Of a stretch of 64,000 nucleotides of DNA, positions 1 to 64,000 are shown piece by piece. The DNA is taken from assembly GCA_017610385.1 (NCBI GenBank), contig JAFCCC010000001.1:94960-158959 (forward strand), written 5' to 3'. The notes below the pieces were generated by a model that saw only the letters and a program-made list of their open reading frames with translations, did not search any database and was not told the DNA's origin. How positions within the stretch are numbered: position 1 is the stretch's first letter; each line of letters starts with the position of its first letter. A program made the translations under genes and the position numbers. The DNA is from Candidatus Nanohalarchaeota archaeon (GTDB lineage Archaea; Nanohalarchaeota; Nanosalinia; Nanosalinales; JAFCCC01).

Positions 1-543
1 TGCATGCAAGTGAGCGAAATCAATACACGGAAGAACTTGCTCTACATCCTGACTAAGCTTAATAACTTCATTTATATCCCCAAATTGAGTTCTTTTGCCT
101 GTTGATTCTGGTCTTACCCAAATAGAAATACTTTGATCTTTTAGCCTAGAAACAATATCTTTAAGCTCTCGTTTAACTTTCTGGTAAACAAGTTCCTTCT
201 CCTGCTTTAAATAGTATGCGGGGTGAAAACAAATGCTCCATGCACCACACAACGCACTTATTTTAGCAGTTTTAATGATTCTTTGTTTACTTGCGATCAC
301 TTTCTCATTCTCTTGAGCATTTAAATTAATATAATATGGTGCATGAGCAGTCAATTCAACACCGTGTTTTTCCTTTGCCTGTTTAACCTGCGCTGCAAGA
401 TTTTCAGAAATATTAACTGAATGTACAAATTCAAGTTCCATTGAATCTAAACCCAAGGATTTAACGTGAGGAATAGCGTTTAAAGTACTTCTGTCTAAAG
501 TACTTCGTGGAATTCCCGCTGTTCCAAAAAAAAGTTTATTCAT
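1..543 (-). CDS. nfo: Endonuclease IV (AP endonuclease, TIM barrel), 3' end runs off the window
   Basis: Not in ORF track; manual translation from ATG at 543: MNKLFFGTAGIP...MELEFV...AHAPYYINLN...FHPAYY...RPESTGKRTQFG...PCIDFAHLHA, typical archaeal Nfo motifs. Confidence 0.85.
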   Translation of the reverse strand, partial: MNKLFFGTAGIPRSTLDRSTLNAIPHVKSLGLDSMELEFVHSVNISENLAAQVKQAKEKHGVELTAHAPYYINLNAQENEKVIASKQRIIKTAKISALCGAWSICFHPAYYLKQEKELVYQKVKRELKDIVSRLKDQSISIWVRPESTGKRTQFGDINEVIKLSQDVEQVLPCIDFAHLHA

Positions 544-1009
544 TTTGATTTTGAAATTTTTCTTTCATTAGTTCATTCATTTTTGTGATTCGTTCGTGTT
601 TTAGAGTTATTATTTTAGGAATCTCTGTCTTATTTTTAGTAAAATAATCATAAATAGCTTCATTTAACGCATCTGCCGCTAAAATAGAACAATGGATTTT
701 TATTTGCGGTAGTCCACCCAGAGCATCAATAATCTCCTTATTTGAAAATTCCATTGCAGCATTCAAGGTTTTCCCTTTTACTAAATCCGTAATTATGCTG
801 GACGTAGCTAGGGCTGCTGCACAGCCATATGTTTGAAATTTAATATCCTTGATAATTTTTTCACCTTTTTCATTTTCAGAAATTTTAATATATAGTTTCA
901 TTAAATCTCCACAAACTATATTTCCAACTTCTCCAACACCATCTGGATCTTCTATTTCTCCAAAATTATGTGGATGTCTAAAGTGTTCAATTACTTTTTC
1001 ATTGTACAT
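536..1009 (-). CDS. iscU: Fe-S cluster scaffold IscU/NifU-N
   Basis: YNEKVIEHFRHPHNFG, CGD, GCAAALA, KIHCS with three conserved Cys; adjacent to iscS. Confidence 0.95.
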   Translation of the reverse strand: MYNEKVIEHFRHPHNFGEIEDPDGVGEVGNIVCGDLMKLYIKISENEKGEKIIKDIKFQTYGCAAALATSSIITDLVKGKTLNAAMEFSNKEIIDALGGLPQIKIHCSILAADALNEAIYDYFTKNKTEIPKIITLKHERITKMNELMKEKFQNQNE

Positions 1010-1028
1010 TTTTTCACCTTTAATTCAT

Positions 1029-2183
1029 TTACCTCAATGGACTTAGTTTTCGTAGGCGTTCAACTACGTCGGGAAGAACGTTTAAAAAATAGTCTATTTC
1101 CGCTTTTGTTGTATCTTTTCCTATTGAAACTCTCAAAGAACCGTGCGCTTGATCGTGTTTTAGTCCTAAACTCAATAAAACGTGACTTGGCTCTAAATTC
1201 GGTGAAGAACACGCAGAACCAGTACTACAAGAAATTCCTCTGTCATCTAATAACAAAACAAGACTTTCTCCTTCAATAAAAGAAAAGGAAAAGTTTGCAT
1301 TATTTGGCAACCTTCGGGTTGGGTGACCATTTAATCTGGAATTTGAGATTTTAAGCACTTCTTCAATCAAATAATTTCGTAGTTTTGTTTGTTTTATTTC
1401 ATCTTCTTTCATTTCGTTTTTGGCAATATTAACTGCTTCTGAAAAACCAACAATACCTGAAACATTAACGGTTGTGGATCTTAGACCAGATTCGTGACCG
1501 CCTCCATGCAAAACTGGCTCAATTGAGACTCCCTTTCGAATATAAAGTGCTCCAACCCCTTTTGGACCGTAGAATTTATGTGCATTAATAGTCATTAAGT
1601 CAATATTTAATTTATTAACATCAATTGGCAATTTTCCAAAAATCTGAGTTGCGTCTGTATGTAAATAAACTTCTTTGTTTTTACAAATCTCTCCGATTTC
1701 TTTCATGTTTTGGATTGTACCAATTTCATTATTTGCATAAATTATAGAAACTAAAATCGTGTCTTTTCTAATTGTATTTTTTAATTCTTCTAAATCGATT
1801 AAACCAAACTGGTCTACAGACAAATAACTCACTTCGAAACCGTGCTTTTCCAACCACTCACAGGTTTTTAAAATGGCAGCATGTTCTATTTTTGTTGTTA
1901 TTATGTGTTTTCCGTTATTTTGATTTGCAAATGCGACCCCTTTTAATGCCAAGTTATCTGACTCTGTTGCACCAGAAGTAAAGACTAATTCCTCGCTCTT
2001 CGCGCCCAGAAATTCAGCTATGTTTGACCTACAAGAGTCTAAAGTGGCCTTAGCTTTTCGTCCTTCTTCATGCAAAGACATTGTATTTCCAAAGTTCTCA
2101 TAAAAATAGGGCTGCATTGCGTCCAAAACACGCTTGTCAACTGGAGTTGTAGCTGCATAATCTAAGTAAATTCGTTTGTTCAT
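1029..2183 (-). CDS. iscS: Cysteine desulfurase IscS/NifS
   Basis: IYLDYAATTP, FTSGATES, HKFYGPKG (PLP Lys), STGSACSS catalytic Cys. Confidence 0.96.
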   Translation of the reverse strand: MNKRIYLDYAATTPVDKRVLDAMQPYFYENFGNTMSLHEEGRKAKATLDSCRSNIAEFLGAKSEELVFTSGATESDNLALKGVAFANQNNGKHIITTKIEHAAILKTCEWLEKHGFEVSYLSVDQFGLIDLEELKNTIRKDTILVSIIYANNEIGTIQNMKEIGEICKNKEVYLHTDATQIFGKLPIDVNKLNIDLMTINAHKFYGPKGVGALYIRKGVSIEPVLHGGGHESGLRSTTVNVSGIVGFSEAVNIAKNEMKEDEIKQTKLRNYLIEEVLKISNSRLNGHPTRRLPNNANFSFSFIEGESLVLLLDDRGISCSTGSACSSPNLEPSHVLLSLGLKHDQAHGSLRVSIGKDTTKAEIDYFLNVLPDVVERLRKLSPLR

Positions 2184-2241
2184 AAAAGGGTATTTTATAG
2201 AATATTTTTTATATGTGTGTAACTATTCTACCTAATCTTTC

Positions 2242-2637
2242 TTGGGTACTTATTCTATAGAACATTTTGTGTGCGGCTATCACGGTTTTTATTTAAATCA
2301 AAACAGTCAAAATAATAATATGACATTACCGAGTTTGGAGAACGAAGTAACACTTGTATCTGAAATTATGAATTTAACAGAATTAGAACAAGAGATTTAT
2401 TTTCATATGCTAAAGGAAGATTGCACTGTTAAAGAACTAGTAGGAGTAAGTAAAAGGACAAGAAGCGTGGTTCAGCGGGCCCTTCAAGATTTAATGGATA
2501 AAAACATGATTGTCAGAGAAGGCAGGATAAATAAAACAGTGTATTATATTTATAAGTCACTTCCATTACCAGATGTCAAGAAAAAAGTAAAAATTGTTCT
2601 TTCTGACTGGTATAATTCTGCAGTAAAATCCTTATAG
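2242..2637 (+). CDS. TrmB-like winged-helix transcriptional regulator (probable start ATG 2320)
   Basis: LTELEQEIYFHML...TVKELV...RTRSVVQRALQDLMDKNMIVR wHTH pattern; divergent from iscS. Confidence 0.7.
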   Translation: MGTYSIEHFVCGYHGFYLNQNSQNNNMTLPSLENEVTLVSEIMNLTELEQEIYFHMLKEDCTVKELVGVSKRTRSVVQRALQDLMDKNMIVREGRINKTVYYIYKSLPLPDVKKKVKIVLSDWYNSAVKSL

Positions 2638-2642
2638 TAAAA

Positions 2643-3590
2643 CTAAAGAGTTAAGCTGCTCCACCATGGCTTTCTTATAGAAATTAATTTGCCAAACTGC
2701 GCATCTATTTTAGTTCTAATCTTTAGCGAAATTGGAAAAATTGCAAATAATTTTGCTTTTTTTGTACTGGTTACCAGATATACAGGTCTCTTCGCCTCTT
2801 CTTTAAGTTCTATTTCTTCTACAGAATTCTTTGAAAACGATTCAGAGATTTTAATTGCATTTTCTGGAAGAATATTAACTTGCTTTTTTCCGACACTTGT
2901 TCTCATAAATAACTTGGATTCTTCTACAAGCATTTCTTTAGAATATGAAACAGGAATAGAATTTACTTCTATGATTCCTTTGTCTCTTGAAGAAGATCCT
3001 GTTTGCCACATTGTCACATTGTAAGAATCTGGCTTTTCGGTCTCACCAGAGATAATGATGCTGGTCTGTGTAATTATATTATAAGATACTGTATTTGTAT
3101 TGGCATTTGAATTTGGACATTGCGGACCAGTACACTGACAATGAATCTGACCAGGATAGCTTTCTAATATGATACATTCGCTATTTGTTGGGCACTTGTA
3201 GTAATTGCATGGATTTAGTTCTGCACACCTTAAACCTAATCCGGGGAACTGGTAGCATTCTAGTCCTTCTGGACAGGAATTCAGAGCATCGCACCACTGA
3301 TCTGTAATTTGCGAATAATTTTCTTTGCAATCTTGTGGACAATTGTTCTGATCTTCAGGATAGTTGCAAGTGTTATCCCCACAAGCAACACAAATAGAAT
3401 ATGACTTCGAAACTCTTATTTCTGTTAAACCAAGACAACAAGTTCTATTTGTAGCTCCAGAAAATGGATTTCTATTTACTCTTTTTCCTTCAGCAGCACA
3501 AGCAGTGTTTGTAATTGGTCCTGCAAAAACCGTGCTTGCAAAAAGTAAGAATACACCTAATACCAACATAAAACTAAACTGTTTTTTCAT
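2643..3590 (-). CDS. Secreted Cys-rich protein with C-terminal PepSY-like segment
   Basis: Signal peptide, CGDNTCNYPED..NCPQDC repeat-type motif, C-terminal ILPENAI...IELK...PVY...IDAQFG...KPWW. Confidence 0.6.
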   Translation of the reverse strand: MKKQFSFMLVLGVFLLFASTVFAGPITNTACAAEGKRVNRNPFSGATNRTCCLGLTEIRVSKSYSICVACGDNTCNYPEDQNNCPQDCKENYSQITDQWCDALNSCPEGLECYQFPGLGLRCAELNPCNYYKCPTNSECIILESYPGQIHCQCTGPQCPNSNANTNTVSYNIITQTSIIISGETEKPDSYNVTMWQTGSSSRDKGIIEVNSIPVSYSKEMLVEESKLFMRTSVGKKQVNILPENAIKISESFSKNSVEEIELKEEAKRPVYLVTSTKKAKLFAIFPISLKIRTKIDAQFGKLISIRKPWWSSLTL

Positions 3591-3695
3591 AATAGTACTA
3601 TCTTAAATTTTGTTTTTAAAGATTCTGAAAACAGTGGGAACTAACCAAACATTCTGTCAAGTTAATTTTTATACTCTAAAAGTTAAAGTTAGTTC

Positions 3696-4334
3696 ATGAA
3701 AGCACTTTCCGAATTTGAAGCTAAAAAATTTCTAATTAAAAATAAAGTGCCGTGCATAAAAGATGTTCTTGTTTCTAAAAAAAGTGAATTTAAAAAAACT
3801 AAAATCAAGTTCCCAGCCTTTATGAAAATCAGTTCGCCTGATATTTTGCATAAGACTGATGCAAATTGCGTTCTAGAAGTTAAAAGAGAAGATGAATTGG
3901 ATGCGGCATTTGATCAATTATTGAAAAATGCCAAGAAATATAATCCAAAAGCGAAAATAGAGGGGGTCGTGCTTGAAGAAAAACTTTCAGGAGTGGAACT
4001 AATTGTAGGTGTAAGTGTTGATCCTCAATTTGGTCATGTAATTATGTTTGGTCTTGGTGGCATTTTTGTTGAAATTCTAAAGGATGTGAATTTTAGAGCA
4101 ATACCTTTGAATAAAAAAGATGCTTTTGAACTTATTGAAGAAATGCGCGCCAAAGGGCTTTTAGAGGGTTTTAGGAATCAAAAGAAAGTTAATAAGAGAA
4201 AAATTGCTGAATTCTTGTTAAAAATTTCTAAAATCGTTGAAAACAACCCCAATATAATTGAATTGGATATTAATCCATTATTTGCAAATGAAAAGGGTGT
4301 TATTGCAGCAGATGCATTACTACGTTTTAATTAA
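3696..4334 (+). CDS. acdB: ADP-forming acyl-CoA synthetase beta subunit (ATP-grasp)
   Basis: LSEFEAKKFL, KISSPDILHKTD, ELIVG..DPQFG.VIMFGLGGIFVEILKD, ELDINPL. Confidence 0.9.
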   Translation: MKALSEFEAKKFLIKNKVPCIKDVLVSKKSEFKKTKIKFPAFMKISSPDILHKTDANCVLEVKREDELDAAFDQLLKNAKKYNPKAKIEGVVLEEKLSGVELIVGVSVDPQFGHVIMFGLGGIFVEILKDVNFRAIPLNKKDAFELIEEMRAKGLLEGFRNQKKVNKRKIAEFLLKISKIVENNPNIIELDINPLFANEKGVIAADALLRFN

Positions 4335-4740
4335 AAGTGTTTAATCTAAATCCTTTCTTTATGTTATTTCTAAAATCCATTTAAACTTCCTTTAAGATCT
4401 CTCTCAGCTCTACTAGATCTGTGAAAATTACCTTACAGTTTCCAATAGCTACCTCTTTCAAATCTGTTGTGCTGTAAAGAGCCCTAAGAAGCGTTTTTTA
4501 AGGTCTAGTTTTTCATTAAGTACAATTTGAGGATGTCCTCCACAGGTTGTGTGCTCTCAAATACTCCTTTGCAGGATTTTCTCATTCAAGACATATTATT
4601 AAATTATGTTGATCAATAGATAATTCGTACTATTCTTTAACTGGTGTTAACTTTTAACCCTGCTAAACTTTAACTGCGGGTTAACTTTAGTTAGGAAATA
4701 AAGTAGATGAATGAAAAATGATTGTTTGTTTTTGTAGTTT

Positions 4741-4908
4741 TTAAGCAGAGGGTTTAAATCTGAAAAATCCTTCGTCTTTGCGTTGTTTTCGAACTTTTTT
4801 CGCTTTTGAAACTTCATAAGTTTTAGAACATTTGTGGCACTTAATGATTTTTTTTGCGAGGGATCTTTGCAAGTGTCCGCAATGTGGGCATTGATAATAA
4901 AGGCTCAT
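4741..4908 (-). CDS. Small zinc-ribbon protein (55 aa)
   Basis: Below ORF-track cutoff; MSLYYQCPHCGHLQRSLAKKIIKCHKCSKTY..., two CxxC pairs, immediately downstream of 4916..6058 on the same strand. Confidence 0.7.
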   Translation of the reverse strand: MSLYYQCPHCGHLQRSLAKKIIKCHKCSKTYEVSKAKKVRKQRKDEGFFRFKPSA

Positions 4909-4915
4909 AATAAAT

Positions 4916-6058
4916 TCATCTCATATGAAAAATTGTTTTAAAGAAATTTACAAGTTTCGATAAACCTTGTTTTATGAAATTTCCAGAAAGTGAAGCTTCA
5001 TGATCTTGTTCTAAAAAAGCTGTTCGTTCTTCTAACTCTAATAGATTCTCTCGCTCAGGAGAAATAGAATTTGAAATATCATCTAAATGTGATACAGTAT
5101 TTCTAATAACTAATGTTTCGCTTGCAAAATTGTTTTCTAAGTTTTCTTCAGAACAATTTGAAGAAATTACTGTGGTTCTAATACGATAAGCAGACAAGTT
5201 ATCTTCTATGTCTAACTTTTCAGAGTAGGTAACTGTCTCACTGCAAACAATGCTCTTATAAATCCGTTTATTTGATAGCACATTCCCAAAAAAGTCTTCT
5301 ATAGTGATATAGGCTTCAAAACTCTGTTTTTTTGTTTTACAATTCAAATTGGAAAATTCAATAAAATACTGAAATTCTGAACCACTTTCTACAACTTCAG
5401 GACTTTTAATTTGAACCTGAAAATCACAAAGGTTGCTTTCTAAAACGTTTGTGTCTTTTCCTTGAACAATCTCTTCTTTTTTTACTGGAGCTATTACTTC
5501 CATTGAAACTTCAGAGGAAGTATTGCTTAATTCTGAATCAGGAGTAATAACGCTTTCTATATAATTTTCTATTCCAGGAGAAGGAATACAACTAATTAGT
5601 TCTTCATTGTTATTACAAAGAGATTGACCTTGTTTTGCAATATTCGTATACTCTAAAGAAGTTATAATGTTTTTTGAATTGTCTGCAATTCCTAAAACCT
5701 CTCCAGAATTTCTTAAAGAACTCCAAGAACTATCAAATAAATTTCCATTGAAATTAGGATAATTAACTAAAAAAGTTGACCAATCCTGGCAAATTACTGC
5801 GTATTGATCTTTATGAAGTGTTTGTTTTCCTTTTTTAAACTTGATTCTATGATTTGTATCTGCCTCATAAAAATAAAATGTACTAAAATTAATTGCGTCG
5901 CCCAAATTTTTAACTTCAATCCATTCTTGATTTTCATCACTTCCTTCTGGATTATACATTATCTCTGTGATAACCACATTCGCGCCTGCTCGAATGCCCA
6001 CTTGAGAAACAAAAAGTAAAATAAAAACAAGGTAAAGCAACATGAAATTTGCTTTCAT
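4916..6058 (-). CDS. Secreted lamin-tail-domain surface protein with Ig/CARDB-like region
   Basis: Signal peptide; VVITEIMYNPEGSD..EWIEVKN, LRNSGE, PSPG LTD motifs; later EENLENN. Confidence 0.8.
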   Translation of the reverse strand: MKANFMLLYLVFILLFVSQVGIRAGANVVITEIMYNPEGSDENQEWIEVKNLGDAINFSTFYFYEADTNHRIKFKKGKQTLHKDQYAVICQDWSTFLVNYPNFNGNLFDSSWSSLRNSGEVLGIADNSKNIITSLEYTNIAKQGQSLCNNNEELISCIPSPGIENYIESVITPDSELSNTSSEVSMEVIAPVKKEEIVQGKDTNVLESNLCDFQVQIKSPEVVESGSEFQYFIEFSNLNCKTKKQSFEAYITIEDFFGNVLSNKRIYKSIVCSETVTYSEKLDIEDNLSAYRIRTTVISSNCSEENLENNFASETLVIRNTVSHLDDISNSISPERENLLELEERTAFLEQDHEASLSGNFIKQGLSKLVNFFKTIFHMR

Positions 6059-6285
6059 ACCAATAAAAATAGGATTTGGTAGAATAAAAGAGTTTAGTAT
6101 ATTCGGTGTTTTTCAATCAGGATTTTCCAGAGCAATAGTTAACTATATAAATTATTACTACTACTCCATATTAACTACTACTACCTTTCATTATGAAAGA
6201 TTTTGTTTGAACACATGCTTTTCGTAATGTGTTGTTAGTACTTTGAAAAAGATTTGCACGAATTAAAAAATATTGATTAAATGCT

Positions 6286-7389
6286 TTGATAAAAATGATA
6301 ACAATTGTTTTAGGAACTAGAGCCGAACTAATTAAGACTTTTCCAGTTATGAAAGAATTAGATAAAAGAAAAATTAAATGGGAATGGATTCATACTGGTC
6401 AGCACAATTTAGATTCATTAATTAAAGATTTTAATATAAAAAAGCCGAAAATTGTTTTAGATATTCCAATAAGTTCTAGTGGGAGATTTAAAGGCGGAAA
6501 ATTTTTAGCGGTATTTAACGCTATTTTATGGAATCTTAAAACCACAAACAAAATAAGAAAAAGTGTTAAAAAATTAAAATCAAACGTTGTATTGTGCCAA
6601 GGAGATACCATGGCTACGGCAGCAACAGTGTTGGCAGGGCGATCAATTATATTTAATCGACCAAAAATAGGGCACATTGAAGCAGGAATTAGATCTCATT
6701 CATTTACAGAACCTTTTCCAGAAGAAATTTCAAGAAGGATTTCTGACTTTTTTTCAGATTATTTGTTTGCGCCAACTCAAAAAGCTGTTGAAAATCTAAA
6801 TAGAGAAAAAATAAAAGGAAAAACCTATTTAACAGGGAATACCGTCGTAGATGCGGTTAAAGACATATTATATACTATAGATTTAGAATTTCCTGAAAAT
6901 TTACGAGCTAAAAAATATATTATTGCCCAAACACACAGATATGAAAACATTACATCTCCAGAAAGATTAGGAAGATTTGTAGAGATTATAACAGATTTGC
7001 CACACAATATTGTTTTAATAATGCCTGAAAACACTGAAGCAAAATTAAGGGAATTTGAACTCTGGAATGATTTGCAGAAAGAAAATATTCAAATAAGTGC
7101 ATTAAAAAACTATAAAGACTTTTTGAAAATGTTATATCATTCTTCTGGAATAATAACTGATTCCGGAGGAGTGATGGAAGAATGTGCCATTTTAGGAAAA
7201 CCTTGTCTTGTTTTCAGAAAAAGAACAGAGCGGCCTGAAGCAATTAATGCTGGCGTGGCCGAGTTAATCATGGAAAAGGGGAGTGATTTTATCTTAGACT
7301 TCTTAAACCGAAAACTAAAAAACACAAAGAATCTCTTTGGAGATGGTAACGCAAGCAAAAAGATTGTTGACGTTATTCAAAAAGAGTAA
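6286..7389 (+). CDS. wecB: UDP-N-acetylglucosamine 2-epimerase (non-hydrolysing)
   Basis: GTRAELIK, HTGQH, QGDT, HIEAGIRS, PFPEE, TGNTVVD, DSGG..EE, TERPE, FGDGNAS. Confidence 0.93.
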   Translation: MIKMITIVLGTRAELIKTFPVMKELDKRKIKWEWIHTGQHNLDSLIKDFNIKKPKIVLDIPISSSGRFKGGKFLAVFNAILWNLKTTNKIRKSVKKLKSNVVLCQGDTMATAATVLAGRSIIFNRPKIGHIEAGIRSHSFTEPFPEEISRRISDFFSDYLFAPTQKAVENLNREKIKGKTYLTGNTVVDAVKDILYTIDLEFPENLRAKKYIIAQTHRYENITSPERLGRFVEIITDLPHNIVLIMPENTEAKLREFELWNDLQKENIQISALKNYKDFLKMLYHSSGIITDSGGVMEECAILGKPCLVFRKRTERPEAINAGVAELIMEKGSDFILDFLNRKLKNTKNLFGDGNASKKIVDVIQKE

Positions 7390-7462
7390 ACTCAAAAACG
7401 AATTAAACCATTCTGATGCACTGCATTTTTTATAAAATTGTGTACAATATATTGAGATAAAA

Positions 7463-8113
7463 ATGGAAGTAATAATTCTTTGCGGAGGTACTGGAACAAG
7501 ATTAATGCCGCTAACTAAGAATAAGCACAAAGCTTTGGTCGAAGTTGATGGCAAACCAATAATTGAATGGCAACTTCGGTGGTTACAAAAATATGATATT
7601 GAAAAAAAGAATGTTATTTTGGCGTGCGGTCATATGTTAGAGAGCTTAAAAAACTATTTAGGAAATTCTGTAAAGTATTCTATAGAAAAAGAGCCCTTGG
7701 GCACTGGCGGAGCATTAAAACAAGCAATGAGATTGATAAAAGATGATGAATTCTTGGTTTTTAATGTTGATGATTTAAACAATATTGATTTAGGTGAATT
7801 AAAAAGAATTGGTTCTAATTCTATCTGTGTTGCAAACCCACGTTCACCTTTTGGCGTCGTTGAGCTTCAAGGAAATAAGGTTACAGGATTTATTGAAAAG
7901 CCGTTGTTAGAGGTTTGGGTTTCTATGGGAATTTATTTGCTTAACAAAGATATTATCAAAATGCTTCCAGATAAAGGCAGTCTAGAAAAAGAGGTTTTCC
8001 CAAAGATTGATTTAAAGGCCTACAAACACGAAGGTTATTGGCACACAATAAACAATATTAAACAAGCACAAGCGTTTGACGCAGAAGCATTTAAAAAAGC
8101 ATTAGATTTTTAA
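7463..8113 (+). CDS. Sugar-phosphate nucleotidyltransferase
   Basis: ILCGGTGTRLMPLT..HKALV, EKEPLGTGGAL, FIEKP. Confidence 0.88.
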   Translation: MEVIILCGGTGTRLMPLTKNKHKALVEVDGKPIIEWQLRWLQKYDIEKKNVILACGHMLESLKNYLGNSVKYSIEKEPLGTGGALKQAMRLIKDDEFLVFNVDDLNNIDLGELKRIGSNSICVANPRSPFGVVELQGNKVTGFIEKPLLEVWVSMGIYLLNKDIIKMLPDKGSLEKEVFPKIDLKAYKHEGYWHTINNIKQAQAFDAEAFKKALDF

Positions 8114-8164
8114 TTTATTTTAAAGAGAGATCATATTATTAACTGTTTCTGTCATAATGAAATT

Positions 8165-9244
8165 ATGAAAGTTTATTTGGCGTATCCCTGGATATTTCCA
8201 GATTCTCCGTATTATAAATATTTGATTGGAAACCCACCAGAAGGCGTGGAATATTTGAACGGGGCAAAACAAAATGGAGTTATTACCAATAGAAGAAAGT
8301 TTGTGTTTTCTAATAAACTAAAAAATATAATAAGAAAGTCTTTATCTTTAGCTAATCTTTCAATTCCAAATGCTCATAAAATTAAAACAAAAGAGAATTA
8401 TGATTTAATTCACTGTGCACATTGTTTGTGCAAAAATAATTCTCCTTGGGTGGCAGATTTTGAATCTGTCTGGCAGTTTTATGTCGGAAAGAAAACAAAA
8501 TGGGCAAAAAATAAAGTCAAAAAGATCTTACAAAACGAAAACTGCAAAAAAATTATGGCATGGACAGAAAAGACAAAACAAGATATAATTACAGAGTTTC
8601 CTGAAATAAAAGACAAAGTTGAAGTTGTTTATCCTGCTGTGCCTTTACAAAAACTAAAAAAGAAAGAAAATAAGAAACCCACTATTTTGTATGCAACACG
8701 CTATTTTTGGATTAAGGGTGGTTTAATTGCGCTGGAAACTTTGCGCAGATTAAAAGAAAAATATGATATTAATATTATTTTTATTTCTGATATTCCTAAG
8801 GAAATAAAAGAAAAATATAAAGACATTAAAATCCTGGATTTGGTTCCACAAAACAAATTATTTGAATATTATTCAAAATCAGATATTTTCTTTTATCCAT
8901 CTCTTATGGATACTTTTGGCTTTTCTTTGTTAGAGGCCATGTCTTTTGGATTGCCAATAGTTACAGTAAACACAGAAGCAACAAAAACAAGAAGAGAAAT
9001 AATAGAAAATGAAAAAACTGGTTTTATCTTTGACGCCAATAAAGTAAATTACAAAAATCTAGGTAAACTTGAAAATAAGATTATAAGTCAGTTGGTTAAA
9101 GATCTATCCAAATTAGTTGAGAATCGGAAATTAAGACAAAGGATGGCACATAATTGTTTAAAACTATTTAAAAATGGAAAGTTCTCAATAAATAAACGGA
9201 ATGAAAAACTAAAAAGAATTTATGATGGGGCTGTTTTTAAATGA
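8165..9244 (+). CDS. Glycosyltransferase family 4
   Basis: KG...DIFFYPSLMDTFGFSLLEAMSFGLPIV. Confidence 0.88.
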   Translation: MKVYLAYPWIFPDSPYYKYLIGNPPEGVEYLNGAKQNGVITNRRKFVFSNKLKNIIRKSLSLANLSIPNAHKIKTKENYDLIHCAHCLCKNNSPWVADFESVWQFYVGKKTKWAKNKVKKILQNENCKKIMAWTEKTKQDIITEFPEIKDKVEVVYPAVPLQKLKKKENKKPTILYATRYFWIKGGLIALETLRRLKEKYDINIIFISDIPKEIKEKYKDIKILDLVPQNKLFEYYSKSDIFFYPSLMDTFGFSLLEAMSFGLPIVTVNTEATKTRREIIENEKTGFIFDANKVNYKNLGKLENKIISQLVKDLSKLVENRKLRQRMAHNCLKLFKNGKFSINKRNEKLKRIYDGAVFK

Positions 9245-10131
9245 AAATTTCAGTGATTTCTACAGTTTTAAATGAAGAAAAAAACATATCTCAGTTTATG
9301 AAATCAATATTAAATCAATCCAAAAAGCCAGATGAAATTATAATCGTTGATGGTGGCTCAAAGGACAAAACCTTTGAAATTCTCAGAGAATTTTCACAAA
9401 AGAATAAACTATTTGCAGTTTTTCAGGAAAAAGGTGCTAATATTTCTAGAGGAAGAAATATTGCAATTAAAAAAGCGAAGGGGGATATACTTATTGTTGC
9501 TGATGCGGGATGTGTTGTCGATAAAGATTGGATTAAAAACACTATTGCATATTTTCCAGAAGCAGATGTTGTAGCAGGAAATTACAAGGCAATAACAAAA
9601 AACAATTTTGAATATTTTCAAAGCCTTTTGGTCGTTAAGTCAGTAGACCGGCCATCAAGAATGTCCTCTAGAAATATTTCTTTTAAAAAAGAATGTTGGA
9701 AAAGTGTGGGAGGATACCCTGAAGATTTTCTGACCGGAGAAGACACAAAATTTAATTTAATGTTTCAGAGAGCAGGATATAAAATAAAAATAAACCCAAA
9801 ACAAGATGTTTCTTGGGAAATGAGGCCGACTCTGAAAAAATTTGCAAGACAGTTTTATCTTTATGGAAAAGGAGATAGAAAACATGGAAATTTAATTGAA
9901 ATGAAAAAGAATCTTGCAATGGTTTCAGGATTTTGGATCTATTTTGTTTTGTTAATTTTGGCGGCTATCTTTAATTTAAAGGCATTTCTAGTATTGCTGG
10001 ATTTGCCTGTGTTTGTGTTATTTGTATTTGGAATAAAATACAGTATAAAAACAAAGAAAATCTCGGCATTATTCTGGATGCCCTTGTTATTGTTTGTTAA
10101 ACGAGTAAGTTATATTTTGGGGGCAAGTTGA
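9241..10131 (+). CDS. Glycosyltransferase family 2 with C-terminal TM helices
   Basis: ISVISTVLNEE, IIVDGGSKD, GRN, DAG, GEDT; hydrophobic C-terminus. Confidence 0.88.
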   Translation: MKISVISTVLNEEKNISQFMKSILNQSKKPDEIIIVDGGSKDKTFEILREFSQKNKLFAVFQEKGANISRGRNIAIKKAKGDILIVADAGCVVDKDWIKNTIAYFPEADVVAGNYKAITKNNFEYFQSLLVVKSVDRPSRMSSRNISFKKECWKSVGGYPEDFLTGEDTKFNLMFQRAGYKIKINPKQDVSWEMRPTLKKFARQFYLYGKGDRKHGNLIEMKKNLAMVSGFWIYFVLLILAAIFNLKAFLVLLDLPVFVLFVFGIKYSIKTKKISALFWMPLLLFVKRVSYILGAS

Positions 10132-10132
10132 A

Positions 10133-11086
10133 ATGATTGTTAATCTCATCGGAAACAGTTTTGACGAGAATTCTGGACAAGGAATTTATCGTTATTCTGC
10201 ACAATTGTATAAAAATCTAAAGTTTATCGGATTAAATGTCCATAAAAATGCCTTGGGAGATATAAACCATGTTCAACAACCAGAACTCATCTGGAAGGTC
10301 CTATTTAAAAAAAAGGTTGTTACAACCTTTCACGATCTTATGCCTATATTTATTAAAGAAAGAAAATTGTTCTTTAGATTTTTTTTCTTTTTTTCCAGTT
10401 TGGTTGCAGCCATCAAATCAAAGAAAATCATAGCAGTATCTGAATCTACAAAAAAAGATATTCTAAAATATTTTCCGTTTACAAAAAATAAGATTTGTGT
10501 TATTTATGAGGGTGTGGATCATAAACGATTTTATCCTTTAAAAAGAAAGAATAACACAAATTTTACAGTAGGATATGTAGGGGGATTAGGCAAAAGAAAG
10601 AATGTTGAAAAGATATTAGAAGCTGCTCAGTTATTTAAAGAAGATAATAAAATAAAGTTTGTTATTGCGGGAAAGGGACCAGAATTAAATTCTTTAATTG
10701 AATTAAAAAAGAGATTAGGACTAAAAAATGTGCAATTTGCTGGTTTTATTCCTGAAAACAAGTTAAATGAATTTTATAATTCTTTAGACGTGTTTGTTTT
10801 TCCTTCTTTCTATGAAGGATTCGGACTTCCCGTTTTAGAGGCAATGGCTTGTGGGGTTCCAATCATAACTTCGAATGTAAGTTCCATGCCGGAATTGGTA
10901 GGCGCTTCAGGAAGGTTTATTAATACCAAAAATTCTAATGAGGTGGTAAATGAAATAATACAAATTTTTAAAGATGAGTCCTTAAAAGAGGATCTACATA
11001 AAAAGGGATTAAACCGAGCCAAAGAATTCACTTGGGAAAAATGTGCTAAAGAACATTTAAAAATATATGCAGAATTAATAAAATGA
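10133..11086 (+). CDS. Glycosyltransferase family 4
   Basis: RKN...VFPSFYEGFGLPVLEAMACGVP, FTWEKCA. Confidence 0.92.
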   Translation: MIVNLIGNSFDENSGQGIYRYSAQLYKNLKFIGLNVHKNALGDINHVQQPELIWKVLFKKKVVTTFHDLMPIFIKERKLFFRFFFFFSSLVAAIKSKKIIAVSESTKKDILKYFPFTKNKICVIYEGVDHKRFYPLKRKNNTNFTVGYVGGLGKRKNVEKILEAAQLFKEDNKIKFVIAGKGPELNSLIELKKRLGLKNVQFAGFIPENKLNEFYNSLDVFVFPSFYEGFGLPVLEAMACGVPIITSNVSSMPELVGASGRFINTKNSNEVVNEIIQIFKDESLKEDLHKKGLNRAKEFTWEKCAKEHLKIYAELIK

Positions 11087-11219
11087 TTATAAAAATAGAT
11101 TTTATCGAATTATATTAAAACACTTACAACGATTAAAAGAAAGTAAATCCATCCAAAATAAACTAATCATTCTTAGATGCATGATTCGTTTAGAAAAATA
11201 CTTGCGCTGGTGAGAAAAT

Positions 11220-11477
11220 ATGCAAAAAATAGTTTCTATATACATCTCCACATGGAATCGTGCAGAACATCTTAAAAATATTCTAAACAATGTAGCACAA
11301 GAAGCTAAGAACTTAGAAAAATATTTGCAGATTTATATTTCAGACAATGGTTCAACAGACAATACAGAAAAAGTAGTAAAATTATTTAAAAAAAGTAGTG
11401 TAAAAAGAGTAAGAGAATTCTTATGGGAAAAATGTGCTAAAGAAACTTTGGTAGTGTATAAGGGGATTTCGAAATGA
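11220..11477 (+). pseudogene. Chimeric remnant: GT2 N-terminus joined to GT4 C-terminus
   Basis: SIYISTWNRAEHL...ISDNGSTDNT (GT2 start) followed by REFLWEKCAKETLVVY (GT4 end); 21-bp identity 11424-11444 with 11033-11053. Confidence 0.7.
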
Positions 11478-12268
11478 ACTTTAATAAAATTATAAAAGAC
11501 TATTTTAGATTAATAAAAGAGGGGGAAACTTTTAAAGATAAAGGCATTATCCTTGTTTATTTCGTACAAATGCCCATAAGACAAATTATTAAGCGTTTTA
11601 GAAAGAATTATGCGATGCGATTAATTTCTAATGTAAGCTTAAAAAATAAAGATGGGAGATATTTTTGTGGGGACAATATTTTTGCGGCATGGTGTTGTAG
11701 CACCTTGGGGGAAGAAAATGTAAGTTCGAATATCGTCTTAAATTCTGGGGTATTTGTAGATGTTGGGGCAAATGTTGGAAAATATACTGTTAAACTTGGA
11801 AATCAATTAAAGAATAAGGGAACTGTAATAGCAGTAGAGCCAGAACCAGTAAATTTCAAAGCATTACAAAAAAATGTAAAATTAAATAACCTCGAAAATG
11901 TTTTTTTGGAGAATGTTGCTTGCTCCGATTCAAACGGATTTGCAGAATTTTATATTGATGTTATGGGAAATTATGGGGGCGCTCACTCCTTAATCAAAAA
12001 AACAAAGAATAAAATAAAAGTTAAAACTCGAAGATTAGATCATATCATAGATAAACTAAAAATGGAGAATATAGACTTAATTAAAATAGATGTTGAAGGC
12101 GCAGAGGCAAACGTACTGAAAGGTGCTTCGAACGTTTTGAAGAAATATCATCCAAAAATTATCTTTGAATCCTGGAATAAAAAACAACTAGAAACCGTGA
12201 AAAACGTATTAAAACCATTTAATTATAAAATTGAAAAAATTGATAAGGAGAATTATTTAGCGTGTTAA
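11474..12268 (+). CDS. FkbM-family SAM-dependent methyltransferase
   Basis: FVDVGANVG, AVEP, LIKIDVEGAE.NVLKG. Confidence 0.9.
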   Translation: MNFNKIIKDYFRLIKEGETFKDKGIILVYFVQMPIRQIIKRFRKNYAMRLISNVSLKNKDGRYFCGDNIFAAWCCSTLGEENVSSNIVLNSGVFVDVGANVGKYTVKLGNQLKNKGTVIAVEPEPVNFKALQKNVKLNNLENVFLENVACSDSNGFAEFYIDVMGNYGGAHSLIKKTKNKIKVKTRRLDHIIDKLKMENIDLIKIDVEGAEANVLKGASNVLKKYHPKIIFESWNKKQLETVKNVLKPFNYKIEKIDKENYLAC

Positions 12269-12355
12269 GATAAAAACATTAATTGTGGGATCTACTATTG
12301 TTGAATTTACGTAATAATTCTTTTGGAAAATATACGTTAATTTAAAAAAGCTTCT

Positions 12356-13434
12356 GTGAGTGCAGTTATAAAAATATTCAACCAAATAAAAACAATGAAA
12401 AATGAGGAAATAAAAACTGTCGCGATAATCAATGAAGACTGTGTGGGCACGAGCAAGGGACGATATGCTATACAGATGGCGAAATTGCTTAATAAAAAAA
12501 TCAAAGTTAAACTTTTTCTAAGAGATACTGCACCATATAACTCCGAATTTGTTGTGAAAGTAAAAACATTTAAAACAAAGATAAGAATACTTGCCGGCCT
12601 AGGTTATTATATTCCTTTATTTTTTAAATTAAGAAAAGACAAATCTATTGACATTATTCACGCTCAAGATGATAAAACTGGTGCTTTTGCAATCGTTTTA
12701 AAAAAACCGCTAATAAGTACCTTTTGCGATGCTATTCCGTTCAACTTTAACTTCCCATTTAATTTTCAGGGGGTTGCACATCTTTTTACATAAAGCTAAA
12801 TCAATTGTAGTCATTTCGAACAGCACAGGAAATTTGTTGATAAAAAAATATTCATCACTCTCAAAAAAGGTTGTACCGATTCATCTTGGAGTAGATATAA
12901 ATAAATTTCAGCCGAGTGTCAAGAAAAATCCGGACCACCCAAACCTAGGAATATTGGGCAATTTGGATCAACAATTAGCAGCCGTTTTTGAAAGGATTTT
13001 GAAGGAATACAGAAAAAATGCGGGACTCGATCTTGCAGGAAAAGGTCTTTCTAAAAAATTCAGTCAATTCAACTGCATCCAGGAAATTATTTTTAAGGGT
13101 TTTGTAAAAAGAGTCAGAGCTTCCGAAACATTATCAAAACATTGATATTTTTGTATACAAAACAAATGTAGAATGATTTGGACTAATTCCATTAGAAGCT
13201 ATGGCGTGTGGGTGTGCGGTGGTTGCAATTAATGTGGACTCCTTACCAGAAGTAATTAAAGATGGTGGGTTGCTTGTAGAAAACACAGAAGATGCGTTTT
13301 ACAGTGCCATCAAAAGATTAATAGAAAATAAAAACCTCAGAGAAGAATATCAAAAGAAAGGACGAGAACGTGCTAAAAAATTAACTTGGGAAAATGTGCG
13401 AAGAAACATTTGGAACCTTATAAGAAAGTTTTAA
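12356..13434 (+). pseudogene. Disrupted GT4 glycosyltransferase (three ORF fragments)
   Basis: Fragments 12356..12793, 12729..13145 and 13201..13434 form one GT4; frameshifts plus in-frame TGA at 13174-13176 in IDIFVYKTNVE*FGLIPLEAMACG. Confidence 0.85.
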
Positions 13435-13476
13435 ATGAGAGGGATACGACGTATCTTGCGTGATGGGCATAACTTT

Positions 13477-14952
13477 TTATTTTCTGACCGGGGTAAATTT
13501 CCTGATCATTTCTTTGTCTTTTTTATCAAATCCTTTTAGTAAATACATTACCGAAAAATAAAGTACTATAGCTAAAAAAATAATTACAACCATCTTCATG
13601 ATTTTGGGTAAAGAAGTTTGTAAAATTAAAATGGTTGAAAAAGCCATAATCGCAGAAGAAATAATTGGCTTAAAAATGTAACTTAAGTTTAGTTTTATTT
13701 TTTTTCTTATAAACTTAATAGAAAGTAGGAATAATAATATAAGAGAAGTAACTGTGGCTATTGCGGCTCCATTAATACCCCATAACGGAATTAAGAAATA
13801 ATTCAGAATTACATTTAAAATTGCTGCAATGAATGTATACTTCATTATCTTTCTAGGCTCATTTATTCCTGCAATAAAGCTCCTAGAAATCACAATCAAA
13901 GAAGTGAAAATTGTTCCTATACTTAAAATTCTAAATGCGGGAACTGCTGCCAAGTATTCTGAAGTAAATAAAATCTGAATAATTGGTTTAGCTAATAAAA
14001 AAGATCCTGTGGCCGCTGGAAGAATGAAATAAATAGAATATTTTAATGATCGATTAAAAATCTCACCCAAACTTTTTTTATCTTTTTTTGCATTTAATTG
14101 AGAAATCATGGGAAATAATGCTACTGCTAATGCAGCCATTACCATACTTAGCAGACCTACGACAGGTAGAGCAACATTATAATAACCAACATCTTTCGCT
14201 GTTAAAAAATAACCTATAAAAAACGAATCAGTCCATCCTAAAAACGTTGCTGCAATCCCTGCCATAAAAAGTGGAACTCCAAAACTAAGTAGTTTTTTTG
14301 CTAAGTTAAACTCTGCTTTTTTGAAAATTATGGGTGTTGTGTGTTTGTAAGCTACAACAAGAAAAACGAACATCACAAAAAAACTCAAAGAATAAGCCCA
14401 AGTTGCTCCGAGAATCTTGAAACCTAAACTGAAAAATAAAATTGTAAGTAAAAACTTTGAACCTTTTTCAATTACACCAGAGAAAGAAAGAATTCCCATC
14501 TTTTGAAATCCTGTGAGTACTCCACTAAAAAGACCGCTAAATAAACTAAAAAATACTGCTAATGATCCGATTTTGAAAGGAATTACTGCTAAGGGATTAT
14601 GAAAAACATTTATTGCAAAAAAGCCTGAAAGAAAAAATAATAAAACTGAACCTAAAGTCGCTGTGAAAACGGTAATTGGTGCGGCAGTGGAAAAAATCGT
14701 ATGAATCTCTTTCTTTTGAGAAATGTATTCAGAAGTATATTTGGTTATTGCACTTGGAAGTCCTAAAGAAAAAAAGGTTGTAAAAAATCCGACCATCATT
14801 AAAACCAAAGAGAATACTCCATATTCTTCTGGTCCAAGACCTCTGGCTAAAATTATCTTATAAAAAAAAGAAATAAAATATCCTGCAAGTGAACCCATAA
14901 AAAGTAAGCTGGTCCCTTTGGCTATTTTTACAGTTAGGTTCTCTGGGTTCAT
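13477..14952 (-). CDS. Wzx/AglR-like oligosaccharide flippase (MOP superfamily)
   Basis: Many TM helices; LARGLGPEEYG, GWTDSFFIGYF...VGYYNVA, NVILNYFLIPLWGINGAAIAT. Confidence 0.9.
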   Translation of the reverse strand: MNPENLTVKIAKGTSLLFMGSLAGYFISFFYKIILARGLGPEEYGVFSLVLMMVGFFTTFFSLGLPSAITKYTSEYISQKKEIHTIFSTAAPITVFTATLGSVLLFFLSGFFAINVFHNPLAVIPFKIGSLAVFFSLFSGLFSGVLTGFQKMGILSFSGVIEKGSKFLLTILFFSLGFKILGATWAYSLSFFVMFVFLVVAYKHTTPIIFKKAEFNLAKKLLSFGVPLFMAGIAATFLGWTDSFFIGYFLTAKDVGYYNVALPVVGLLSMVMAALAVALFPMISQLNAKKDKKSLGEIFNRSLKYSIYFILPAATGSFLLAKPIIQILFTSEYLAAVPAFRILSIGTIFTSLIVISRSFIAGINEPRKIMKYTFIAAILNVILNYFLIPLWGINGAAIATVTSLILLFLLSIKFIRKKIKLNLSYIFKPIISSAIMAFSTILILQTSLPKIMKMVVIIFLAIVLYFSVMYLLKGFDKKDKEMIRKFTPVRK

Positions 14953-15177
14953 ATAGTATTTTTATTCAAATAGATATATTATATTTTTCGCTTTGCCTAA
15001 CTATGTAAAAATAACGTCGAAATTAAGAGGCAAGACTAACGTGTAATTATAAAAGTGGTGTTTAAAATGGGGGTTTGGTCTATATTTCTATAAATTGATT
15101 GCAATAAGTAACTTTATAAAAAGAAAATAAAAAATAAATTCAGAGAATTTGTTAGGAATATCTTTGCAAGGATAAAA

Positions 15178-15930
15178 ATGAGTATCAAACTGACCAATCA
15201 AAAAACGATTTTACCAAATGTTTTTGTAGTTGGCGCTACACGTTGTGGAACCACTTCTTTATATCAGTACCTGGGAGAACATCCAGAAATTTATAAGCCA
15301 CCTTATAAATGTGCGGAATTATTCCTTACAGAAAAAATAGATTACAAAAAAGCTCGATTACTCTATAATAAAAGTACAGACGCCCTACGCCTAGATTGTA
15401 GCCATTATTTTCATCTTGAATCTGCTGCTGAAAGAATAAAATCCGCGGTTCCTGATGCGAAAATAATCATTGGACTTAGGCCCGCTAAAGAATTGTTTCT
15501 TTCAAGTTATATTTATCGCCAAAATAAGGGAGAAATTCCTAAAAAGCTTACCTTTGAGGAGTACACACATACGTATATGGATAAAGGAAAGTGGTATGTA
15601 GTAGAACATTTAAAATATGACCGCAACATAAATTTTTGGATTTCTCGATTCGGGAAAAAAAATGTGTTAATATTTCAATTTGAAGAACTTGCTACTGACG
15701 CACCTCAACTATGTAAAAGAATCTTTAAATTTTTGGGGGTTGATAATACTTTTAGGCCACACATCTACCAATATAACAAACGTGATAGCAACATTCCCCG
15801 TACACGTTGGTTAAATAATTTCGTTAAAAGACTACCTCTAAGCTGGCGGCTAAGAGTTAAAGAGATGTTTCCAATCTTAGAAAAAATATATTCGGAAGTA
15901 ATTTATTCTAAAATGGAAAAAGCGGAATAG
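15178..15930 (+). CDS. PAPS-dependent sulfotransferase
   Basis: PNVFVVGATRCGTTSLYQYL.EHPEI (5'-PSB loop), KIIIGLRP...S (3'-PB), IFKFLGV. Confidence 0.85.
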   Translation: MSIKLTNQKTILPNVFVVGATRCGTTSLYQYLGEHPEIYKPPYKCAELFLTEKIDYKKARLLYNKSTDALRLDCSHYFHLESAAERIKSAVPDAKIIIGLRPAKELFLSSYIYRQNKGEIPKKLTFEEYTHTYMDKGKWYVVEHLKYDRNINFWISRFGKKNVLIFQFEELATDAPQLCKRIFKFLGVDNTFRPHIYQYNKRDSNIPRTRWLNNFVKRLPLSWRLRVKEMFPILEKIYSEVIYSKMEKAE

Positions 15931-15935
15931 ATTTT

Positions 15936-16460
15936 CTAGTAATTGCATTCCTTTAAAAATGAAATAATTTCAGTTACAGATTTGTTTGGTGCTTCTTCAT
16001 AAGTATTTACAATTATTTCTGGATTTGTGGGCGGTTCGTAAGGAACATTTTCTGAAACACCTATAAAGTTTTCAATTTCGCCCCCAAGGGCCCTTTTGTA
16101 AAGCCCCTTAATGTCTCTTTTAATGCAATATTTCAAAGAGCAGTTTACATAAACTTCTATAAATTCATCGCCCAACCTTTGCCTTGCAAATCTTCTAGAC
16201 ACTGCAAATGGAGAAATTATTGGAACTAATATGAAATCATAATTTTCTTTTTCTTTGGCACAAATTTCGGCAATGAGTCTGTTATTTTCTTTAATATCTT
16301 CTGGAGTAAATCCTAAATGTGTATGAAATTTCGATCTAACTACATCTCCGTCTAGTACAAGTGTTTTTTTGTGTTTTAGAAATGGGTGTTTTATCAAGGC
16401 ATTAGAAATTGTTGTTTTCCCTGATCCAGAAAGTCCGGTGAACCAAATTATTTTTCCCAT
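15936..16460 (-). CDS. cysC: Adenylyl-sulfate (APS) kinase
   Basis: IWFTGLSGSGKTT, LDGD.VR, ISPF, RDIKGLYKRA, PYEPP. Confidence 0.95.
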   Translation of the reverse strand: MGKIIWFTGLSGSGKTTISNALIKHPFLKHKKTLVLDGDVVRSKFHTHLGFTPEDIKENNRLIAEICAKEKENYDFILVPIISPFAVSRRFARQRLGDEFIEVYVNCSLKYCIKRDIKGLYKRALGGEIENFIGVSENVPYEPPTNPEIIVNTYEEAPNKSVTEIISFLKECNY

Positions 16461-18673
16461 TACAAATCACTTACAAAAACTTTTTCCCCTGTGTTAATCT
16501 TGTTTATAATCAATTGAGAGATTTCTGGTCTCATAAACCATTCAGGGGGTTTTTTTCCTTGCATCAATAGTTTTCTAGCATGAGTTCCTGAAATGTGTTT
16601 TTTTTGAGTCTCAGGGTGATCTAAATAATCATCTTCATGTATGTGTTTGTTTTCCAATGTTGAATAAAATACCTTGTTATATTTTATAGGAATAATTCCT
16701 ATTTCCTCTTTTCCAAATTGGTCAAATATTTTGTGAGATGCCTGCGGATCATAGTAATTTTTAACTCCTGTGTGATCTCTGCCTACAATAAAGTGACTGC
16801 ATCCAAAATTTTTTCGAACTAATGCAGTAAAGACCGCTTCTCTCGGTCCTGCGTATCGAGAATATGAAGAAAATGTTGAAAAAATTACCTTACCTTTCGG
16901 ATAAATTTCGTTTATCATTTTTTCATAAGTTGTAATTATGGCACTTGCCTCAAAATCACCCTTTTTCTTTTTTCCTATAATGGGGTGAACAAATAGACCA
17001 TCACACAAAAATTTCTTCATGGCATCCATTTGAATAAACTCATGAGATCTATGAATAACATTTCTAGTATGAAACGCAACAATTTTACTCCATCCTCTCT
17101 CAGAAAAAATTCTTCTAATTTGTCTGGGTGTTAAATTATATAACTGAAAACCATTGTTTCTTCTTTTAATTAGATCTATTTTTCCTGCTAAAAAATACTG
17201 CCCCGAATCAAAAAAAGTTTTAACTCCAGGGTGATTCAAATCAGTTGTTCCAAACCATTTTTTTGCTGTGTCTTGCATATTTACTTGATAAATTTGTTCT
17301 AAATGTAATAGTGCGTGCGGTTGAGAATCCTTGTTATAAACAAGTAAAACATCTTGACCGTCCTGTAAGCCCTCGATGGTTTTAGTCTGTAATATTATTG
17401 GCATAGGCCACACAACACCGTTTTTAAGTCTCATTGTGTGCAAAACAGACATTAGATTTTCTTTATTCATAAAACCTTCTAAAGGGCTAAATGCTCCACA
17501 GGCAATTTGTTCAACATCCATAAGATTTGTTTCATCAATGCTAATTTTTGGCATTGTGAGCATTTGTTGTGAATCAAATCCTTTTTTTATATATCTCTCA
17601 ATTAGTTTGCCTCCGTGGGGTGGCACCAACAAATTGTCTGTAGTATCTGTTATATTGAATTCCGATAAATCTTTGTTTTTATCAAATTCACGTATTAGTG
17701 CAGAAAGCATATTCAAAGTTTCTATGGGATAGTTCCCGATTGCAGTCTCTTTTGTTAGAACAAATCCTGTTGCACCGTCAAATAAAGTATTTATGACATC
17801 GTTAACTTCTGATTTTGAGGGTTTACGACATACAGACATATTTTCAAGGGTATTCGTAGCAACATAAACTTCTTTATTCAATTCATTTGCTTTTTTTAAA
17901 ATGCTTTTTTGAACAAAGGGTAGTTTCTGCAAAGGTACTTCTCTGCTTAAATCTCCTCGATCTATTAAAATTCCTTCAGAAAACTCTAAAAGCTCTTCTA
18001 AATTCTCGAGAGCTTCTCTGGTTTCAATTTTGGTTAAAAATGTTGCATCACAATATAATTTCTGAAATTCCAGAAGATCTTTTTTATTATGAATGAAAGA
18101 AAGACTAAATTGTTTTACTCCGAGTTTTTTTGCGAGTTCTATTGCAAATCTGTCTTTTTCACTAAAGGTTGGAGCATCTAACTTTGGTTCTAAATGAGCT
18201 CCTTTTTGTCCACCAATCTTACCGCCCAATAAAACAGTACCTTCTACAAAACCTTCATGAATTGTTGAGGTGTTACTTATTTTAATTAATGCGGAATTAA
18301 AATCAAGGGAAATCAGTGTCCCTTCTTCAAGTTGTTCAACAACAGTTAAAGGTCTCAGAAAAAATGTTTTGTTGTCTGTCTCTACTTCTCGATTGTATAT
18401 TCGAATTTTATCTCCTTCTTCGAAAGTGATTTCATGGACATTTCCTGTCCGTATTTGGCGCCCTTCTGTATCTAACATAATTGGTACACCATATGTTTTT
18501 AATTCTATAATTTTCTTTTCAATGTCTTCTTTAGAGGTATGAGACAAATTTATGCGAAAATAATCTACAGATCTATCTTTTAATTTCTTGAGAACTTCGG
18601 GGTTAAATGATGCTTCTCCAATTGTAGCAATTATTTTTATGTTCTTAATCATAATTATCTCATGTGCATTCAT
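16460..18673 (-). CDS. sat: Pyruvate kinase-like domain fused to ATP sulfurylase (Sat)
   Basis: N-half: IIATIG, RINLSH, LDTEG.QIRTG, KIET..A, IDRGDL, VATN.LENM, DGA..VL.KETAIGNYP; C-half: PPHGGKL, GAFSPLEGFM, FHTRNVIHRSHE, RYAGPREA, HFIVGRDHTGV, ISGT. Confidence 0.9.
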   Translation of the reverse strand: MNAHEIIMIKNIKIIATIGEASFNPEVLKKLKDRSVDYFRINLSHTSKEDIEKKIIELKTYGVPIMLDTEGRQIRTGNVHEITFEEGDKIRIYNREVETDNKTFFLRPLTVVEQLEEGTLISLDFNSALIKISNTSTIHEGFVEGTVLLGGKIGGQKGAHLEPKLDAPTFSEKDRFAIELAKKLGVKQFSLSFIHNKKDLLEFQKLYCDATFLTKIETREALENLEELLEFSEGILIDRGDLSREVPLQKLPFVQKSILKKANELNKEVYVATNTLENMSVCRKPSKSEVNDVINTLFDGATGFVLTKETAIGNYPIETLNMLSALIREFDKNKDLSEFNITDTTDNLLVPPHGGKLIERYIKKGFDSQQMLTMPKISIDETNLMDVEQIACGAFSPLEGFMNKENLMSVLHTMRLKNGVVWPMPIILQTKTIEGLQDGQDVLLVYNKDSQPHALLHLEQIYQVNMQDTAKKWFGTTDLNHPGVKTFFDSGQYFLAGKIDLIKRRNNGFQLYNLTPRQIRRIFSERGWSKIVAFHTRNVIHRSHEFIQMDAMKKFLCDGLFVHPIIGKKKKGDFEASAIITTYEKMINEIYPKGKVIFSTFSSYSRYAGPREAVFTALVRKNFGCSHFIVGRDHTGVKNYYDPQASHKIFDQFGKEEIGIIPIKYNKVFYSTLENKHIHEDDYLDHPETQKKHISGTHARKLLMQGKKPPEWFMRPEISQLIINKINTGEKVFVSDL

Positions 18674-18815
18674 TTTTAAATAATTATAAAATGGTGGTGT
18701 CTTTTTTGGTTCTTAAACTGTCTATTGCAGTAGAGGCTGGCTTATAAAAATGAAAACGCCAGTAGATTCTTCGCACATTAATAAATTATTTAAACATTCA
18801 TTCTAATTTCAAACT

Positions 18816-19178
18816 ATGACAAAAACAGAGAAACCTTGGGGGTATGAAGAAATAATATTTAACACAGAAATTGATTCTGGGAAAGGTTATATTCCTATTG
18901 CATTAAAAAAGTTTGCTGTAGACAGCGAACAAATGACTTCTTACCACATACATAAAAAAATCAATGAAATTTTGTATGTAAACAAAGGGATGATTGAAGT
19001 TAGGTTGGAAAATGATGTCATTTCTTTAAATGAAGGCCAGTCTTATTTTATTGAGACAAAAATACCTCATCAAATTCAAAATATTACATCAAAAGTTGTT
19101 GAAGTTATTGAGGTTTCTTTTCCATTTGATTTAAAGGATGAGGAAAGAATTGAGGATCCTTATTCTGAACAGAGATGA
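18816..19178 (+). CDS. Cupin-domain protein (type II mannose-6-phosphate isomerase C-terminal-like)
   Basis: EKPWG, SYHIHKKINE, PHQIQN, RIEDPY. Confidence 0.75.
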   Translation: MTKTEKPWGYEEIIFNTEIDSGKGYIPIALKKFAVDSEQMTSYHIHKKINEILYVNKGMIEVRLENDVISLNEGQSYFIETKIPHQIQNITSKVVEVIEVSFPFDLKDEERIEDPYSEQR

Positions 19179-19270
19179 TGCGTTAAATTAAACCGCAAAA
19201 GCTTATTAGGGGTTAAGTTAGCTTGTCAGAAACAAACCATTATATGTCTAGCCTAATTATAGTATGAGTT

Positions 19271-20299
19271 ATGATTATCCAAAAATATCATTATTTTGGA
19301 GAATTTGGGGGATTAATTTTTGTGGTTTTGGGCGGATTAGAAAATTTTTTTAATCTTTATCCCTCTGTAAAATTAGAAATTTGCACGTATAGAAACTATG
19401 GAATATTATTAGAACATCTGTTTCCAAAAAATGTAAGAGCCACCACAATAAAGTGGAATTTTAAAGATAATTTGAGAATAGGTTATGAATATGCAGATAG
19501 AGATTTTATAAATAATTTACATAAGAAAGGATATTTAAAAAATGTTATTGTTCTTTTTAAACAATTTTCTAATGATAAAATGGCTGTAAAATGTTTTAAT
19601 AATCTATGTTTTAACGTATTTGATAAAGATGATGCGATATATTTCAGATTAAAAAAACCTATTACCTATGGGAAAAAGTCTTCTCGTCCAAAATACATAA
19701 GCATTTTCCCAAGATTTCGGAAATTGGATAGTAAAAGAAATATTAGTAAAAAAGATTGGGAATACATACTTAAAATTCTAAAATCTTATTATAAAAATTA
19801 TAAAATTGTCGTTCATGGCTCAAATAACGAATTTTTAAAATTGAATATTGATGATGCAATTTATCCTAAAAATATTTTAGAACAAATTTATTATTTGAAT
19901 AATTCCCGCGTATGTGTTAGCCCTAATTCTGGGTTTGCACATTTTGCAGTATATTGCAAATGTCCTCTACTTGTTATCGGTATGGGCTATTGGGAATACG
20001 AAGACATAAATCCTTTTAAAGTTCCTATAAAAATAACAGACGTAAAACACGTACGAAACTCTAATGTTTTGAGAAATTTCCTTGATAAAGTTGAAAATAC
20101 AAAAGATAATTCAGAAATCAGAAAATCTTTTTATGATTTTTTATGGATTCATTATAGACAATCAAAGCGTATTGTAGGTACTTTTCTAAAGTATTATATC
20201 CCAAAAGCTTATTATTTGCTTCGGGGTCCAGATAGTTTTGATTCATATTCTGCAAAGTTAAAGAAGCAGATTTTTGACGGAATTCAAGGACGAGAGTAA
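19271..20299 (+). CDS. GT9-like (GT-B) glycosyltransferase, paralog of 23004..23927
   Basis: YFGEFG, ISIFPRFR..D..RN...W, LEQIYY, SPNSGFAHFA resembling GT9 DSGxxHxA. Confidence 0.55.
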   Translation: MIIQKYHYFGEFGGLIFVVLGGLENFFNLYPSVKLEICTYRNYGILLEHLFPKNVRATTIKWNFKDNLRIGYEYADRDFINNLHKKGYLKNVIVLFKQFSNDKMAVKCFNNLCFNVFDKDDAIYFRLKKPITYGKKSSRPKYISIFPRFRKLDSKRNISKKDWEYILKILKSYYKNYKIVVHGSNNEFLKLNIDDAIYPKNILEQIYYLNNSRVCVSPNSGFAHFAVYCKCPLLVIGMGYWEYEDINPFKVPIKITDVKHVRNSNVLRNFLDKVENTKDNSEIRKSFYDFLWIHYRQSKRIVGTFLKYYIPKAYYLLRGPDSFDSYSAKLKKQIFDGIQGRE

Positions 20300-20354
20300 T
20301 TGAAACCAGCAATACATAAAACTAAAAAATAAAAGTTTAAAAAAAGTTAATAAT

Positions 20355-21929
20355 ATGATGAGAACATTAATAATTCCGGCAGCAGGCCATAATCTTCGTA
20401 TGAAAGAATATTACTTTCCAAAATGCTTATTGCCAGTACATCAAAGACCGATTTTATTTCGAATTATCCATTCTTGGAAAAAGTTTATTGATCAAGTAAT
20501 TATTGTGGTTAATAAACAAAATCACGAAATGATCAAAGAATATATGGATAAGTATTTTACCCTAACAAATATTTCGGTTGAGTATTGCGTTCAAACTAGA
20601 AATGGGGGGACGTACTTTGCAGTTAAGCTCGCGTTAGAAAAAGCGAAAAATGATCAAGTAATCTTGAATTGGTCTGATGTATGCCTAACGAAACCTTCTA
20701 AATTAAATGCGTTTATGGATATTGAAGAGAAAAACTTGATTTTTACTACAGATAAAGTAAGATGCCGTTGGAAGTTTGATGACCAAAAATTTATTCAGGA
20801 TGAAAGTTATATTAGTTTAGATGATGGCATATTCGGCGTTTTTGTAATGAATAAAGTAAATGGAACTTTCTTAAAAAACATATCTGAAAAAGACAAAGAA
20901 GTTGAAATTTTGGAGGCTATGGACTCCAGTTCCTGCCTCAAAATAGACTTTGAAGATTTTGAGGACATAGGCGATCCAAAGAAGTACGGGTTGAATGTGC
21001 GTGGAGCCCAACAGAACGTTAGGGCTTTTGGATCACATAGCAAAATATACCAAAATAAGTCCTTTGTTATCAAAAAAAATAGTGATCCAAAACTTCAAGT
21101 TAATGAAATTAACTGGTATAAAAATAGTAATTTTTCATTTACGCCGAAAGTATACAGCTATGAGCCATTAATTTTACAAAAACTCCCTGCGGCCCCCATC
21201 GCAGAAAAACTCACCGAAGCAAATGAAGTTTTTGAAACAGAGGTAATATCCAATTTATTTGATATAGTTCAAGAAATTCATAACTTCAAAGAGCCTGTAG
21301 ACGCCAAAAATGATGATTCGTATGAACAATACATTGGAAAAACGATTAAAAGATTGGAAAAAATTAATTTTCTGTTTAAAGAATTTAATCAAAGTTCCTT
21401 CAAGATTAACGGTATTTTATGCAAGAATCCTCTGACACTACTAAAGGAAAAGGAGGAAGATATTAAATCTCAATTTACTAGAGAATTTAGATTCATTCAT
21501 GGAGATCTCCAAACATCAAATGTATTAATAGACAATAATAAGTCACTTTATGTGATAGATCCGAGAGGTTATTTCGGAAATAACCGACTTTACGGTGATC
21601 CTGCATACGACTTTGCTAAAATGTATTATGGGTTCTGTGGGGGGTATCATACATTTAGTAAAGGAAATAATCAATTCATTATACAGAATGGTGGGTTCGA
21701 AATTTTGCCGTTAATTCCAAAAACCATTGTAGAAAGAAGACGAAAAACATATATGAAGCTGCTTAAGAACATAAATTATAATAATATAACAGAAAGGAAG
21801 ATTGATTTATTACACGCCATAATTTGGATTTCTGTAGCAGAATATACTTCAAATGACGTTCTTAGTGCCATGTATGCTTATTTAAAAGGAACTTTACTAT
21901 TAAATCAATATTTCGGAGGTTTGAAATGA
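20355..21929 (+). CDS. Nucleotidyltransferase fused to APH/choline-kinase-like phosphotransferase
   Basis: N: LIIPAAG.NLRM...PKCLLPV, NWSD; C: FIHGDLQTSNVL, IDPRGYFG, YGDPAYDFAK. Confidence 0.8.
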   Translation: MMRTLIIPAAGHNLRMKEYYFPKCLLPVHQRPILFRIIHSWKKFIDQVIIVVNKQNHEMIKEYMDKYFTLTNISVEYCVQTRNGGTYFAVKLALEKAKNDQVILNWSDVCLTKPSKLNAFMDIEEKNLIFTTDKVRCRWKFDDQKFIQDESYISLDDGIFGVFVMNKVNGTFLKNISEKDKEVEILEAMDSSSCLKIDFEDFEDIGDPKKYGLNVRGAQQNVRAFGSHSKIYQNKSFVIKKNSDPKLQVNEINWYKNSNFSFTPKVYSYEPLILQKLPAAPIAEKLTEANEVFETEVISNLFDIVQEIHNFKEPVDAKNDDSYEQYIGKTIKRLEKINFLFKEFNQSSFKINGILCKNPLTLLKEKEEDIKSQFTREFRFIHGDLQTSNVLIDNNKSLYVIDPRGYFGNNRLYGDPAYDFAKMYYGFCGGYHTFSKGNNQFIIQNGGFEILPLIPKTIVERRRKTYMKLLKNINYNNITERKIDLLHAIIWISVAEYTSNDVLSAMYAYLKGTLLLNQYFGGLK

Positions 21930-23014
21930 ATCAAGAATTTGACTGGTTAATATCTGACGTAGATGGTATTCTAACAGATGGCGGTCATTATTATACTGCA
22001 GAGGGAAAGCTTATGAAAAAATTTGGAAGTAATGATAAAGATGCCCTAAAGAAACTAAATGAATTATATGTTAAAGAAATTGTTTTTATTACTGCAGACA
22101 AATTAGGTTACTCCATTTCCTGCAAGAGAATTAAGCGAGATTGGGGTCTTAATTTGAAGTTGATACCGATAGATAAAAGAAATGATTTTTTTAAGCAATT
22201 AAAAGGCAAAAAAATCTATATCGGGGATGGAATTCATGATGCGGAAGATTTCGAAGGAATAGATTTGTCTTTTGCTTTAAATAATTCTACACCGCAAGCA
22301 AAGAAAAACGCTTCAGTGGTTTTAGACACATCTAGCGGAAATAACGTATTTCCATACCTTTTAGAATTCTTGGGTCGCCGAAAGTTAAAAATTGAAAAAC
22401 CTACTGAGTCTGAAGAAACCTTAGACGCTTCTGAATTATATAGGATGTTAAAACAAATCAATTTGATTCCAGAAAAACGACAAGAAATTAATAGATTTTG
22501 TAATTCTATTAAAAATAGTTATACCGAAAAAAACAAAATTGTTTTGTGTGGTGTCGGGAAAAACGCGCTTCTAGCGAATTTAATTTGTGAATTTTTATAT
22601 CCATATAACATTACGTCAGTAGTTTTAGATCCGCATAGGGCGTTGCATGGAAATTTAGGTCTTCTAGAAAAAGACGACATATTAATTATGACTTCTAAAA
22701 GTGGTAATACTGCAGAATTAGTTCACTTGATGAAATGTCTTCAAAATAAGGGAGATATCGAAAATAAATTTTTACTTACATGTAATAAAGACTGTGAACT
22801 GGCGAAATACGATATAAAATGTATCCTTTCTGTCCCTGTATCTGATGAAGTTTCGCGATTTAATCATTCTCCTCAGACAACTTTCGTGGTTTTTGCAATT
22901 ATTTTATTTTTGGTGGTAAATGCTTTAGCAAATACAAAAGAAATGACTCAGATAGATTATTTGTTGAATCACCAAGCAGGAGAAATCGGAAAGGTTTTAC
23001 GCAATGAAAGATAA
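21926..23014 (+). CDS. KdsC-like HAD phosphatase fused to KdsD-like SIS sugar-phosphate isomerase
   Basis: DVDGILTDG, IGDGIHD (HAD); GVGKN, ALHGNLG, SKSGNTAEL, NHQAGEIG (KpsF/KdsD-like SIS, no CBS pair). Confidence 0.8.
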   Translation: MNQEFDWLISDVDGILTDGGHYYTAEGKLMKKFGSNDKDALKKLNELYVKEIVFITADKLGYSISCKRIKRDWGLNLKLIPIDKRNDFFKQLKGKKIYIGDGIHDAEDFEGIDLSFALNNSTPQAKKNASVVLDTSSGNNVFPYLLEFLGRRKLKIEKPTESEETLDASELYRMLKQINLIPEKRQEINRFCNSIKNSYTEKNKIVLCGVGKNALLANLICEFLYPYNITSVVLDPHRALHGNLGLLEKDDILIMTSKSGNTAELVHLMKCLQNKGDIENKFLLTCNKDCELAKYDIKCILSVPVSDEVSRFNHSPQTTFVVFAIILFLVVNALANTKEMTQIDYLLNHQAGEIGKVLRNER

Positions 23015-23927
23015 ATACTGCTATTTTGGAGAATTTGGATATTTGCATATGGAGCTTTTAGGCAGTTTAGAGAAATACTTTACACAAAACCCTAAAAAGA
23101 AACTTGAATTATGCACTTATTTACAGTATGGCCAATTATTATCGTATTTATTTCCCGAGAATTTGATTATTTCAACCATTTCTTGGGACTTTAACGAGCG
23201 ATTTAGATGTGGACACCAATATACTGAACAACACTTCCAAGAGCAATTACAAAGGGGGGGTTATACTAAAAACCTCATTAATTTTTTACGAGAAAATGTG
23301 AATTGTGATGAGCGTGCTAAAGGCTGTTTTGCAAATAGGTTTTTGAGTTCTGTATTAAATGTTAGAATCCATTTTATTTCTAAAGCATTAACGTATGGAA
23401 AAGCAAAGAAAAAACAATATCTCAGCATTTTTCCGAGACTCCGAAATTTAGATGCTTATCGAAATCTGGATCAAAAAACTTGGAAAACAATAATTGATTA
23501 TCTTTTAGAAACATATCCTTACAAAATCGTAGTTCATGGAGCTGAATCAGAATTTATGAAATTTGACAATCCTCGCTTAGTATACCCAAAATCGCCGTTA
23601 GAACAAATTAAATATTTTAATGAATCTTTTGTTTGTATTACAACAACATCGGGTATAGCACAGTTTGCGGCGAATTGTGCGTGCGATGTACTAATTCTAG
23701 ATAAATTCTATGGATTAGTTCAAGATTTTAATCCTTTTAATAGAATAATCACGATGTGTAATCCAAAACAGTTGTTAGAAACAACACTATTAGAAAAAGT
23801 AATTCATCTGAGTACTGTGGAAGAAAGTGGAACGCAATTCCGAGAATCTCTCAAAAATAGGTTCTGGTACAATCAAATGAGATACAAAGTTCTTGTAGGT
23901 AATAAACTACAGAAACTTATGAAGTAA
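23004..23927 (+). CDS. GT9-like (GT-B) glycosyltransferase, paralog of 19271..20299
   Basis: YFGEFG, LELCTY, LSIFPRLRNLDAYRN, YKIVVHG, YPKSPLEQI, SGIAQFA. Confidence 0.55.
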   Translation: MKDKYCYFGEFGYLHMELLGSLEKYFTQNPKKKLELCTYLQYGQLLSYLFPENLIISTISWDFNERFRCGHQYTEQHFQEQLQRGGYTKNLINFLRENVNCDERAKGCFANRFLSSVLNVRIHFISKALTYGKAKKKQYLSIFPRLRNLDAYRNLDQKTWKTIIDYLLETYPYKIVVHGAESEFMKFDNPRLVYPKSPLEQIKYFNESFVCITTTSGIAQFAANCACDVLILDKFYGLVQDFNPFNRIITMCNPKQLLETTLLEKVIHLSTVEESGTQFRESLKNRFWYNQMRYKVLVGNKLQKLMK

Positions 23928-23966
23928 GACGGAAAAGGTTTATTTTTTGGGAAAATGTGCACAGAA

Positions 23967-24938
23967 TTAAAGCAACAAAAGAGGACCAATAATACATAAT
24001 ACCACTTCTAGCGTGATAATACAAAACACAACTTTCTTTTCAGTTGCTTTTTTGCCCATAAACACGTGAGTTAAAGAGTAAATTTTTGGGTATGGTCTGT
24101 GCAAAGTTCCGTCTTTTTGTGGAATTCCAAAGGATTCTGCCTTTAATTTGCTTCTAAGTTTTAGTGCTCCCTCTATGAAGTACGGAATAAACAACAATAA
24201 AGCCAATTTCTCCATGTTTCCTAAAATAGCCACAATGGCGATAAGAGCACCTATTGGATATGTTAAAGAGTCTCCTGGGAAAACTTTGCTCGGGTATTTA
24301 TTAAATGTTAAAAATCCCAATAAACAGGCGACCATTGAGAAAGCGATTGCAGATAAACCAATTTGCCCTTGGGAATATGCAATGGAACCCATGGTAGATA
24401 AAATAACCGTTCCCATCAATGCTTCTAAGCCATTTAACCCTGCAAGTATATTAAAGGCATTGGACGCACCAATAATCGCAATTGGGATAATAACCAGAGC
24501 ATATAACCAACTTAAATCTACAGAACCAATAAATGGAAGATTCATAATTGAATTACCCGCATTAATTACAATCAACGGAATAGCAATTGGGATAGTTAAT
24601 AAAGGCTTTTGCCACTGTTTCAATCCTTTTTTCCAACCCAAAATATCATCTACAAATCCAATAAATCCAGCAAGCAATACAGAAACCAATACTGCGAAAA
24701 CTACAACCAAATTAGCGTCTGTATGAAAAATAAATGTCTTAATAAACACGTAACCAAGCAACGCAATAGCAAAAGACACTAAAACAGCTATGCCACCTGA
24801 TTCTGCAACCAACGGTTTATCTAACTTATTCATATCTTTTCCAGTTAGGTTAGAACGTCTAGCGACCTTAATCCAAGATTTAGTAAAAAATAAACTTACA
24901 AAGAATAAAACAACATAAAGTATAATTTGCCCCCACAT
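23967..24938 (-). CDS. aglH: UDP-GlcNAc:dolichol-phosphate GlcNAc-1-phosphate transferase (AglH/GPT family)
   Basis: GKDMNK...VAESGG, GFVDD, NAFNILAGLNGLE, FNKYPSKVFPGD; polytopic. Confidence 0.85.
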   Translation of the reverse strand: MWGQIILYVVLFFVSLFFTKSWIKVARRSNLTGKDMNKLDKPLVAESGGIAVLVSFAIALLGYVFIKTFIFHTDANLVVVFAVLVSVLLAGFIGFVDDILGWKKGLKQWQKPLLTIPIAIPLIVINAGNSIMNLPFIGSVDLSWLYALVIIPIAIIGASNAFNILAGLNGLEALMGTVILSTMGSIAYSQGQIGLSAIAFSMVACLLGFLTFNKYPSKVFPGDSLTYPIGALIAIVAILGNMEKLALLLFIPYFIEGALKLRSKLKAESFGIPQKDGTLHRPYPKIYSLTHVFMGKKATEKKVVFCIITLEVVLCIIGPLLLL

Positions 24939-24989
24939 TTTAACACCCTCTGGTACAATACTTCATAACAGCACAACACTCAAGATCCT

Positions 24990-25661
24990 TCATTTCTCTA
25001 AAATGTAAATTCCTCCAAAATTTTTGATTATCTTAAAATTTGTACGTGAAAGTAGATCTTGAAGTTCTATATGAGAATATCTTGAAACAGTAACCAAAAA
25101 ACCACATCCGCCAAAAGTACGATAAATTTTAGAAGTCAACAACCACAATGCGGAATGTAATCTATGCTTCATGGAAGGCGCTTTTAGTGCAAACTGCACC
25201 GCACAACGTCCGTTTTGAGCAAGATTCTGATAAAATTTTTCCAAAGTTCGTAAAGACAAATAGGCTGGCAAATGATAAAAAGTCTCAAGACAAATAATTG
25301 CATCTACTGGTTGTTCTAACTTCAATTCGGACAAATCTTGCAAAATAAGACGATAATTTTTAAAATTATGATTTTTTAATACCGTGTCTGCTTTTTTTAA
25401 GGCGGTAGGAGACACATCAACACCCAAAACTCTGTAATTTAAACCAAGAAGCTGAGTTGCAATTCGCGCCAAGGGACCGATTCCAGCATCAAGAATTGCG
25501 CCATCTTGTTTGATTTTGGGTAAAATTTCCTTTTTTATGATTTCTATATCTGAATCCGTATGCATCTGAATAACCTTGGCGCTCGCAGTCTTTCCTAAAA
25601 CTACGTGTTCTGATCGTTGTTTTTTTGACTTTTCTTCCCACACTGTAGAATACCATTTCAC
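24990..25661 (-). CDS. Class I SAM-dependent methyltransferase
   Basis: ILDAGIGP, VLGVDVS, D.IICLETFYHL. Confidence 0.8.
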   Translation of the reverse strand: MKWYSTVWEEKSKKQRSEHVVLGKTASAKVIQMHTDSDIEIIKKEILPKIKQDGAILDAGIGPLARIATQLLGLNYRVLGVDVSPTALKKADTVLKNHNFKNYRLILQDLSELKLEQPVDAIICLETFYHLPAYLSLRTLEKFYQNLAQNGRCAVQFALKAPSMKHRLHSALWLLTSKIYRTFGGCGFLVTVSRYSHIELQDLLSRTNFKIIKNFGGIYILEK

Positions 25662-28243
25662 CCCGAATCCACCTCGTAAGTTAGAATCTTCCAGATTTTT
25701 ACAAATCCGTTATCAAAAACTTTTTCAAATTCTGGCATTTCGTTTCCGTCTCTTAAATACAATTTGACTAAATTTGCATTAACAGATTCTTTAGGAACAT
25801 AAACCAAACCAGACATTCCATAGTATGGATCAAAATGAGGACAGCCGGGAATTGTTGGCGAGTCCTCAGGAACTGCGAACTTTTTTATCCCATTTTTCGA
25901 ACAAAAAGTACTAAAATGTGCTGTGTTTCCTGCATAATCTCTGAAAATTGGTGCAGCAGTAACAGTTAAAGATGTATTTGAAATCAAAACAGGGATAAAA
26001 ATCTTTGGAGAATTTGTTACACAGTTTGCACCCGATTTAACACAATAAGTTAGGTACGTTTTTCCTTCTGATTGTGCTTGTTTTTCAAACTGAAAATTTT
26101 GTAAAACAGTATACTTAGAATTATTTCTATTGTGAATTTGAGTAACCGCAGAATATTTTCCAATCATAGTATAATCTAATACAATATAATTAACTCCAAA
26201 ATCCTTAAGCCACCCCAACCACGAATCATATTCCTGGTCACTAAAAAAATCAGCTAGTCTTTCATGAATTAAGTCTCCATTATCAAAAGTGTATGTGTTT
26301 CCACCCCCATCTGCGAATGCAGGTCTAGAGCCTATAACTTCAAACCAGTATCCATAATCCCACCAAGATAAAACAGTAGAATTTGCGGGCGTTTCAAGTC
26401 TTAAGTAATCTAAACTTTCCATCCATGCTTTGTTAGGAGAACCACCAATTCCCTTCGCCATAGAGTCTGCATTAACTATATTGATTCTAATGGTTGGGAT
26501 TAATATTAATGTCAAAATAATTAAAAAAACCCCAATTTTTGCATAATTTGCTTTAATTGATTTAATTTGTTTAGAGATAAACTCTCCGAGTTGAGTTATC
26601 AGTAGTGAATTTTTAATCTCAGTAATTAACATAACAAAGCCGTATCCTGCAAAGAATGCAACCGGCTGAGCAGTCAAGAAAATAATTCTTGCTTTTTGGG
26701 CTGACCCGTATAAAGCAGACAATAACCACAACAAAAGCAAGATATAATACCACTTAAACTCAATTTTACGAGTAATTTTTTCTGAATTAAACAAGGAAAG
26801 CAAAATAATGCTCGTAATCATTATTATAAGATATGGAGTAAAAATTAAGCTGAAGTTCTGAACTGTGATATTTTTCATGAGCATAAATAACATTAAAATC
26901 AATGCAAACATGGAAGCGAAGCTTATTCCATAAACCGTCCTCGCAGAAACTTCATCTTTCTTTTTAAATTTGCGATAAAACATTAATAAAATCAATGTTC
27001 CCATCACTGTTAAGCCAACTAAAGCAAAAGTCCAAGGACTAAAATATTCTGAAAATTTAGATAAAAATGAAGATAAATGTGCTTTTGCTCCAAAAGCGCC
27101 TAACTGACTTACAGTTTGCATCGCAGATGCAGGATTATTCTCCGCAACCGTGTTTCCAACAACTCCTGACGTTGAACGACTTTGTGACGCCAGACGAATT
27201 AATCCAGTAGTATATTTAGACATGTTTTGAGAAAATAATGGCATTAAAAGAAGTATGAAAAGACCAATTACACATAAAACAGGAATGAGATAGGGTAATT
27301 TTTTCTTGGAAACCCCTTTGTATTTGCCCGCGAGGTATCTTATCCAAATTAAACCTAAAATGCCCATAGAAGCTAAAAATAAGGAACTAGGAATTCTAAA
27401 TGACCCACTACTCAAAGCAAATGCCAAGAAATTCCCTATTAATAATGTTGGAGTAAAGGCGCAAACCAGTGCTTCTGTGTCTTCATTAAACAATAAAACA
27501 ATGAATGCTGTAAGCGGATACAATAAAAATAAGTGTTGTGTTCCCCCCCAGGAAGTCATTGAAATCGCTAAAAAGATTCCAGAAAGAATTCCTGCGCCCC
27601 AGGATTTTCTCTTCCATGCACGAACAATAAAATAAATTGATAAAAGCATTAAAACGCCTGCAATAGCTTCTTTTTCAAACCAGCCAGCAGAAGATCTGTG
27701 TAAAACCGCCGCAGAGGTGGCTAAGAAAAAAGAAGAAGAAAGACCGACCCATTTATTAGAAACTTCTTTGCCAATAAAATACATTACAACAACCATTAAA
27801 GCCCCCATTAATGCTGGATAAATTTGGGTCCAGCTTAAAAAATCAATATTTGTCAACCAATTGAAAAATTTAAACAAATACGCAGGAATTGCACTTTCTC
27901 CTGCGAAAAAACCAAAGGAAGTTGGAGCAGAATATGGAAAAGACCTTAAAAAATCTACAACTGGAACTGCGCCATATTTAACAATACTATAACTCATTTT
28001 AGAAATCTGATAAGGGTCCAAAGCCTGAAGATATTGTATAGATTTTAAAGGAATCAGTCGAATCTTCATTGCAAGGTAAAAGATTAATAATAATAATGCT
28101 GGCGGGAGCGCTTTCCAAAACGTGTTCTTTACCCAACGCCATTTCACCTTTTGAATAAAGTTCATAAGCATAATTTCAAATTGGAAGTTAAGTTTAAATG
28201 CTTTCATTAAGTTGTTAATAAAAAGATGACAAAAACGAATCAA
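25658..28243 (-). CDS. aglB: Oligosaccharyltransferase AglB (STT3); true start probably near 28168
   Basis: LDPY, RSSAGWFEKE, TVAEN, LSWWDYGYW, DYTMIGK; multi-TM N-half. Confidence 0.95.
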   Translation of the reverse strand: MIRFCHLFINNLMKAFKLNFQFEIMLMNFIQKVKWRWVKNTFWKALPPALLLLIFYLAMKIRLIPLKSIQYLQALDPYQISKMSYSIVKYGAVPVVDFLRSFPYSAPTSFGFFAGESAIPAYLFKFFNWLTNIDFLSWTQIYPALMGALMVVVMYFIGKEVSNKWVGLSSSFFLATSAAVLHRSSAGWFEKEAIAGVLMLLSIYFIVRAWKRKSWGAGILSGIFLAISMTSWGGTQHLFLLYPLTAFIVLLFNEDTEALVCAFTPTLLIGNFLAFALSSGSFRIPSSLFLASMGILGLIWIRYLAGKYKGVSKKKLPYLIPVLCVIGLFILLLMPLFSQNMSKYTTGLIRLASQSRSTSGVVGNTVAENNPASAMQTVSQLGAFGAKAHLSSFLSKFSEYFSPWTFALVGLTVMGTLILLMFYRKFKKKDEVSARTVYGISFASMFALILMLFMLMKNITVQNFSLIFTPYLIIMITSIILLSLFNSEKITRKIEFKWYYILLLLWLLSALYGSAQKARIIFLTAQPVAFFAGYGFVMLITEIKNSLLITQLGEFISKQIKSIKANYAKIGVFLIILTLILIPTIRINIVNADSMAKGIGGSPNKAWMESLDYLRLETPANSTVLSWWDYGYWFEVIGSRPAFADGGGNTYTFDNGDLIHERLADFFSDQEYDSWLGWLKDFGVNYIVLDYTMIGKYSAVTQIHNRNNSKYTVLQNFQFEKQAQSEGKTYLTYCVKSGANCVTNSPKIFIPVLISNTSLTVTAAPIFRDYAGNTAHFSTFCSKNGIKKFAVPEDSPTIPGCPHFDPYYGMSGLVYVPKESVNANLVKLYLRDGNEMPEFEKVFDNGFVKIWKILTYEVDSG

Positions 28244-28696
28244 ATTACTAAAAAGAAAAATGAACTTTTAACTTTCTTAAACAAGTTCGATAAAAATTAT
28301 TTATATTTAGGATTAACAATTGCCATTATTCTTTTAATTATGATAATTCATACTGCAAAAATTGAAAACAATTCGTTCTCTTTTGGTTTTTGTAATTATA
28401 GCATAAGTTGTTCTGGAATTTCATTAGGTAATGTATGTTTAGGAGGCAAAGTGAAAAGTGTTTCTTGTATAAATCCTGAAAATTATACAGAAGAATATAG
28501 AATGGTAGAAATGAATTGCGCGTTAGAAGCAAATGCTATCTGTAAATCTCCAGAGGTTGAAGATTTTGAATGGATTAATTCTTCAGAATATAACGGGAAA
28601 AATTGTCAAGAGTGGAAAGCAATTTATCCAAAGATAACTTTAATAAGTTGTAATCAAACCTTTGCAGATATAACTCAGTATTCCTTATTGCGGTGA
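28226..28696 (+). CDS. Membrane-anchored Cys-rich hypothetical protein
   Basis: One TM helix followed by eight Cys; co-oriented and close to secF. Confidence 0.6.
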   Translation: MTKTNQITKKKNELLTFLNKFDKNYLYLGLTIAIILLIMIIHTAKIENNSFSFGFCNYSISCSGISLGNVCLGGKVKSVSCINPENYTEEYRMVEMNCALEANAICKSPEVEDFEWINSSEYNGKNCQEWKAIYPKITLISCNQTFADITQYSLLR

Positions 28697-28706
28697 GATG
28701 TAAATT

Positions 28707-29597
28707 ATGATCAAAATTAATATTGAATCAAAGTTTAGAAAAACATTTAGTTCGATCTGGAAGAATTACGAAAAGTTTTTAGTAATTCCAATCTTGTTGG
28801 TTGTATTATCTGTAGCAATCATTGGAATTAATTATCAAAAAAATGGTTGGTTTTTAAAGAAAGGTATTGATTTTTCTGGTGGAACCGAAGTTATATTGTC
28901 TGTTCAAGGAGATCTAAATTTTGTTGGAGGTGTTTTTGAAAAAATAACTGGTTCAGAAGTAGTTATAAGAACTCTTGGTTCTGGAGAAGAACGGTGGGTT
29001 TCATTTACTACCGCAAAACATCTAGAAAAAGAGTCTTTGGAAGCGAAATTAACAGAAGAGGGTGTTACTTATTCCGGATTAAGTCTCAGAAATTTGGGTT
29101 CATCGGTTTCCTCAGCTTTCTTTAAACAGGCATTAATTGCACTAATTGTTGCTTTTATTTTAATGAGTCTGGTTGTTTTTATTGCATTCCGAACAGCAAT
29201 TCCTTCTGCAGCTGCTATTTTATCTGTTGTAGTAGATATAACAATTGCTATTGGCTTAATGTCTTTGTTTAATATAGAATTAACACTGGGTTCTTTAGCC
29301 GCGTTATTAATGTTAATTGGTTATTCTGTTGATACTGACATTTTACTCTCAACGAGAATAATTAAAGATCGTACTGGAAATTTAGAAGAAATAACATTTG
29401 GTGCAATGAAAACTGGACTAACTATGTCTGTAACATCAATCTCTGCCTTCTTGGTCTTATTATTTGTTTCTTCGTCCGCGACATTAGATTCAATTGCCAT
29501 TGTAATTATATTTGGGTTGCTAGCAGATATTCCCTCAACTTGGTTCCAGAACGCAGTGATTTTAAAAAGATACGCAGAAAAGAGGTTTAAAAAATGA
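28707..29597 (+). CDS. secF: Protein translocase subunit SecF
   Basis: GIDFSGGT, LIGYSVDTDILL, D..STW.QNA. Confidence 0.93.
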   Translation: MIKINIESKFRKTFSSIWKNYEKFLVIPILLVVLSVAIIGINYQKNGWFLKKGIDFSGGTEVILSVQGDLNFVGGVFEKITGSEVVIRTLGSGEERWVSFTTAKHLEKESLEAKLTEEGVTYSGLSLRNLGSSVSSAFFKQALIALIVAFILMSLVVFIAFRTAIPSAAAILSVVVDITIAIGLMSLFNIELTLGSLAALLMLIGYSVDTDILLSTRIIKDRTGNLEEITFGAMKTGLTMSVTSISAFLVLLFVSSSATLDSIAIVIIFGLLADIPSTWFQNAVILKRYAEKRFKK

Positions 29598-31054
29598 ATT
29601 GGAAGGCTCTTTTTAAAGATTTTAGGATTTGGATACTTATCATAGCCCTATTAATTTCAATAGTTGCAATAGGACCTCATTATGTTCAAAACGGAGATAA
29701 ACTTAGTTTAGGAACTAATTTGAAATATGGATTAGACTTACAGGGGGGTTCTCGTATCTTGGTTAAACCAACAGGTAATGCAACTACAGAAGATATGGAA
29801 GCGGTGATACAAACTTTACAAACAAGGATTAGTGCGTTTGGTTTGAAAGAAGCGGTTATTAGACCAGTAACTTCTTTGAATGAGTGGTATGTTCAATTAG
29901 ATGTTGCGGATACGAACGTTTCAGAATTAAAGAAATTAATTGAAGAAGAGGGGAACTTTGAGGCCAGAATATCTATTTTAGCTAAGAATGCACAAAATCT
30001 TCTCCTTGGTCAAGAAAAATATCTGGTTTTTGCAGGAGAAGATTATCTTGATATTAACAACAACACATATGTTTTGAATGATACTTTTTCTTTAAGTTCT
30101 GGGAATCATAACATTTCCCTAAAAGTCGTTAATTTTACACAAGAGGGAGCTGTTTTATCTACTTTAGCCTTTTCTGGCGCAGATATAGAAATGGTCTTGA
30201 CTGATGTTCAGCATTCTAGAGTCTATCCGCAAGGAAGCGGCTGGAGATTTGAATTTCAAACAATCATTAAAAAAGGTGCGGCAGAGAGATTCAAAGACAT
30301 TACACAGGCTTTAGAAGTGGTTCTTTCTGGAGAAGCAAGTGGTAATGCGTATTTGAACGCCAATTTAGAATTATACTTAGATGGTAAGTTAATGGATTCT
30401 TTGAGAATCGGGTCTGAATTTAAAAAGGATATTGTAACTAGTCCCTCTATTTCAGGAGGAGCAGAAACAAAAGATGCGGCAGTAACCCAAATGAAGTACT
30501 TACGTTCTATTTTACAAAATAGATTGCCAGTTCCAATTTCAATTGTAAGTGTAAGCACGATTTCACCAGCATTAGGAAAATATTTTATTAGAATTGCTTT
30601 ACTTTCTATTTTAGCATCGATTTTGACAGTAGGAACTATTATTTTTATAAGATATAGAAAACCCAGCATTGCTATTCCAGTTATTATTACAGGTTTGTCA
30701 GAAGTTATTATCATATTTGGAATCGCAGCATTAATTAAGTGGACATTGGATCTTCCGTCTATTGCAGGTATTATTGCTGCAATAGGTACTGGAGTAGATG
30801 ATCAGATCGTTATTACAGATGAAAGAAATAAACAAGAAAAAGAAGTAAGAAGTATCAGATCAAGATTAAAAAGAGCGTTCTTTATCATCTTTACTGCATT
30901 CTTCACAACAGTTGCAGCTATGTTGCCTTTGAGTTTTGTTGGGGCAGGATCGATTAAAGGATTCGCGATTACCACAATTATTGGTGTAACAATTGGTGTT
31001 CTAATCACCAGACCAGCATATGCACGAGTTTTAGAACATTTGGATGAAAAATAA
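29594..31054 (+). CDS. secD: Protein translocase subunit SecD
   Basis: LKYGLDLQGGSR, ISPALG, LDLPSIAGIIAAIGTGVDDQI, GFAITT. Confidence 0.94.
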   Translation: MNWKALFKDFRIWILIIALLISIVAIGPHYVQNGDKLSLGTNLKYGLDLQGGSRILVKPTGNATTEDMEAVIQTLQTRISAFGLKEAVIRPVTSLNEWYVQLDVADTNVSELKKLIEEEGNFEARISILAKNAQNLLLGQEKYLVFAGEDYLDINNNTYVLNDTFSLSSGNHNISLKVVNFTQEGAVLSTLAFSGADIEMVLTDVQHSRVYPQGSGWRFEFQTIIKKGAAERFKDITQALEVVLSGEASGNAYLNANLELYLDGKLMDSLRIGSEFKKDIVTSPSISGGAETKDAAVTQMKYLRSILQNRLPVPISIVSVSTISPALGKYFIRIALLSILASILTVGTIIFIRYRKPSIAIPVIITGLSEVIIIFGIAALIKWTLDLPSIAGIIAAIGTGVDDQIVITDERNKQEKEVRSIRSRLKRAFFIIFTAFFTTVAAMLPLSFVGAGSIKGFAITTIIGVTIGVLITRPAYARVLEHLDEK

Positions 31055-31375
31055 TTAGCTCATTAGTTTTATTATTGCTTCAGCGATATCACCAGTTTCT
31101 TCTAGTGCTTTTTTAGCTTCTTCTTTAGAGCAACTAGCTTTTTCCATAATCATTTCTATGTCTTCTTCGTTGGCAAATTCTTCTTCAGAATAATTTCCTT
31201 GAAGTTGGAACATTTCTTGTCCTTTAACACCAATTTTAGTTATCTCTGGGTTAGAAAAAATGATTTTCTTGTCTTCTAATTCAATAATAACTTTTTTGGC
31301 ATTTATGCTTTCAGTCTTCATACCAAGCTGCTTCATTACTTTTTCCATATTTTTTGGATTCATTCCAGGAAACAT
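31055..31375 (-). CDS. nac: Archaeal nascent polypeptide-associated complex protein
   Basis: MNPKNMEKVMKQLGM, C-terminal UBA EEDIEMIMEKA.CSKEEAKKALEETGDIAEAI. Confidence 0.92.
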   Translation of the reverse strand: MFPGMNPKNMEKVMKQLGMKTESINAKKVIIELEDKKIIFSNPEITKIGVKGQEMFQLQGNYSEEEFANEEDIEMIMEKASCSKEEAKKALEETGDIAEAIIKLMS

Positions 31376-31410
31376 AAATCTTTTTTGAATAGGAAGATTT
31401 AAATTTGTGG

Positions 31411-31693
31411 ATGTCCGAGCGCTCGGATGCCTGCAAAATCAGGCAGCACTTTAGGCCGCACTCAATTCGTGAGGCAACCTTCACAAAAATAACCGCGAAA
31501 CCGGTTAATTGATTAACGTGATTGGGCTAACTTAACATTAAATTATATTTTCCGGTCAAGTTAATCGCCGCGGTGCGCTACACGCACTTCATTAGGCAGC
31601 CCTCACCTAACTATGCTAAAAAGTGAAGTGAGTTAACATTCAGTTAACTCGCTGTTGGTGCCAGCTGGCATTTCAGCTGTCCGACTATTCGGA
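31411..31693. repeat. Dispersed modular hairpin-rich element, copy 1
   Basis: 31411-31480 and ~31608-31680 match the reverse complement of ~51667-51810; bounded by TCCGA-N4-TCGGA palindromes at 31414-31427 and 31680-31693. Confidence 0.9.
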
Positions 31694-31728
31694 TGGAATA
31701 GGTTATAAAACTAAAAAAGAAAGATAAT

Positions 31729-34700
31729 TTGGAAATGACTGATGTTTCTCAGGAAGTTCAATTGGAAGAAAAAGTGGTTAAATCACGTAAAAAGCTTGAT
31801 ATGAGCTCTTATTTTAAATATATAGAAGATAAAACTAAAGAAGCCTATGAAATGGCCAAAAAAGCAAGAGCAAGTGGGAAGGACCCTGAAAAATACGTGG
31901 ATATTCCTAGAGCACGAGATTTAGCTGAGAAATCAGTTGGCTTGGTTACAAGTGTTTTATTTCCAGAATTAGGTGGCATTGGTATTGATGATCGGGTAAG
32001 AGAATTAGAAAAAGAATACGGTAAAAACGATGAGCGAGTGGCGTTTGTTATAGGGAAAGAAATTGCTCAAGGAAAATTTTACAAGTTTGAAACTTTAGAA
32101 AAAGCAGTTGAAGCAGGAATTAGAATTGGGTTGTCTTATTTAACCCAAGGCGTTGTAACTGCCCCATTGGAAGGAATCGGTGCAATTAAAATAAGAAAAA
32201 ATGATGATGGAACAGATTATTTGGCAGTTTATTATGCAGGTCCAATTAGAAGCGCGGGAGGAACGGCTTCTGCAATGAGTGTTCTTTTAGCAGATTATGT
32301 AAGAAAAGAAATGGGAATTGATAGATACAAACCACGTCCCGAAGAATTAGAACGGTATGGTGTAGAAGTAGAGGATTATTACACTCGAGTTACTAAAAAA
32401 CAATATACTCCCACTAGAGAAGAAGTAAAAATGATTGCTAAGAATGTTCCAATTGAAATTACTGGAACACCTACTGAAAAAATTGAGGTTTCTAATTTCA
32501 AAGACCTGGCACGTATTGAAACAAATGTTGTACGTGGAGGAATGTGTTTAGTATATTTGGATGGTTTGCCACTCAAGGCACCCAAAATTAAAAAGAGAGT
32601 TAATGCGTGGGGAAAAGATTTTGGTTTAGAACATTGGAACTGGATTAAAGACTATTTAAAATTCCAGGAAAGTTTGCATAGCGTAACTAAAGGCCAAACA
32701 GAGGTCAAATATAAACCAAACACCACATACTTACAAGATTTAGTTGCTGGTAGACCTGTATTTGCGCACCCAGGAGCTGTGGGTGGATTTAGATTAAGAT
32801 ATGGTCATTCTAGAACGTCTGGAATCGCTGCAACAAGCATGCATCCTGCCACAATGGAAATTACAAATGGGTTTATCGCAATAGGAACACAAGTTAGGAC
32901 AGAATATCCGGGAAAGGCCACAGTTCCGACTCCTTGTGATTCAATAGAACCGCCTGTAGTAAAACTAAAAAATGGGAATGTCTTGCGCGTTGAGACCCGA
33001 AAAATGGCCAAAGAAATAAATAGTGAAGTTAAAGAAATCTTAAGTTTGGGTGATACATTAATTCCTTACGGGGAATTTTTAAATAATGGAAAAAAATTGC
33101 TTCCGAGTGGGTATGTAGAAGAGTGGTGGGCTCAGGAAGTTAGAAAAGTTCTAAAAGAAAGAGAAATTCCGTCAGAGCAATTACATGGTTATATTACAAA
33201 ACCATATCCAAAACCAAGCGTTGAAATAGCATTCACAATATCTGAAAAACTTGGTGTCCCATTACATCCATATTACACTTATTGGTGGCACTATATCATT
33301 CCTGAAGAATTTATGAGACTTTATAGAGTTTTAAGAACTATGCAAGATAATAAATTGCCAAACACGCCAGGAGTAAAGGCGGTTTTGGAGAAGCTTCTAG
33401 TTTGTCATACTATTGAAAATGAACAGATTGTTTTAGAGGAAACATCTGTTAAAATATTCACAAAATTATTAGATTTAAAAAATGATCATGAAGCCCAGTT
33501 TAGTAAAAGTGAGTCGTTCTTACAAACAATGGAACAAATTTCTAATATTAAAATGAGGAACAAAGCTCCAACCTTTTTAGGTTCAAGAATGGGGCGCCCA
33601 GAAAAATCTGAAAAAAGGATGATGAAAGGCAGACCTCAATTATTATTTCCTTGTGGGAAAAAAGAGGGTGGGCGAATGAGAAATCTGATGTCAACATACG
33701 AAATTGGTTATGTAAATGAGGATTTTTTAATGAATTATTGTCCGTCATGCAACAAAAACGTGCCTTATTTTTATTGCCCATATTGCAATGGTCCTGTTGA
33801 AGAACTACGTGTATGCTCAGTTTGTGGAAAAACAACAAAAGAAAAGAAACATTGTGGAAAACCTACAAAACGTCATGGTGTTGAGCGCGTAAATGTGCGT
33901 GAATTAATGGACATTGCAAAGAAAAACTTGGGTTTTAGAGTGCTTCCGGAACTTTTAAAGTCGCCTAGGGCCACTATGTCTAAACATAATGAAGTAGAAC
34001 CAATTGAAAAGGGATTATTAAGACAAAAATATGGGTTATTTGTAAATAAAGACGGAACAATTAGATTTGATTCTACAGATCTGGCAATGACCCATTTTAA
34101 GCCAAAAGAGGTTCATGTTTCTATTGACAAATTAAAGGAATTAGGATATACAGAAGATATTAATGAAAAACCATTAACAAATGAAGAGCAGATTCTGCTT
34201 CTAAAACCTCAAGATATTGTAATTACAGATGCCAAAGAATTCTCTGCTGCAGATTACCTATATAGAATTTCTAAGTTTGTAGACGAATTATTAGTTAGTT
34301 TCTATGGACAAAAACCATTTTACAATTTTAAAAATAAATATGATGTTGTGGGTCAACTAGTGCTTGCATTGGCGCCGCATACGTCAGCTGCGATTATGGC
34401 ACGGGTTATTGGATTTACTTCTGCAAGAGGCACTTTCGGTAATCCGTATTGGCATTGTGCAAAACGAAGGAATTGTGTTCCAGGAAATACTAAAGTACTT
34501 TTTGAAAATTCAAATAGAGCATATACGAAATCTCTTGAAAGTATATATAACTCCTCTATCGCTGCAATAAACTATGAAGAAGGTGGTGTTGAGTTTAAAG
34601 AAGTCGAAAATAAGCGTGCCATTTGTTTTGATTTGAATAAAAAGCAAAAAAAGAGGAAAATATTGAAAATATTGAAAATTCCTGCGCCAGAACACAAAAT

Positions 34701-36672
34701 TAAAATTATTACTAGATCTTACAGAGAATTTGAAGCTTTTCCAAAGCATTTAATTGAAACAAGTAAAGGAAAAAAGCGATTTTTAGAATTGCGAGTTGGT
34801 GATGAACTTTTTGTTCCAGAAAAACTCTCTGTCTCTGAAGAAGAATTAAAAATAGATTTATTAACAGAATTTGAAAGTCATCCCTTAGAAAAAAGTTTGA
34901 TGGTTAGAGACGTAAAGAAGTTTATTATCTCCTTGATTGAAAAAATTGGAAACTATGAAAAAGCGGCGAAGAAGATGGGTATTAACAAAAAAACTCTTTC
35001 CAATTATATTTATAGAAACAATATTCCATTTACGATTTTGAAAAAATTATTGGATTTAACAGGAGGTTCATTGTCACAAATACCTGAAAATTGTAAAATT
35101 TCAGTAAAAAGAGACAAGGTGGTTTTGCCCAGAATATTGGGTGTTAATGAATCCTTTTTTAGACTTATTGGATATTATTTGGCAGAAGGATCTTCAAGAT
35201 GTTCTCGAAAAAAGGGTGCTGAATATTACCAGGTGGGTTTAGCATTTGCTGAAAAAGAATTGCAAGAGAATATGGAAAAAACAATTCTTAAGGCGCTAAA
35301 CATCACTGCATCTAAGGGAGCTCATGCCTTGATTATACGTTCTAGAATCGTTTATGAACTTTTCAAAAAACTAGATCTTGGAAAGAACGCTCATGAGAAA
35401 AGAATTCCGGATATGTTTAAACGTATGCCAGTAAAGGACCTTAAACCACTTCTTTCATCATATTTTGCAGGTGACGGTTCTATAGAAAAAGGTAGATTAC
35501 ACATTTCTTGTTGTTCCGTAAGTAAACAATTAATAAAAGATCTTTCATTCTGCTTAAGCCGATTTGGAATCTTTTGCAGATTTAAAAATGAGAAAAGATT
35601 TGGTGGGGGTGTTTTAGTAAAGAAAAATTCTGAAAATGCTAAAAGCGTATTTGAATCACATTCACTTCACATTAGATCAAATTATGCTGTGCAATTCGGT
35701 AAGAAAATTGGATTCGCCTTGAGAAGAAAACAAATAGAATTAGAAAAAGTTTACCCTCAGGTTAGGAACTCTAGACTCCAAAAATGTGGAAACATGATTT
35801 TAGATCCAATTAAAGAAATACAAATTAGGAAGAATAATGAGCCATTTATGTATGATATAGAAGTAGAGCAGCACCACAACTTTTTAACAGAGGACTTATT
35901 GCTTTCTCATAATTGTGATGGGGATGAAGATTCGGTGATGCTATTAGGAGATGCTTTATTGAACTTCTCTAGAACGTTCCTGCCTGACCACATAGGTGGG
36001 AGAACAATGGATGCTCCATTAATCTTGGCGACGATACTAGATCCAGAAGAAGTGGATGATGAATCATGGAATATTGATTCTGTAAGTGAATATCCTTTAG
36101 AGTTTTATGAAGCCACACTAGAATATAAAAACCCAGGTGATGTGAAAATTAAGATTGCTGAAGATTTGATTAGAGAAGGCGATCCATTTAATTTTGAATA
36201 TACTCATGAAACATCAGATATTAATGATGCACCAGTAAGATCCGCTTATGTTTCTTTGGGAGAAATGTCTGAAAAAGTTAGATCTCAGTTAGGATTAGCG
36301 ACTAAGATTAGAGCAACAAACGCATCAGAAGTTGCAGAATTGTTATTACGAAGACATTTTTTAGGGGATATTAAAGGAAATTTAAGAAAGTTTTCAAGAC
36401 AGACATTTAGATGTGTTAAGTGTAATGAAAAATATCGGAGACCACCATTAAAAGGAGTATGCTTAAAATGTGGGGGTAAACTTCTTTTAACAGTTAGCGA
36501 GGGCAACATAAAAAAATATTTAGAACCCAGCGAGCAGATTTCCAAGAACTATCATGTGTCTAATTATATGAGACAGCAAATCGCAATATTACGAGAGCGA
36601 ATTCAAAGTTTATTTGGAAAAGAAGATAAACAATTTTCATTGGGCCATTTTACAGAAAATAATTCAAAATAG
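31729..36672 (+). CDS. polC: DNA polymerase D large subunit DP2 with intein
   Basis: GVVTAPLEGI, YAGPIRSAGGTA, GRPVF, GGFRLRYG, RMGRPEK, KDGTIRFD, AKRRN/CDGDED, C-terminal Zn finger. Confidence 0.97.
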   Translation: MEMTDVSQEVQLEEKVVKSRKKLDMSSYFKYIEDKTKEAYEMAKKARASGKDPEKYVDIPRARDLAEKSVGLVTSVLFPELGGIGIDDRVRELEKEYGKNDERVAFVIGKEIAQGKFYKFETLEKAVEAGIRIGLSYLTQGVVTAPLEGIGAIKIRKNDDGTDYLAVYYAGPIRSAGGTASAMSVLLADYVRKEMGIDRYKPRPEELERYGVEVEDYYTRVTKKQYTPTREEVKMIAKNVPIEITGTPTEKIEVSNFKDLARIETNVVRGGMCLVYLDGLPLKAPKIKKRVNAWGKDFGLEHWNWIKDYLKFQESLHSVTKGQTEVKYKPNTTYLQDLVAGRPVFAHPGAVGGFRLRYGHSRTSGIAATSMHPATMEITNGFIAIGTQVRTEYPGKATVPTPCDSIEPPVVKLKNGNVLRVETRKMAKEINSEVKEILSLGDTLIPYGEFLNNGKKLLPSGYVEEWWAQEVRKVLKEREIPSEQLHGYITKPYPKPSVEIAFTISEKLGVPLHPYYTYWWHYIIPEEFMRLYRVLRTMQDNKLPNTPGVKAVLEKLLVCHTIENEQIVLEETSVKIFTKLLDLKNDHEAQFSKSESFLQTMEQISNIKMRNKAPTFLGSRMGRPEKSEKRMMKGRPQLLFPCGKKEGGRMRNLMSTYEIGYVNEDFLMNYCPSCNKNVPYFYCPYCNGPVEELRVCSVCGKTTKEKKHCGKPTKRHGVERVNVRELMDIAKKNLGFRVLPELLKSPRATMSKHNEVEPIEKGLLRQKYGLFVNKDGTIRFDSTDLAMTHFKPKEVHVSIDKLKELGYTEDINEKPLTNEEQILLLKPQDIVITDAKEFSAADYLYRISKFVDELLVSFYGQKPFYNFKNKYDVVGQLVLALAPHTSAAIMARVIGFTSARGTFGNPYWHCAKRRNCVPGNTKVLFENSNRAYTKSLESIYNSSIAAINYEEGGVEFKEVENKRAICFDLNKKQKKRKILKILKIPAPEHKIKIITRSYREFEAFPKHLIETSKGKKRFLELRVGDELFVPEKLSVSEEELKIDLLTEFESHPLEKSLMVRDVKKFIISLIEKIGNYEKAAKKMGINKKTLSNYIYRNNIPFTILKKLLDLTGGSLSQIPENCKISVKRDKVVLPRILGVNESFFRLIGYYLAEGSSRCSRKKGAEYYQVGLAFAEKELQENMEKTILKALNITASKGAHALIIRSRIVYELFKKLDLGKNAHEKRIPDMFKRMPVKDLKPLLSSYFAGDGSIEKGRLHISCCSVSKQLIKDLSFCLSRFGIFCRFKNEKRFGGGVLVKKNSENAKSVFESHSLHIRSNYAVQFGKKIGFALRRKQIELEKVYPQVRNSRLQKCGNMILDPIKEIQIRKNNEPFMYDIEVEQHHNFLTEDLLLSHNCDGDEDSVMLLGDALLNFSRTFLPDHIGGRTMDAPLILATILDPEEVDDESWNIDSVSEYPLEFYEATLEYKNPGDVKIKIAEDLIREGDPFNFEYTHETSDINDAPVRSAYVSLGEMSEKVRSQLGLATKIRATNASEVAELLLRRHFLGDIKGNLRKFSRQTFRCVKCNEKYRRPPLKGVCLKCGGKLLLTVSEGNIKKYLEPSEQISKNYHVSNYMRQQIAILRERIQSLFGKEDKQFSLGHFTENNSK
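34474..35913 (+). mobile_element. 480-aa intein with LAGLIDADG homing endonuclease in DP2
   Basis: Starts CVPGNT after KRRN, ends YDIEV...HNF...LSHN before CDGDED; LAGLIDADG blocks LIGYYLAEGS and LSSYFAGDGS. Confidence 0.93.
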
Positions 36673-36753
36673 ATGGGATTACTTTCATTTCTTAAAAGTT
36701 TAATTTCATTGTAAGAATTTACTTTTAATTTTGAGGTTTACGTATGAGTGAAA

Positions 36754-36844
36754 CTCCAATGGAAATCAAGGGGTGTGATATTCATTGCATTGCTTCACAC
36801 ATCCAATGGAAATCAAGGGGTTTCTCCAGTAGAAACAGGGGGGT
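36754..36844 (+). promoter_or_regulatory. Three ORB-like (Orc1/Cdc6-binding) boxes, candidate replication origin
   Basis: CTCCAATGGAAATCAAGGGGTGTG (36754), TCCAATGGAAATCAAGGGGT (36802), CTCCAGTAGAAACAGGGGGGT (36824) fit the TCCAnTGGAAA+G-string ORB consensus. Confidence 0.75.
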
Positions 36845-36967
36845 TTGTGAAGTTCATTTGAGTATTGTGTAATAAACATATCAAAACATATTTTGTGATT
36901 AAACCCACCGCAAAATTCAAATGACAATTCAATTATGAAGCAACCTTTACTAAACAAAATTTTCTCT

Positions 36968-37131
36968 TGAGCTTTTATCCAAAAAGCTCATTTTATTTTC
37001 GCTTAAGCCTTTTACTGAAAAGGCTTAGTGAGTTATACTCGTAACTCGCTGTTCAATTTTCGCTTAAGCCTTTTACTGAAAAGGCTTATTTGCTTAAGAT
37101 TTTTGCACGTTTACTTTTGTGCAAAAAGCTT
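36968..37131. repeat. Hairpin cluster with two 33-bp direct repeats at the 3' end of DP1; possible terminator/REP-like array
   Basis: ATTTTCGCTTAAGCCTTTTACTGAAAAGGCTTA at 36995-37027 and 37056-37088; further hairpins TGAGCTTTT..AAAAGCTCA and TTTTTGCAC..GTGCAAAAA. Confidence 0.8.
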
Positions 37132-38596
37132 AGAATGCCTTTAAAATTGCTTCACGAGTTTTAAGATTTATAAGTGCTACTTTGCCAGGATCAGGAACGT
37201 GACCAATTCTTCTTTGAAAATCAGTTTCAGCCTGAAAGGTGCTAGCACAAATTAAATTAATTCCCTTGTAGTTGGAATATGCAAAACTATGCAAGTGACC
37301 TAATGAGAAAATATCTGGAATTTTGTTAATTGTCAAGTAATCTTTATCTTCTGGTGCGATTAGTGTTGAACGGGTTCCATAAATAGGCGCCAAGTGTCTT
37401 CTCCGTAATAAATCAACCATTACTTTTGTAGGATTCTCTTCAGCTTGTTTTCTTACTTCTGGAAGTGCATCAATATGGCCGTGATAATAATAACCATGAT
37501 TTAATAAGACAGAAATTGGAGTGCCACCCATACCATGAAGATTCACATAACATGGATTTGGAGCTAAGTGAACATTATTTAATTGCGATAATTCAGGAAT
37601 ATATTTTTTAGGAATTGGTGGTTGTGGTTCTGCCATTCTTACAACATCATGATCTCCTGGAAGCAAAACAATCTGAATGTTTTCTGGAATACTTGAAACA
37701 AAATTAGATAAATCATCATATTGCCTATAAATATCCTTATATTTAAGATTCTTATCTTGTCCAGGATATTTACCAACACCGTCAACTAAGTCCCCAGTCA
37801 CGCAAATATATAGAACTTTTTCTGCAATTTTGTGGTTGGAATTAATCCACGTTAAAAACTTTTTTAACTTCTTAGTTAAAATTTGCTTACTACCAAAATG
37901 TAAATCAGAAATAAATGCAGCATAAACTTCATCTTTTGTTGCATTAATGTGTGATGGAAGTGGAATTTCTGGCCACAAAACATCTCTGGCAAAAATGATT
38001 CCGTCGCCTGGTTTACCAATAAATCCAATAACATCATCTTCACAAATTCTATCGCCGTATTTTGGTGAACAATAAACCTTAATTGTACCAGTAATATCTT
38101 CAACTGTTAAAATGTATTTTTCCTTTCTTGTTTTGTAAATTTTATCAACCATGGCAATAATAGTTACTTCTTTTTGATTCGAATTCACATTCGCAATAGA
38201 AATGGCGTTTTTTAATTCTCTTCGTTTTAATAAAAGGGTTTTCATTTGATCAAATCGGTCATTAAATTGTTTAACAAAAAGAGCAACATCACGCTTTTTC
38301 GGTGTTGAAACATATGGATTTTCAAATTCCACTTTACCTTCTAAAGTCCGTTTTGTGCGAGCGATGATCTTGAACTCCGAGCGCTCGGACTCGCTGTTTG
38401 TTTTGTTTTGAAGTTGCTCTAAAGAAATATTATGCAGATTTTGCACTAATTCAGAATTAATTAAAAGTGGTTTAACAGAAAGCTCTTTTATCTTAAAAAG
38501 ATCTTCTTCCTTCATCAAGCTTAATGCGTCTTTTTCAACTAAACATCCAAGATTAGTTAACTCTAAAACTATTTCTTGTGGTTTCATTTCAATCAA
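37130..38596 (-). CDS. polB: DNA polymerase D small subunit DP1 (proofreading phosphoesterase)
   Basis: OB fold, FISDLHFGS, GDLVDGVG.YPGQ, PGDHD, LLRRRHLAPIYG, GHLH, FQAETDFQ; overlaps the end of cdc6. Confidence 0.93.
   Translation of the reverse strand: MIEMKPQEIVLELTNLGCLVEKDALSLMKEEDLFKIKELSVKPLLINSELVQNLHNISLEQLQNKTNSESERSEFKIIARTKRTLEGKVEFENPYVSTPKKRDVALFVKQFNDRFDQMKTLLLKRRELKNAISIANVNSNQKEVTIIAMVDKIYKTRKEKYILTVEDITGTIKVYCSPKYGDRICEDDVIGFIGKPGDGIIFARDVLWPEIPLPSHINATKDEVYAAFISDLHFGSKQILTKKLKKFLTWINSNHKIAEKVLYICVTGDLVDGVGKYPGQDKNLKYKDIYRQYDDLSNFVSSIPENIQIVLLPGDHDVVRMAEPQPPIPKKYIPELSQLNNVHLAPNPCYVNLHGMGGTPISVLLNHGYYYHGHIDALPEVRKQAEENPTKVMVDLLRRRHLAPIYGTRSTLIAPEDKDYLTINKIPDIFSLGHLHSFAYSNYKGINLICASTFQAETDFQRRIGHVPDPGKVALINLKTREAILKAF
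38376..38389. repeat. TCCGAGCGCTCGGA palindrome inside DP1 coding sequence
   Basis: Exact 14-bp copy; encodes part of SESERSE in the DP1 linker. Confidence 0.85.
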
Positions 38597-39798
38597 TAGA
38601 ATTTTTCTTTTAAAAACGAATCAATTTGATCTTGCACGTGAGTAGATAAATCAATTGAAATACTCCTGGTCCTACCATATCTTCCTTTGGAAATGACTCG
38701 GGCGTTTATAATTCCCAACATATCTAATTCAGATAATAAATCAGAAATTCTTCGTTGAGTGAGGGAAGTCAATCCTATTTTATTGCAGATGGTTTTATAA
38801 GTTGTATAAACATCTCCGGTAGCAATATTTCCGCTACTGGTCTTATTCAAGGTTAAAATGGCACTAAGTAAAATTTGAGCGTGTTTTGGCTGGGATTTGA
38901 CAGCTTCGACAGTTCTATCTTTTTCTATTTTTTGTTGAGCTAAATCAACATGCGCAGTAGTTATGTGTTCGCTATCACTTCTCTCTGCAATTTCACCAGA
39001 AACTCTTAGAAGATCTAATGCACGCCGAGCATCACCGTGTTCTTGAGCTGCTAATGCCGCACATTTTTGAATTACGCCCTCTTGCAAAACAGAGTCACTA
39101 AACCCATGTTTACTCCTTTGCAACAAAATATCAACAAGTTCTATTGCATTATAGGGTGGAAAAATTAGCTCTTCTTCTGAAAGAGATGAACGCACACGTG
39201 CATCTAAATACTCTGTGAAATTTAAATCATTTGAAATACCAACTACAAAAACCTTGGTATGCTGTAATTCAGAATTAACTCTAGTTAAATTATACAAAAA
39301 ATTATCCCCAATTTTCTTAACTAAGGCGTCTATTTCATCTAAAACTAAAATAACAGTTCCTTCTTGGTCCTCTAGTTTTTTAAAAAAACGATTGTAAACT
39401 TCATCAGTAGGTAAACCTGTGGCAGGAACTACTTCACCTAAGTTTCTAGCTAATTCCGCTAATAACCGATATTCTGTATCTGCAACCTTTTTCATTTTGC
39501 AATTAATGTAAATGATTTTGAGATTTACGTGCGCATCACGTGCAGCATTTTCTAATTCTTGTGAAACACGCTTAACAACCAAAGTTTTTCCAGTTCCGAC
39601 ACCACCATAAATAAAAGTATTTGATAAATCAGTATTACGCAAACAAGGTGCTAAGATAGAAGCAAGTTCTTGTATCTGGGCATTTCTATGAACAATTTCA
39701 GAAGGTTTAAAAACAGATGTTAATAAATTTTTATCTTGAAAAATAGATTTCTTATTTACATAATTTGCAAACATATCTTTTAAACTTTTTTGATCCAT
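38593..39798 (-). CDS. cdc6: Orc1/Cdc6 replication initiator
   Basis: GGVGTGKT, LVLDEID, LDARVRSSL, FPPYNA, EHGDARRALDLLR, C-terminal wH ISKGRYGRT. Confidence 0.97.
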   Translation of the reverse strand: MDQKSLKDMFANYVNKKSIFQDKNLLTSVFKPSEIVHRNAQIQELASILAPCLRNTDLSNTFIYGGVGTGKTLVVKRVSQELENAARDAHVNLKIIYINCKMKKVADTEYRLLAELARNLGEVVPATGLPTDEVYNRFFKKLEDQEGTVILVLDEIDALVKKIGDNFLYNLTRVNSELQHTKVFVVGISNDLNFTEYLDARVRSSLSEEELIFPPYNAIELVDILLQRSKHGFSDSVLQEGVIQKCAALAAQEHGDARRALDLLRVSGEIAERSDSEHITTAHVDLAQQKIEKDRTVEAVKSQPKHAQILLSAILTLNKTSSGNIATGDVYTTYKTICNKIGLTSLTQRRISDLLSELDMLGIINARVISKGRYGRTRSISIDLSTHVQDQIDSFLKEKFY

Positions 39799-39811
39799 TG
39801 TTCTTTCAAAT

Positions 39812-39975
39812 GTTCTATCGGAAATCTAGGCTTTTATTCATTTCTGTACTACATTACAATAATAACTAGCCTCTCACACCCTGAGTTCCTTTGCAAACTC
39901 AGAGTTATTATTATTATTTCTTAGTTTATTAAAAATATAATAATAGAACTTTAGTTCTATAGGAAATTACAGGGT
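39812..39975. promoter_or_regulatory. Degenerate ORB-like boxes flanking an AT-rich tract upstream of cdc6
   Basis: Minus strand TTTGCAAAGGAACTCAGGGTGTG (39875-39897), plus strand GTTCTATAGGAAATTACAGGGT (39954-39975), AT-rich 39905-39950 between; mini-box GTTCTATCGGAAATCTAGG at 39812. Confidence 0.55.
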
Positions 39976-40040
39976 AGGAGGGTCATGTATTTGTGTATTT
40001 CATCTCTCACCACATCGCCTTATTTTCTTTAAACAAAAAC

Positions 40041-40064
40041 AAATATCCGAGCGCTCGGATATTT
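40041..40064. repeat. 24-bp perfect palindrome AAATATCCGAGCGCTCGGATATTT
   Basis: Directly seen; core shared with other copies. Confidence 0.9.
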
Positions 40065-40089
40065 AAACTTTCTAAAATAAAATTAAAAA

Positions 40090-40749
40090 ATGAAGAAACT
40101 GAAAATCCTTTGGATTTTTTTAACATTTATTCCCATACTTCTAATAATTTTAGGTTATATTTTTCCTTCAAGCTTTTTCTCAAGCCAAGAGCAAATCAGA
40201 AACTTTGTTACTTCTTTCGGAATTTGGGCCCCAATAATATTCATTTTACTTCAGATTCTCCAAGTTATTATCACTCCTCTTAGTCATTATTCTGTTTCAG
40301 TTGCCGGAGGTTTTATTTTTGGATTGTGGCCAGGTTTTTTGTATAATTGGATTGGCAGAGTTTTTGGTACGATTATCGCATTCTTTTTAGGAAAGATTTT
40401 TGGCAGAAAAATCATAAAACACGTAGTAAAGCCAGGAACACTCAAGAAATATGATCAAGTTTTTAACAAAGGCAAGCTTTTATTATTCCTGGCGTATTTT
40501 GCACCATTTTTCCCTGATGACGAACTATCCTATCTTTCTGGTGTTTCTTCGCTTAAATCAAAGATTTTCGTCCCTTTAATTATTTTAGGCCACATAAGTG
40601 GTAGCCTTTATTTAGCTTATGTCGGGAATGGAATTTCTTCCATTACCGCGCCCACATTTCTGATCATTTCAGGAGCTTCACTTATACCAGGAATTTTATT
40701 TGCGATTTTGTACCGAAGGAAAAAGAAACTCCGAGCGCTCGGAGTTTAA
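40090..40749 (+). CDS. DedA/TVP38 (VTT domain) membrane protein
   Basis: FGIWAPIIFILLQILQVII.P, GGFIFG, FFLGKIFGR, PFFPDDELSY. Confidence 0.88.
   Translation: MKKLKILWIFLTFIPILLIILGYIFPSSFFSSQEQIRNFVTSFGIWAPIIFILLQILQVIITPLSHYSVSVAGGFIFGLWPGFLYNWIGRVFGTIIAFFLGKIFGRKIIKHVVKPGTLKKYDQVFNKGKLLLFLAYFAPFFPDDELSYLSGVSSLKSKIFVPLIILGHISGSLYLAYVGNGISSITAPTFLIISGASLIPGILFAILYRRKKKLRALGV
40726..40747. repeat. 22-bp perfect palindrome AAACTCCGAGCGCTCGGAGTTT at the end of the DedA gene
   Basis: Directly seen; encodes KLRALGV. Confidence 0.9.
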
Positions 40750-40776
40750 CACCACCTCTGTAAACTTTCTTAAATA

Positions 40777-40977
40777 TTGCAGGATGTGCAAACGCATCTT
40801 CCTAAGGTAGAAGCAATTTTAGTTCATTGTTCAAAAGGGATAAATCGCAGTCCTGCGGTTGCTATGGCTTTGAATGATCTTTTTGGATTCGGATGTGATC
40901 CTGATGTGCTTGTGAAACAACATCCTGAAGCCACCCATCGGCCATATGATATTTTAATACAAGAGGCAAAAAAATAG
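40777..40977 (+). pseudogene. C-terminal fragment of a protein-tyrosine-phosphatase-like protein
   Basis: ILVHCSKGINRSPAVA CX5R motif; only 66 aa, TTG start, N-terminal half missing. Confidence 0.6.
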
Positions 40978-41000
40978 GGCTTTTATCTAAATAATTTGTA

Positions 41001-41261
41001 TTGATTCTACGTCACAGAGAGAACAAATTCTTTAAAAAGATCCGAGCACTAGGATTCTATATGAAAAGTACCCAAAATGATGTTTATAATTTATTAAGGA
41101 ATTCAAATGTACCTCTTTCTACAAAAGCAATCGCTGAAAAACTAAACATTGATTGGCATACAGCAAACAAACGACTGCAAATTCTACTCAAAAACGATCA
41201 GATTTACAAAGTGGTCTGGAAAAGTAATTTAACCCTGTATTGGGATAAGCCGATCTTTTAA
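41001..41261 (+). CDS. Small winged-helix DNA-binding protein (probable start ATG 41061)
   Basis: PLSTKAIAEKLNIDWHTANKRLQILLKNDQI HTH. Confidence 0.65.
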   Translation: MILRHRENKFFKKIRALGFYMKSTQNDVYNLLRNSNVPLSTKAIAEKLNIDWHTANKRLQILLKNDQIYKVVWKSNLTLYWDKPIF

Positions 41262-41337
41262 TTAGGCCCACACACGTTGTGATCTTTCTTTCTGCTGCAA
41301 ATAAGATATGTAATTAGACCTCTGTTTATATCTTATC

Positions 41338-41484
41338 ATGAAATGCTTTAGACTTCAAAAAGTTCATGAATCTCAGTACAGGATAAGCATTCCTGTTTCT
41401 ATAGTCCGGGCCAAGGACTGAAAGGATAAACAAGAACTTCATTGGAAAATCAACAAAGAAGGAGATTTAGTTCTGAAAGAGTGA
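41338..41484 (+). pseudogene. AbrB/SpoVT-like small DNA-binding protein with internal stop
   Basis: Manual translation MKCFRLQKVHESQYRISIPVSIVRAKD*KDKQELHWKINKEGDLVLKE; TGA at 41419-41421 where W is typical. Confidence 0.55.
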
Positions 41485-41570
41485 TAAGATGATCTTAAAT
41501 CCCAAAAAACAAGGTTAGAACTAACTCTAACCAGCAAAAGAATATATGCCTCTCAGCACTTAGTTCTATT

Positions 41571-41981
41571 ATGAAGTTCAACAAACTAATTCCTGAATTA
41601 AGTGTATGTAATTTTGAAAATAGCATTAAATTTTATACAGAGATTCTCGGTTTCATTATAGAATACCAACGGGAAGAATCTAAATTTGCTATGCTCTCAT
41701 TTCAAGGAAGTCAAATGATGATTGAAGAAACAAATAACCACTGGAACACAGGCAAACTAGAACGTCCTTTTGGCAGAGGAATCAATTTTCAGATAGAAGT
41801 TGATAAAATTCAACCAATCATAGAGCGTCTAAAAAAGAATGATTATCCCCTTTTTGTTGAGCCAAAAGAAAAATGGTATAGGCAAGATAACCAGATGATC
41901 GGAAACAAAGAATTTTTAATCCAAGACCCAGACGGTTATTTACTCAGATTTGCAGAAGATTTAGGAATTAAATCTTTGTAA
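41571..41981 (+). CDS. VOC/glyoxalase (bleomycin-resistance-like) protein
   Basis: LIPELSV...SIKFYTEILGF, PFGRGINFQIEV, EFLIQDPDGYLLRF. Confidence 0.9.
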   Translation: MKFNKLIPELSVCNFENSIKFYTEILGFIIEYQREESKFAMLSFQGSQMMIEETNNHWNTGKLERPFGRGINFQIEVDKIQPIIERLKKNDYPLFVEPKEKWYRQDNQMIGNKEFLIQDPDGYLLRFAEDLGIKSL

Positions 41982-42349
41982 TTTCTAATTGTTTACTCAA
42001 GAAAGTCCTTGTGGTCGAGTTATTAGAGAGTGAGGCGGAGCCATATGAGACCCAGAAGAAATAGTGGGTATAGAAGATACTAAAAGATCTGCGAGACGAT
42101 GAGCGATTCCTTGATCAATCTATTATACAATTACCTGAAATCTTCAAAGAATATCAGAAAGCAGAAGATCAGGATAAAAAGAATTTCTTATTGAAAGAAT
42201 ATCAAGATCGTGTTAAGATTTTGCGAGATACTTTGCAAGAGTGGGATTGTGATGAGAAGGAGTGTAAGAAAGAGTTTAAGTAAAAATAGATTTAGTAAAG
42301 TTTCCAATTAGAATATGATGTAAGAAACAATAGAAACACTCATAAATGT

Positions 42350-42973
42350 TTGCATCTACTACTTAGTAGAGGTAAGGAAATTCCATATTGTAATAAGTGT
42401 GGAGCTGAGTTGAAAGAAGGCGCAAAGTTTTGTACATCTTGTGGGGCCACTCAACCAATTAGGAAGAATCCTAAACAAGAAAAAGAAGCTAAACGAATAT
42501 CTTTTGGTGGCGTCTTTCTAATAATCATAATATTGCTTGTAGGATATATTGCACTTGATGTGTACGCAATAAATCAATTAAAAGTAGATACCTCTGTAGA
42601 TAGCGCACTTAACACGCTATTAAACTCCAAATCTCAACTCAGTATATCTTCGTCTAGAATAAATACCAAGGTTCGACTTCAAAACCCGACACCAATTCCG
42701 ATTATAATGACTAATACCGAATTAAGAGCTAGTTATGGTGACATTCAGTTTTTAGAGGGTGGATCAGGATTTCTGATTATGAGTCCAAACTCAAAAAAAG
42801 ATGTGTCAATTTATGCAGAACTTCATCATTTAGGCGCATTGAAAGCTGTAGGTTCGGGAATCTTGGATACCATAACTGGGTTATTCGCTAAAAAACACAC
42901 TACAAGAGCCCTTTCTGCAGGATATTATGCCAAGTTAGGTCCAATAAGAATTCCTTTGGGTGATCTCCGATGA
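42350..42973 (+). CDS. Zinc-ribbon / TM / LEA-2-like membrane protein
   Basis: YCNKCG...FCTSCG, TM helix, VRLQNPTPIPI LEA-2-like motif. Confidence 0.7.
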   Translation: MHLLLSRGKEIPYCNKCGAELKEGAKFCTSCGATQPIRKNPKQEKEAKRISFGGVFLIIIILLVGYIALDVYAINQLKVDTSVDSALNTLLNSKSQLSISSSRINTKVRLQNPTPIPIIMTNTELRASYGDIQFLEGGSGFLIMSPNSKKDVSIYAELHHLGALKAVGSGILDTITGLFAKKHTTRALSAGYYAKLGPIRIPLGDLR

Positions 42974-44517
42974 AAAAACCTTTATTTTTAATACTGGTTG
43001 TAATTTTAACATTTTCTTTTATTTCAATGGTTTTAGCAGAAGATTGTCAAGTTGCTAGGCCCCAGAGAGAAGTATTAAAATGTGATATAGGAGAAGCAAT
43101 ACAACCCAAACTTATTTTTGATTGTAGCAATTGGGAAAATGAGAAGTTGTGCACTACACAATACTCTTGCAAAGTGGGTTGTACACTAAATTATGCTGGC
43201 TCAGAAGATGCTTGGTTAGCTTTGACAGGCTGTGGCGAGATCGCTAATCTTTATGCACAAATATATAAAGATGGTATATTGATCCATGAAGTATCCACCA
43301 CATCTAGTCAGGGATGGGAAGGAAAGACAACTCTTGGGGAGGGAAGTGAACTTCTAATTAAGGCAAGATGTTATACCTCTCTTTTTTCTGGTCATATAAA
43401 AAAGAAGATTCCTTCAGTAGGTTATCTTGAAATCGATGACACAGAGAAATATCTATATGCCACCAATTTTGATTGGCCGGAGCATAGAATCAAGGAATCT
43501 AAAGGCTGTATAGCTCAGGAGATGGTTTCAAATTATTTGAATAAACAGATTGATCAAGGGACTCTCCCCGCCGAAGAGAAATATACTACAAATATTAATG
43601 AACTAAATTTGAATTCGCCTCTGGCTACTAAAGATACACTCTCTTTTTTCTATCGCTGGGACATTGATAATGAGATAAACAAACGGTATGACGCAGAAGG
43701 AACTCCGGTATATTGTGGAAACAATAAGTTGTATGCGTATAATAAAATTGAAACTGTAGGAGGTAACTGCTATCTTGTTCCTGGGAATGTAATAAAAACT
43801 GTAGAATGTTGTTCTGATTCTAATTGTCCGATTTCAGGAATGTTGTGTGGTTCTGGATTCACTTGTACAGATAAAAAACCATGCAATAGTGACATAGAAT
43901 GTGGTTCAGAAGAAGGGACCTGCAGTAATAAACAAAAATCCTGGCATACTTGTGATAAGCAAGGTGAAGAAATAATTTTGCCTAATGGACAAAAATACAC
44001 CGGATATTGCAGTTTAAAAACAAAAAATGTTGAATGCTGCCCTGGAGATTGTAGTTCTGAGGAACATTGTGAGGAAGATAAAGGTTGTGTTAATAATATC
44101 CAGATTATAAATTGTCCTGCAGGAAAATGTTGCAAGGAAGGGAGTTCATATAAGGCTCAAGATTGCTCAAAGGGATTAGAGTGTTGTATGATTTCTGGGA
44201 CTTATGTTGGAGAGTGCAAAGAAACTTGTCAACCAATTGTTGATGATGCCCCCGGATCCAAGGAAACTACTTCTAAAGCAACTGGAAACATCACTAAAAA
44301 CGATGGAAATTCTTCTATTTTGTTTGTAATTTTGGCAATAGTTATTGTGGCGGTTGCCGGGGGTTCCTATTTCATGATTCGCAAAACAAAAAGTTCAAGT
44401 AAATCGTCTACTACATACCATAAAGAGACAAAACCTGCAGAAAAATACTGTATGAAATGTGGTGCAGAAATGACAAATGAAGACAAATTCTGCCCTGAAT
44501 GTGGCGCTAAAAAGTAG
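42970..44517 (+). CDS. Cys-rich surface protein with C-terminal TM and cytoplasmic zinc ribbon
   Basis: Signal peptide, VECCSDSNC/VECCPGDC repeats, TM, YCMKCG...FCPECG. Confidence 0.7.
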   Translation: MKKPLFLILVVILTFSFISMVLAEDCQVARPQREVLKCDIGEAIQPKLIFDCSNWENEKLCTTQYSCKVGCTLNYAGSEDAWLALTGCGEIANLYAQIYKDGILIHEVSTTSSQGWEGKTTLGEGSELLIKARCYTSLFSGHIKKKIPSVGYLEIDDTEKYLYATNFDWPEHRIKESKGCIAQEMVSNYLNKQIDQGTLPAEEKYTTNINELNLNSPLATKDTLSFFYRWDIDNEINKRYDAEGTPVYCGNNKLYAYNKIETVGGNCYLVPGNVIKTVECCSDSNCPISGMLCGSGFTCTDKKPCNSDIECGSEEGTCSNKQKSWHTCDKQGEEIILPNGQKYTGYCSLKTKNVECCPGDCSSEEHCEEDKGCVNNIQIINCPAGKCCKEGSSYKAQDCSKGLECCMISGTYVGECKETCQPIVDDAPGSKETTSKATGNITKNDGNSSILFVILAIVIVAVAGGSYFMIRKTKSSSKSSTTYHKETKPAEKYCMKCGAEMTNEDKFCPECGAKK

Positions 44518-44945
44518 ATTCAACAAACACCATCTATGGTGAAACGGTAGTATTATTGGAATTCGAGTAGAATTTGAAATCTGTAATTAACTTCATATAA
44601 AGCAACTACCAGAAAGACACAATCAATTATATCCCTAAAAACTAATTTCTTCTTAGTAAATTTCTTAATTTGAAAGCACTGGGAGGATTGCAAGAATCTC
44701 AAAGGATACAATAGAGATACAATATAAAAACTATAGCATATGGTTATTTTCTCTTTTAGAGAGGTATAAGACATTCTTTAACCCCCAAACTTTCCGAGAA
44801 GCTTTTCTAGAAAGCAATACAGTTCTCACATGCCGTTACTTGTATCTTTTGGCAAAGTCCAAGTATTCGGATTTTATAGTAATATTGATTCCACCTTTAC
44901 TCAAATTTTAAAAAGCTTTATACTTTAAATTACAAAAATTGATTT

Positions 44946-46178
44946 ATGCCCAAATCTTTATCAATTGTGGCAAAAGCAGGAATGGCCGTAGCGGCATTAG
45001 CTATTGTCATATCATTTATAATTTCTTTTATAGTACTTCCAAAAAATTATCCGCTAACTTTTGAAGATTCTTATGGCCATCGTAGTGATGGGGACGTTTA
45101 CCTCAATGGCAAACATCTGGGCAGAACCCAACATGGTGTAGTATATCTTAGAGGTTTTAAGACAGGGGAAGTTAAAATAATAGCGTACAAAGATGGAAAA
45201 TCTTATATAAATTATTATGATCTTAATCCTGCAGAGGAAGGTCAGGACTTCATATTCGAGGTTGATTATTCCACACCTTGGGTTGCTCCAGTCAATGAAG
45301 AGAATATAACCCAATATCTTAATGCTTTAGACTTATCTAACAGTAAACTGAGATCAGAAGCTACAAAATACATTAGAGATTGTCCTTCAGGAGATATTGA
45401 ATGTCAATTAATTTACGTATACGAGGGTTTTCTTTTGAACTATTCGTATATCGCAGATCCACGAAATGAAGAACATATCCAATCCCCCTTTGAAACAATA
45501 AATTATGGAGGGGGGGATTGCGAGGATTTAACAATTTTATTAATAAGTCTTCTTGAGAACATTGGGATTGAAACCTACATGGTGCTTGAACCAGAACATG
45601 TTTATGCTCTTGCATGCGGAGTAGATGCAGAAGTAATGTATAACTATACTTTACCTCTATTTTACACTTACGATCTTGTAGAGAATTCTACAGAAAAGAT
45701 ACATATCAAAGGAGACTGGGGCTGGTACTATGGTGGAAATGACTCGTTTAAAGATATGGCATTTACTATGCTTGTAAATATCACCGCCAATAAACCTATT
45801 ACAGTTTTTGCAGTAAATGATGAATATGATTATCAAGCGTTCATGTATGGAGAGCCATATACTTACATTCAAGGAACGTATCGAGAAAATGTACGAAGTT
45901 ATAATGAAACTTTAGTAGTTCCTGCTACTGGCGGCTTTGTAATTTTCAATCCGAATAAATATGGTGCAGATATAGCGCTAAGAGTAGAATCTTATTTGAA
46001 TTACTACGGAATAGACCCGAAAAATCTTATTATTTATACATATAGCATAAATGACCAAACTTGTGTACCCTTAGATCCCTCATTAGGAGAAATGAGTTAT
46101 GCGGGGTACGAAGGTGAAAACAATATTAGAAAAAGATTTATAAGTAGTTTAACAAGAAAGGAACATGTCCCAGACTAA
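44946..46178 (+). CDS. Membrane-anchored transglutaminase-like cysteine protease
   Basis: N-terminal TM, PEGA-like VYLNGKHLGRT, YIADP...QSPFETI..GGGDCEDLTILL.SLL, EHVY, PLDPS. Confidence 0.8.
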   Translation: MPKSLSIVAKAGMAVAALAIVISFIISFIVLPKNYPLTFEDSYGHRSDGDVYLNGKHLGRTQHGVVYLRGFKTGEVKIIAYKDGKSYINYYDLNPAEEGQDFIFEVDYSTPWVAPVNEENITQYLNALDLSNSKLRSEATKYIRDCPSGDIECQLIYVYEGFLLNYSYIADPRNEEHIQSPFETINYGGGDCEDLTILLISLLENIGIETYMVLEPEHVYALACGVDAEVMYNYTLPLFYTYDLVENSTEKIHIKGDWGWYYGGNDSFKDMAFTMLVNITANKPITVFAVNDEYDYQAFMYGEPYTYIQGTYRENVRSYNETLVVPATGGFVIFNPNKYGADIALRVESYLNYYGIDPKNLIIYTYSINDQTCVPLDPSLGEMSYAGYEGENNIRKRFISSLTRKEHVPD

Positions 46179-46914
46179 AAAACCGCAGAAGAAAACCCAA
46201 AAGAAAATTGCACTAGAAGAAACTATAATTTACAAAGAACTACAAAAAAGAAATTTTAGATTGCTTTTAACTGGAATATTTAGCCTTATTTTGGGTAGTT
46301 TTGGAGTATGGGTAACTTATGTTCTTCATTCTATTTTTGCTATGGTTGTTGGAGGAATTTTACTAATTTGTGCCATCTATCAATTTTATTTAGTATACCT
46401 TAGAAATGAAAATCCTCTCGAACATCCAGATCTCAAGAGATTCGAATTGTGGTCTGGTAAAGATTATGAAAAGATTGTCAAAGATATGGAAGAAGAATTA
46501 CAAGCTAATGGGGGCGCGTTAGGCTCTAAAATTATCACAGATAGTTTTGGGTTTTTCCCATCTACATACAGAATTAAATGGTTCCATTTAACTCAAATAT
46601 GTTGGATTCACGGAGTTACAACCGCCCATTCAGTTAATTTTATCCCAACAGGTAAAACATATTCTATTAACATCTATGTAGATACTGGCGAATCTTTTAT
46701 AATTCATACAAATAAATCTAGAAGAGAGGATGATCTAACAGGTCTGCTGAATAGAGTTCCTTTCGCGATTTTCGGACACAATAAGGAAATTCAACACAAT
46801 TGGGAACATAATAGAGAACAAGTTATCATTGCTGTGAAGACAAGGTTAAACGAATATCTAAAAAATCCTAAAAAATTCATCAAGGAAAATTATGATGTAG
46901 TTGAGGAAAACTAA
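46165..46914 (+). CDS. Membrane protein (two TM plus soluble domain), function unknown
   Basis: Two hydrophobic helices; overlaps end of upstream gene. Confidence 0.6.
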   Translation: MSQTKKPQKKTQKKIALEETIIYKELQKRNFRLLLTGIFSLILGSFGVWVTYVLHSIFAMVVGGILLICAIYQFYLVYLRNENPLEHPDLKRFELWSGKDYEKIVKDMEEELQANGGALGSKIITDSFGFFPSTYRIKWFHLTQICWIHGVTTAHSVNFIPTGKTYSINIYVDTGESFIIHTNKSRREDDLTGLLNRVPFAIFGHNKEIQHNWEHNREQVIIAVKTRLNEYLKNPKKFIKENYDVVEEN

Positions 46915-46948
46915 ACTCGCATAGCGAATAAATCCGGTTTAGATGTAC

Positions 46949-47299
46949 CTTAATCCATTCAACATTTTTGGGAAAAGTTTCATTATTTCCCATTAACCAC
47001 TTGAAGAAGTTCTTCATATATGTCTTATTCACCGCGAAAGTATTGGTAGAATGAGACGCCTTGAATTATTCAAAGTACTCCTTCAAATCTTCTTCGGACA
47101 TCTCTTTGAAGGGCTTTTTTACCTTGTGCATAAGGTTTTTAAGACAAGTAAAATAGCTCTGCTGAGTTCTCCAAGCTCTACCGTTTAACGAAAGATCTCT
47201 TAAGAATTTAGAAATAGCATCTCTATTCTCTTTCAAGTATTCCTCATTATTTAGCACATTTTGTTTCCAATTATTATAATGTTTCTCTCTGCTCGCCAT
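46949..47299 (-). pseudogene. Truncated tyrosine integrase/recombinase N-terminal (SAM-like) domain
   Basis: ENRDAISKFLRDL...RTQQSY...KKPFKEMSEEDLKEYFE*, continuing in frame past TAA as ...KNFFKWLMGNNETFPKNVEWIK; no catalytic domain follows. Confidence 0.7.
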
Positions 47300-47420
47300 G
47301 TATTACTTAGCTCCACAGCACATTATAAGCAATGTATCACAATAGGCCTAAATTGCGGATCAACTTATATAGGGATAAACCGATTTTTTGAATAGATTGC
47401 GCCAGTGACAAACCAAGCTT

Positions 47421-47726
47421 CTAATAGATCCCTAATTTTTCCACTTTATGAGATCCTTCTGAACAAAGTGATGCACTCGGAAATTCTTTTTCAAACTCAG
47501 CAATAATTTGACGATCTTGGGCCGCAATAATTACTGAAATATCTTTTGGCCCATCAAAAGGATACGCGACGACCGTTGCCACAGTTCTTGAAGAAAGATA
47601 AACATCATATTTTAATGCACGCGGTGTAACGTTGGTTAGCTCACCACTTTCTAAAAAATCCCGAATATTTCCCAAAGTGCGTGATGTATATTCTATTTCA
47701 AAAGATGCGCTAGAATATAACACCAT
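47421..47726 (-). CDS. Hypothetical protein
   Basis: 101-aa ORF with ATG, no recognisable motif. Confidence 0.4.
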   Translation of the reverse strand: MVLYSSASFEIEYTSRTLGNIRDFLESGELTNVTPRALKYDVYLSSRTVATVVAYPFDGPKDISVIIAAQDRQIIAEFEKEFPSASLCSEGSHKVEKLGIY

Positions 47727-47821
47727 ATTCTCTTTTAGATCATTTACTTTTAAAAAATGCTGTGTTGCATTCTCATCACAAATCTTTAAGATTTATTAGT
47801 TAATTCAAATAAAATCTAAAT

Positions 47822-49039
47822 ATGGCAAACCCAACAAGTTTTATTTCAGTTATGAAAACAATTATTTCAATAATTTTCTTATTTGTTTTAGGATTGGCTC
47901 TAATTTTTGGAATCATGCATATCACAGGCTTAAACGTGAAAGAAAAGATTTTACTTCCTGCAGACAAAAAGCTCGCAACCAGGTTTTGTACAAATAAACC
48001 AGCAGTTCGCTCTTGGACCACATGTGACGATTTTTCCCAAACCAGAATTAATTATTATTGCAATTTCAGTTCCAAATACAACTGGCAATCGTTTAATGAA
48101 ATTCAAAAATGCATTCCCGAGAATAAAAAAGAAGAGTATCTTTTAATTAAATATAATTGGACATTCCAACGGAAAAAATATAAATGGGAATATATTTTCC
48201 CAAAATCTCTTTATGATTATTATAAAAATAAAGAACGGATTTTTTCCAATGATTATACCATTTATGCAACAGATAAAAAAGATGATAGATTAATTTCTGA
48301 TTTAGTCAATCATTTTGATGACTACGCAGATGATCAAGGATTTGACAAATATGAAAAAGTGAATTTTATAATTTCGTTTGTTCAAGGATTGCCTTACACG
48401 TCTGATAATATAACAACAGGTCACGATGAATATCCCAGATACCCTGTTGAAACTTTGGTAGACAATGGAGGAGATTGTGAAGACACTTCTATTTTAACTG
48501 CAGTTTTGTTAAATGAGATGGGCTACAATGCTGTTCTTTTAGAATTCAAAAATCACATGAGTGTAGGCGTTTCCTGTGAGCCAGACATTGGAACACATTA
48601 TATTGACAGTTATAGTAACACTTTCTGTTACTTGGAAACTTCTGGAGAAAACTGGGAAATAGGAATGGTTCCAGAGGAGTACAAAGATAAAATCCCAGAA
48701 ATTAGATACATTGTTTCAAAACCAAGTTTAAAATTAGAATGGACGTCCACTGGAAAAGCGACTTTGTTTTCTTCAACATATGTTATTAGAATCACTTTGA
48801 AAAACGAAGGTTCAGACACTGCCAAAAATGTAAAAATTTGGGCAGGATTTGATACAACAGAAAAAGGAAAAGTTTATGCACAAACACAAGCAGGCCCCTT
48901 TGAAATCGAACCAAATAAGGAATTATACAAAGAATTAACATTGTCTTTAAAACGTGGGAAATACACACAGCTTCACATAATTGTAAACGGCCTAAACTTT
49001 GAAACACAAGAATCCGTATCAGAATGGTTAACAACATAA
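47822..49039 (+). CDS. Membrane-anchored transglutaminase-like protease with C-terminal CARDB-like domain
   Basis: FVQGLPY.SD...EYPRYPVETLVDNGGDCEDTSIL, NHMSVGV, YLETS; ITLKNEGSDTAKNV. Confidence 0.82.
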   Translation: MANPTSFISVMKTIISIIFLFVLGLALIFGIMHITGLNVKEKILLPADKKLATRFCTNKPAVRSWTTCDDFSQTRINYYCNFSSKYNWQSFNEIQKCIPENKKEEYLLIKYNWTFQRKKYKWEYIFPKSLYDYYKNKERIFSNDYTIYATDKKDDRLISDLVNHFDDYADDQGFDKYEKVNFIISFVQGLPYTSDNITTGHDEYPRYPVETLVDNGGDCEDTSILTAVLLNEMGYNAVLLEFKNHMSVGVSCEPDIGTHYIDSYSNTFCYLETSGENWEIGMVPEEYKDKIPEIRYIVSKPSLKLEWTSTGKATLFSSTYVIRITLKNEGSDTAKNVKIWAGFDTTEKGKVYAQTQAGPFEIEPNKELYKELTLSLKRGKYTQLHIIVNGLNFETQESVSEWLTT

Positions 49040-49336
49040 TAATAAAATCATAATAATTATAATTTCTGACACAAAACCAGATCATCTAAAACAAATTAAA
49101 AAATATTCAAATTCTCTACATTTATTTTACAAGTAATTCTTTACGAAGGAAATAAATCCCCAAATTCAAACAATGTTTGCTGAAGAACAAAAATGAGTTT
49201 GTAAGTGTCTTTAATTAAATTGAACACGTTTCTAAACAAATTAGTTGGCTTCTGGCGACAAAAATTAGTTAAAAGATTTAACCAAACATAAAATGAAGTA
49301 ATTATACTCTCCCCCCACCCTCGTTTACATTCGATC

Positions 49337-50545
49337 CTAAAAGATCAAAGATACTATTCCAGAAAATCCAAAATAATATAGAATTGTTGGAACCAACAAA
49401 ACCCCCATACACCAGTTTCTATTAACCCCAATCTGCGCAGTTAAAAATCCCAAAGCCGTTGAAGTAATTAAAACAATCAAACCAAACCACGACGTTAATA
49501 TTATAGTTCCAAATATAATCAAAAATAAAACAGAATAAAGTAAGATTTTATAGTTTATTTTATTAACAACACTGCAACTGATTTTTCCTATTTTTAAACC
49601 AAGAGGAACAACCAATCCTAAACAAATCATACTCAATGAAATTATGATGAAAACCATTGGAAGGGTTAATCTAGTAGAGATATTTTGAATAATAATTGCT
49701 GCGCCACTTCTGGCCTTGTTTATTAAATAAAGCGATAAAATGGAAAAGAAAATCCCTGTTGTGTTTATTCCTCCCAAAGCAACCATAAATCTCTTTATTT
49801 TCATATTTGAAAACCTCTGCACAATTAAAGCACTTTGAGAACTACCAATTCCAGGAATAAAGCCAGTTAAAATGCCCGCTAAAAAACCAAAAAAACCACC
49901 CAAAATAACATCTTTTGAATTAATTTTTTCGTTTTTATTTTGTTTTGGGATTTTTCCTCCATGAATTAGTGAAAAAATAATCATTGGAATCCCAAACAAA
50001 CCAGAGAACGCCGGAAAAAGAATATACATATTTCCTAAGTTTGAATTTAAGGTAATTAGCCCCAATAAACCAGATAAAAATAAAATCATCAAAGACAAAA
50101 TCTTTCTTTTTCTCCTAAACAACATAGTTGCAATTAAAAGCAACAAGACATATTGCATATAACTTGCCAAGAACGGATAAACAAACGGAATTAAAACAAA
50201 AAGCAACGGGAGCAATACCAAAGCAAAAACAGTAGAACTCAAAGCCCCTAAAATTGTTAATGCAATTGCTTCATATCCCCTACCATCTAAAACGAATTTA
50301 TGGCCTGGTAAAACACTTAAAACTGTATCTTCTTGTGGAACGCCCAAAAGAACAGATGGAATATAATTTAAAACAGTATTGGTAACTGAAATGCCAACAA
50401 CAAATCCAATAAAATCCAAAAAATCTAATTTAAACCGAAAATAAAGTGGCAGAAGCAAGAACAAAACAGAATTCGGATGTAATCCAGGAATTAATCCCGT
50501 AACAATCCCAATAATTATTCCAACTAAAAAATACAATAAGAGCAT
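49337..50545 (-). CDS. TctA-like (DUF112) tripartite tricarboxylate transporter permease family protein
   Basis: GIVTGLIPGLHPN, IPSVLLGVP, SVLPGH, GRGYEA, FIPGIGSSQ. Confidence 0.85.
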   Translation of the reverse strand: MLLLYFLVGIIIGIVTGLIPGLHPNSVLFLLLPLYFRFKLDFLDFIGFVVGISVTNTVLNYIPSVLLGVPQEDTVLSVLPGHKFVLDGRGYEAIALTILGALSSTVFALVLLPLLFVLIPFVYPFLASYMQYVLLLLIATMLFRRKRKILSLMILFLSGLLGLITLNSNLGNMYILFPAFSGLFGIPMIIFSLIHGGKIPKQNKNEKINSKDVILGGFFGFLAGILTGFIPGIGSSQSALIVQRFSNMKIKRFMVALGGINTTGIFFSILSLYLINKARSGAAIIIQNISTRLTLPMVFIIISLSMICLGLVVPLGLKIGKISCSVVNKINYKILLYSVLFLIIFGTIILTSWFGLIVLITSTALGFLTAQIGVNRNWCMGVLLVPTILYYFGFSGIVSLIF

Positions 50546-50578
50546 AATTATAATTCATTTATTGCCCAAATAAAATCT

Positions 50579-51109
50579 ATGAAAAAAGTTATTGTAGCAT
50601 CTAAAAATCCCGTAAAAATTGAAGCAACAAGATTAGCTTTTGAGAAAATGTTTCCTAAAAAGAATTTCTTATTTGAAGGAATTTCAGTTTCTTCAGGAGT
50701 TTCAGAACAGCCTCAAACTCAACGCGAAACTTTACAAGGCGCACAGAATAGAGTAAACAATGCTCAGAAAATGATACCAAATGCGGCATATTATGTAGGA
50801 ATTGAATCTGGATTAGAATCTTTAGAAAAAAATATTGGCATTGCAAATTGGATCGTTATAAAATCTGAAGAACAACTAGGTTATGCAAAAACAGGATTAT
50901 TTGTTTTACCTCCTGGACTTTCTAATAAAATCAAACAAGGGAAAGAATTAGGTCCGGCTTCTGACGAGTTTTTTAAAAAAAATAATATCAAACATCAAGA
51001 AGGCACAATTGGAGTCCTAACTAACAACACCATTACTAGAACTACATATTACACTCCTGCAATAATGATGGCACTTATTCCGTTTAAGAATAAGCAACTG
51101 TATATTTAA
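50579..51109 (+). CDS. yjjX: Inosine/xanthosine triphosphatase
   Basis: VASKNPVKI, SGVSEQP, GAQNR, VGIESG, GKELG, GTIGVLT, ALIPF. Confidence 0.92.
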   Translation: MKKVIVASKNPVKIEATRLAFEKMFPKKNFLFEGISVSSGVSEQPQTQRETLQGAQNRVNNAQKMIPNAAYYVGIESGLESLEKNIGIANWIVIKSEEQLGYAKTGLFVLPPGLSNKIKQGKELGPASDEFFKKNNIKHQEGTIGVLTNNTITRTTYYTPAIMMALIPFKNKQLYI

Positions 51110-51309
51110 TCAACCCATTCTACATTTTTAAATTCGTGTTTTGTAGCAATTAATATCCAATCTATGAGCCACCAAATGCCAAAGCCTCCAAAGGTGATTA
51201 GTTTAAGAATACCCAAACCAATATGACCCATTATAAATCGATCTACACCCAATTGGCCAAAGACAATAGACATTACAAGCGCCAAAACCCAATTAACTTT
51301 TTTCGCCAT
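51106..51309 (-). CDS. TM2-domain membrane protein
   Basis: FGQLGVDRFIMGHIGLGILKLITFGGFGIWWLID. Confidence 0.9.
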   Translation of the reverse strand: MAKKVNWVLALVMSIVFGQLGVDRFIMGHIGLGILKLITFGGFGIWWLIDWILIATKHEFKNVEWVD

Positions 51310-51344
51310 ACAATCTATTCTATAAAAACTTGTTTAAATACCAG

Positions 51345-51810
51345 GTAAGTCCGAGCGCTCGGACTTACATATCCTTTAGGTGACTACACAAAAAGAATAT
51401 TCACTCAAGACGAACAGTCTATCCTAATTCAAATTTTTGAATAATTCCGATTATTCGAAGTTCTCATAGAAAGAGTACATCAATAATAATTGCGTGTAGC
51501 CTAACGTACTGTATAAATTGGCAGCGAACTTCTAAAAGTTCGATCATCGCGTAAAACTCTTACGAGTTTTCCTAACTTGTGAACAAAATTCACAAGCACC
51601 CCCAGTTATAAACAACCGACTTTCAGTATCTTTTTGTGAAGGTGAATTCTGAAGGAACGTCGCCTAACAGCTGAAATGCCCGCTGGCACCAACAGCGAGT
51701 TATGCGTATAACTCACTTCACTTTTTGCATAATTAAAGAAAGGTTGCCTCACGAATTGAGTGCGGCCTAAAGTGCTGCCTGATTTTGCAGGCATCCAAGC
51801 GCTCGGACAT
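51345..51810. repeat. Dispersed modular hairpin-rich element, copy 2
   Basis: 24-bp palindrome GTAAGTCCGAGCGCTCGGACTTAC (51345-51368), internal hairpins, ~51667-51810 is an inverted copy of the 31.4-31.7 kb element, ending in TCCAAGCGCTCGGA (51794-51807). Confidence 0.9.
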
Positions 51811-51852
51811 GTGATATATATTCTACATTGAAGAACAGAAAGACTTTAAAAG

Positions 51853-52425
51853 ATGGAATCACATAAAATAAATATGCTTAAGGAAGAAATTCTTATAGGA
51901 AATATCTTTAACCCGAACGTAGAGGTAATAGAATCCAGTAAAACAGTATTAGATGCTGCTAAATTAATGAAGGAGAAAAAAACACGAGAATTAATTGTTG
52001 TTTCTAAAAAAGAAGTCACCGGCATTCTAGTTGATCGAGATTTAACTAGGCGAGTGATTGCATTGAATAAAGACCCAGCAAAATTGAAAGTTAGGCAGAT
52101 AGTAAGTAAAAGATTAATTACGGCAACGGAATCAGATCGCGTTGAGACTGTTGTGCGTACAATGATTAAAAATGATATTTCCAGAATTCCCGTCGTTCGA
52201 GGAGAGCGTCTTTTGGGAATAATAACTTACAGAGAAATCTTAAAAACCTGGCCAGCATATGTGTCTCTCTTAGAAGAAGAAGCAGGAATTAAAACTAGCG
52301 AAGAAAATGCTCAAGAGGATTTAGAGCCAGTATTAGAAGGATATTGTAGTTCTTGTGGTAATTTTTCAGAAGAGTTAATACAAGTAAACGGCGCATTCCT
52401 TTGTCGTGACTGCAGAGAAAAATAA
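51853..52425 (+). CDS. CBS-pair protein with C-terminal zinc ribbon
   Basis: TVLDAAKLM, GILVDRDL, ISRIPVV..ERLLGIIT; GYCSSCG...LCRDC. Confidence 0.88.
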   Translation: MESHKINMLKEEILIGNIFNPNVEVIESSKTVLDAAKLMKEKKTRELIVVSKKEVTGILVDRDLTRRVIALNKDPAKLKVRQIVSKRLITATESDRVETVVRTMIKNDISRIPVVRGERLLGIITYREILKTWPAYVSLLEEEAGIKTSEENAQEDLEPVLEGYCSSCGNFSEELIQVNGAFLCRDCREK

Positions 52426-52464
52426 GACAAAAGAATATTAATTATAGATTATATAGATTTTAAT

Positions 52465-52923
52465 ATGGATGTAATTGAAGAAGTAGTTAGAAAGAAAACA
52501 CAAGTAAGAACCAAAAACTGGAGAAAGGCACATTCTCAAATTAAGGATCTTTTGGAAAAAAAATTCGATTTCTCAGAAGTTTATGAAGAAACTTATAAAC
52601 ACCACGAAGAACAAAATACAATGTATTCTGAAATTTACTGTATTTCTACGGTAGATAAATACTCAAAAATAAAATTAGAGATAGATATAGATGCTTTAAT
52701 AGTGGATGATACAGGAGACTTCACAATCTCGACAATTTCTACAATAATAACTACTTATCCAGAAGATACTGCGTTTAGAAAATCTTTGTTCTATTTTGCA
52801 ATGCGCGCTTTCTGGGACAAAACATATTATGGTTGGGCCCGAGCCAAGTTTAAAAAACAGGCCATTGAAATTTCAAATCAGGTAAATGAGAGACTTATTG
52901 CGTTCTTAGGTTCAGTTCGATAA
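52465..52923 (+). CDS. Hypothetical protein, paralog 1 of tandem triplet
   Basis: Shares pattern with the next two ORFs. Confidence 0.65.
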   Translation: MDVIEEVVRKKTQVRTKNWRKAHSQIKDLLEKKFDFSEVYEETYKHHEEQNTMYSEIYCISTVDKYSKIKLEIDIDALIVDDTGDFTISTISTIITTYPEDTAFRKSLFYFAMRAFWDKTYYGWARAKFKKQAIEISNQVNERLIAFLGSVR

Positions 52924-52928
52924 CTCTT

Positions 52929-53495
52929 ATGCGGGAAAGTTATAAACATATTCTTGCCAAAAATATAACTGAGGTTTATCTAATGCCAATCCAAAAATCA
53001 ACTAAAATAGGAGAACGGCAAGATTTCTTTTATTTAAAACACGAGCGAGATTATCATATTTTCTATCAGAATATTAAAAAAATATTGATCAAAGAATTTA
53101 AATTTGATACTTTAGAAGAAAAGGGGCCAGTAAAATACGAGCCAATTAACTCTAAATTCAGTGTCAAGATTATTGCAAGAAAAGACAAAGATCCAAGAAC
53201 CGCTTTATTAATTACAATTAAATTTAGTTATAAACGACCAAATGTAAAAGATAGAGTGTCTAAAGAAACATTCCTGGTTAATTTAAGCTATAAAGGAGAA
53301 GTTGTTACAACTTATAAAACAGATACTGAGAAACAAAGATGGATTTTTCAAGAAAAATTAAGAAACTTTTTAGAAAAAAACTTTTACAAAAAAGAAAGAG
53401 GAAAATATAAAGGAGAATGTAAGAAACTAATTGAATCCATTAGAGTAAAAATAAGAGAACTTTACGAAGAACCTCCATCCATCGCCAAAAAATAA
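52929..53495 (+). CDS. Hypothetical protein, paralog 2 of tandem triplet
   Basis: Shares pattern with flanking ORFs. Confidence 0.65.
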   Translation: MRESYKHILAKNITEVYLMPIQKSTKIGERQDFFYLKHERDYHIFYQNIKKILIKEFKFDTLEEKGPVKYEPINSKFSVKIIARKDKDPRTALLITIKFSYKRPNVKDRVSKETFLVNLSYKGEVVTTYKTDTEKQRWIFQEKLRNFLEKNFYKKERGKYKGECKKLIESIRVKIRELYEEPPSIAKK

Positions 53496-53519
53496 TAGCA
53501 CAGGCATGATTAATAATTT

Positions 53520-54044
53520 ATGGTGAAAATGAAAAAGAAAATAACAATTGCAAAAGCAGAAGATTGGTTAACCGTAGATCGCGTGAACGAAGTTTATGAA
53601 AAACAAATGAATATTTTTTCAGAAGAGTTAGGTATTAAAGATGTTAATGAATACTATTTTGAGCAAAATTTAGATACCAAAGGATTTAAGGCAAAATTAA
53701 CTGCGAAAGAGAAATTAGATACTAGAACCACTTTACTTTTTGACATTAAAATGTTCTCAGATGGTCCAATTAAAGAAGTTGATGGAAATCTCAGAGGTAA
53801 AGTGCGAGTTAGTGTGAATGCTGTTTTACAAATAAACGGACCCGCAGAAGGCAATTTACCAAAATCTCTTAAAACCTTATTTACTTTTATGTGGTGGTAT
53901 TTTTCATACAACAGACAATTTGCTCATTGGCAAGAATATGGTATTAGTCGTTTAAACCAATATATTTCAGCAGTTAGAGAATTTCTAGGTTTAGAACCAT
54001 CTATTGGAAAAATAAAAAGAATGTCATATAAGCCAATTTTGTAA
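53520..54044 (+). CDS. Hypothetical protein, paralog 3 of tandem triplet
   Basis: Shares pattern with the preceding ORFs. Confidence 0.65.
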   Translation: MVKMKKKITIAKAEDWLTVDRVNEVYEKQMNIFSEELGIKDVNEYYFEQNLDTKGFKAKLTAKEKLDTRTTLLFDIKMFSDGPIKEVDGNLRGKVRVSVNAVLQINGPAEGNLPKSLKTLFTFMWWYFSYNRQFAHWQEYGISRLNQYISAVREFLGLEPSIGKIKRMSYKPIL

Positions 54045-54139
54045 ATCACACACCACTCCCATACATTTAAAACATTTCTTATTAAATACCCTATTGCACT
54101 TATAGTCTTACCTATGATTCATGATTAGGTACCAGTCAA

Positions 54140-54487
54140 GTGCATATACTTATAAGCCCACCTCGGTCAGCAATTAAACCTTCGGGAATGAATAATTGTG
54201 TTACAGGTGGGCGAAATTTCATCATGATCAAAGTTAAATTAAAAGTAATTCCAAATAGTTCACGATTTAAATTAGACATAACTAGAGCATATTTCAAAGT
54301 ATATTTACAAAATCCACCTGAAAAAGGGAAAGCAAATTCCGAGTTAATAAAACAATTAACTAAGATATTCAAAATCAAAATTATAATCCTCCAAGGGTAT
54401 AATTCAAAAAATAAATTAGTTGGATTTGAGTTAACTCAAAAAGAATTTGATCGCAAAATTAATGAGATAGGTTCTAGTGAAATATAG
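54140..54487 (+). CDS. DUF167/YggU family protein (probable start near 54223)
   Basis: KLKVIPNS, VYLQNPPEKGKANSELIK, ILQG..SKNK. Confidence 0.85.
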   Translation: MHILISPPRSAIKPSGMNNCVTGGRNFIMIKVKLKVIPNSSRFKLDITRAYFKVYLQNPPEKGKANSELIKQLTKIFKIKIIILQGYNSKNKLVGFELTQKEFDRKINEIGSSEI

Positions 54488-54495
54488 GCGATCAA

Positions 54496-55641
54496 ATGAG
54501 TAAATTAGCTCAAACATCTTCAAAATATATAGTTAAAGCTTCAATGAGTGCTAGCGGAATTGTCGAAAAACCAGATATTATCGGCGCAATTTTTGGACAA
54601 ACAGAAGGATTATTAGGATCCGAATTAGATTTAAGAGAATTACAAAAAACCGGTAGAATTGGAAGAATTGAAGTTAATGTTACTTCTGAAAAGGGTATAT
54701 CAAATGCAGAAATTATAATTCCAAGTTCTTTGGATGCGACTGAAACCGCATTAATTGCAGCCGCTCTAGAAACAATTGATCGCGTTGGTCCATGTACTTC
54801 TGAAATTAAAATAGTTGGATTAGAAGATTCTAGATTATTAAAAAGAGATTATATTGTAGATCGCGCAAAAGAATTGCTTCAAAAAATGCAAAATAATGGT
54901 GTTCATCAAAAAGAAATCACAGAAGAAATCAGGCAAGAAGTAAGAGTTTCTGAAATAACAGAATATTTCAAGATGCCTGCAGGACCAGAAGCTGAATCTA
55001 GCACATCTGTTATTTTGGTAGAAGGTCGAGCAGACGTTATAAATTTATTGAAGAACGGAATAAAGAATGCTGTCGCAATTGGTGGTACATCAATCAAAGA
55101 AACCGTTCCCGAATTATCTAAGCAAAAGATAATAACTGTTTTTTTAGATGGAGATCGTGGTGGAGATTTAATTTTAAAAGAACTCATACAGGTAGCAGAT
55201 CTTGATTATGTTGCAAGAGCCCCTGATGGTAAAGAAGTAGAAGATTTAACTCAAAAGGAGATTTTCAAAGCACTCAGGGAGAAATTAGAATCATCTAAGG
55301 TCACAGAAAATTCTAAGAAAAAATCAACACACAAAAGTTCTATTAACTTATCAGAAGTCGAAAAAAATCTTTTCACTGAAATAACAAATGATCTAATTGG
55401 AACAAGAGCAATAAGCATAATAGACAAGGATTTAAAAGTCTTGGGAAGACTTCCGCTTAACGCAGATTTTTCAATGCTTCCTGAAGTCAGTAACGTTTAT
55501 GCGATTCTTTTTGACGGAGAAATTGATAACAAATTCGTTGATTTTGCAGTCGATCTGGGTGCAAAATACTTAATTGGTATGTCTAAAGAAGATTCCTTAA
55601 AATCTAGTGATGTTATAACTCTCATCCGAACAGATTTCTGA
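54496..55641 (+). CDS. dnaG: Archaeal DnaG (exosome-associated primase-like protein)
   Basis: GIVEKPDIIGAIFGQTEGLLG, GRIGRI, ETIDRVGPC, TOPRIM VEGRADV and FLDGDRGG. Confidence 0.96.
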   Translation: MSKLAQTSSKYIVKASMSASGIVEKPDIIGAIFGQTEGLLGSELDLRELQKTGRIGRIEVNVTSEKGISNAEIIIPSSLDATETALIAAALETIDRVGPCTSEIKIVGLEDSRLLKRDYIVDRAKELLQKMQNNGVHQKEITEEIRQEVRVSEITEYFKMPAGPEAESSTSVILVEGRADVINLLKNGIKNAVAIGGTSIKETVPELSKQKIITVFLDGDRGGDLILKELIQVADLDYVARAPDGKEVEDLTQKEIFKALREKLESSKVTENSKKKSTHKSSINLSEVEKNLFTEITNDLIGTRAISIIDKDLKVLGRLPLNADFSMLPEVSNVYAILFDGEIDNKFVDFAVDLGAKYLIGMSKEDSLKSSDVITLIRTDF

Positions 55642-55686
55642 ATAAGAGATAAGTATTAAATATTCATTTTATATGTATGATTTATT

Positions 55687-56406
55687 GTGATATGGAGATA
55701 TCTTCGAAAACGGTTGGGTATTGAAGCGCAAGATGAAAGAATTACTTATTCTTTGAAAGAAATTGAGACCTTGCGAACCCACATTACTCACATTCAAAAG
55801 CAAGAACCAAAAATAATTAAGCAGATTATTTATAAAACTCCCAAAAATAATCTCCTCCTAAAAGAAATTGAAGAAATCAAGAATAGAGAAGTCCAAGTAC
55901 AAAAAATTATGGGTACTTACAAAGACACTTTCTTAGAATTTGTTGATTTGGTATCTGAAAAATTAGAGGGATTTAATATTCGTTTAGACTCTTTCGAGCC
56001 AAAATTAATTATTCATAATGCTGAGTCGACCAGATTTGAACACATTGTTGGTCGGTCGACCAAACCCCTTTTAAGCACAACGACTGGTCGACCATTCTCA
56101 ACGACCAAACGCACGACTAGACCCATCTCAACGACCGACCAAATAGAACAAGGTCAAAATTTGTGGGAATGTGCTACTGATGCAGAAAGAGACATAATCA
56201 AGACATTATATGATGCCGGTTATCCTTATTCTTATCATGAGCTTTCAGAAAAATTAGAGAAGTCCATCTCCACTGTTAAAAATCATTTGAATAACCTTAA
56301 AAGCAAAGGATTTCAATTCCAAGAACGAATCGGTCTTAATAACACCAAAAAATATCTGTTAGATGCGCGGGTAAAAACCTTCTTGACTCTCCGTCTCAAC
56401 GATTAA
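55687..56406 (+). CDS. Coiled-coil protein with C-terminal winged helix
   Basis: TDAERDIIKTL...SYHELSEKLEKSISTVKNHLNNLKSKG HTH; S/T/R-rich linker. Confidence 0.7.
   Translation: MIWRYLRKRLGIEAQDERITYSLKEIETLRTHITHIQKQEPKIIKQIIYKTPKNNLLLKEIEEIKNREVQVQKIMGTYKDTFLEFVDLVSEKLEGFNIRLDSFEPKLIIHNAESTRFEHIVGRSTKPLLSTTTGRPFSTTKRTTRPISTTDQIEQGQNLWECATDAERDIIKTLYDAGYPYSYHELSEKLEKSISTVKNHLNNLKSKGFQFQERIGLNNTKKYLLDARVKTFLTLRLND
56025..56140. repeat. Array of CGAC/GTCG motifs inside the wHTH gene
   Basis: 8 CGAC on + and 4 on - within 116 bp, including TTGGTCGGTCGACCAA and CTCAACGACC twice. Confidence 0.75.
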
Positions 56407-56460
56407 ACGATAAGAGAAATTACCAGTTCAACAACGAATAGTTTATATATATTTAGGATA

Positions 56461-56823
56461 TTATTCAGAATTAATTAATTCAATTTTATCTGCAATTATT
56501 TCTAATTCTTGATTATAGATATTTACTTCTCCAGTCACATATATATTTTGATATTTCTCAAATCGATTGTTTTTTACATTGAATTCAATTACAAATATAT
56601 CTGAATTGCCATCAGATATCTCCAAAAATAGATTATTCTTTTTATAATTTAATTCACTTATTTCTCCTTTAATTTTCACAACTTGCCCGATTTTATCTGA
56701 ATTAATTTCTGAAATAGATATCAGTTTAGGAGAATATAGATTTCCAGAAATATAAAGAATTATTATCCCAATTAAAAATATAATTATAGAAATTCTTAAA
56801 CCCACCTTTTCATAATTTCTCAT
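56461..56823 (-). CDS. Membrane-anchored OB-fold nucleic-acid-binding protein
   Basis: N-terminal TM; VKIKGEI...FLEISD...VTGEVNIY..ELEIIADKI. Confidence 0.75.
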   Translation of the reverse strand: MRNYEKVGLRISIIIFLIGIIILYISGNLYSPKLISISEINSDKIGQVVKIKGEISELNYKKNNLFLEISDGNSDIFVIEFNVKNNRFEKYQNIYVTGEVNIYNQELEIIADKIELINSE

Positions 56824-56824
56824 T

Positions 56825-57352
56825 TTAATTTAACGTAACTCGATATATTATGGAATATACTGAACCCATTTGAGTTAATTCACTTTTAATTAATTTAATA
56901 TCTTTAGTTAAATATTTTCCAAATTCATAATTCTGAAATTTCCTTAAATTATGTGAAATTAATTTGGTTATTTCCCCGCTCTGTTTTTTAATTCTAGCCA
57001 AAGTTATATGAAATTTAAATTCCCCTGTTAATTTTAATTCGGAATAAATAATCTTTGTCAGTTGTGTTAATTTTTCAGATTTTATCCCTGCCCAAAAAAT
57101 TCTGGGAGATTTTGAATTTGGAAATACCCCCACCCCACAAACATTAATTTCAAAGCAAGGAAAATTAATTTTATTCAGTTTCTTAATCACATCTTTAACT
57201 TCACGTTCTGTTAATTCTCCCATAAATTTAAGCGTAATGTGAAGTTTACTGCTTGGAATGACGTTCACTCCAGAGATTCTTAATGAATTTTGGAGATCTG
57301 TAAATCCGTTTTTAATCGTCTCACTTATTGTAACTCCAATAAAACATCTCAT
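56825..57352 (-). CDS. thpR: RNA 2',3'-cyclic phosphodiesterase (2H family)
   Basis: MRCFIG, LHITLKF, GVFP..PRIFWAG, FHITLAR, SELT..G..Y. Confidence 0.9.
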   Translation of the reverse strand: MRCFIGVTISETIKNGFTDLQNSLRISGVNVIPSSKLHITLKFMGELTEREVKDVIKKLNKINFPCFEINVCGVGVFPNSKSPRIFWAGIKSEKLTQLTKIIYSELKLTGEFKFHITLARIKKQSGEITKLISHNLRKFQNYEFGKYLTKDIKLIKSELTQMGSVYSIIYRVTLN

Positions 57353-57389
57353 GTTAGAGACTTATTTACATACATATTAAAATACGAAT

Positions 57390-58502
57390 GTGAACTTAAT
57401 ACTTTATGATAACAAGATGAATGAATACTTTAATGAAGACCGCGTGAAGAATTGGTTTCATAAATATGGATGGCATTCTAATCCCTTCACTTTTAAAATA
57501 TATCCTGAAATTATGGTGGGTTACAAAGACCAAATTGAAGATATACTAAATGCGATAAATGCAAATAGCACATTTTCTTTAGTTATTGGTAAAACTGGTG
57601 CAGGCAAAACCAATTTAATGCGATGGATTGCAACTCAAAGTTCTTATAAAAATTCTACATATTATTTACCAAAACCACCCGCAAATATTGACGAATTATT
57701 TGAATATTTGAAAAGAGAAATGCTAAAACCAGGATTCTTCTCAAGAAGATTTACCAATATCTCTATATATAATATTCATCAACAATTACAGAAAAAACTC
57801 AAGACCCGCGCATTACTTATAATTGATGAAGCGCATGAAGCCTCTTTAGACGTTTTAAAATGGATAAGAACGGCATTAGATCATGTTCCCAACTTAGTTG
57901 TTGTCGCTGCAGGACTTCCTTCTTTAATAACTATTTTAAGAGTTGATGTAAATACCCTCTATGATCGTGCTACAACGGTTATAGAATTAAAGTCCTTAGG
58001 AAAGGATGAATCACTGGAATTAATTCAAAAGAGAATTTTTGCGGCAGGAGGAAAAAATTTAGATCCATTTACTACCAAAGCGCTTATAGAAATATATGAA
58101 AGATCCTCTGGATTTCCAAGAAGTATATTGAGATTATGTAATAATGCTGTATTATATGCAATTAAAAATAACAAATTCTTAATAGACCAACAATGTGTTT
58201 TAGAATATTTAAATCAAAATAAATCTCAAATTTCTGAAAATAGACAAATTGATTTAGATAATACTGAATTAACAGATAAGCAAAAAGTAGTAATTGATTT
58301 GATGTTAAAATTAGGCAAAATTGACCCAAACACCATCGTTCAAAATATTGACTTAAAAGACTATAAAAGTGAAAGTCACGCAATTAGATCTATTAATAAC
58401 ATTCTTAAAAGACTGACTCAAAACAAACTAATTGATCGTGAAAAAAAAGGACGCACATACCTCTATTTTATTCGAGACAATGCAAAGAAAGTCTTGTCGT
58501 GA
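57390..58502 (+). CDS. ExeA-like AAA+ ATPase with C-terminal winged helix
   Basis: YGWHSNPF, GKTGAGKT, LIIDEAH, SGFPRSILRLC, C-terminal RSINNILKRL..KLIDREKKGRTYLY. Confidence 0.78.
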   Translation: MNLILYDNKMNEYFNEDRVKNWFHKYGWHSNPFTFKIYPEIMVGYKDQIEDILNAINANSTFSLVIGKTGAGKTNLMRWIATQSSYKNSTYYLPKPPANIDELFEYLKREMLKPGFFSRRFTNISIYNIHQQLQKKLKTRALLIIDEAHEASLDVLKWIRTALDHVPNLVVVAAGLPSLITILRVDVNTLYDRATTVIELKSLGKDESLELIQKRIFAAGGKNLDPFTTKALIEIYERSSGFPRSILRLCNNAVLYAIKNNKFLIDQQCVLEYLNQNKSQISENRQIDLDNTELTDKQKVVIDLMLKLGKIDPNTIVQNIDLKDYKSESHAIRSINNILKRLTQNKLIDREKKGRTYLYFIRDNAKKVLS

Positions 58503-58552
58503 AATCACTTTAAAGTAAAAACACACTACCCTCACGATAGATATTTATAATC

Positions 58553-58843
58553 TTGCTCAAACCTATTATTAAGGTGATTGTTTTGAGTGGAAGAGTCCGA
58601 GCAAGTGATCTTATTGGGAAAATAATTGTAAGTGAAGAAAGAGGAAAGAAATTTGGAGAAGTCGCAGACGTAAGTTGCATTTCAAAAACAGGAGAATTAA
58701 TAAATATTCTTATTGAGAATCCTACAAAAGATACTAAAGATTTAAAATTAGAAGAAGATCAAAAAGGTCGATTAAAGATTCCATTTAGTGCAGTAAAATC
58801 TATTGGAGATTTTGTGATTATTAGTGAAGACGAAATTATTTAA
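58553..58843 (+). CDS. PRC-barrel protein (CdpB-like)
   Basis: ASDLIGKIIV..GKKFGEVADV...TGEL...IPFSAVKSIGDFVII. Confidence 0.85.
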   Translation: MLKPIIKVIVLSGRVRASDLIGKIIVSEERGKKFGEVADVSCISKTGELINILIENPTKDTKDLKLEEDQKGRLKIPFSAVKSIGDFVIISEDEII

Positions 58844-59783
58844 TATCTTCTACCCCGTTTTCTGTAATCTTAAATACTGCCTCTCCTTCTGGCAAATACG
58901 GACAGTCAACTAGACGCGCAACCCGCGAGTTTTTCTTACTTTTTCGTATATACACTCTAAATGCAGACTGATGACCCACAATATGCCCGCCAATAGGTAC
59001 TGTTGGATCCCCAAACAATACATCGGGTCTAGACATTACTTGATTGGTTACTAAAATTGCTACATTATAGGTGGTTGATAATCTATGAAGTGCGTGCATA
59101 TGTCTATTTAATCTTTGTTGTCTGGGTGCCAATTCTCCTCTTCCAATATAGTCTGATCTAAAAAGAGAAGTTAACGAATCCACAATAATTAAACCCACCT
59201 TGTTATTTTTTAATACCTCTTCTGCTTTCTCTGCTAAAAGTATCTGATGATCTGAGTTAAATGCCCGCGCAACAAAAATATTCTTTAAAACTTTTTCGGG
59301 ATCCATGCCCTGCGCCTTCGCCATTTGTACAACTCTTTCGGGAATAAACGTGTTTTCTGTATCAATAAATATAGCACCAGCACTTAATCCTCCATCTTTT
59401 TTTGGTTTTTGCACATTTACAGAAGTTTGCAATGCAATTTGTGTTTTTGAACTGCCATAAGCACCATAAAACTCACTTATACACTGCGTTTCAATGCCGC
59501 CACCCAATAATTCATTTAGTGCTGCGCTTCCAGTACTTATCCTTCCGACATTTTCACGCATCTTAAGTTTTTCCATACCAGTCTTAAAATTACCCACATC
59601 TGAAATTTCTTTTGCAGATTCTATTATTTTCGCTGCAGTTTTTTCCCCAATATCACATATATCTACTAGATTTCCAATACTCATTGTAGCAATTGTCATT
59701 AACTCATCGCATCCAGCCTCAACTAACTTATCCGCGATTTTTTCACCCACACCAGGCAAACTCTCTAACTCTTTTTTACTCAT
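58836..59783 (-). CDS. radA: DNA repair and recombination protein RadA
   Basis: N-terminal HhH LPGVG, LLGGGIET, FIDTENTF.PER, ARAFNSDHQ, GRGELAPRQQ, TNQV, PIGGH, LPEGEA. Confidence 0.96.
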   Translation of the reverse strand: MSKKELESLPGVGEKIADKLVEAGCDELMTIATMSIGNLVDICDIGEKTAAKIIESAKEISDVGNFKTGMEKLKMRENVGRISTGSAALNELLGGGIETQCISEFYGAYGSSKTQIALQTSVNVQKPKKDGGLSAGAIFIDTENTFIPERVVQMAKAQGMDPEKVLKNIFVARAFNSDHQILLAEKAEEVLKNNKVGLIIVDSLTSLFRSDYIGRGELAPRQQRLNRHMHALHRLSTTYNVAILVTNQVMSRPDVLFGDPTVPIGGHIVGHQSAFRVYIRKSKKNSRVARLVDCPYLPEGEAVFKITENGVEDIK

Positions 59784-59784
59784 A

Positions 59785-60762
59785 TCAATTAACCTCCACC
59801 ATATTTTTTAATTTTTCACTCACATTCACTTCGGAAAAATCTTCCACGATTAATTCCAATGCATTGAAGAATGTATTATATTTAGACCTTCCCTTTACAT
59901 TAATATATTTCCCCAGCACCGTTCCGGAAAGTCCATCTAATTCTTCATAATTATTAATATTTTCTGTTCCAATTAATTTAGTAGCAATATCTCTAAAAAA
60001 CACACAGCGAATTGACGCCGAACCATCATCAATTATTGTGGAAATTACCATGTGTTTTATGGCCGTTACTTCACCGTGTTCTTCACATGTATATACATTA
60101 CCTTCATGTGAAGTAACGCGTTTATTACAGGTTGGACAAACATAAAAAAATGCATTTTTCGTGAACCACTGAAGTACCGTTCCTTCAATTTCATATTTCA
60201 CACCGTCTTGCTTCACTAGGAAAATGGGAGTTCTTGTATTTTGAACAACCCCTGTTTGCGCAATAACTTTTACTGGATTTCCCAAAAGACTTTTAACAAT
60301 GGTCTTTTTTCCAAGTCTTAATTCTACTAAACCCCGATTGTTGTCCTTAGAATATGCATTTTTAATTTCTATGGAATCTCCTTTTTTTATTTTTGTAATT
60401 AACTCTGTTTGATCATCCCACAAAGACATCCTAATTGTACCGGTTTCATCTCCAAGTATTAGATTCTGAACACGCCCAATAGATCCATCTGATTTATTAA
60501 AGTTATTTAATTGAGTTATCTCTACGATTCCGGCTTTTATAGAGACACTACGCATACCAGAAACAATATTTTCTATTTTCAAATCTTTTTTCTGAGTTTC
60601 AGTATTTAGATCAACACCCATTTCTTTTGCTATAAGATAGGCAGCACCCTCCTCAGACACCAAACCAGAAAACTCATTCATTTTATCGTTTATTCGGGTC
60701 AAAACATCTTCCTGCGGTATATTTGCCTTTTCAGAAATGTGAGATATAATAGATTTTTCCAT
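59785..60762 (-). CDS. rpa: Replication protein A (OB folds plus Zn finger)
   Basis: GLVSEEGAA, LGDETGTIRMSLWD, CPTC...CEEHG, IDDGSASIRCVFF. Confidence 0.9.
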   Translation of the reverse strand: MEKSIISHISEKANIPQEDVLTRINDKMNEFSGLVSEEGAAYLIAKEMGVDLNTETQKKDLKIENIVSGMRSVSIKAGIVEITQLNNFNKSDGSIGRVQNLILGDETGTIRMSLWDDQTELITKIKKGDSIEIKNAYSKDNNRGLVELRLGKKTIVKSLLGNPVKVIAQTGVVQNTRTPIFLVKQDGVKYEIEGTVLQWFTKNAFFYVCPTCNKRVTSHEGNVYTCEEHGEVTAIKHMVISTIIDDGSASIRCVFFRDIATKLIGTENINNYEELDGLSGTVLGKYINVKGRSKYNTFFNALELIVEDFSEVNVSEKLKNMVEVN

Positions 60763-60900
60763 TACTTTCCTATTTGTACTAAAACTTTTAATGCTTTTTC
60801 AATATACACTACAAAGCTATTAAACTAAAAGATATATCTCTCACTTTATAATACACAATTAACTTATAAAAGGGTTAGACAATATTATAATGGGGGAAAA

Positions 60901-61191
60901 ATGGATACTATTGAAAAAGTATTTTTGCATGGAAAACCAACTAGAATTCTCGTTGGACTTAAAAGAGGAAATAAAGCAAAATATGCATCAATATTGGCTC
61001 GTGAAGCAAATTGTACTTATTCTCATACTGTTAAAATTCTTAATTTGCTTAGGAAATATGAGTTAATTGAATTTGAAAAAAAAGGCAGAAAAAAATTAAT
61101 CAGATTAACTGTTTCTGGTGCGGATCTGGCACAAGAGCTGGAACGAATATTATGGCGTTTAGAAAAATTAGAGACTCCCGAAAAAGAATAA
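60901..61191 (+). CDS. Winged-helix transcriptional regulator
   Basis: KPTRILV.L..YASILAREANCTYSHTVKIL...GRKK.IRLT..G. Confidence 0.8.
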   Translation: MDTIEKVFLHGKPTRILVGLKRGNKAKYASILAREANCTYSHTVKILNLLRKYELIEFEKKGRKKLIRLTVSGADLAQELERILWRLEKLETPEKE

Positions 61192-61650
61192 TTTATCTTA
61201 AAACAGACAGTTCGCAATACGTGAACATTCATCTATTTTCACTAATTTATTGAAAATTTATATTACCGCAATTTAGTTAAAATAGTATGTGTATCTAAAA
61301 AGAACACCCACAACGCATGAGAGTTCTTTTCTTCTGAACATCTAAAACACAATAAACCATCTAAAAAAGAGTATTTTTTAATTAAAAATTGTCCCTAAAT
61401 ACCCCCTATTATTTTATTGAAATATACTTAAAAAACACCGAGAAAATAACCTATTGACAAAACATCCATATCCTGTCAAAACAGAATATAAACTATATTC
61501 TCTAGAATATATTTTAATAATAAATTGGTGTTTTTTAATATGTTGTTGGCAAATAATAGGGATTATCTTGCACCCATATATAAATGTTTACAATTTAGTC
61601 AACAACACCTTTAAATTTTAAAATTATCACAAAATTAAAAAAAGAGTTTA

Positions 61651-61694
61651 TTGACTAATTAGTTAACTGTTGACTATTTAGTTAACTTTATATA
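61651..61694 (+). promoter_or_regulatory. Tandem palindromic operator-like repeats abutting a TATA-like box
   Basis: TTGACTAATTAGTTAAC (61651-61667) and TTGACTATTTAGTTAAC (61670-61686), then TTTATATA (61687-61694). Confidence 0.6.
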
Positions 61695-61715
61695 CTCCCG
61701 AACCGCAAAAATTAT

Positions 61716-62108
61716 GTGTCAAAAATGAAGATAAATTATAATAATACCTCTACTACAATGTCTCCCGCAGTAATAGTAGATATAATATTTCCTTCCCAAA
61801 CAAAATATAAAGAAATTACCTTAGCTATTCTCAATTTTTTTATAGAAAAGGGACAGATAGTTACGGGCAGATCAGAAATAGAAGTTAATTCAATAGTAAC
61901 AGAATTAGAAAAGATTGGGTATAATCGATACACAGTCTATAAAGTAATGAGAGAATATCTTGTTCCAATGGGAATCATAAATTGGAAAAAATTTGAAGGA
62001 TCAATTCAACTTTCTACTAAATTCGGAAACGCGCTCAGAAGATTTTCATTATCTTGGAATAATTTAGTAGAACGTATTGAAAAGGGTAAACAACCAAGAA
62101 TAACGTGA
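61716..62108 (+). CDS. Hypothetical protein, possible winged helix
   Basis: LEKIGYNRYTVYKVMREYLVPMGII...IQLSTKF helix-wing pattern. Confidence 0.55.
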   Translation: MSKMKINYNNTSTTMSPAVIVDIIFPSQTKYKEITLAILNFFIEKGQIVTGRSEIEVNSIVTELEKIGYNRYTVYKVMREYLVPMGIINWKKFEGSIQLSTKFGNALRRFSLSWNNLVERIEKGKQPRIT

Positions 62109-62198
62109 TTGTTCATAAAAAGATAATAATCCAGATTGTTCTCTTTGTTTGCACACACATAAACTAAACTTAAAATAGTCTAAAGCACATATTTTATT

Positions 62199-63173
62199 AT
62201 GCAAAATCAATATTTAATCTCTTTTTGTCTTATTTTAATTTTAATACCTTCCATAGGTTCTATGGTGTTTGGCCGAGTCCCTGAAATGTTTTCTGGACCG
62301 CCAATAAGTACAGAGGGTAGCTCTATTTTAACCTGCACGGCCGATTCATGCGTAAATAGTCTTTTATACAACGAAAACGGATCTACCAGAACTCAATATG
62401 TTATTTTAAGTCGTTCTAAGAACGAATTAATTGTAAAGTGGAATAAACCGCACGGCAATCTTATTATAAACAATTTAACATTATCTTTTGTTATGAAGGG
62501 CTGTGACTCTGTAGTTTCTAATTGTTCGGTACAAACATACCCTGCAGAGGTTTATGTTTGGGGTGATTACTCCTGGATACTATTAAAACAAGAATCTCTT
62601 TCAAATTACGAAAATACTTATTATTATGTTGTTACAAATAAAATGAGATTAGATAATGGTCAATATCTTGCAAAAATAGTCAATAACGGACTCAAACCTA
62701 CTAATTATATCTTCATTGATCAAGCAGAATTGAACATGCATTATGAAAATTTAGATAAAGTCAATGAAAATCCTACCCATAAAATATTAAATTTTTTTAA
62801 GGAAAACATGCTATTTTGGCGCAGAATAGGTATTGGCATTGCAATTTTCATATTTATTTTAATTCTTATTTTTACATTTCGCAAGAATGAAAAAATTAAA
62901 TCTCTTTTTAAATTTGATAAAAAAGGCGCCGTAGAAGATAAAGAACTCAACATGAAACTTAGAGAATATAAAGATCTTAAAAACAACTTAGAAACTCTAA
63001 ATCGTAAGTTGAGAGCTATTGAAGATTCCAGAAGAGAAACACAGAAGAAATATTATAGAAGAGCGCTTGACGAAAACACATTTAAACAACTGATGCGAAC
63101 ATATGAACAAGCTCGTATTGAATTAGTAAATGAAATTAACGGACTTAAAAAATCAGTAGACAGATATAGTTGA
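62199..63173 (+). CDS. Membrane protein with extracellular beta domain and cytoplasmic coiled coil
   Basis: Signal/TM, second TM, C-terminal coiled coil KKYYRRALDENTFKQLM. Confidence 0.6.
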   Translation: MQNQYLISFCLILILIPSIGSMVFGRVPEMFSGPPISTEGSSILTCTADSCVNSLLYNENGSTRTQYVILSRSKNELIVKWNKPHGNLIINNLTLSFVMKGCDSVVSNCSVQTYPAEVYVWGDYSWILLKQESLSNYENTYYYVVTNKMRLDNGQYLAKIVNNGLKPTNYIFIDQAELNMHYENLDKVNENPTHKILNFFKENMLFWRRIGIGIAIFIFILILIFTFRKNEKIKSLFKFDKKGAVEDKELNMKLREYKDLKNNLETLNRKLRAIEDSRRETQKKYYRRALDENTFKQLMRTYEQARIELVNEINGLKKSVDRYS

Positions 63174-63850
63174 TAATTATGATAACTAGAATTCCAACAG
63201 GAATACCCGGACTTGATTCCTTAATGCAGGGGGGATTTATAGAAGGAAGTATAAATCTTATTACTGGAAGAACAGGAACCTCTAAGAGCATACTCTGTTC
63301 TCAATTTTTGAATTACGGCGCCACCAAATTAAATCAAAAAGGCTTGTACATTACTTCTGAAGAGACTACGGGCAACATTGTAAGATCAATGAAACAATTT
63401 GGTTGGGATTTTGATAATTTAGAAAAAAAAGGCATGATAAAAATCTTAGAGGTTCAACCCTTTGAAGCTAAAATCGTTATAAGTAAAATTACAGAAGCCA
63501 TAGAAGCTATGAAACTACAAAGATTAGTTATTGACTCAGTTTCTATGTTTGAATATACCTTAGAAGATCAGTCACGGATTAGAAAATTTCTTTATACGCT
63601 ATTTAAAAGATTAAGAGAAATGAATATTTTGACTATCGTAACATCGGAAATTCCAGAAGAAGTAAATGCAAGATTATCTCAATTTGGCGCCGTAGAATTT
63701 CTAGTTGACACAGTAATTAAGTTACAATACATGGAATTAGCAGATACAAGAAGAAGTTTAATGATACGAAAGATGAGAATGACAAATCATTCCCCAAATA
63801 TTCATCCTTTTGAAATAACTAAAACTGGTGTAAATATTCTTTCTATTTAG
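63170..63850 (+). CDS. RAD55/KaiC-like RecA-superfamily ATPase
   Basis: RIPTGIPGLD, GRTGTSKS, TSEE, RLVIDS, EFLVDTVI, RKMR.T.H...PFEIT..G. Confidence 0.9.
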   Translation: MIIMITRIPTGIPGLDSLMQGGFIEGSINLITGRTGTSKSILCSQFLNYGATKLNQKGLYITSEETTGNIVRSMKQFGWDFDNLEKKGMIKILEVQPFEAKIVISKITEAIEAMKLQRLVIDSVSMFEYTLEDQSRIRKFLYTLFKRLREMNILTIVTSEIPEEVNARLSQFGAVEFLVDTVIKLQYMELADTRRSLMIRKMRMTNHSPNIHPFEITKTGVNILSI

Positions 63851-63856
63851 TGTTAT

Positions 63857-64000
63857 TTATTTTAATTCTTGCAGTACTGAGTCTAATTGGCCTACCCACA
63901 GATACGCTTTTTTTGGTTCCATATCCATTCCATCCTTCTCAAATCGAGGCACTATATGAAAATGTATGTGCGATACAGAAGGCCGCGCCCCCGTCCCAGA
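63857..64000 (-). CDS. HIT-family hydrolase, C-terminal part (5' end outside window)
   Basis: Manual translation ...SVSHIHFHIVPRFEKDG... histidine triad; TAA at 63857-63859. Confidence 0.75.
   Translation of the reverse strand, partial: SGTGARPSVSHIHFHIVPRFEKDGMDMEPKKAYLWVGQLDSVLQELK

Follow-up and report, generated by a model that had tools for sequence, protein, structure and literature searches.

The window analysed here is a stretch of 64,000 nucleotides from a Candidatus Nanohalarchaeota genome (93.5% complete). On its minus strand, at positions 16460 to 18673, lies a single ORF of 737 amino acids in which a pyruvate kinase (PK) barrel is followed by the PUA_2 and catalytic domains of an ATP sulfurylase (Sat). 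The stop codon of this gene and the start codon of the downstream cysC (15936 to 16460, minus strand; APS kinase, 174 amino acids) overlap by 1 bp, one base being common to both in TAATG, which agrees with the translational coupling proposed in the initial annotation. The cysC product matches the Pfam APS_kinase family (8.2e-46) and passes the NCBIfam model TIGR00455 (169.9 against a cut-off of 138.7). Convergent on cysC, as had also been noted, and ending 5 bp from its stop codon, is a predicted sulfotransferase of 250 amino acids (15178 to 15930, plus strand), which matches PF00685 (Sulfotransfer_1; 57.4 bits against a gathering score of 22 bits, E 1.9e-15) and PF13469 in Pfam, and gave no match in NCBIfam.

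The assignment of this module to an aglB/aglH glycosylation locus was borne out by Pfam searches of the flanking genes. On the sulfotransferase side are a polysaccharide flippase (Polysacc_synt/MatE/MurJ-like; 13477 to 14952, minus strand), whose family recurs in 26 related loci, and a plus-strand run (6286 to 12268) of UDP-GlcNAc 2-epimerase, NTP transferase, three glycosyltransferases and an FkbM methyltransferase. On the other side, sugar-nucleotide genes (18816 to 23014, plus strand) encode a cupin, an unknown 342-amino-acid protein, an NTP_transf_3 protein with an APH-type kinase, and a HAD+SIS protein, followed on the minus strand by an AglH-type phospho-sugar transferase (Glycos_transf_4, GT4; 23967 to 24938; PF00953, E 7.6e-37) and an STT3/AglB oligosaccharyltransferase of 861 amino acids (25658 to 28243; PF02516, E 5.7e-12).

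Within the fusion protein, the PK A/B barrel occupies residues 10-319 (17717 to 18646, minus strand, as are all of its parts) and covers positions 2-327 of the 328 in the PF00224 profile (189 bits against a cut-off of 30, E 1.5e-55). No PK_C match was found in the fusion, as the initial annotation had noted. The TIGR01064 score of 226 bits lies under the equivalog cut-off of 306.4, and all NCBIfam PK models stay below their cut-offs, which is expected because the C-domain is missing. At about residue 330 the PK half comes to an end and, after a linker (residues 320-350; 17624 to 17716), gives way to the PUA_2 domain of Sat (residues 351-504; 17162 to 17623; PF14306, E 5.8e-45) and the Sat catalytic domain (residues 512-723; 16505 to 17140; PF01747, E 1.3e-75). 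The claim of a complete Sat held up against curated models (NF003166, 424.5 against 387; TIGR00339, 359.4 against 322.95), and the motifs listed for the two halves (KIET, RGDL, ATN, ETA, HTRN, HxxH and GRDH) were all located. The bifunctional PAPS synthase model NF004040 gave 277.7 bits, far under its cut-off of 669.

The AF2 model of the whole protein has a mean pLDDT of 94.2 and a pTM of 0.91, with pLDDT falling to 74-81 at residues ~331-350 in the linker and staying above 90 elsewhere. The pTM suggests that the two halves form a fixed two-domain body. In this model, the PK half superposes on rabbit and human muscle PK with an rmsd of about 2.5 A, and the Sat half on the stand-alone archaeal Sat of Methanothermococcus thermolithotrophicus (8a8d), its best sequence and structure match (E 6.2e-90), with a TM of 0.94 and an rmsd of 2.1 A. 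The latter enzyme differs from the fusion in having no PK domain and in reading QTRN rather than HTRN. No solved structure spans both halves of the fusion, the best query-normalised TM being 0.49.

An assembly or frameshift artefact made from two separate ORFs can be ruled out, because the same continuous architecture was found in 120 of the 120 matches listed and was full-length in all of the best 80 species-level genome loci, which came from DPANN archaea, CPR and large-genome bacteria. These genome-contig relatives were recovered with an alignment of homologues as the query, the single protein having given none; counts based on ORFs refer to 79 loci plus the window, the fusion ORF of one locus (L015) having been missed by the ORF caller. 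The family is widespread, forms at least 63 clusters at 50% identity and appears to be unstudied. Targeted literature searching found no description of a PK-Sat fusion, so the architecture does not seem to have been characterised already; members of the clade might be present among the PKs aligned in the supplementary files of PMC4374775.

The loci of the family sit in glycan and sulfation clusters and not with glycolytic genes. An APS-kinase domain is present in 50 of the 81 loci and a sulfotransferase in 44; of 80 proteins or loci, 19 have the APS-kinase domain fused and 23 have it as the downstream neighbour, and 20 of the 120 matches listed are PK-Sat-CysC triple fusions. In 11 of the 81 carriers, no APS kinase (CysC) could be recognised anywhere in the assembly. 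Independent architectures also connect PK and other helper enzymes with Sat, namely PK+PK_C+PUA+Sat (P0143), phosphodiesterase+PK+Sat (P0158) and Sat+phosphodiesterase (P0258).

To what extent the PK half is still a pyruvate kinase was judged from 80 fused proteins of archaea and bacteria with 42-57% identity to the query. All 80 keep R40, N42, S44, D68, R75, K157, K215, E217, R239, G240 and D241, and T69 (79/80), T273 (75/80, Ser in the other 5) and E309 (79/80) are nearly invariant. We take these residues to be the PEP/pyruvate, Mg2+ and phosphoryl-group binders, among them the phosphate-binding Arg and the Glu/Asp ligands of Mg2+, the Asn/Ser/Asp/Thr of the K+ site and the catalytic Lys; for positions other than R75 and K157, the equivalence to rabbit PK numbering is presumed from our alignments. 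R75 and K157 align with R119 and K206 of rabbit PK, which contact the ADP beta-phosphate and ribose (PMC8835810).

The fused PKs also carry a signature of their own, consisting of a T-E-Q loop, DRGDxS and TN. T69, E70 and Q73 are found in 79, 78 and 80 of the 80 proteins, a combination that fits neither of the loop classes given in PMC8835810 and PMC4374775 (T113/K114/E117, K+-dependent; L113/Q114/K117, K+-independent). Compared with 20 canonical PKs, E70 and Q73 replace K/Q/P and E/K/R, D238 (80/80) replaces an Ala present in all 20, N274 (80/80) replaces Gln (18) or Glu (2), and S243 (78/80) replaces Gly (17) or Ala (3). These five residues line the active site and could point to an altered preference for cation or substrate. 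As P0143, which has a canonical K-type loop, already carries D238 and S243, the DRGDxS motif tracks the fusion to Sat. A tree placed the fused PK domains on one side of a branch (SH-aLRT 100) from the 20 canonical PKs, some of which are paralogues encoded in the same genomes, and in the larger carriers the canonical PKs scored 330-441 bits on the Pfam model against 189-260 bits for the fused ones. In the Sat half, H541-x-x-H544 and G631-R-D-H634 are invariant in the homologue alignment, while the QxRN position reads HTRN in 80 of 80 fused proteins against QTRN in the Sats of 5 relatives and 3 solved Sats.

Relaxed selection on the PK half of this genome was considered and rejected; its sat-minus-pk identity difference takes first rank among the 80, level with clade mates. 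In comparisons with the nearest relatives, the difference amounts to 0.06-0.08, which is close to the family mean of 0.046 +/- 0.071, and there is no genome-specific decay of the PK half.

This genome is the only PK-Sat carrier among 70 species of its phylum (searches at order, class and phylum level covered the same 70 genomes), and its copy is nested within those of genomes titled Pace-/Woesearchaeota. Therefore, horizontal acquisition of the module is probable, with a Nanoarchaeota-type donor as judged from this placement. Searches of the genome at its 93.5% completeness gave 0 matches for Enolase_C, PEP-utilizers_C (PPS/PPDK), PGK, PEPCK_GTP and PEPCK_ATP; in the positive controls, the same models matched in 14/14, 14/14, 14/14, 2/14 and 5/14, respectively. 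As no PEP-forming enzyme is detectable, a PEP-driven unit would need imported PEP. A further use of PEP in KDO or sialic-acid synthesis found no backing, with no DAHP_synth_1 or NeuB match in this genome.

The suggestion of a fermentative, small-genome lifestyle is plausible, as no ATP-synthase a/b was found in this genome, which does encode an ATP-grasp_5 protein of the ACD beta type (within the window) and, outside the window, a 2-oxoacid:ferredoxin oxidoreductase. The presence of these two genes also rules out the fused PK as the only ATP-forming enzyme of the cell.

Fusion of Sat to a helper from its own pathway is known from the bifunctional PAPS synthases of Aquifex aeolicus (2gks, matched by the Sat half with E 9.1e-67) and human (PAPSS1, 2qjf). 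In the present protein, the partner is instead an N-terminal PK barrel, and CysC is a separate, overlapping gene. A survey of Sat fusions (PMC2275785), in which pyruvate kinase has 0 occurrences, interprets the joining of Sat to APS kinase, pyrophosphatase or APS reductase as a device for pulling or channelling. In the Sat-pyrophosphatase and Sat-APS reductase proteins described there from stramenopiles, haptophytes and Heterocapsa, the fused enzyme likewise removes a product, and so shifts an unfavourable equilibrium, or channels APS; however, PPi or APS is handled in these eukaryotes, and ADP/ATP would be handled here. Compared with canonical PKs (PF00224 + PF02887; 2e28, 3t05, rabbit muscle 2g50/8f6m), the fused PK has the same A/B barrel fold and the full set of core catalytic residues, and differs in lacking the allosteric C-terminal domain, in its separate clade and in its signature. 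There is also a functional likeness to engineered PAPS cascades, in which Sat, APS kinase and PK/PEP are combined so that ADP is removed and ATP restored; according to PMC9885120, PAPSS1 in vitro makes almost no PAPS without PK/PEP (PAPS is otherwise 'practically missing') because ADP accumulates. Those cascades use separate commercial enzymes, whereas one natural polypeptide and a coupled gene are found here.

From the observed architecture, residue conservation, clade structure, gene context and distribution, we propose, with slightly better than even confidence, that the module recycles ADP to ATP at the expense of PEP for PAPS synthesis and glycan sulfation, and does so here on PEP derived from a host. 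The Sat half would convert ATP and sulfate to APS and PPi, and the translationally coupled APS kinase would act with the fusion to make PAPS. The PK half, divergent but catalytically complete and free of the allosteric C-domain, would convert PEP and ADP to pyruvate and ATP, thereby removing the ADP released by CysC and returning ATP; ADP that is not removed traps APS kinase as a dead-end enzyme-ADP-APS complex. The PAPS may then be spent by the neighbouring sulfotransferase on a surface or N-linked glycan from the AglB/AglH locus. The source of the PEP would lie outside the cell, a host being the most plausible one.

The tethered ATP-regeneration unit of the initial annotation thus stands in part. 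The conserved catalytic and ADP-contacting residues and the engineered precedent speak for it; the missing PEP-forming enzymes, the fixed non-canonical residues and the carriers that lack CysC speak against it. As these carriers have no pathway ADP to recycle, recycling of ADP from CysC cannot fully account for the family, and, given the fixed residues lining the active site, PEP and ADP are the presumed substrates of the PK half. An observation against ADP recycling is that the PK is fused to Sat, whose product is PPi and not ADP.

The fused PK could instead be the only housekeeping PK of the cell, joined to Sat for co-expression or stability and not kinetically coupled to it. This fits the small carriers, where the fusion is the single PF00224 match in 42 of 50 (a canonical second PK occurs in only 5) and where most can make PEP (enolase in 40/50, PPS/PPDK in 38/50), so a glycolytic role is possible there; the check for a separate canonical pyk in this genome likewise found no second PK. 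We nevertheless consider it improbable. A canonical PK coexists with the fusion in 22 of the 30 larger carriers, which makes the fused PK a dedicated paralogue in them. The fused PKs make up a separate, divergent clade, lack the regulatory domain and lie in glycan/sulfation clusters, the pTM suggests a fixed body, and the domain is conserved in genomes without a glycolytic PEP source, which include this one and 8 of the 50 other small carriers that lack both enolase and PPS/PPDK and yet keep all PK catalytic residues. A role as non-catalytic scaffold or PEP/ADP sensor that regulates Sat, by analogy with the APS-kinase-like regulatory domain of fungal ATP sulfurylase, would suit the lack of PEP-forming enzymes in this genome. 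It is the least credible of the alternatives, as metal ligands, catalytic Lys and nucleotide contacts are invariant across the 80 sequences and the PK half shows no decay specific to this genome.

There is a somewhat better, though still small, chance that the PK-like half has been neofunctionalised, keeping the phosphotransfer machinery but working with a different donor, acceptor or cation, such as other NDPs or some substrate peculiar to sulfate activation. D238, N274, S243 and the unclassified loop, the presence of D238 and S243 in P0143, the change to HTRN in the Sat half, and persistence in 9 genomes without a visible PEP source and 11 without CysC could all be understood in this way. 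However, nothing has changed in the residues taken to bind PEP/pyruvate, Mg2+ and the phosphoryl group or in the two ADP contacts, no neighbouring gene suggests an alternative substrate, and incompleteness of the MAGs could explain some of the absences. Gln at position 117 also occurs in ordinary crenarchaeal PKs (PMC4374775). About as improbable as the housekeeping role is a co-adapted, mechanistically distinct machine, in which DRGDxS, TN and T-E-Q together with HTRN would be the mark of a high-energy phosphoryl donor coupled directly to the activation of sulfate, with glycan sulfation here running on host PEP; this would explain why the fusion persists without CysC or endogenous PEP. If true, the module would directly report metabolite piracy on the part of a DPANN symbiont.

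As a thermodynamically unfavourable step, sulfate activation is known to be pulled by helpers that are fused or coupled to it, namely APS kinase, pyrophosphatase and the CysN GTPase. If the PEP-driven recycling proposed above is true, a natural PK fusion would be a fourth strategy, on-board ATP regeneration with ADP removal, the same trick as in PAPS engineering in vitro, and PK-Sat could give a compact biocatalyst for PAPS supply. As the fusion is the sole PK in many reduced genomes, metabolic reconstructions that score PYK as present may over-call glycolysis. The absence of lower glycolysis from this genome raises the question of where its PEP originates, or whether the fused PK has another substrate. 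Members of the family are frequent among DPANN archaea and CPR bacteria and lie almost always in surface-glycan clusters, which predicts that sulfated glycans are widespread on the smallest known cells.

The ORF at 16460-18673 on the minus strand encodes a single 737-aa protein, as the initial annotation had claimed, in which a pyruvate kinase (PK) barrel (PF00224, residues 10-319, E 1.5e-55) is followed by PUA_2 (residues 351-504) and ATP sulfurylase (Sat; residues 512-723, E 1.3e-75) domains in Pfam. The proposed lack of a C-terminal allosteric domain was confirmed, with no Pfam match to PK_C in this protein. In NCBIfam, the Sat half exceeded the curated cut-offs and all PK models were below cut-off. 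The stop codon of the fusion shares one base with the start codon of cysC in TAATG (15936-16460, minus strand, 174 aa; APS kinase by Pfam and NCBIfam), and a sulfotransferase gene (15178-15930, plus strand, 250 aa; Sulfotransfer_1/3 in Pfam) is convergent with cysC across a 5-bp gap, so the coupling and convergence described earlier both held. The aglB/aglH glycosylation setting was also recovered, as STT3/AglB and a GT4 AglH-type transferase are encoded nearby together with a UDP-GlcNAc 2-epimerase, a sugar nucleotidyltransferase, three glycosyltransferases, an FkbM methyltransferase and a flippase, and sugar-nucleotide genes are located downstream of the fusion. The window also encodes Orc1/Cdc6 and the PolD small subunit, which mark the organism as an archaeon.

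Other features were observed in the same window. A glycosyltransferase gene that is split or carries a frameshift may lie at 12356-13145, where ORFs of 145 and 138 aa overlap and each weakly match successive parts of Glyco_transf_4. At 20355-23014, a 524-aa fusion of NTP_transf_3 and an APH-type kinase precedes a 362-aa fusion of a HAD phosphatase and a SIS isomerase; this pair looks like a compact activated-sugar pathway, possibly heptose-type, and neither KdsA nor NeuB was found in the source genome (G000). A 1647-aa ORF is present on the plus strand at 31729-36672.

In the AlphaFold2 model built from the family alignment, the whole chain had a mean pLDDT of 94.2 and a pTM of 0.91, implying that the predicted inter-domain arrangement is fixed. 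By Foldseek, the Sat half of the model matched 8a8d (TM 0.94) and the PK half matched rabbit and human muscle PK (rmsd ~2.5 A), and no solved chain spanned both halves.

The fusion is a genuine single protein and a member of a large family, since PF00224, PF14306 and PF01747 were present in all 120 listed homologues, with APS_kinase additionally in 20. These homologues had 48-62% identity and at least 96% query coverage; the exceptions were two shorter entries (64% and 81% coverage), including the window's own protein. When one genome per species was scanned with a profile as guide, 400 loci encoding relatives were identified, and the best 80 were all full-length (query ~1-13 to 733-737, 42-57% identity). 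According to the record titles of these 80, among which some TPA labels look unreliable, the archaeal carriers included Pace-, Woese- and Nanoarchaeia as well as Micrarchaeota, and the bacterial carriers many CPR lineages, Omnitrophota, Planctomycetota, Chloroflexota, Acidobacteriota, Actinomycetota, NC10 and others. An exhaustive HMMER scan covered 1.84 billion representatives at 50% identity; the best 150 matches listed comprised 63 full PK+Sat proteins, 41 Sat only, 7 PK only and 39 classed as partial or other, 38 of which had parts of both halves.

Neighbour clustering of the best 80 of the 400 loci showed that the fusions are surrounded by glycan-biosynthesis clusters, with NAD-dependent sugar epimerase/dehydratase (56/80 loci), DegT aminotransferase (27/80), polysaccharide flippase (26/80), CMP-sugar-type cytidylyltransferase (15/80), UDP-GlcNAc 2-epimerase (12/80) and NeuB (9/80), and sulfotransferases of several families recur near the fusions. 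APS kinase was fused to PK-Sat in 19 of the 80; it was encoded by the next gene downstream in 23, by the next gene upstream in 1 and at another same-strand position in 7, leaving 30 flanks with no APS kinase detected. With iterated profiles, an APS-kinase domain was found in 50 of 81 loci, at least one sulfotransferase in 44, and neither in 14, four of which are contigs shorter than 6.5 kb. Among the 31 genomes with no nearby CysC, 20 had a strong APS kinase at the edge of a contig or in another part of the assembly, and no APS kinase above P-loop noise was found in the other 11 assemblies (G070, G071, G073, G075-G078, G091, G098, G105, G124). Seven of these 11 have Pacearchaeota or Nanoarchaeota titles and fall in a tree clade close to the G000 copy, and in several of the 11 a sulfotransferase is divergently adjacent to PK-Sat, the pattern seen in loci L016-L021. 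These carriers may have a sulfotransferase that uses APS or a kinase that is not orthologous to CysC, or their assemblies may have gaps.

Several variants of APS kinase were seen at these loci. At L038:2391-3311, directly downstream of the PK-Sat gene, the APS kinase carries an N-terminal PQ-loop/SWEET-like membrane domain, making it a membrane-anchored CysC, and similar ORFs of ~302-307 aa adjoin fusions in other loci. APS kinase joined to inositol-monophosphatase (CysQ-type PAP phosphatase) lies beside PK-Sat at L064:5652-7028 and L056:10254-11645, with a Pfam basis for L064 only. Near the fusions in three Chloroflexota-labelled loci (L091:9842-11605, L068:2828-4519, L078:12084-13778), a second protein has PUA_2, Sat-like and APS-kinase domains; its Sat motifs are degenerate (e.g. 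QPHSS... instead of QTRN...), which suggests that the Sat-like domain on CysC is non-catalytic. A similar protein at L074:187-1977 has QTRN intact.

The PK half was compared between 80 fused proteins (79 loci and the window) and 20 canonical PKs, of which 4 came from relatives of G000 and 16 were paralogues from fusion-bearing genomes. Both groups share R40, N42, S44, H45, D68, R75, K157, D174, S192, K215, E217, R239, G240, D241, T273, E289, D292 and E309 (window protein numbering). Positions 69/70/73 were T/E/Q in 79/78/80 of the 80 fused proteins, whereas canonical PKs had T-K-E (6/20) or L/I/V with Q/P/E and K/R (14/20). Likewise, position 238 was D in 80/80 fused and A in 20/20 canonical proteins, position 243 was S in 78/80 compared to G in 17/20 and A in 3/20, and position 274 was N in 80/80 compared to Q in 18/20 and E in 2/20. 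Judged by these residues, the fused PK half appears to be catalytically complete, yet it is a distinct type of PK. The rabbit counterparts of R75 and K157 are R119 and K206, which contact the ADP beta-phosphate and ribose (excerpt of PMC8835810). Rabbit positions 113, 114 and 117 define the K+-dependent and K+-independent classes of PK (excerpts of PMC8835810 and PMC4374775), and the T-E-Q loop of the fused family fits neither; Gln117 is present in some crenarchaeal PKs (excerpt of PMC4374775). In a maximum-likelihood tree of the 100 PK domains (80 fused, 20 canonical), the two groups were split by a branch with SH-aLRT 100, and Pfam PK model scores were 189-260 bits for fused compared to 330-441 bits for canonical domains. 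P0143, a database representative with PK barrel, PK_C, PUA_2 and Sat, has a canonical K-type loop but already carries D238 and S243, and is an informative intermediate. The Sat half also carries a clade marker: FHTRN was found in 80/80 fused proteins, compared to FQTRN in three solved Sats and in the stand-alone Sats of five sequences from relatives of G000.

Stand-alone PKs were also noted. Three small carriers (L101, G092:C2; L102, G117:C1; L103, G118:C165) encode canonical-signature PKs of 339-348 aa with no C-terminal domain, and P0211, P0219 and P0264 are 345-376-aa PKs with the fused-type signature, which may be split forms or fragments.

The fusion was the sole PF00224 match in 42 of 50 small carrier genomes (0.5-2.2 Mb), only 5 of which had a canonical second PK, and a canonical PK accompanied it in 22 of another 30 carriers, among them genomes of 2.5-10.4 Mb. 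Free-living bacteria thus have the fused PK as a dedicated paralogue, and in most reduced genomes it is the only PK. Among the 50 small carriers, whose assembly completeness was not reported, enolase was present in 40 and PPS/PPDK in 38; neither was found in 8, and all 8 keep every PK catalytic residue.

G000 (788 kb, 18 contigs, 93.5% complete, 0.45% contaminated) likewise contains the fusion as its one PF00224 match (positive controls 14/14), so the search for a separate canonical pyk found none. There were no matches in G000 to Enolase_C, PEP-utilizers_C (PPS/PPDK/EI), PGK, ATP-synt_ab (ATP-synthase alpha/beta) or Inositol_P/CysQ (positive controls 14/14 for each), nor to PEPCK_GTP (2/14), PEPCK_ATP (5/14), DAHP_synth_1 (11/14), NeuB (9/14) or family-I pyrophosphatase (10/14). 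The genome encodes an ACD beta-type ATP-grasp_5 protein (window 3696-4334) and a 627-aa POR_N+TPP_enzyme_C+Fer4 fused oxidoreductase (L110:1432-3315), so 2-oxoacid oxidation could supply ATP. Given that enolase, PGK, PPS/PPDK, PEPCK, ATP synthase, family-I pyrophosphatase and CysQ gave no match, energy metabolism looks limited to this oxidation and whatever the fused PK can do. No endogenous supply of substrate is thus visible for the fused PK of G000, but this PK is not decaying: it retains every residue that is invariant in the family, and the divergence ratio of its PK and Sat halves is like that of its clade mates.

Among the 70 species representatives of the phylum (one class, one order), the fusion was found only in G000 (E <= 1e-100). 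At E <= 1e-20, its relatives had PK only in 26 genomes (frames of ~390-680 aa, mostly 466-522) and Sat only in 7, and never both in one frame. In the maximum-likelihood tree, the G000 PK domain nests in an 18-sequence clade (support 95) with mostly Pace-/Woesearchaeota titles. Its CysC is 62-65% identical to those beside the fusions of L014 and L029 in this clade, where the best matches of its sulfotransferase (31-32%) also lie. Horizontal acquisition of the whole sulfation module in one piece is therefore most likely. Across the tree, archaeal copies are interleaved with bacterial ones, so transfer is common.

The initial annotation interpreted PK-Sat as a tethered, PEP-driven ATP-regeneration unit for sulfate activation, which was partly supported. 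The best-supported reading is a PEP-dependent nucleotide-recharging unit attached to sulfate activation, in which Sat would produce APS, CysC would produce PAPS and ADP, and the PK half would convert ADP and PEP to ATP and pyruvate. The architecture and distribution of the fusion, its conservation, its clade structure and its gene context were observed directly; what the enzymes do, the passing on of ADP and the glycan that accepts sulfate are inferred. The catalytic residues are kept, and there is a direct experimental rationale in PAPS synthesis: with human PAPSS1 in vitro, in reactions lacking PK/PEP, ADP builds up and PAPS is 'practically missing', an effect of the dead-end complex formed by ADP and APS on APS kinase (excerpt of PMC9885120). 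Recurring helper domains on Sat fit the same logic, namely APS kinase, the pyrophosphatase fused to Sat in eukaryotes (excerpt of PMC2275785) and the type-I phosphodiesterase/nucleotide pyrophosphatase family, which is joined to PK and Sat in P0158 and to Sat in P0258.

The recharging reading does not fit neatly with the absence of a visible PEP source from G000 and from 8 of 50 other small carriers, with the 11 CysC-less carriers, with the joining of PK to Sat instead of CysC, or with the residues near both active sites that are fixed but non-canonical. Such misfits keep alive a bolder reading, that PK and Sat form a co-adapted machine with altered chemistry.

No description of the PK-Sat protein was found in a full-text literature search aimed at the fusion, whose coverage excluded subscription journals and supplements. 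In the available text of a DPANN metagenomics paper, PYK and sulfate adenylyltransferase were scored as separate functions (PMC8091004), and the available text of a survey of Sat fusions names APS kinase, pyrophosphatase and APS reductase as partners, with pyruvate kinase unmentioned there (PMC2275785). Database names of family members were only 'sulfate adenylyltransferase', 'ATP sulfurylase' or 'pyruvate kinase'. The G000 genome adds the puzzle of a conserved PK without endogenous PEP to what appears to be, within the literature searched, an undescribed, new and widespread domain architecture of PAPS-synthesis enzymes.
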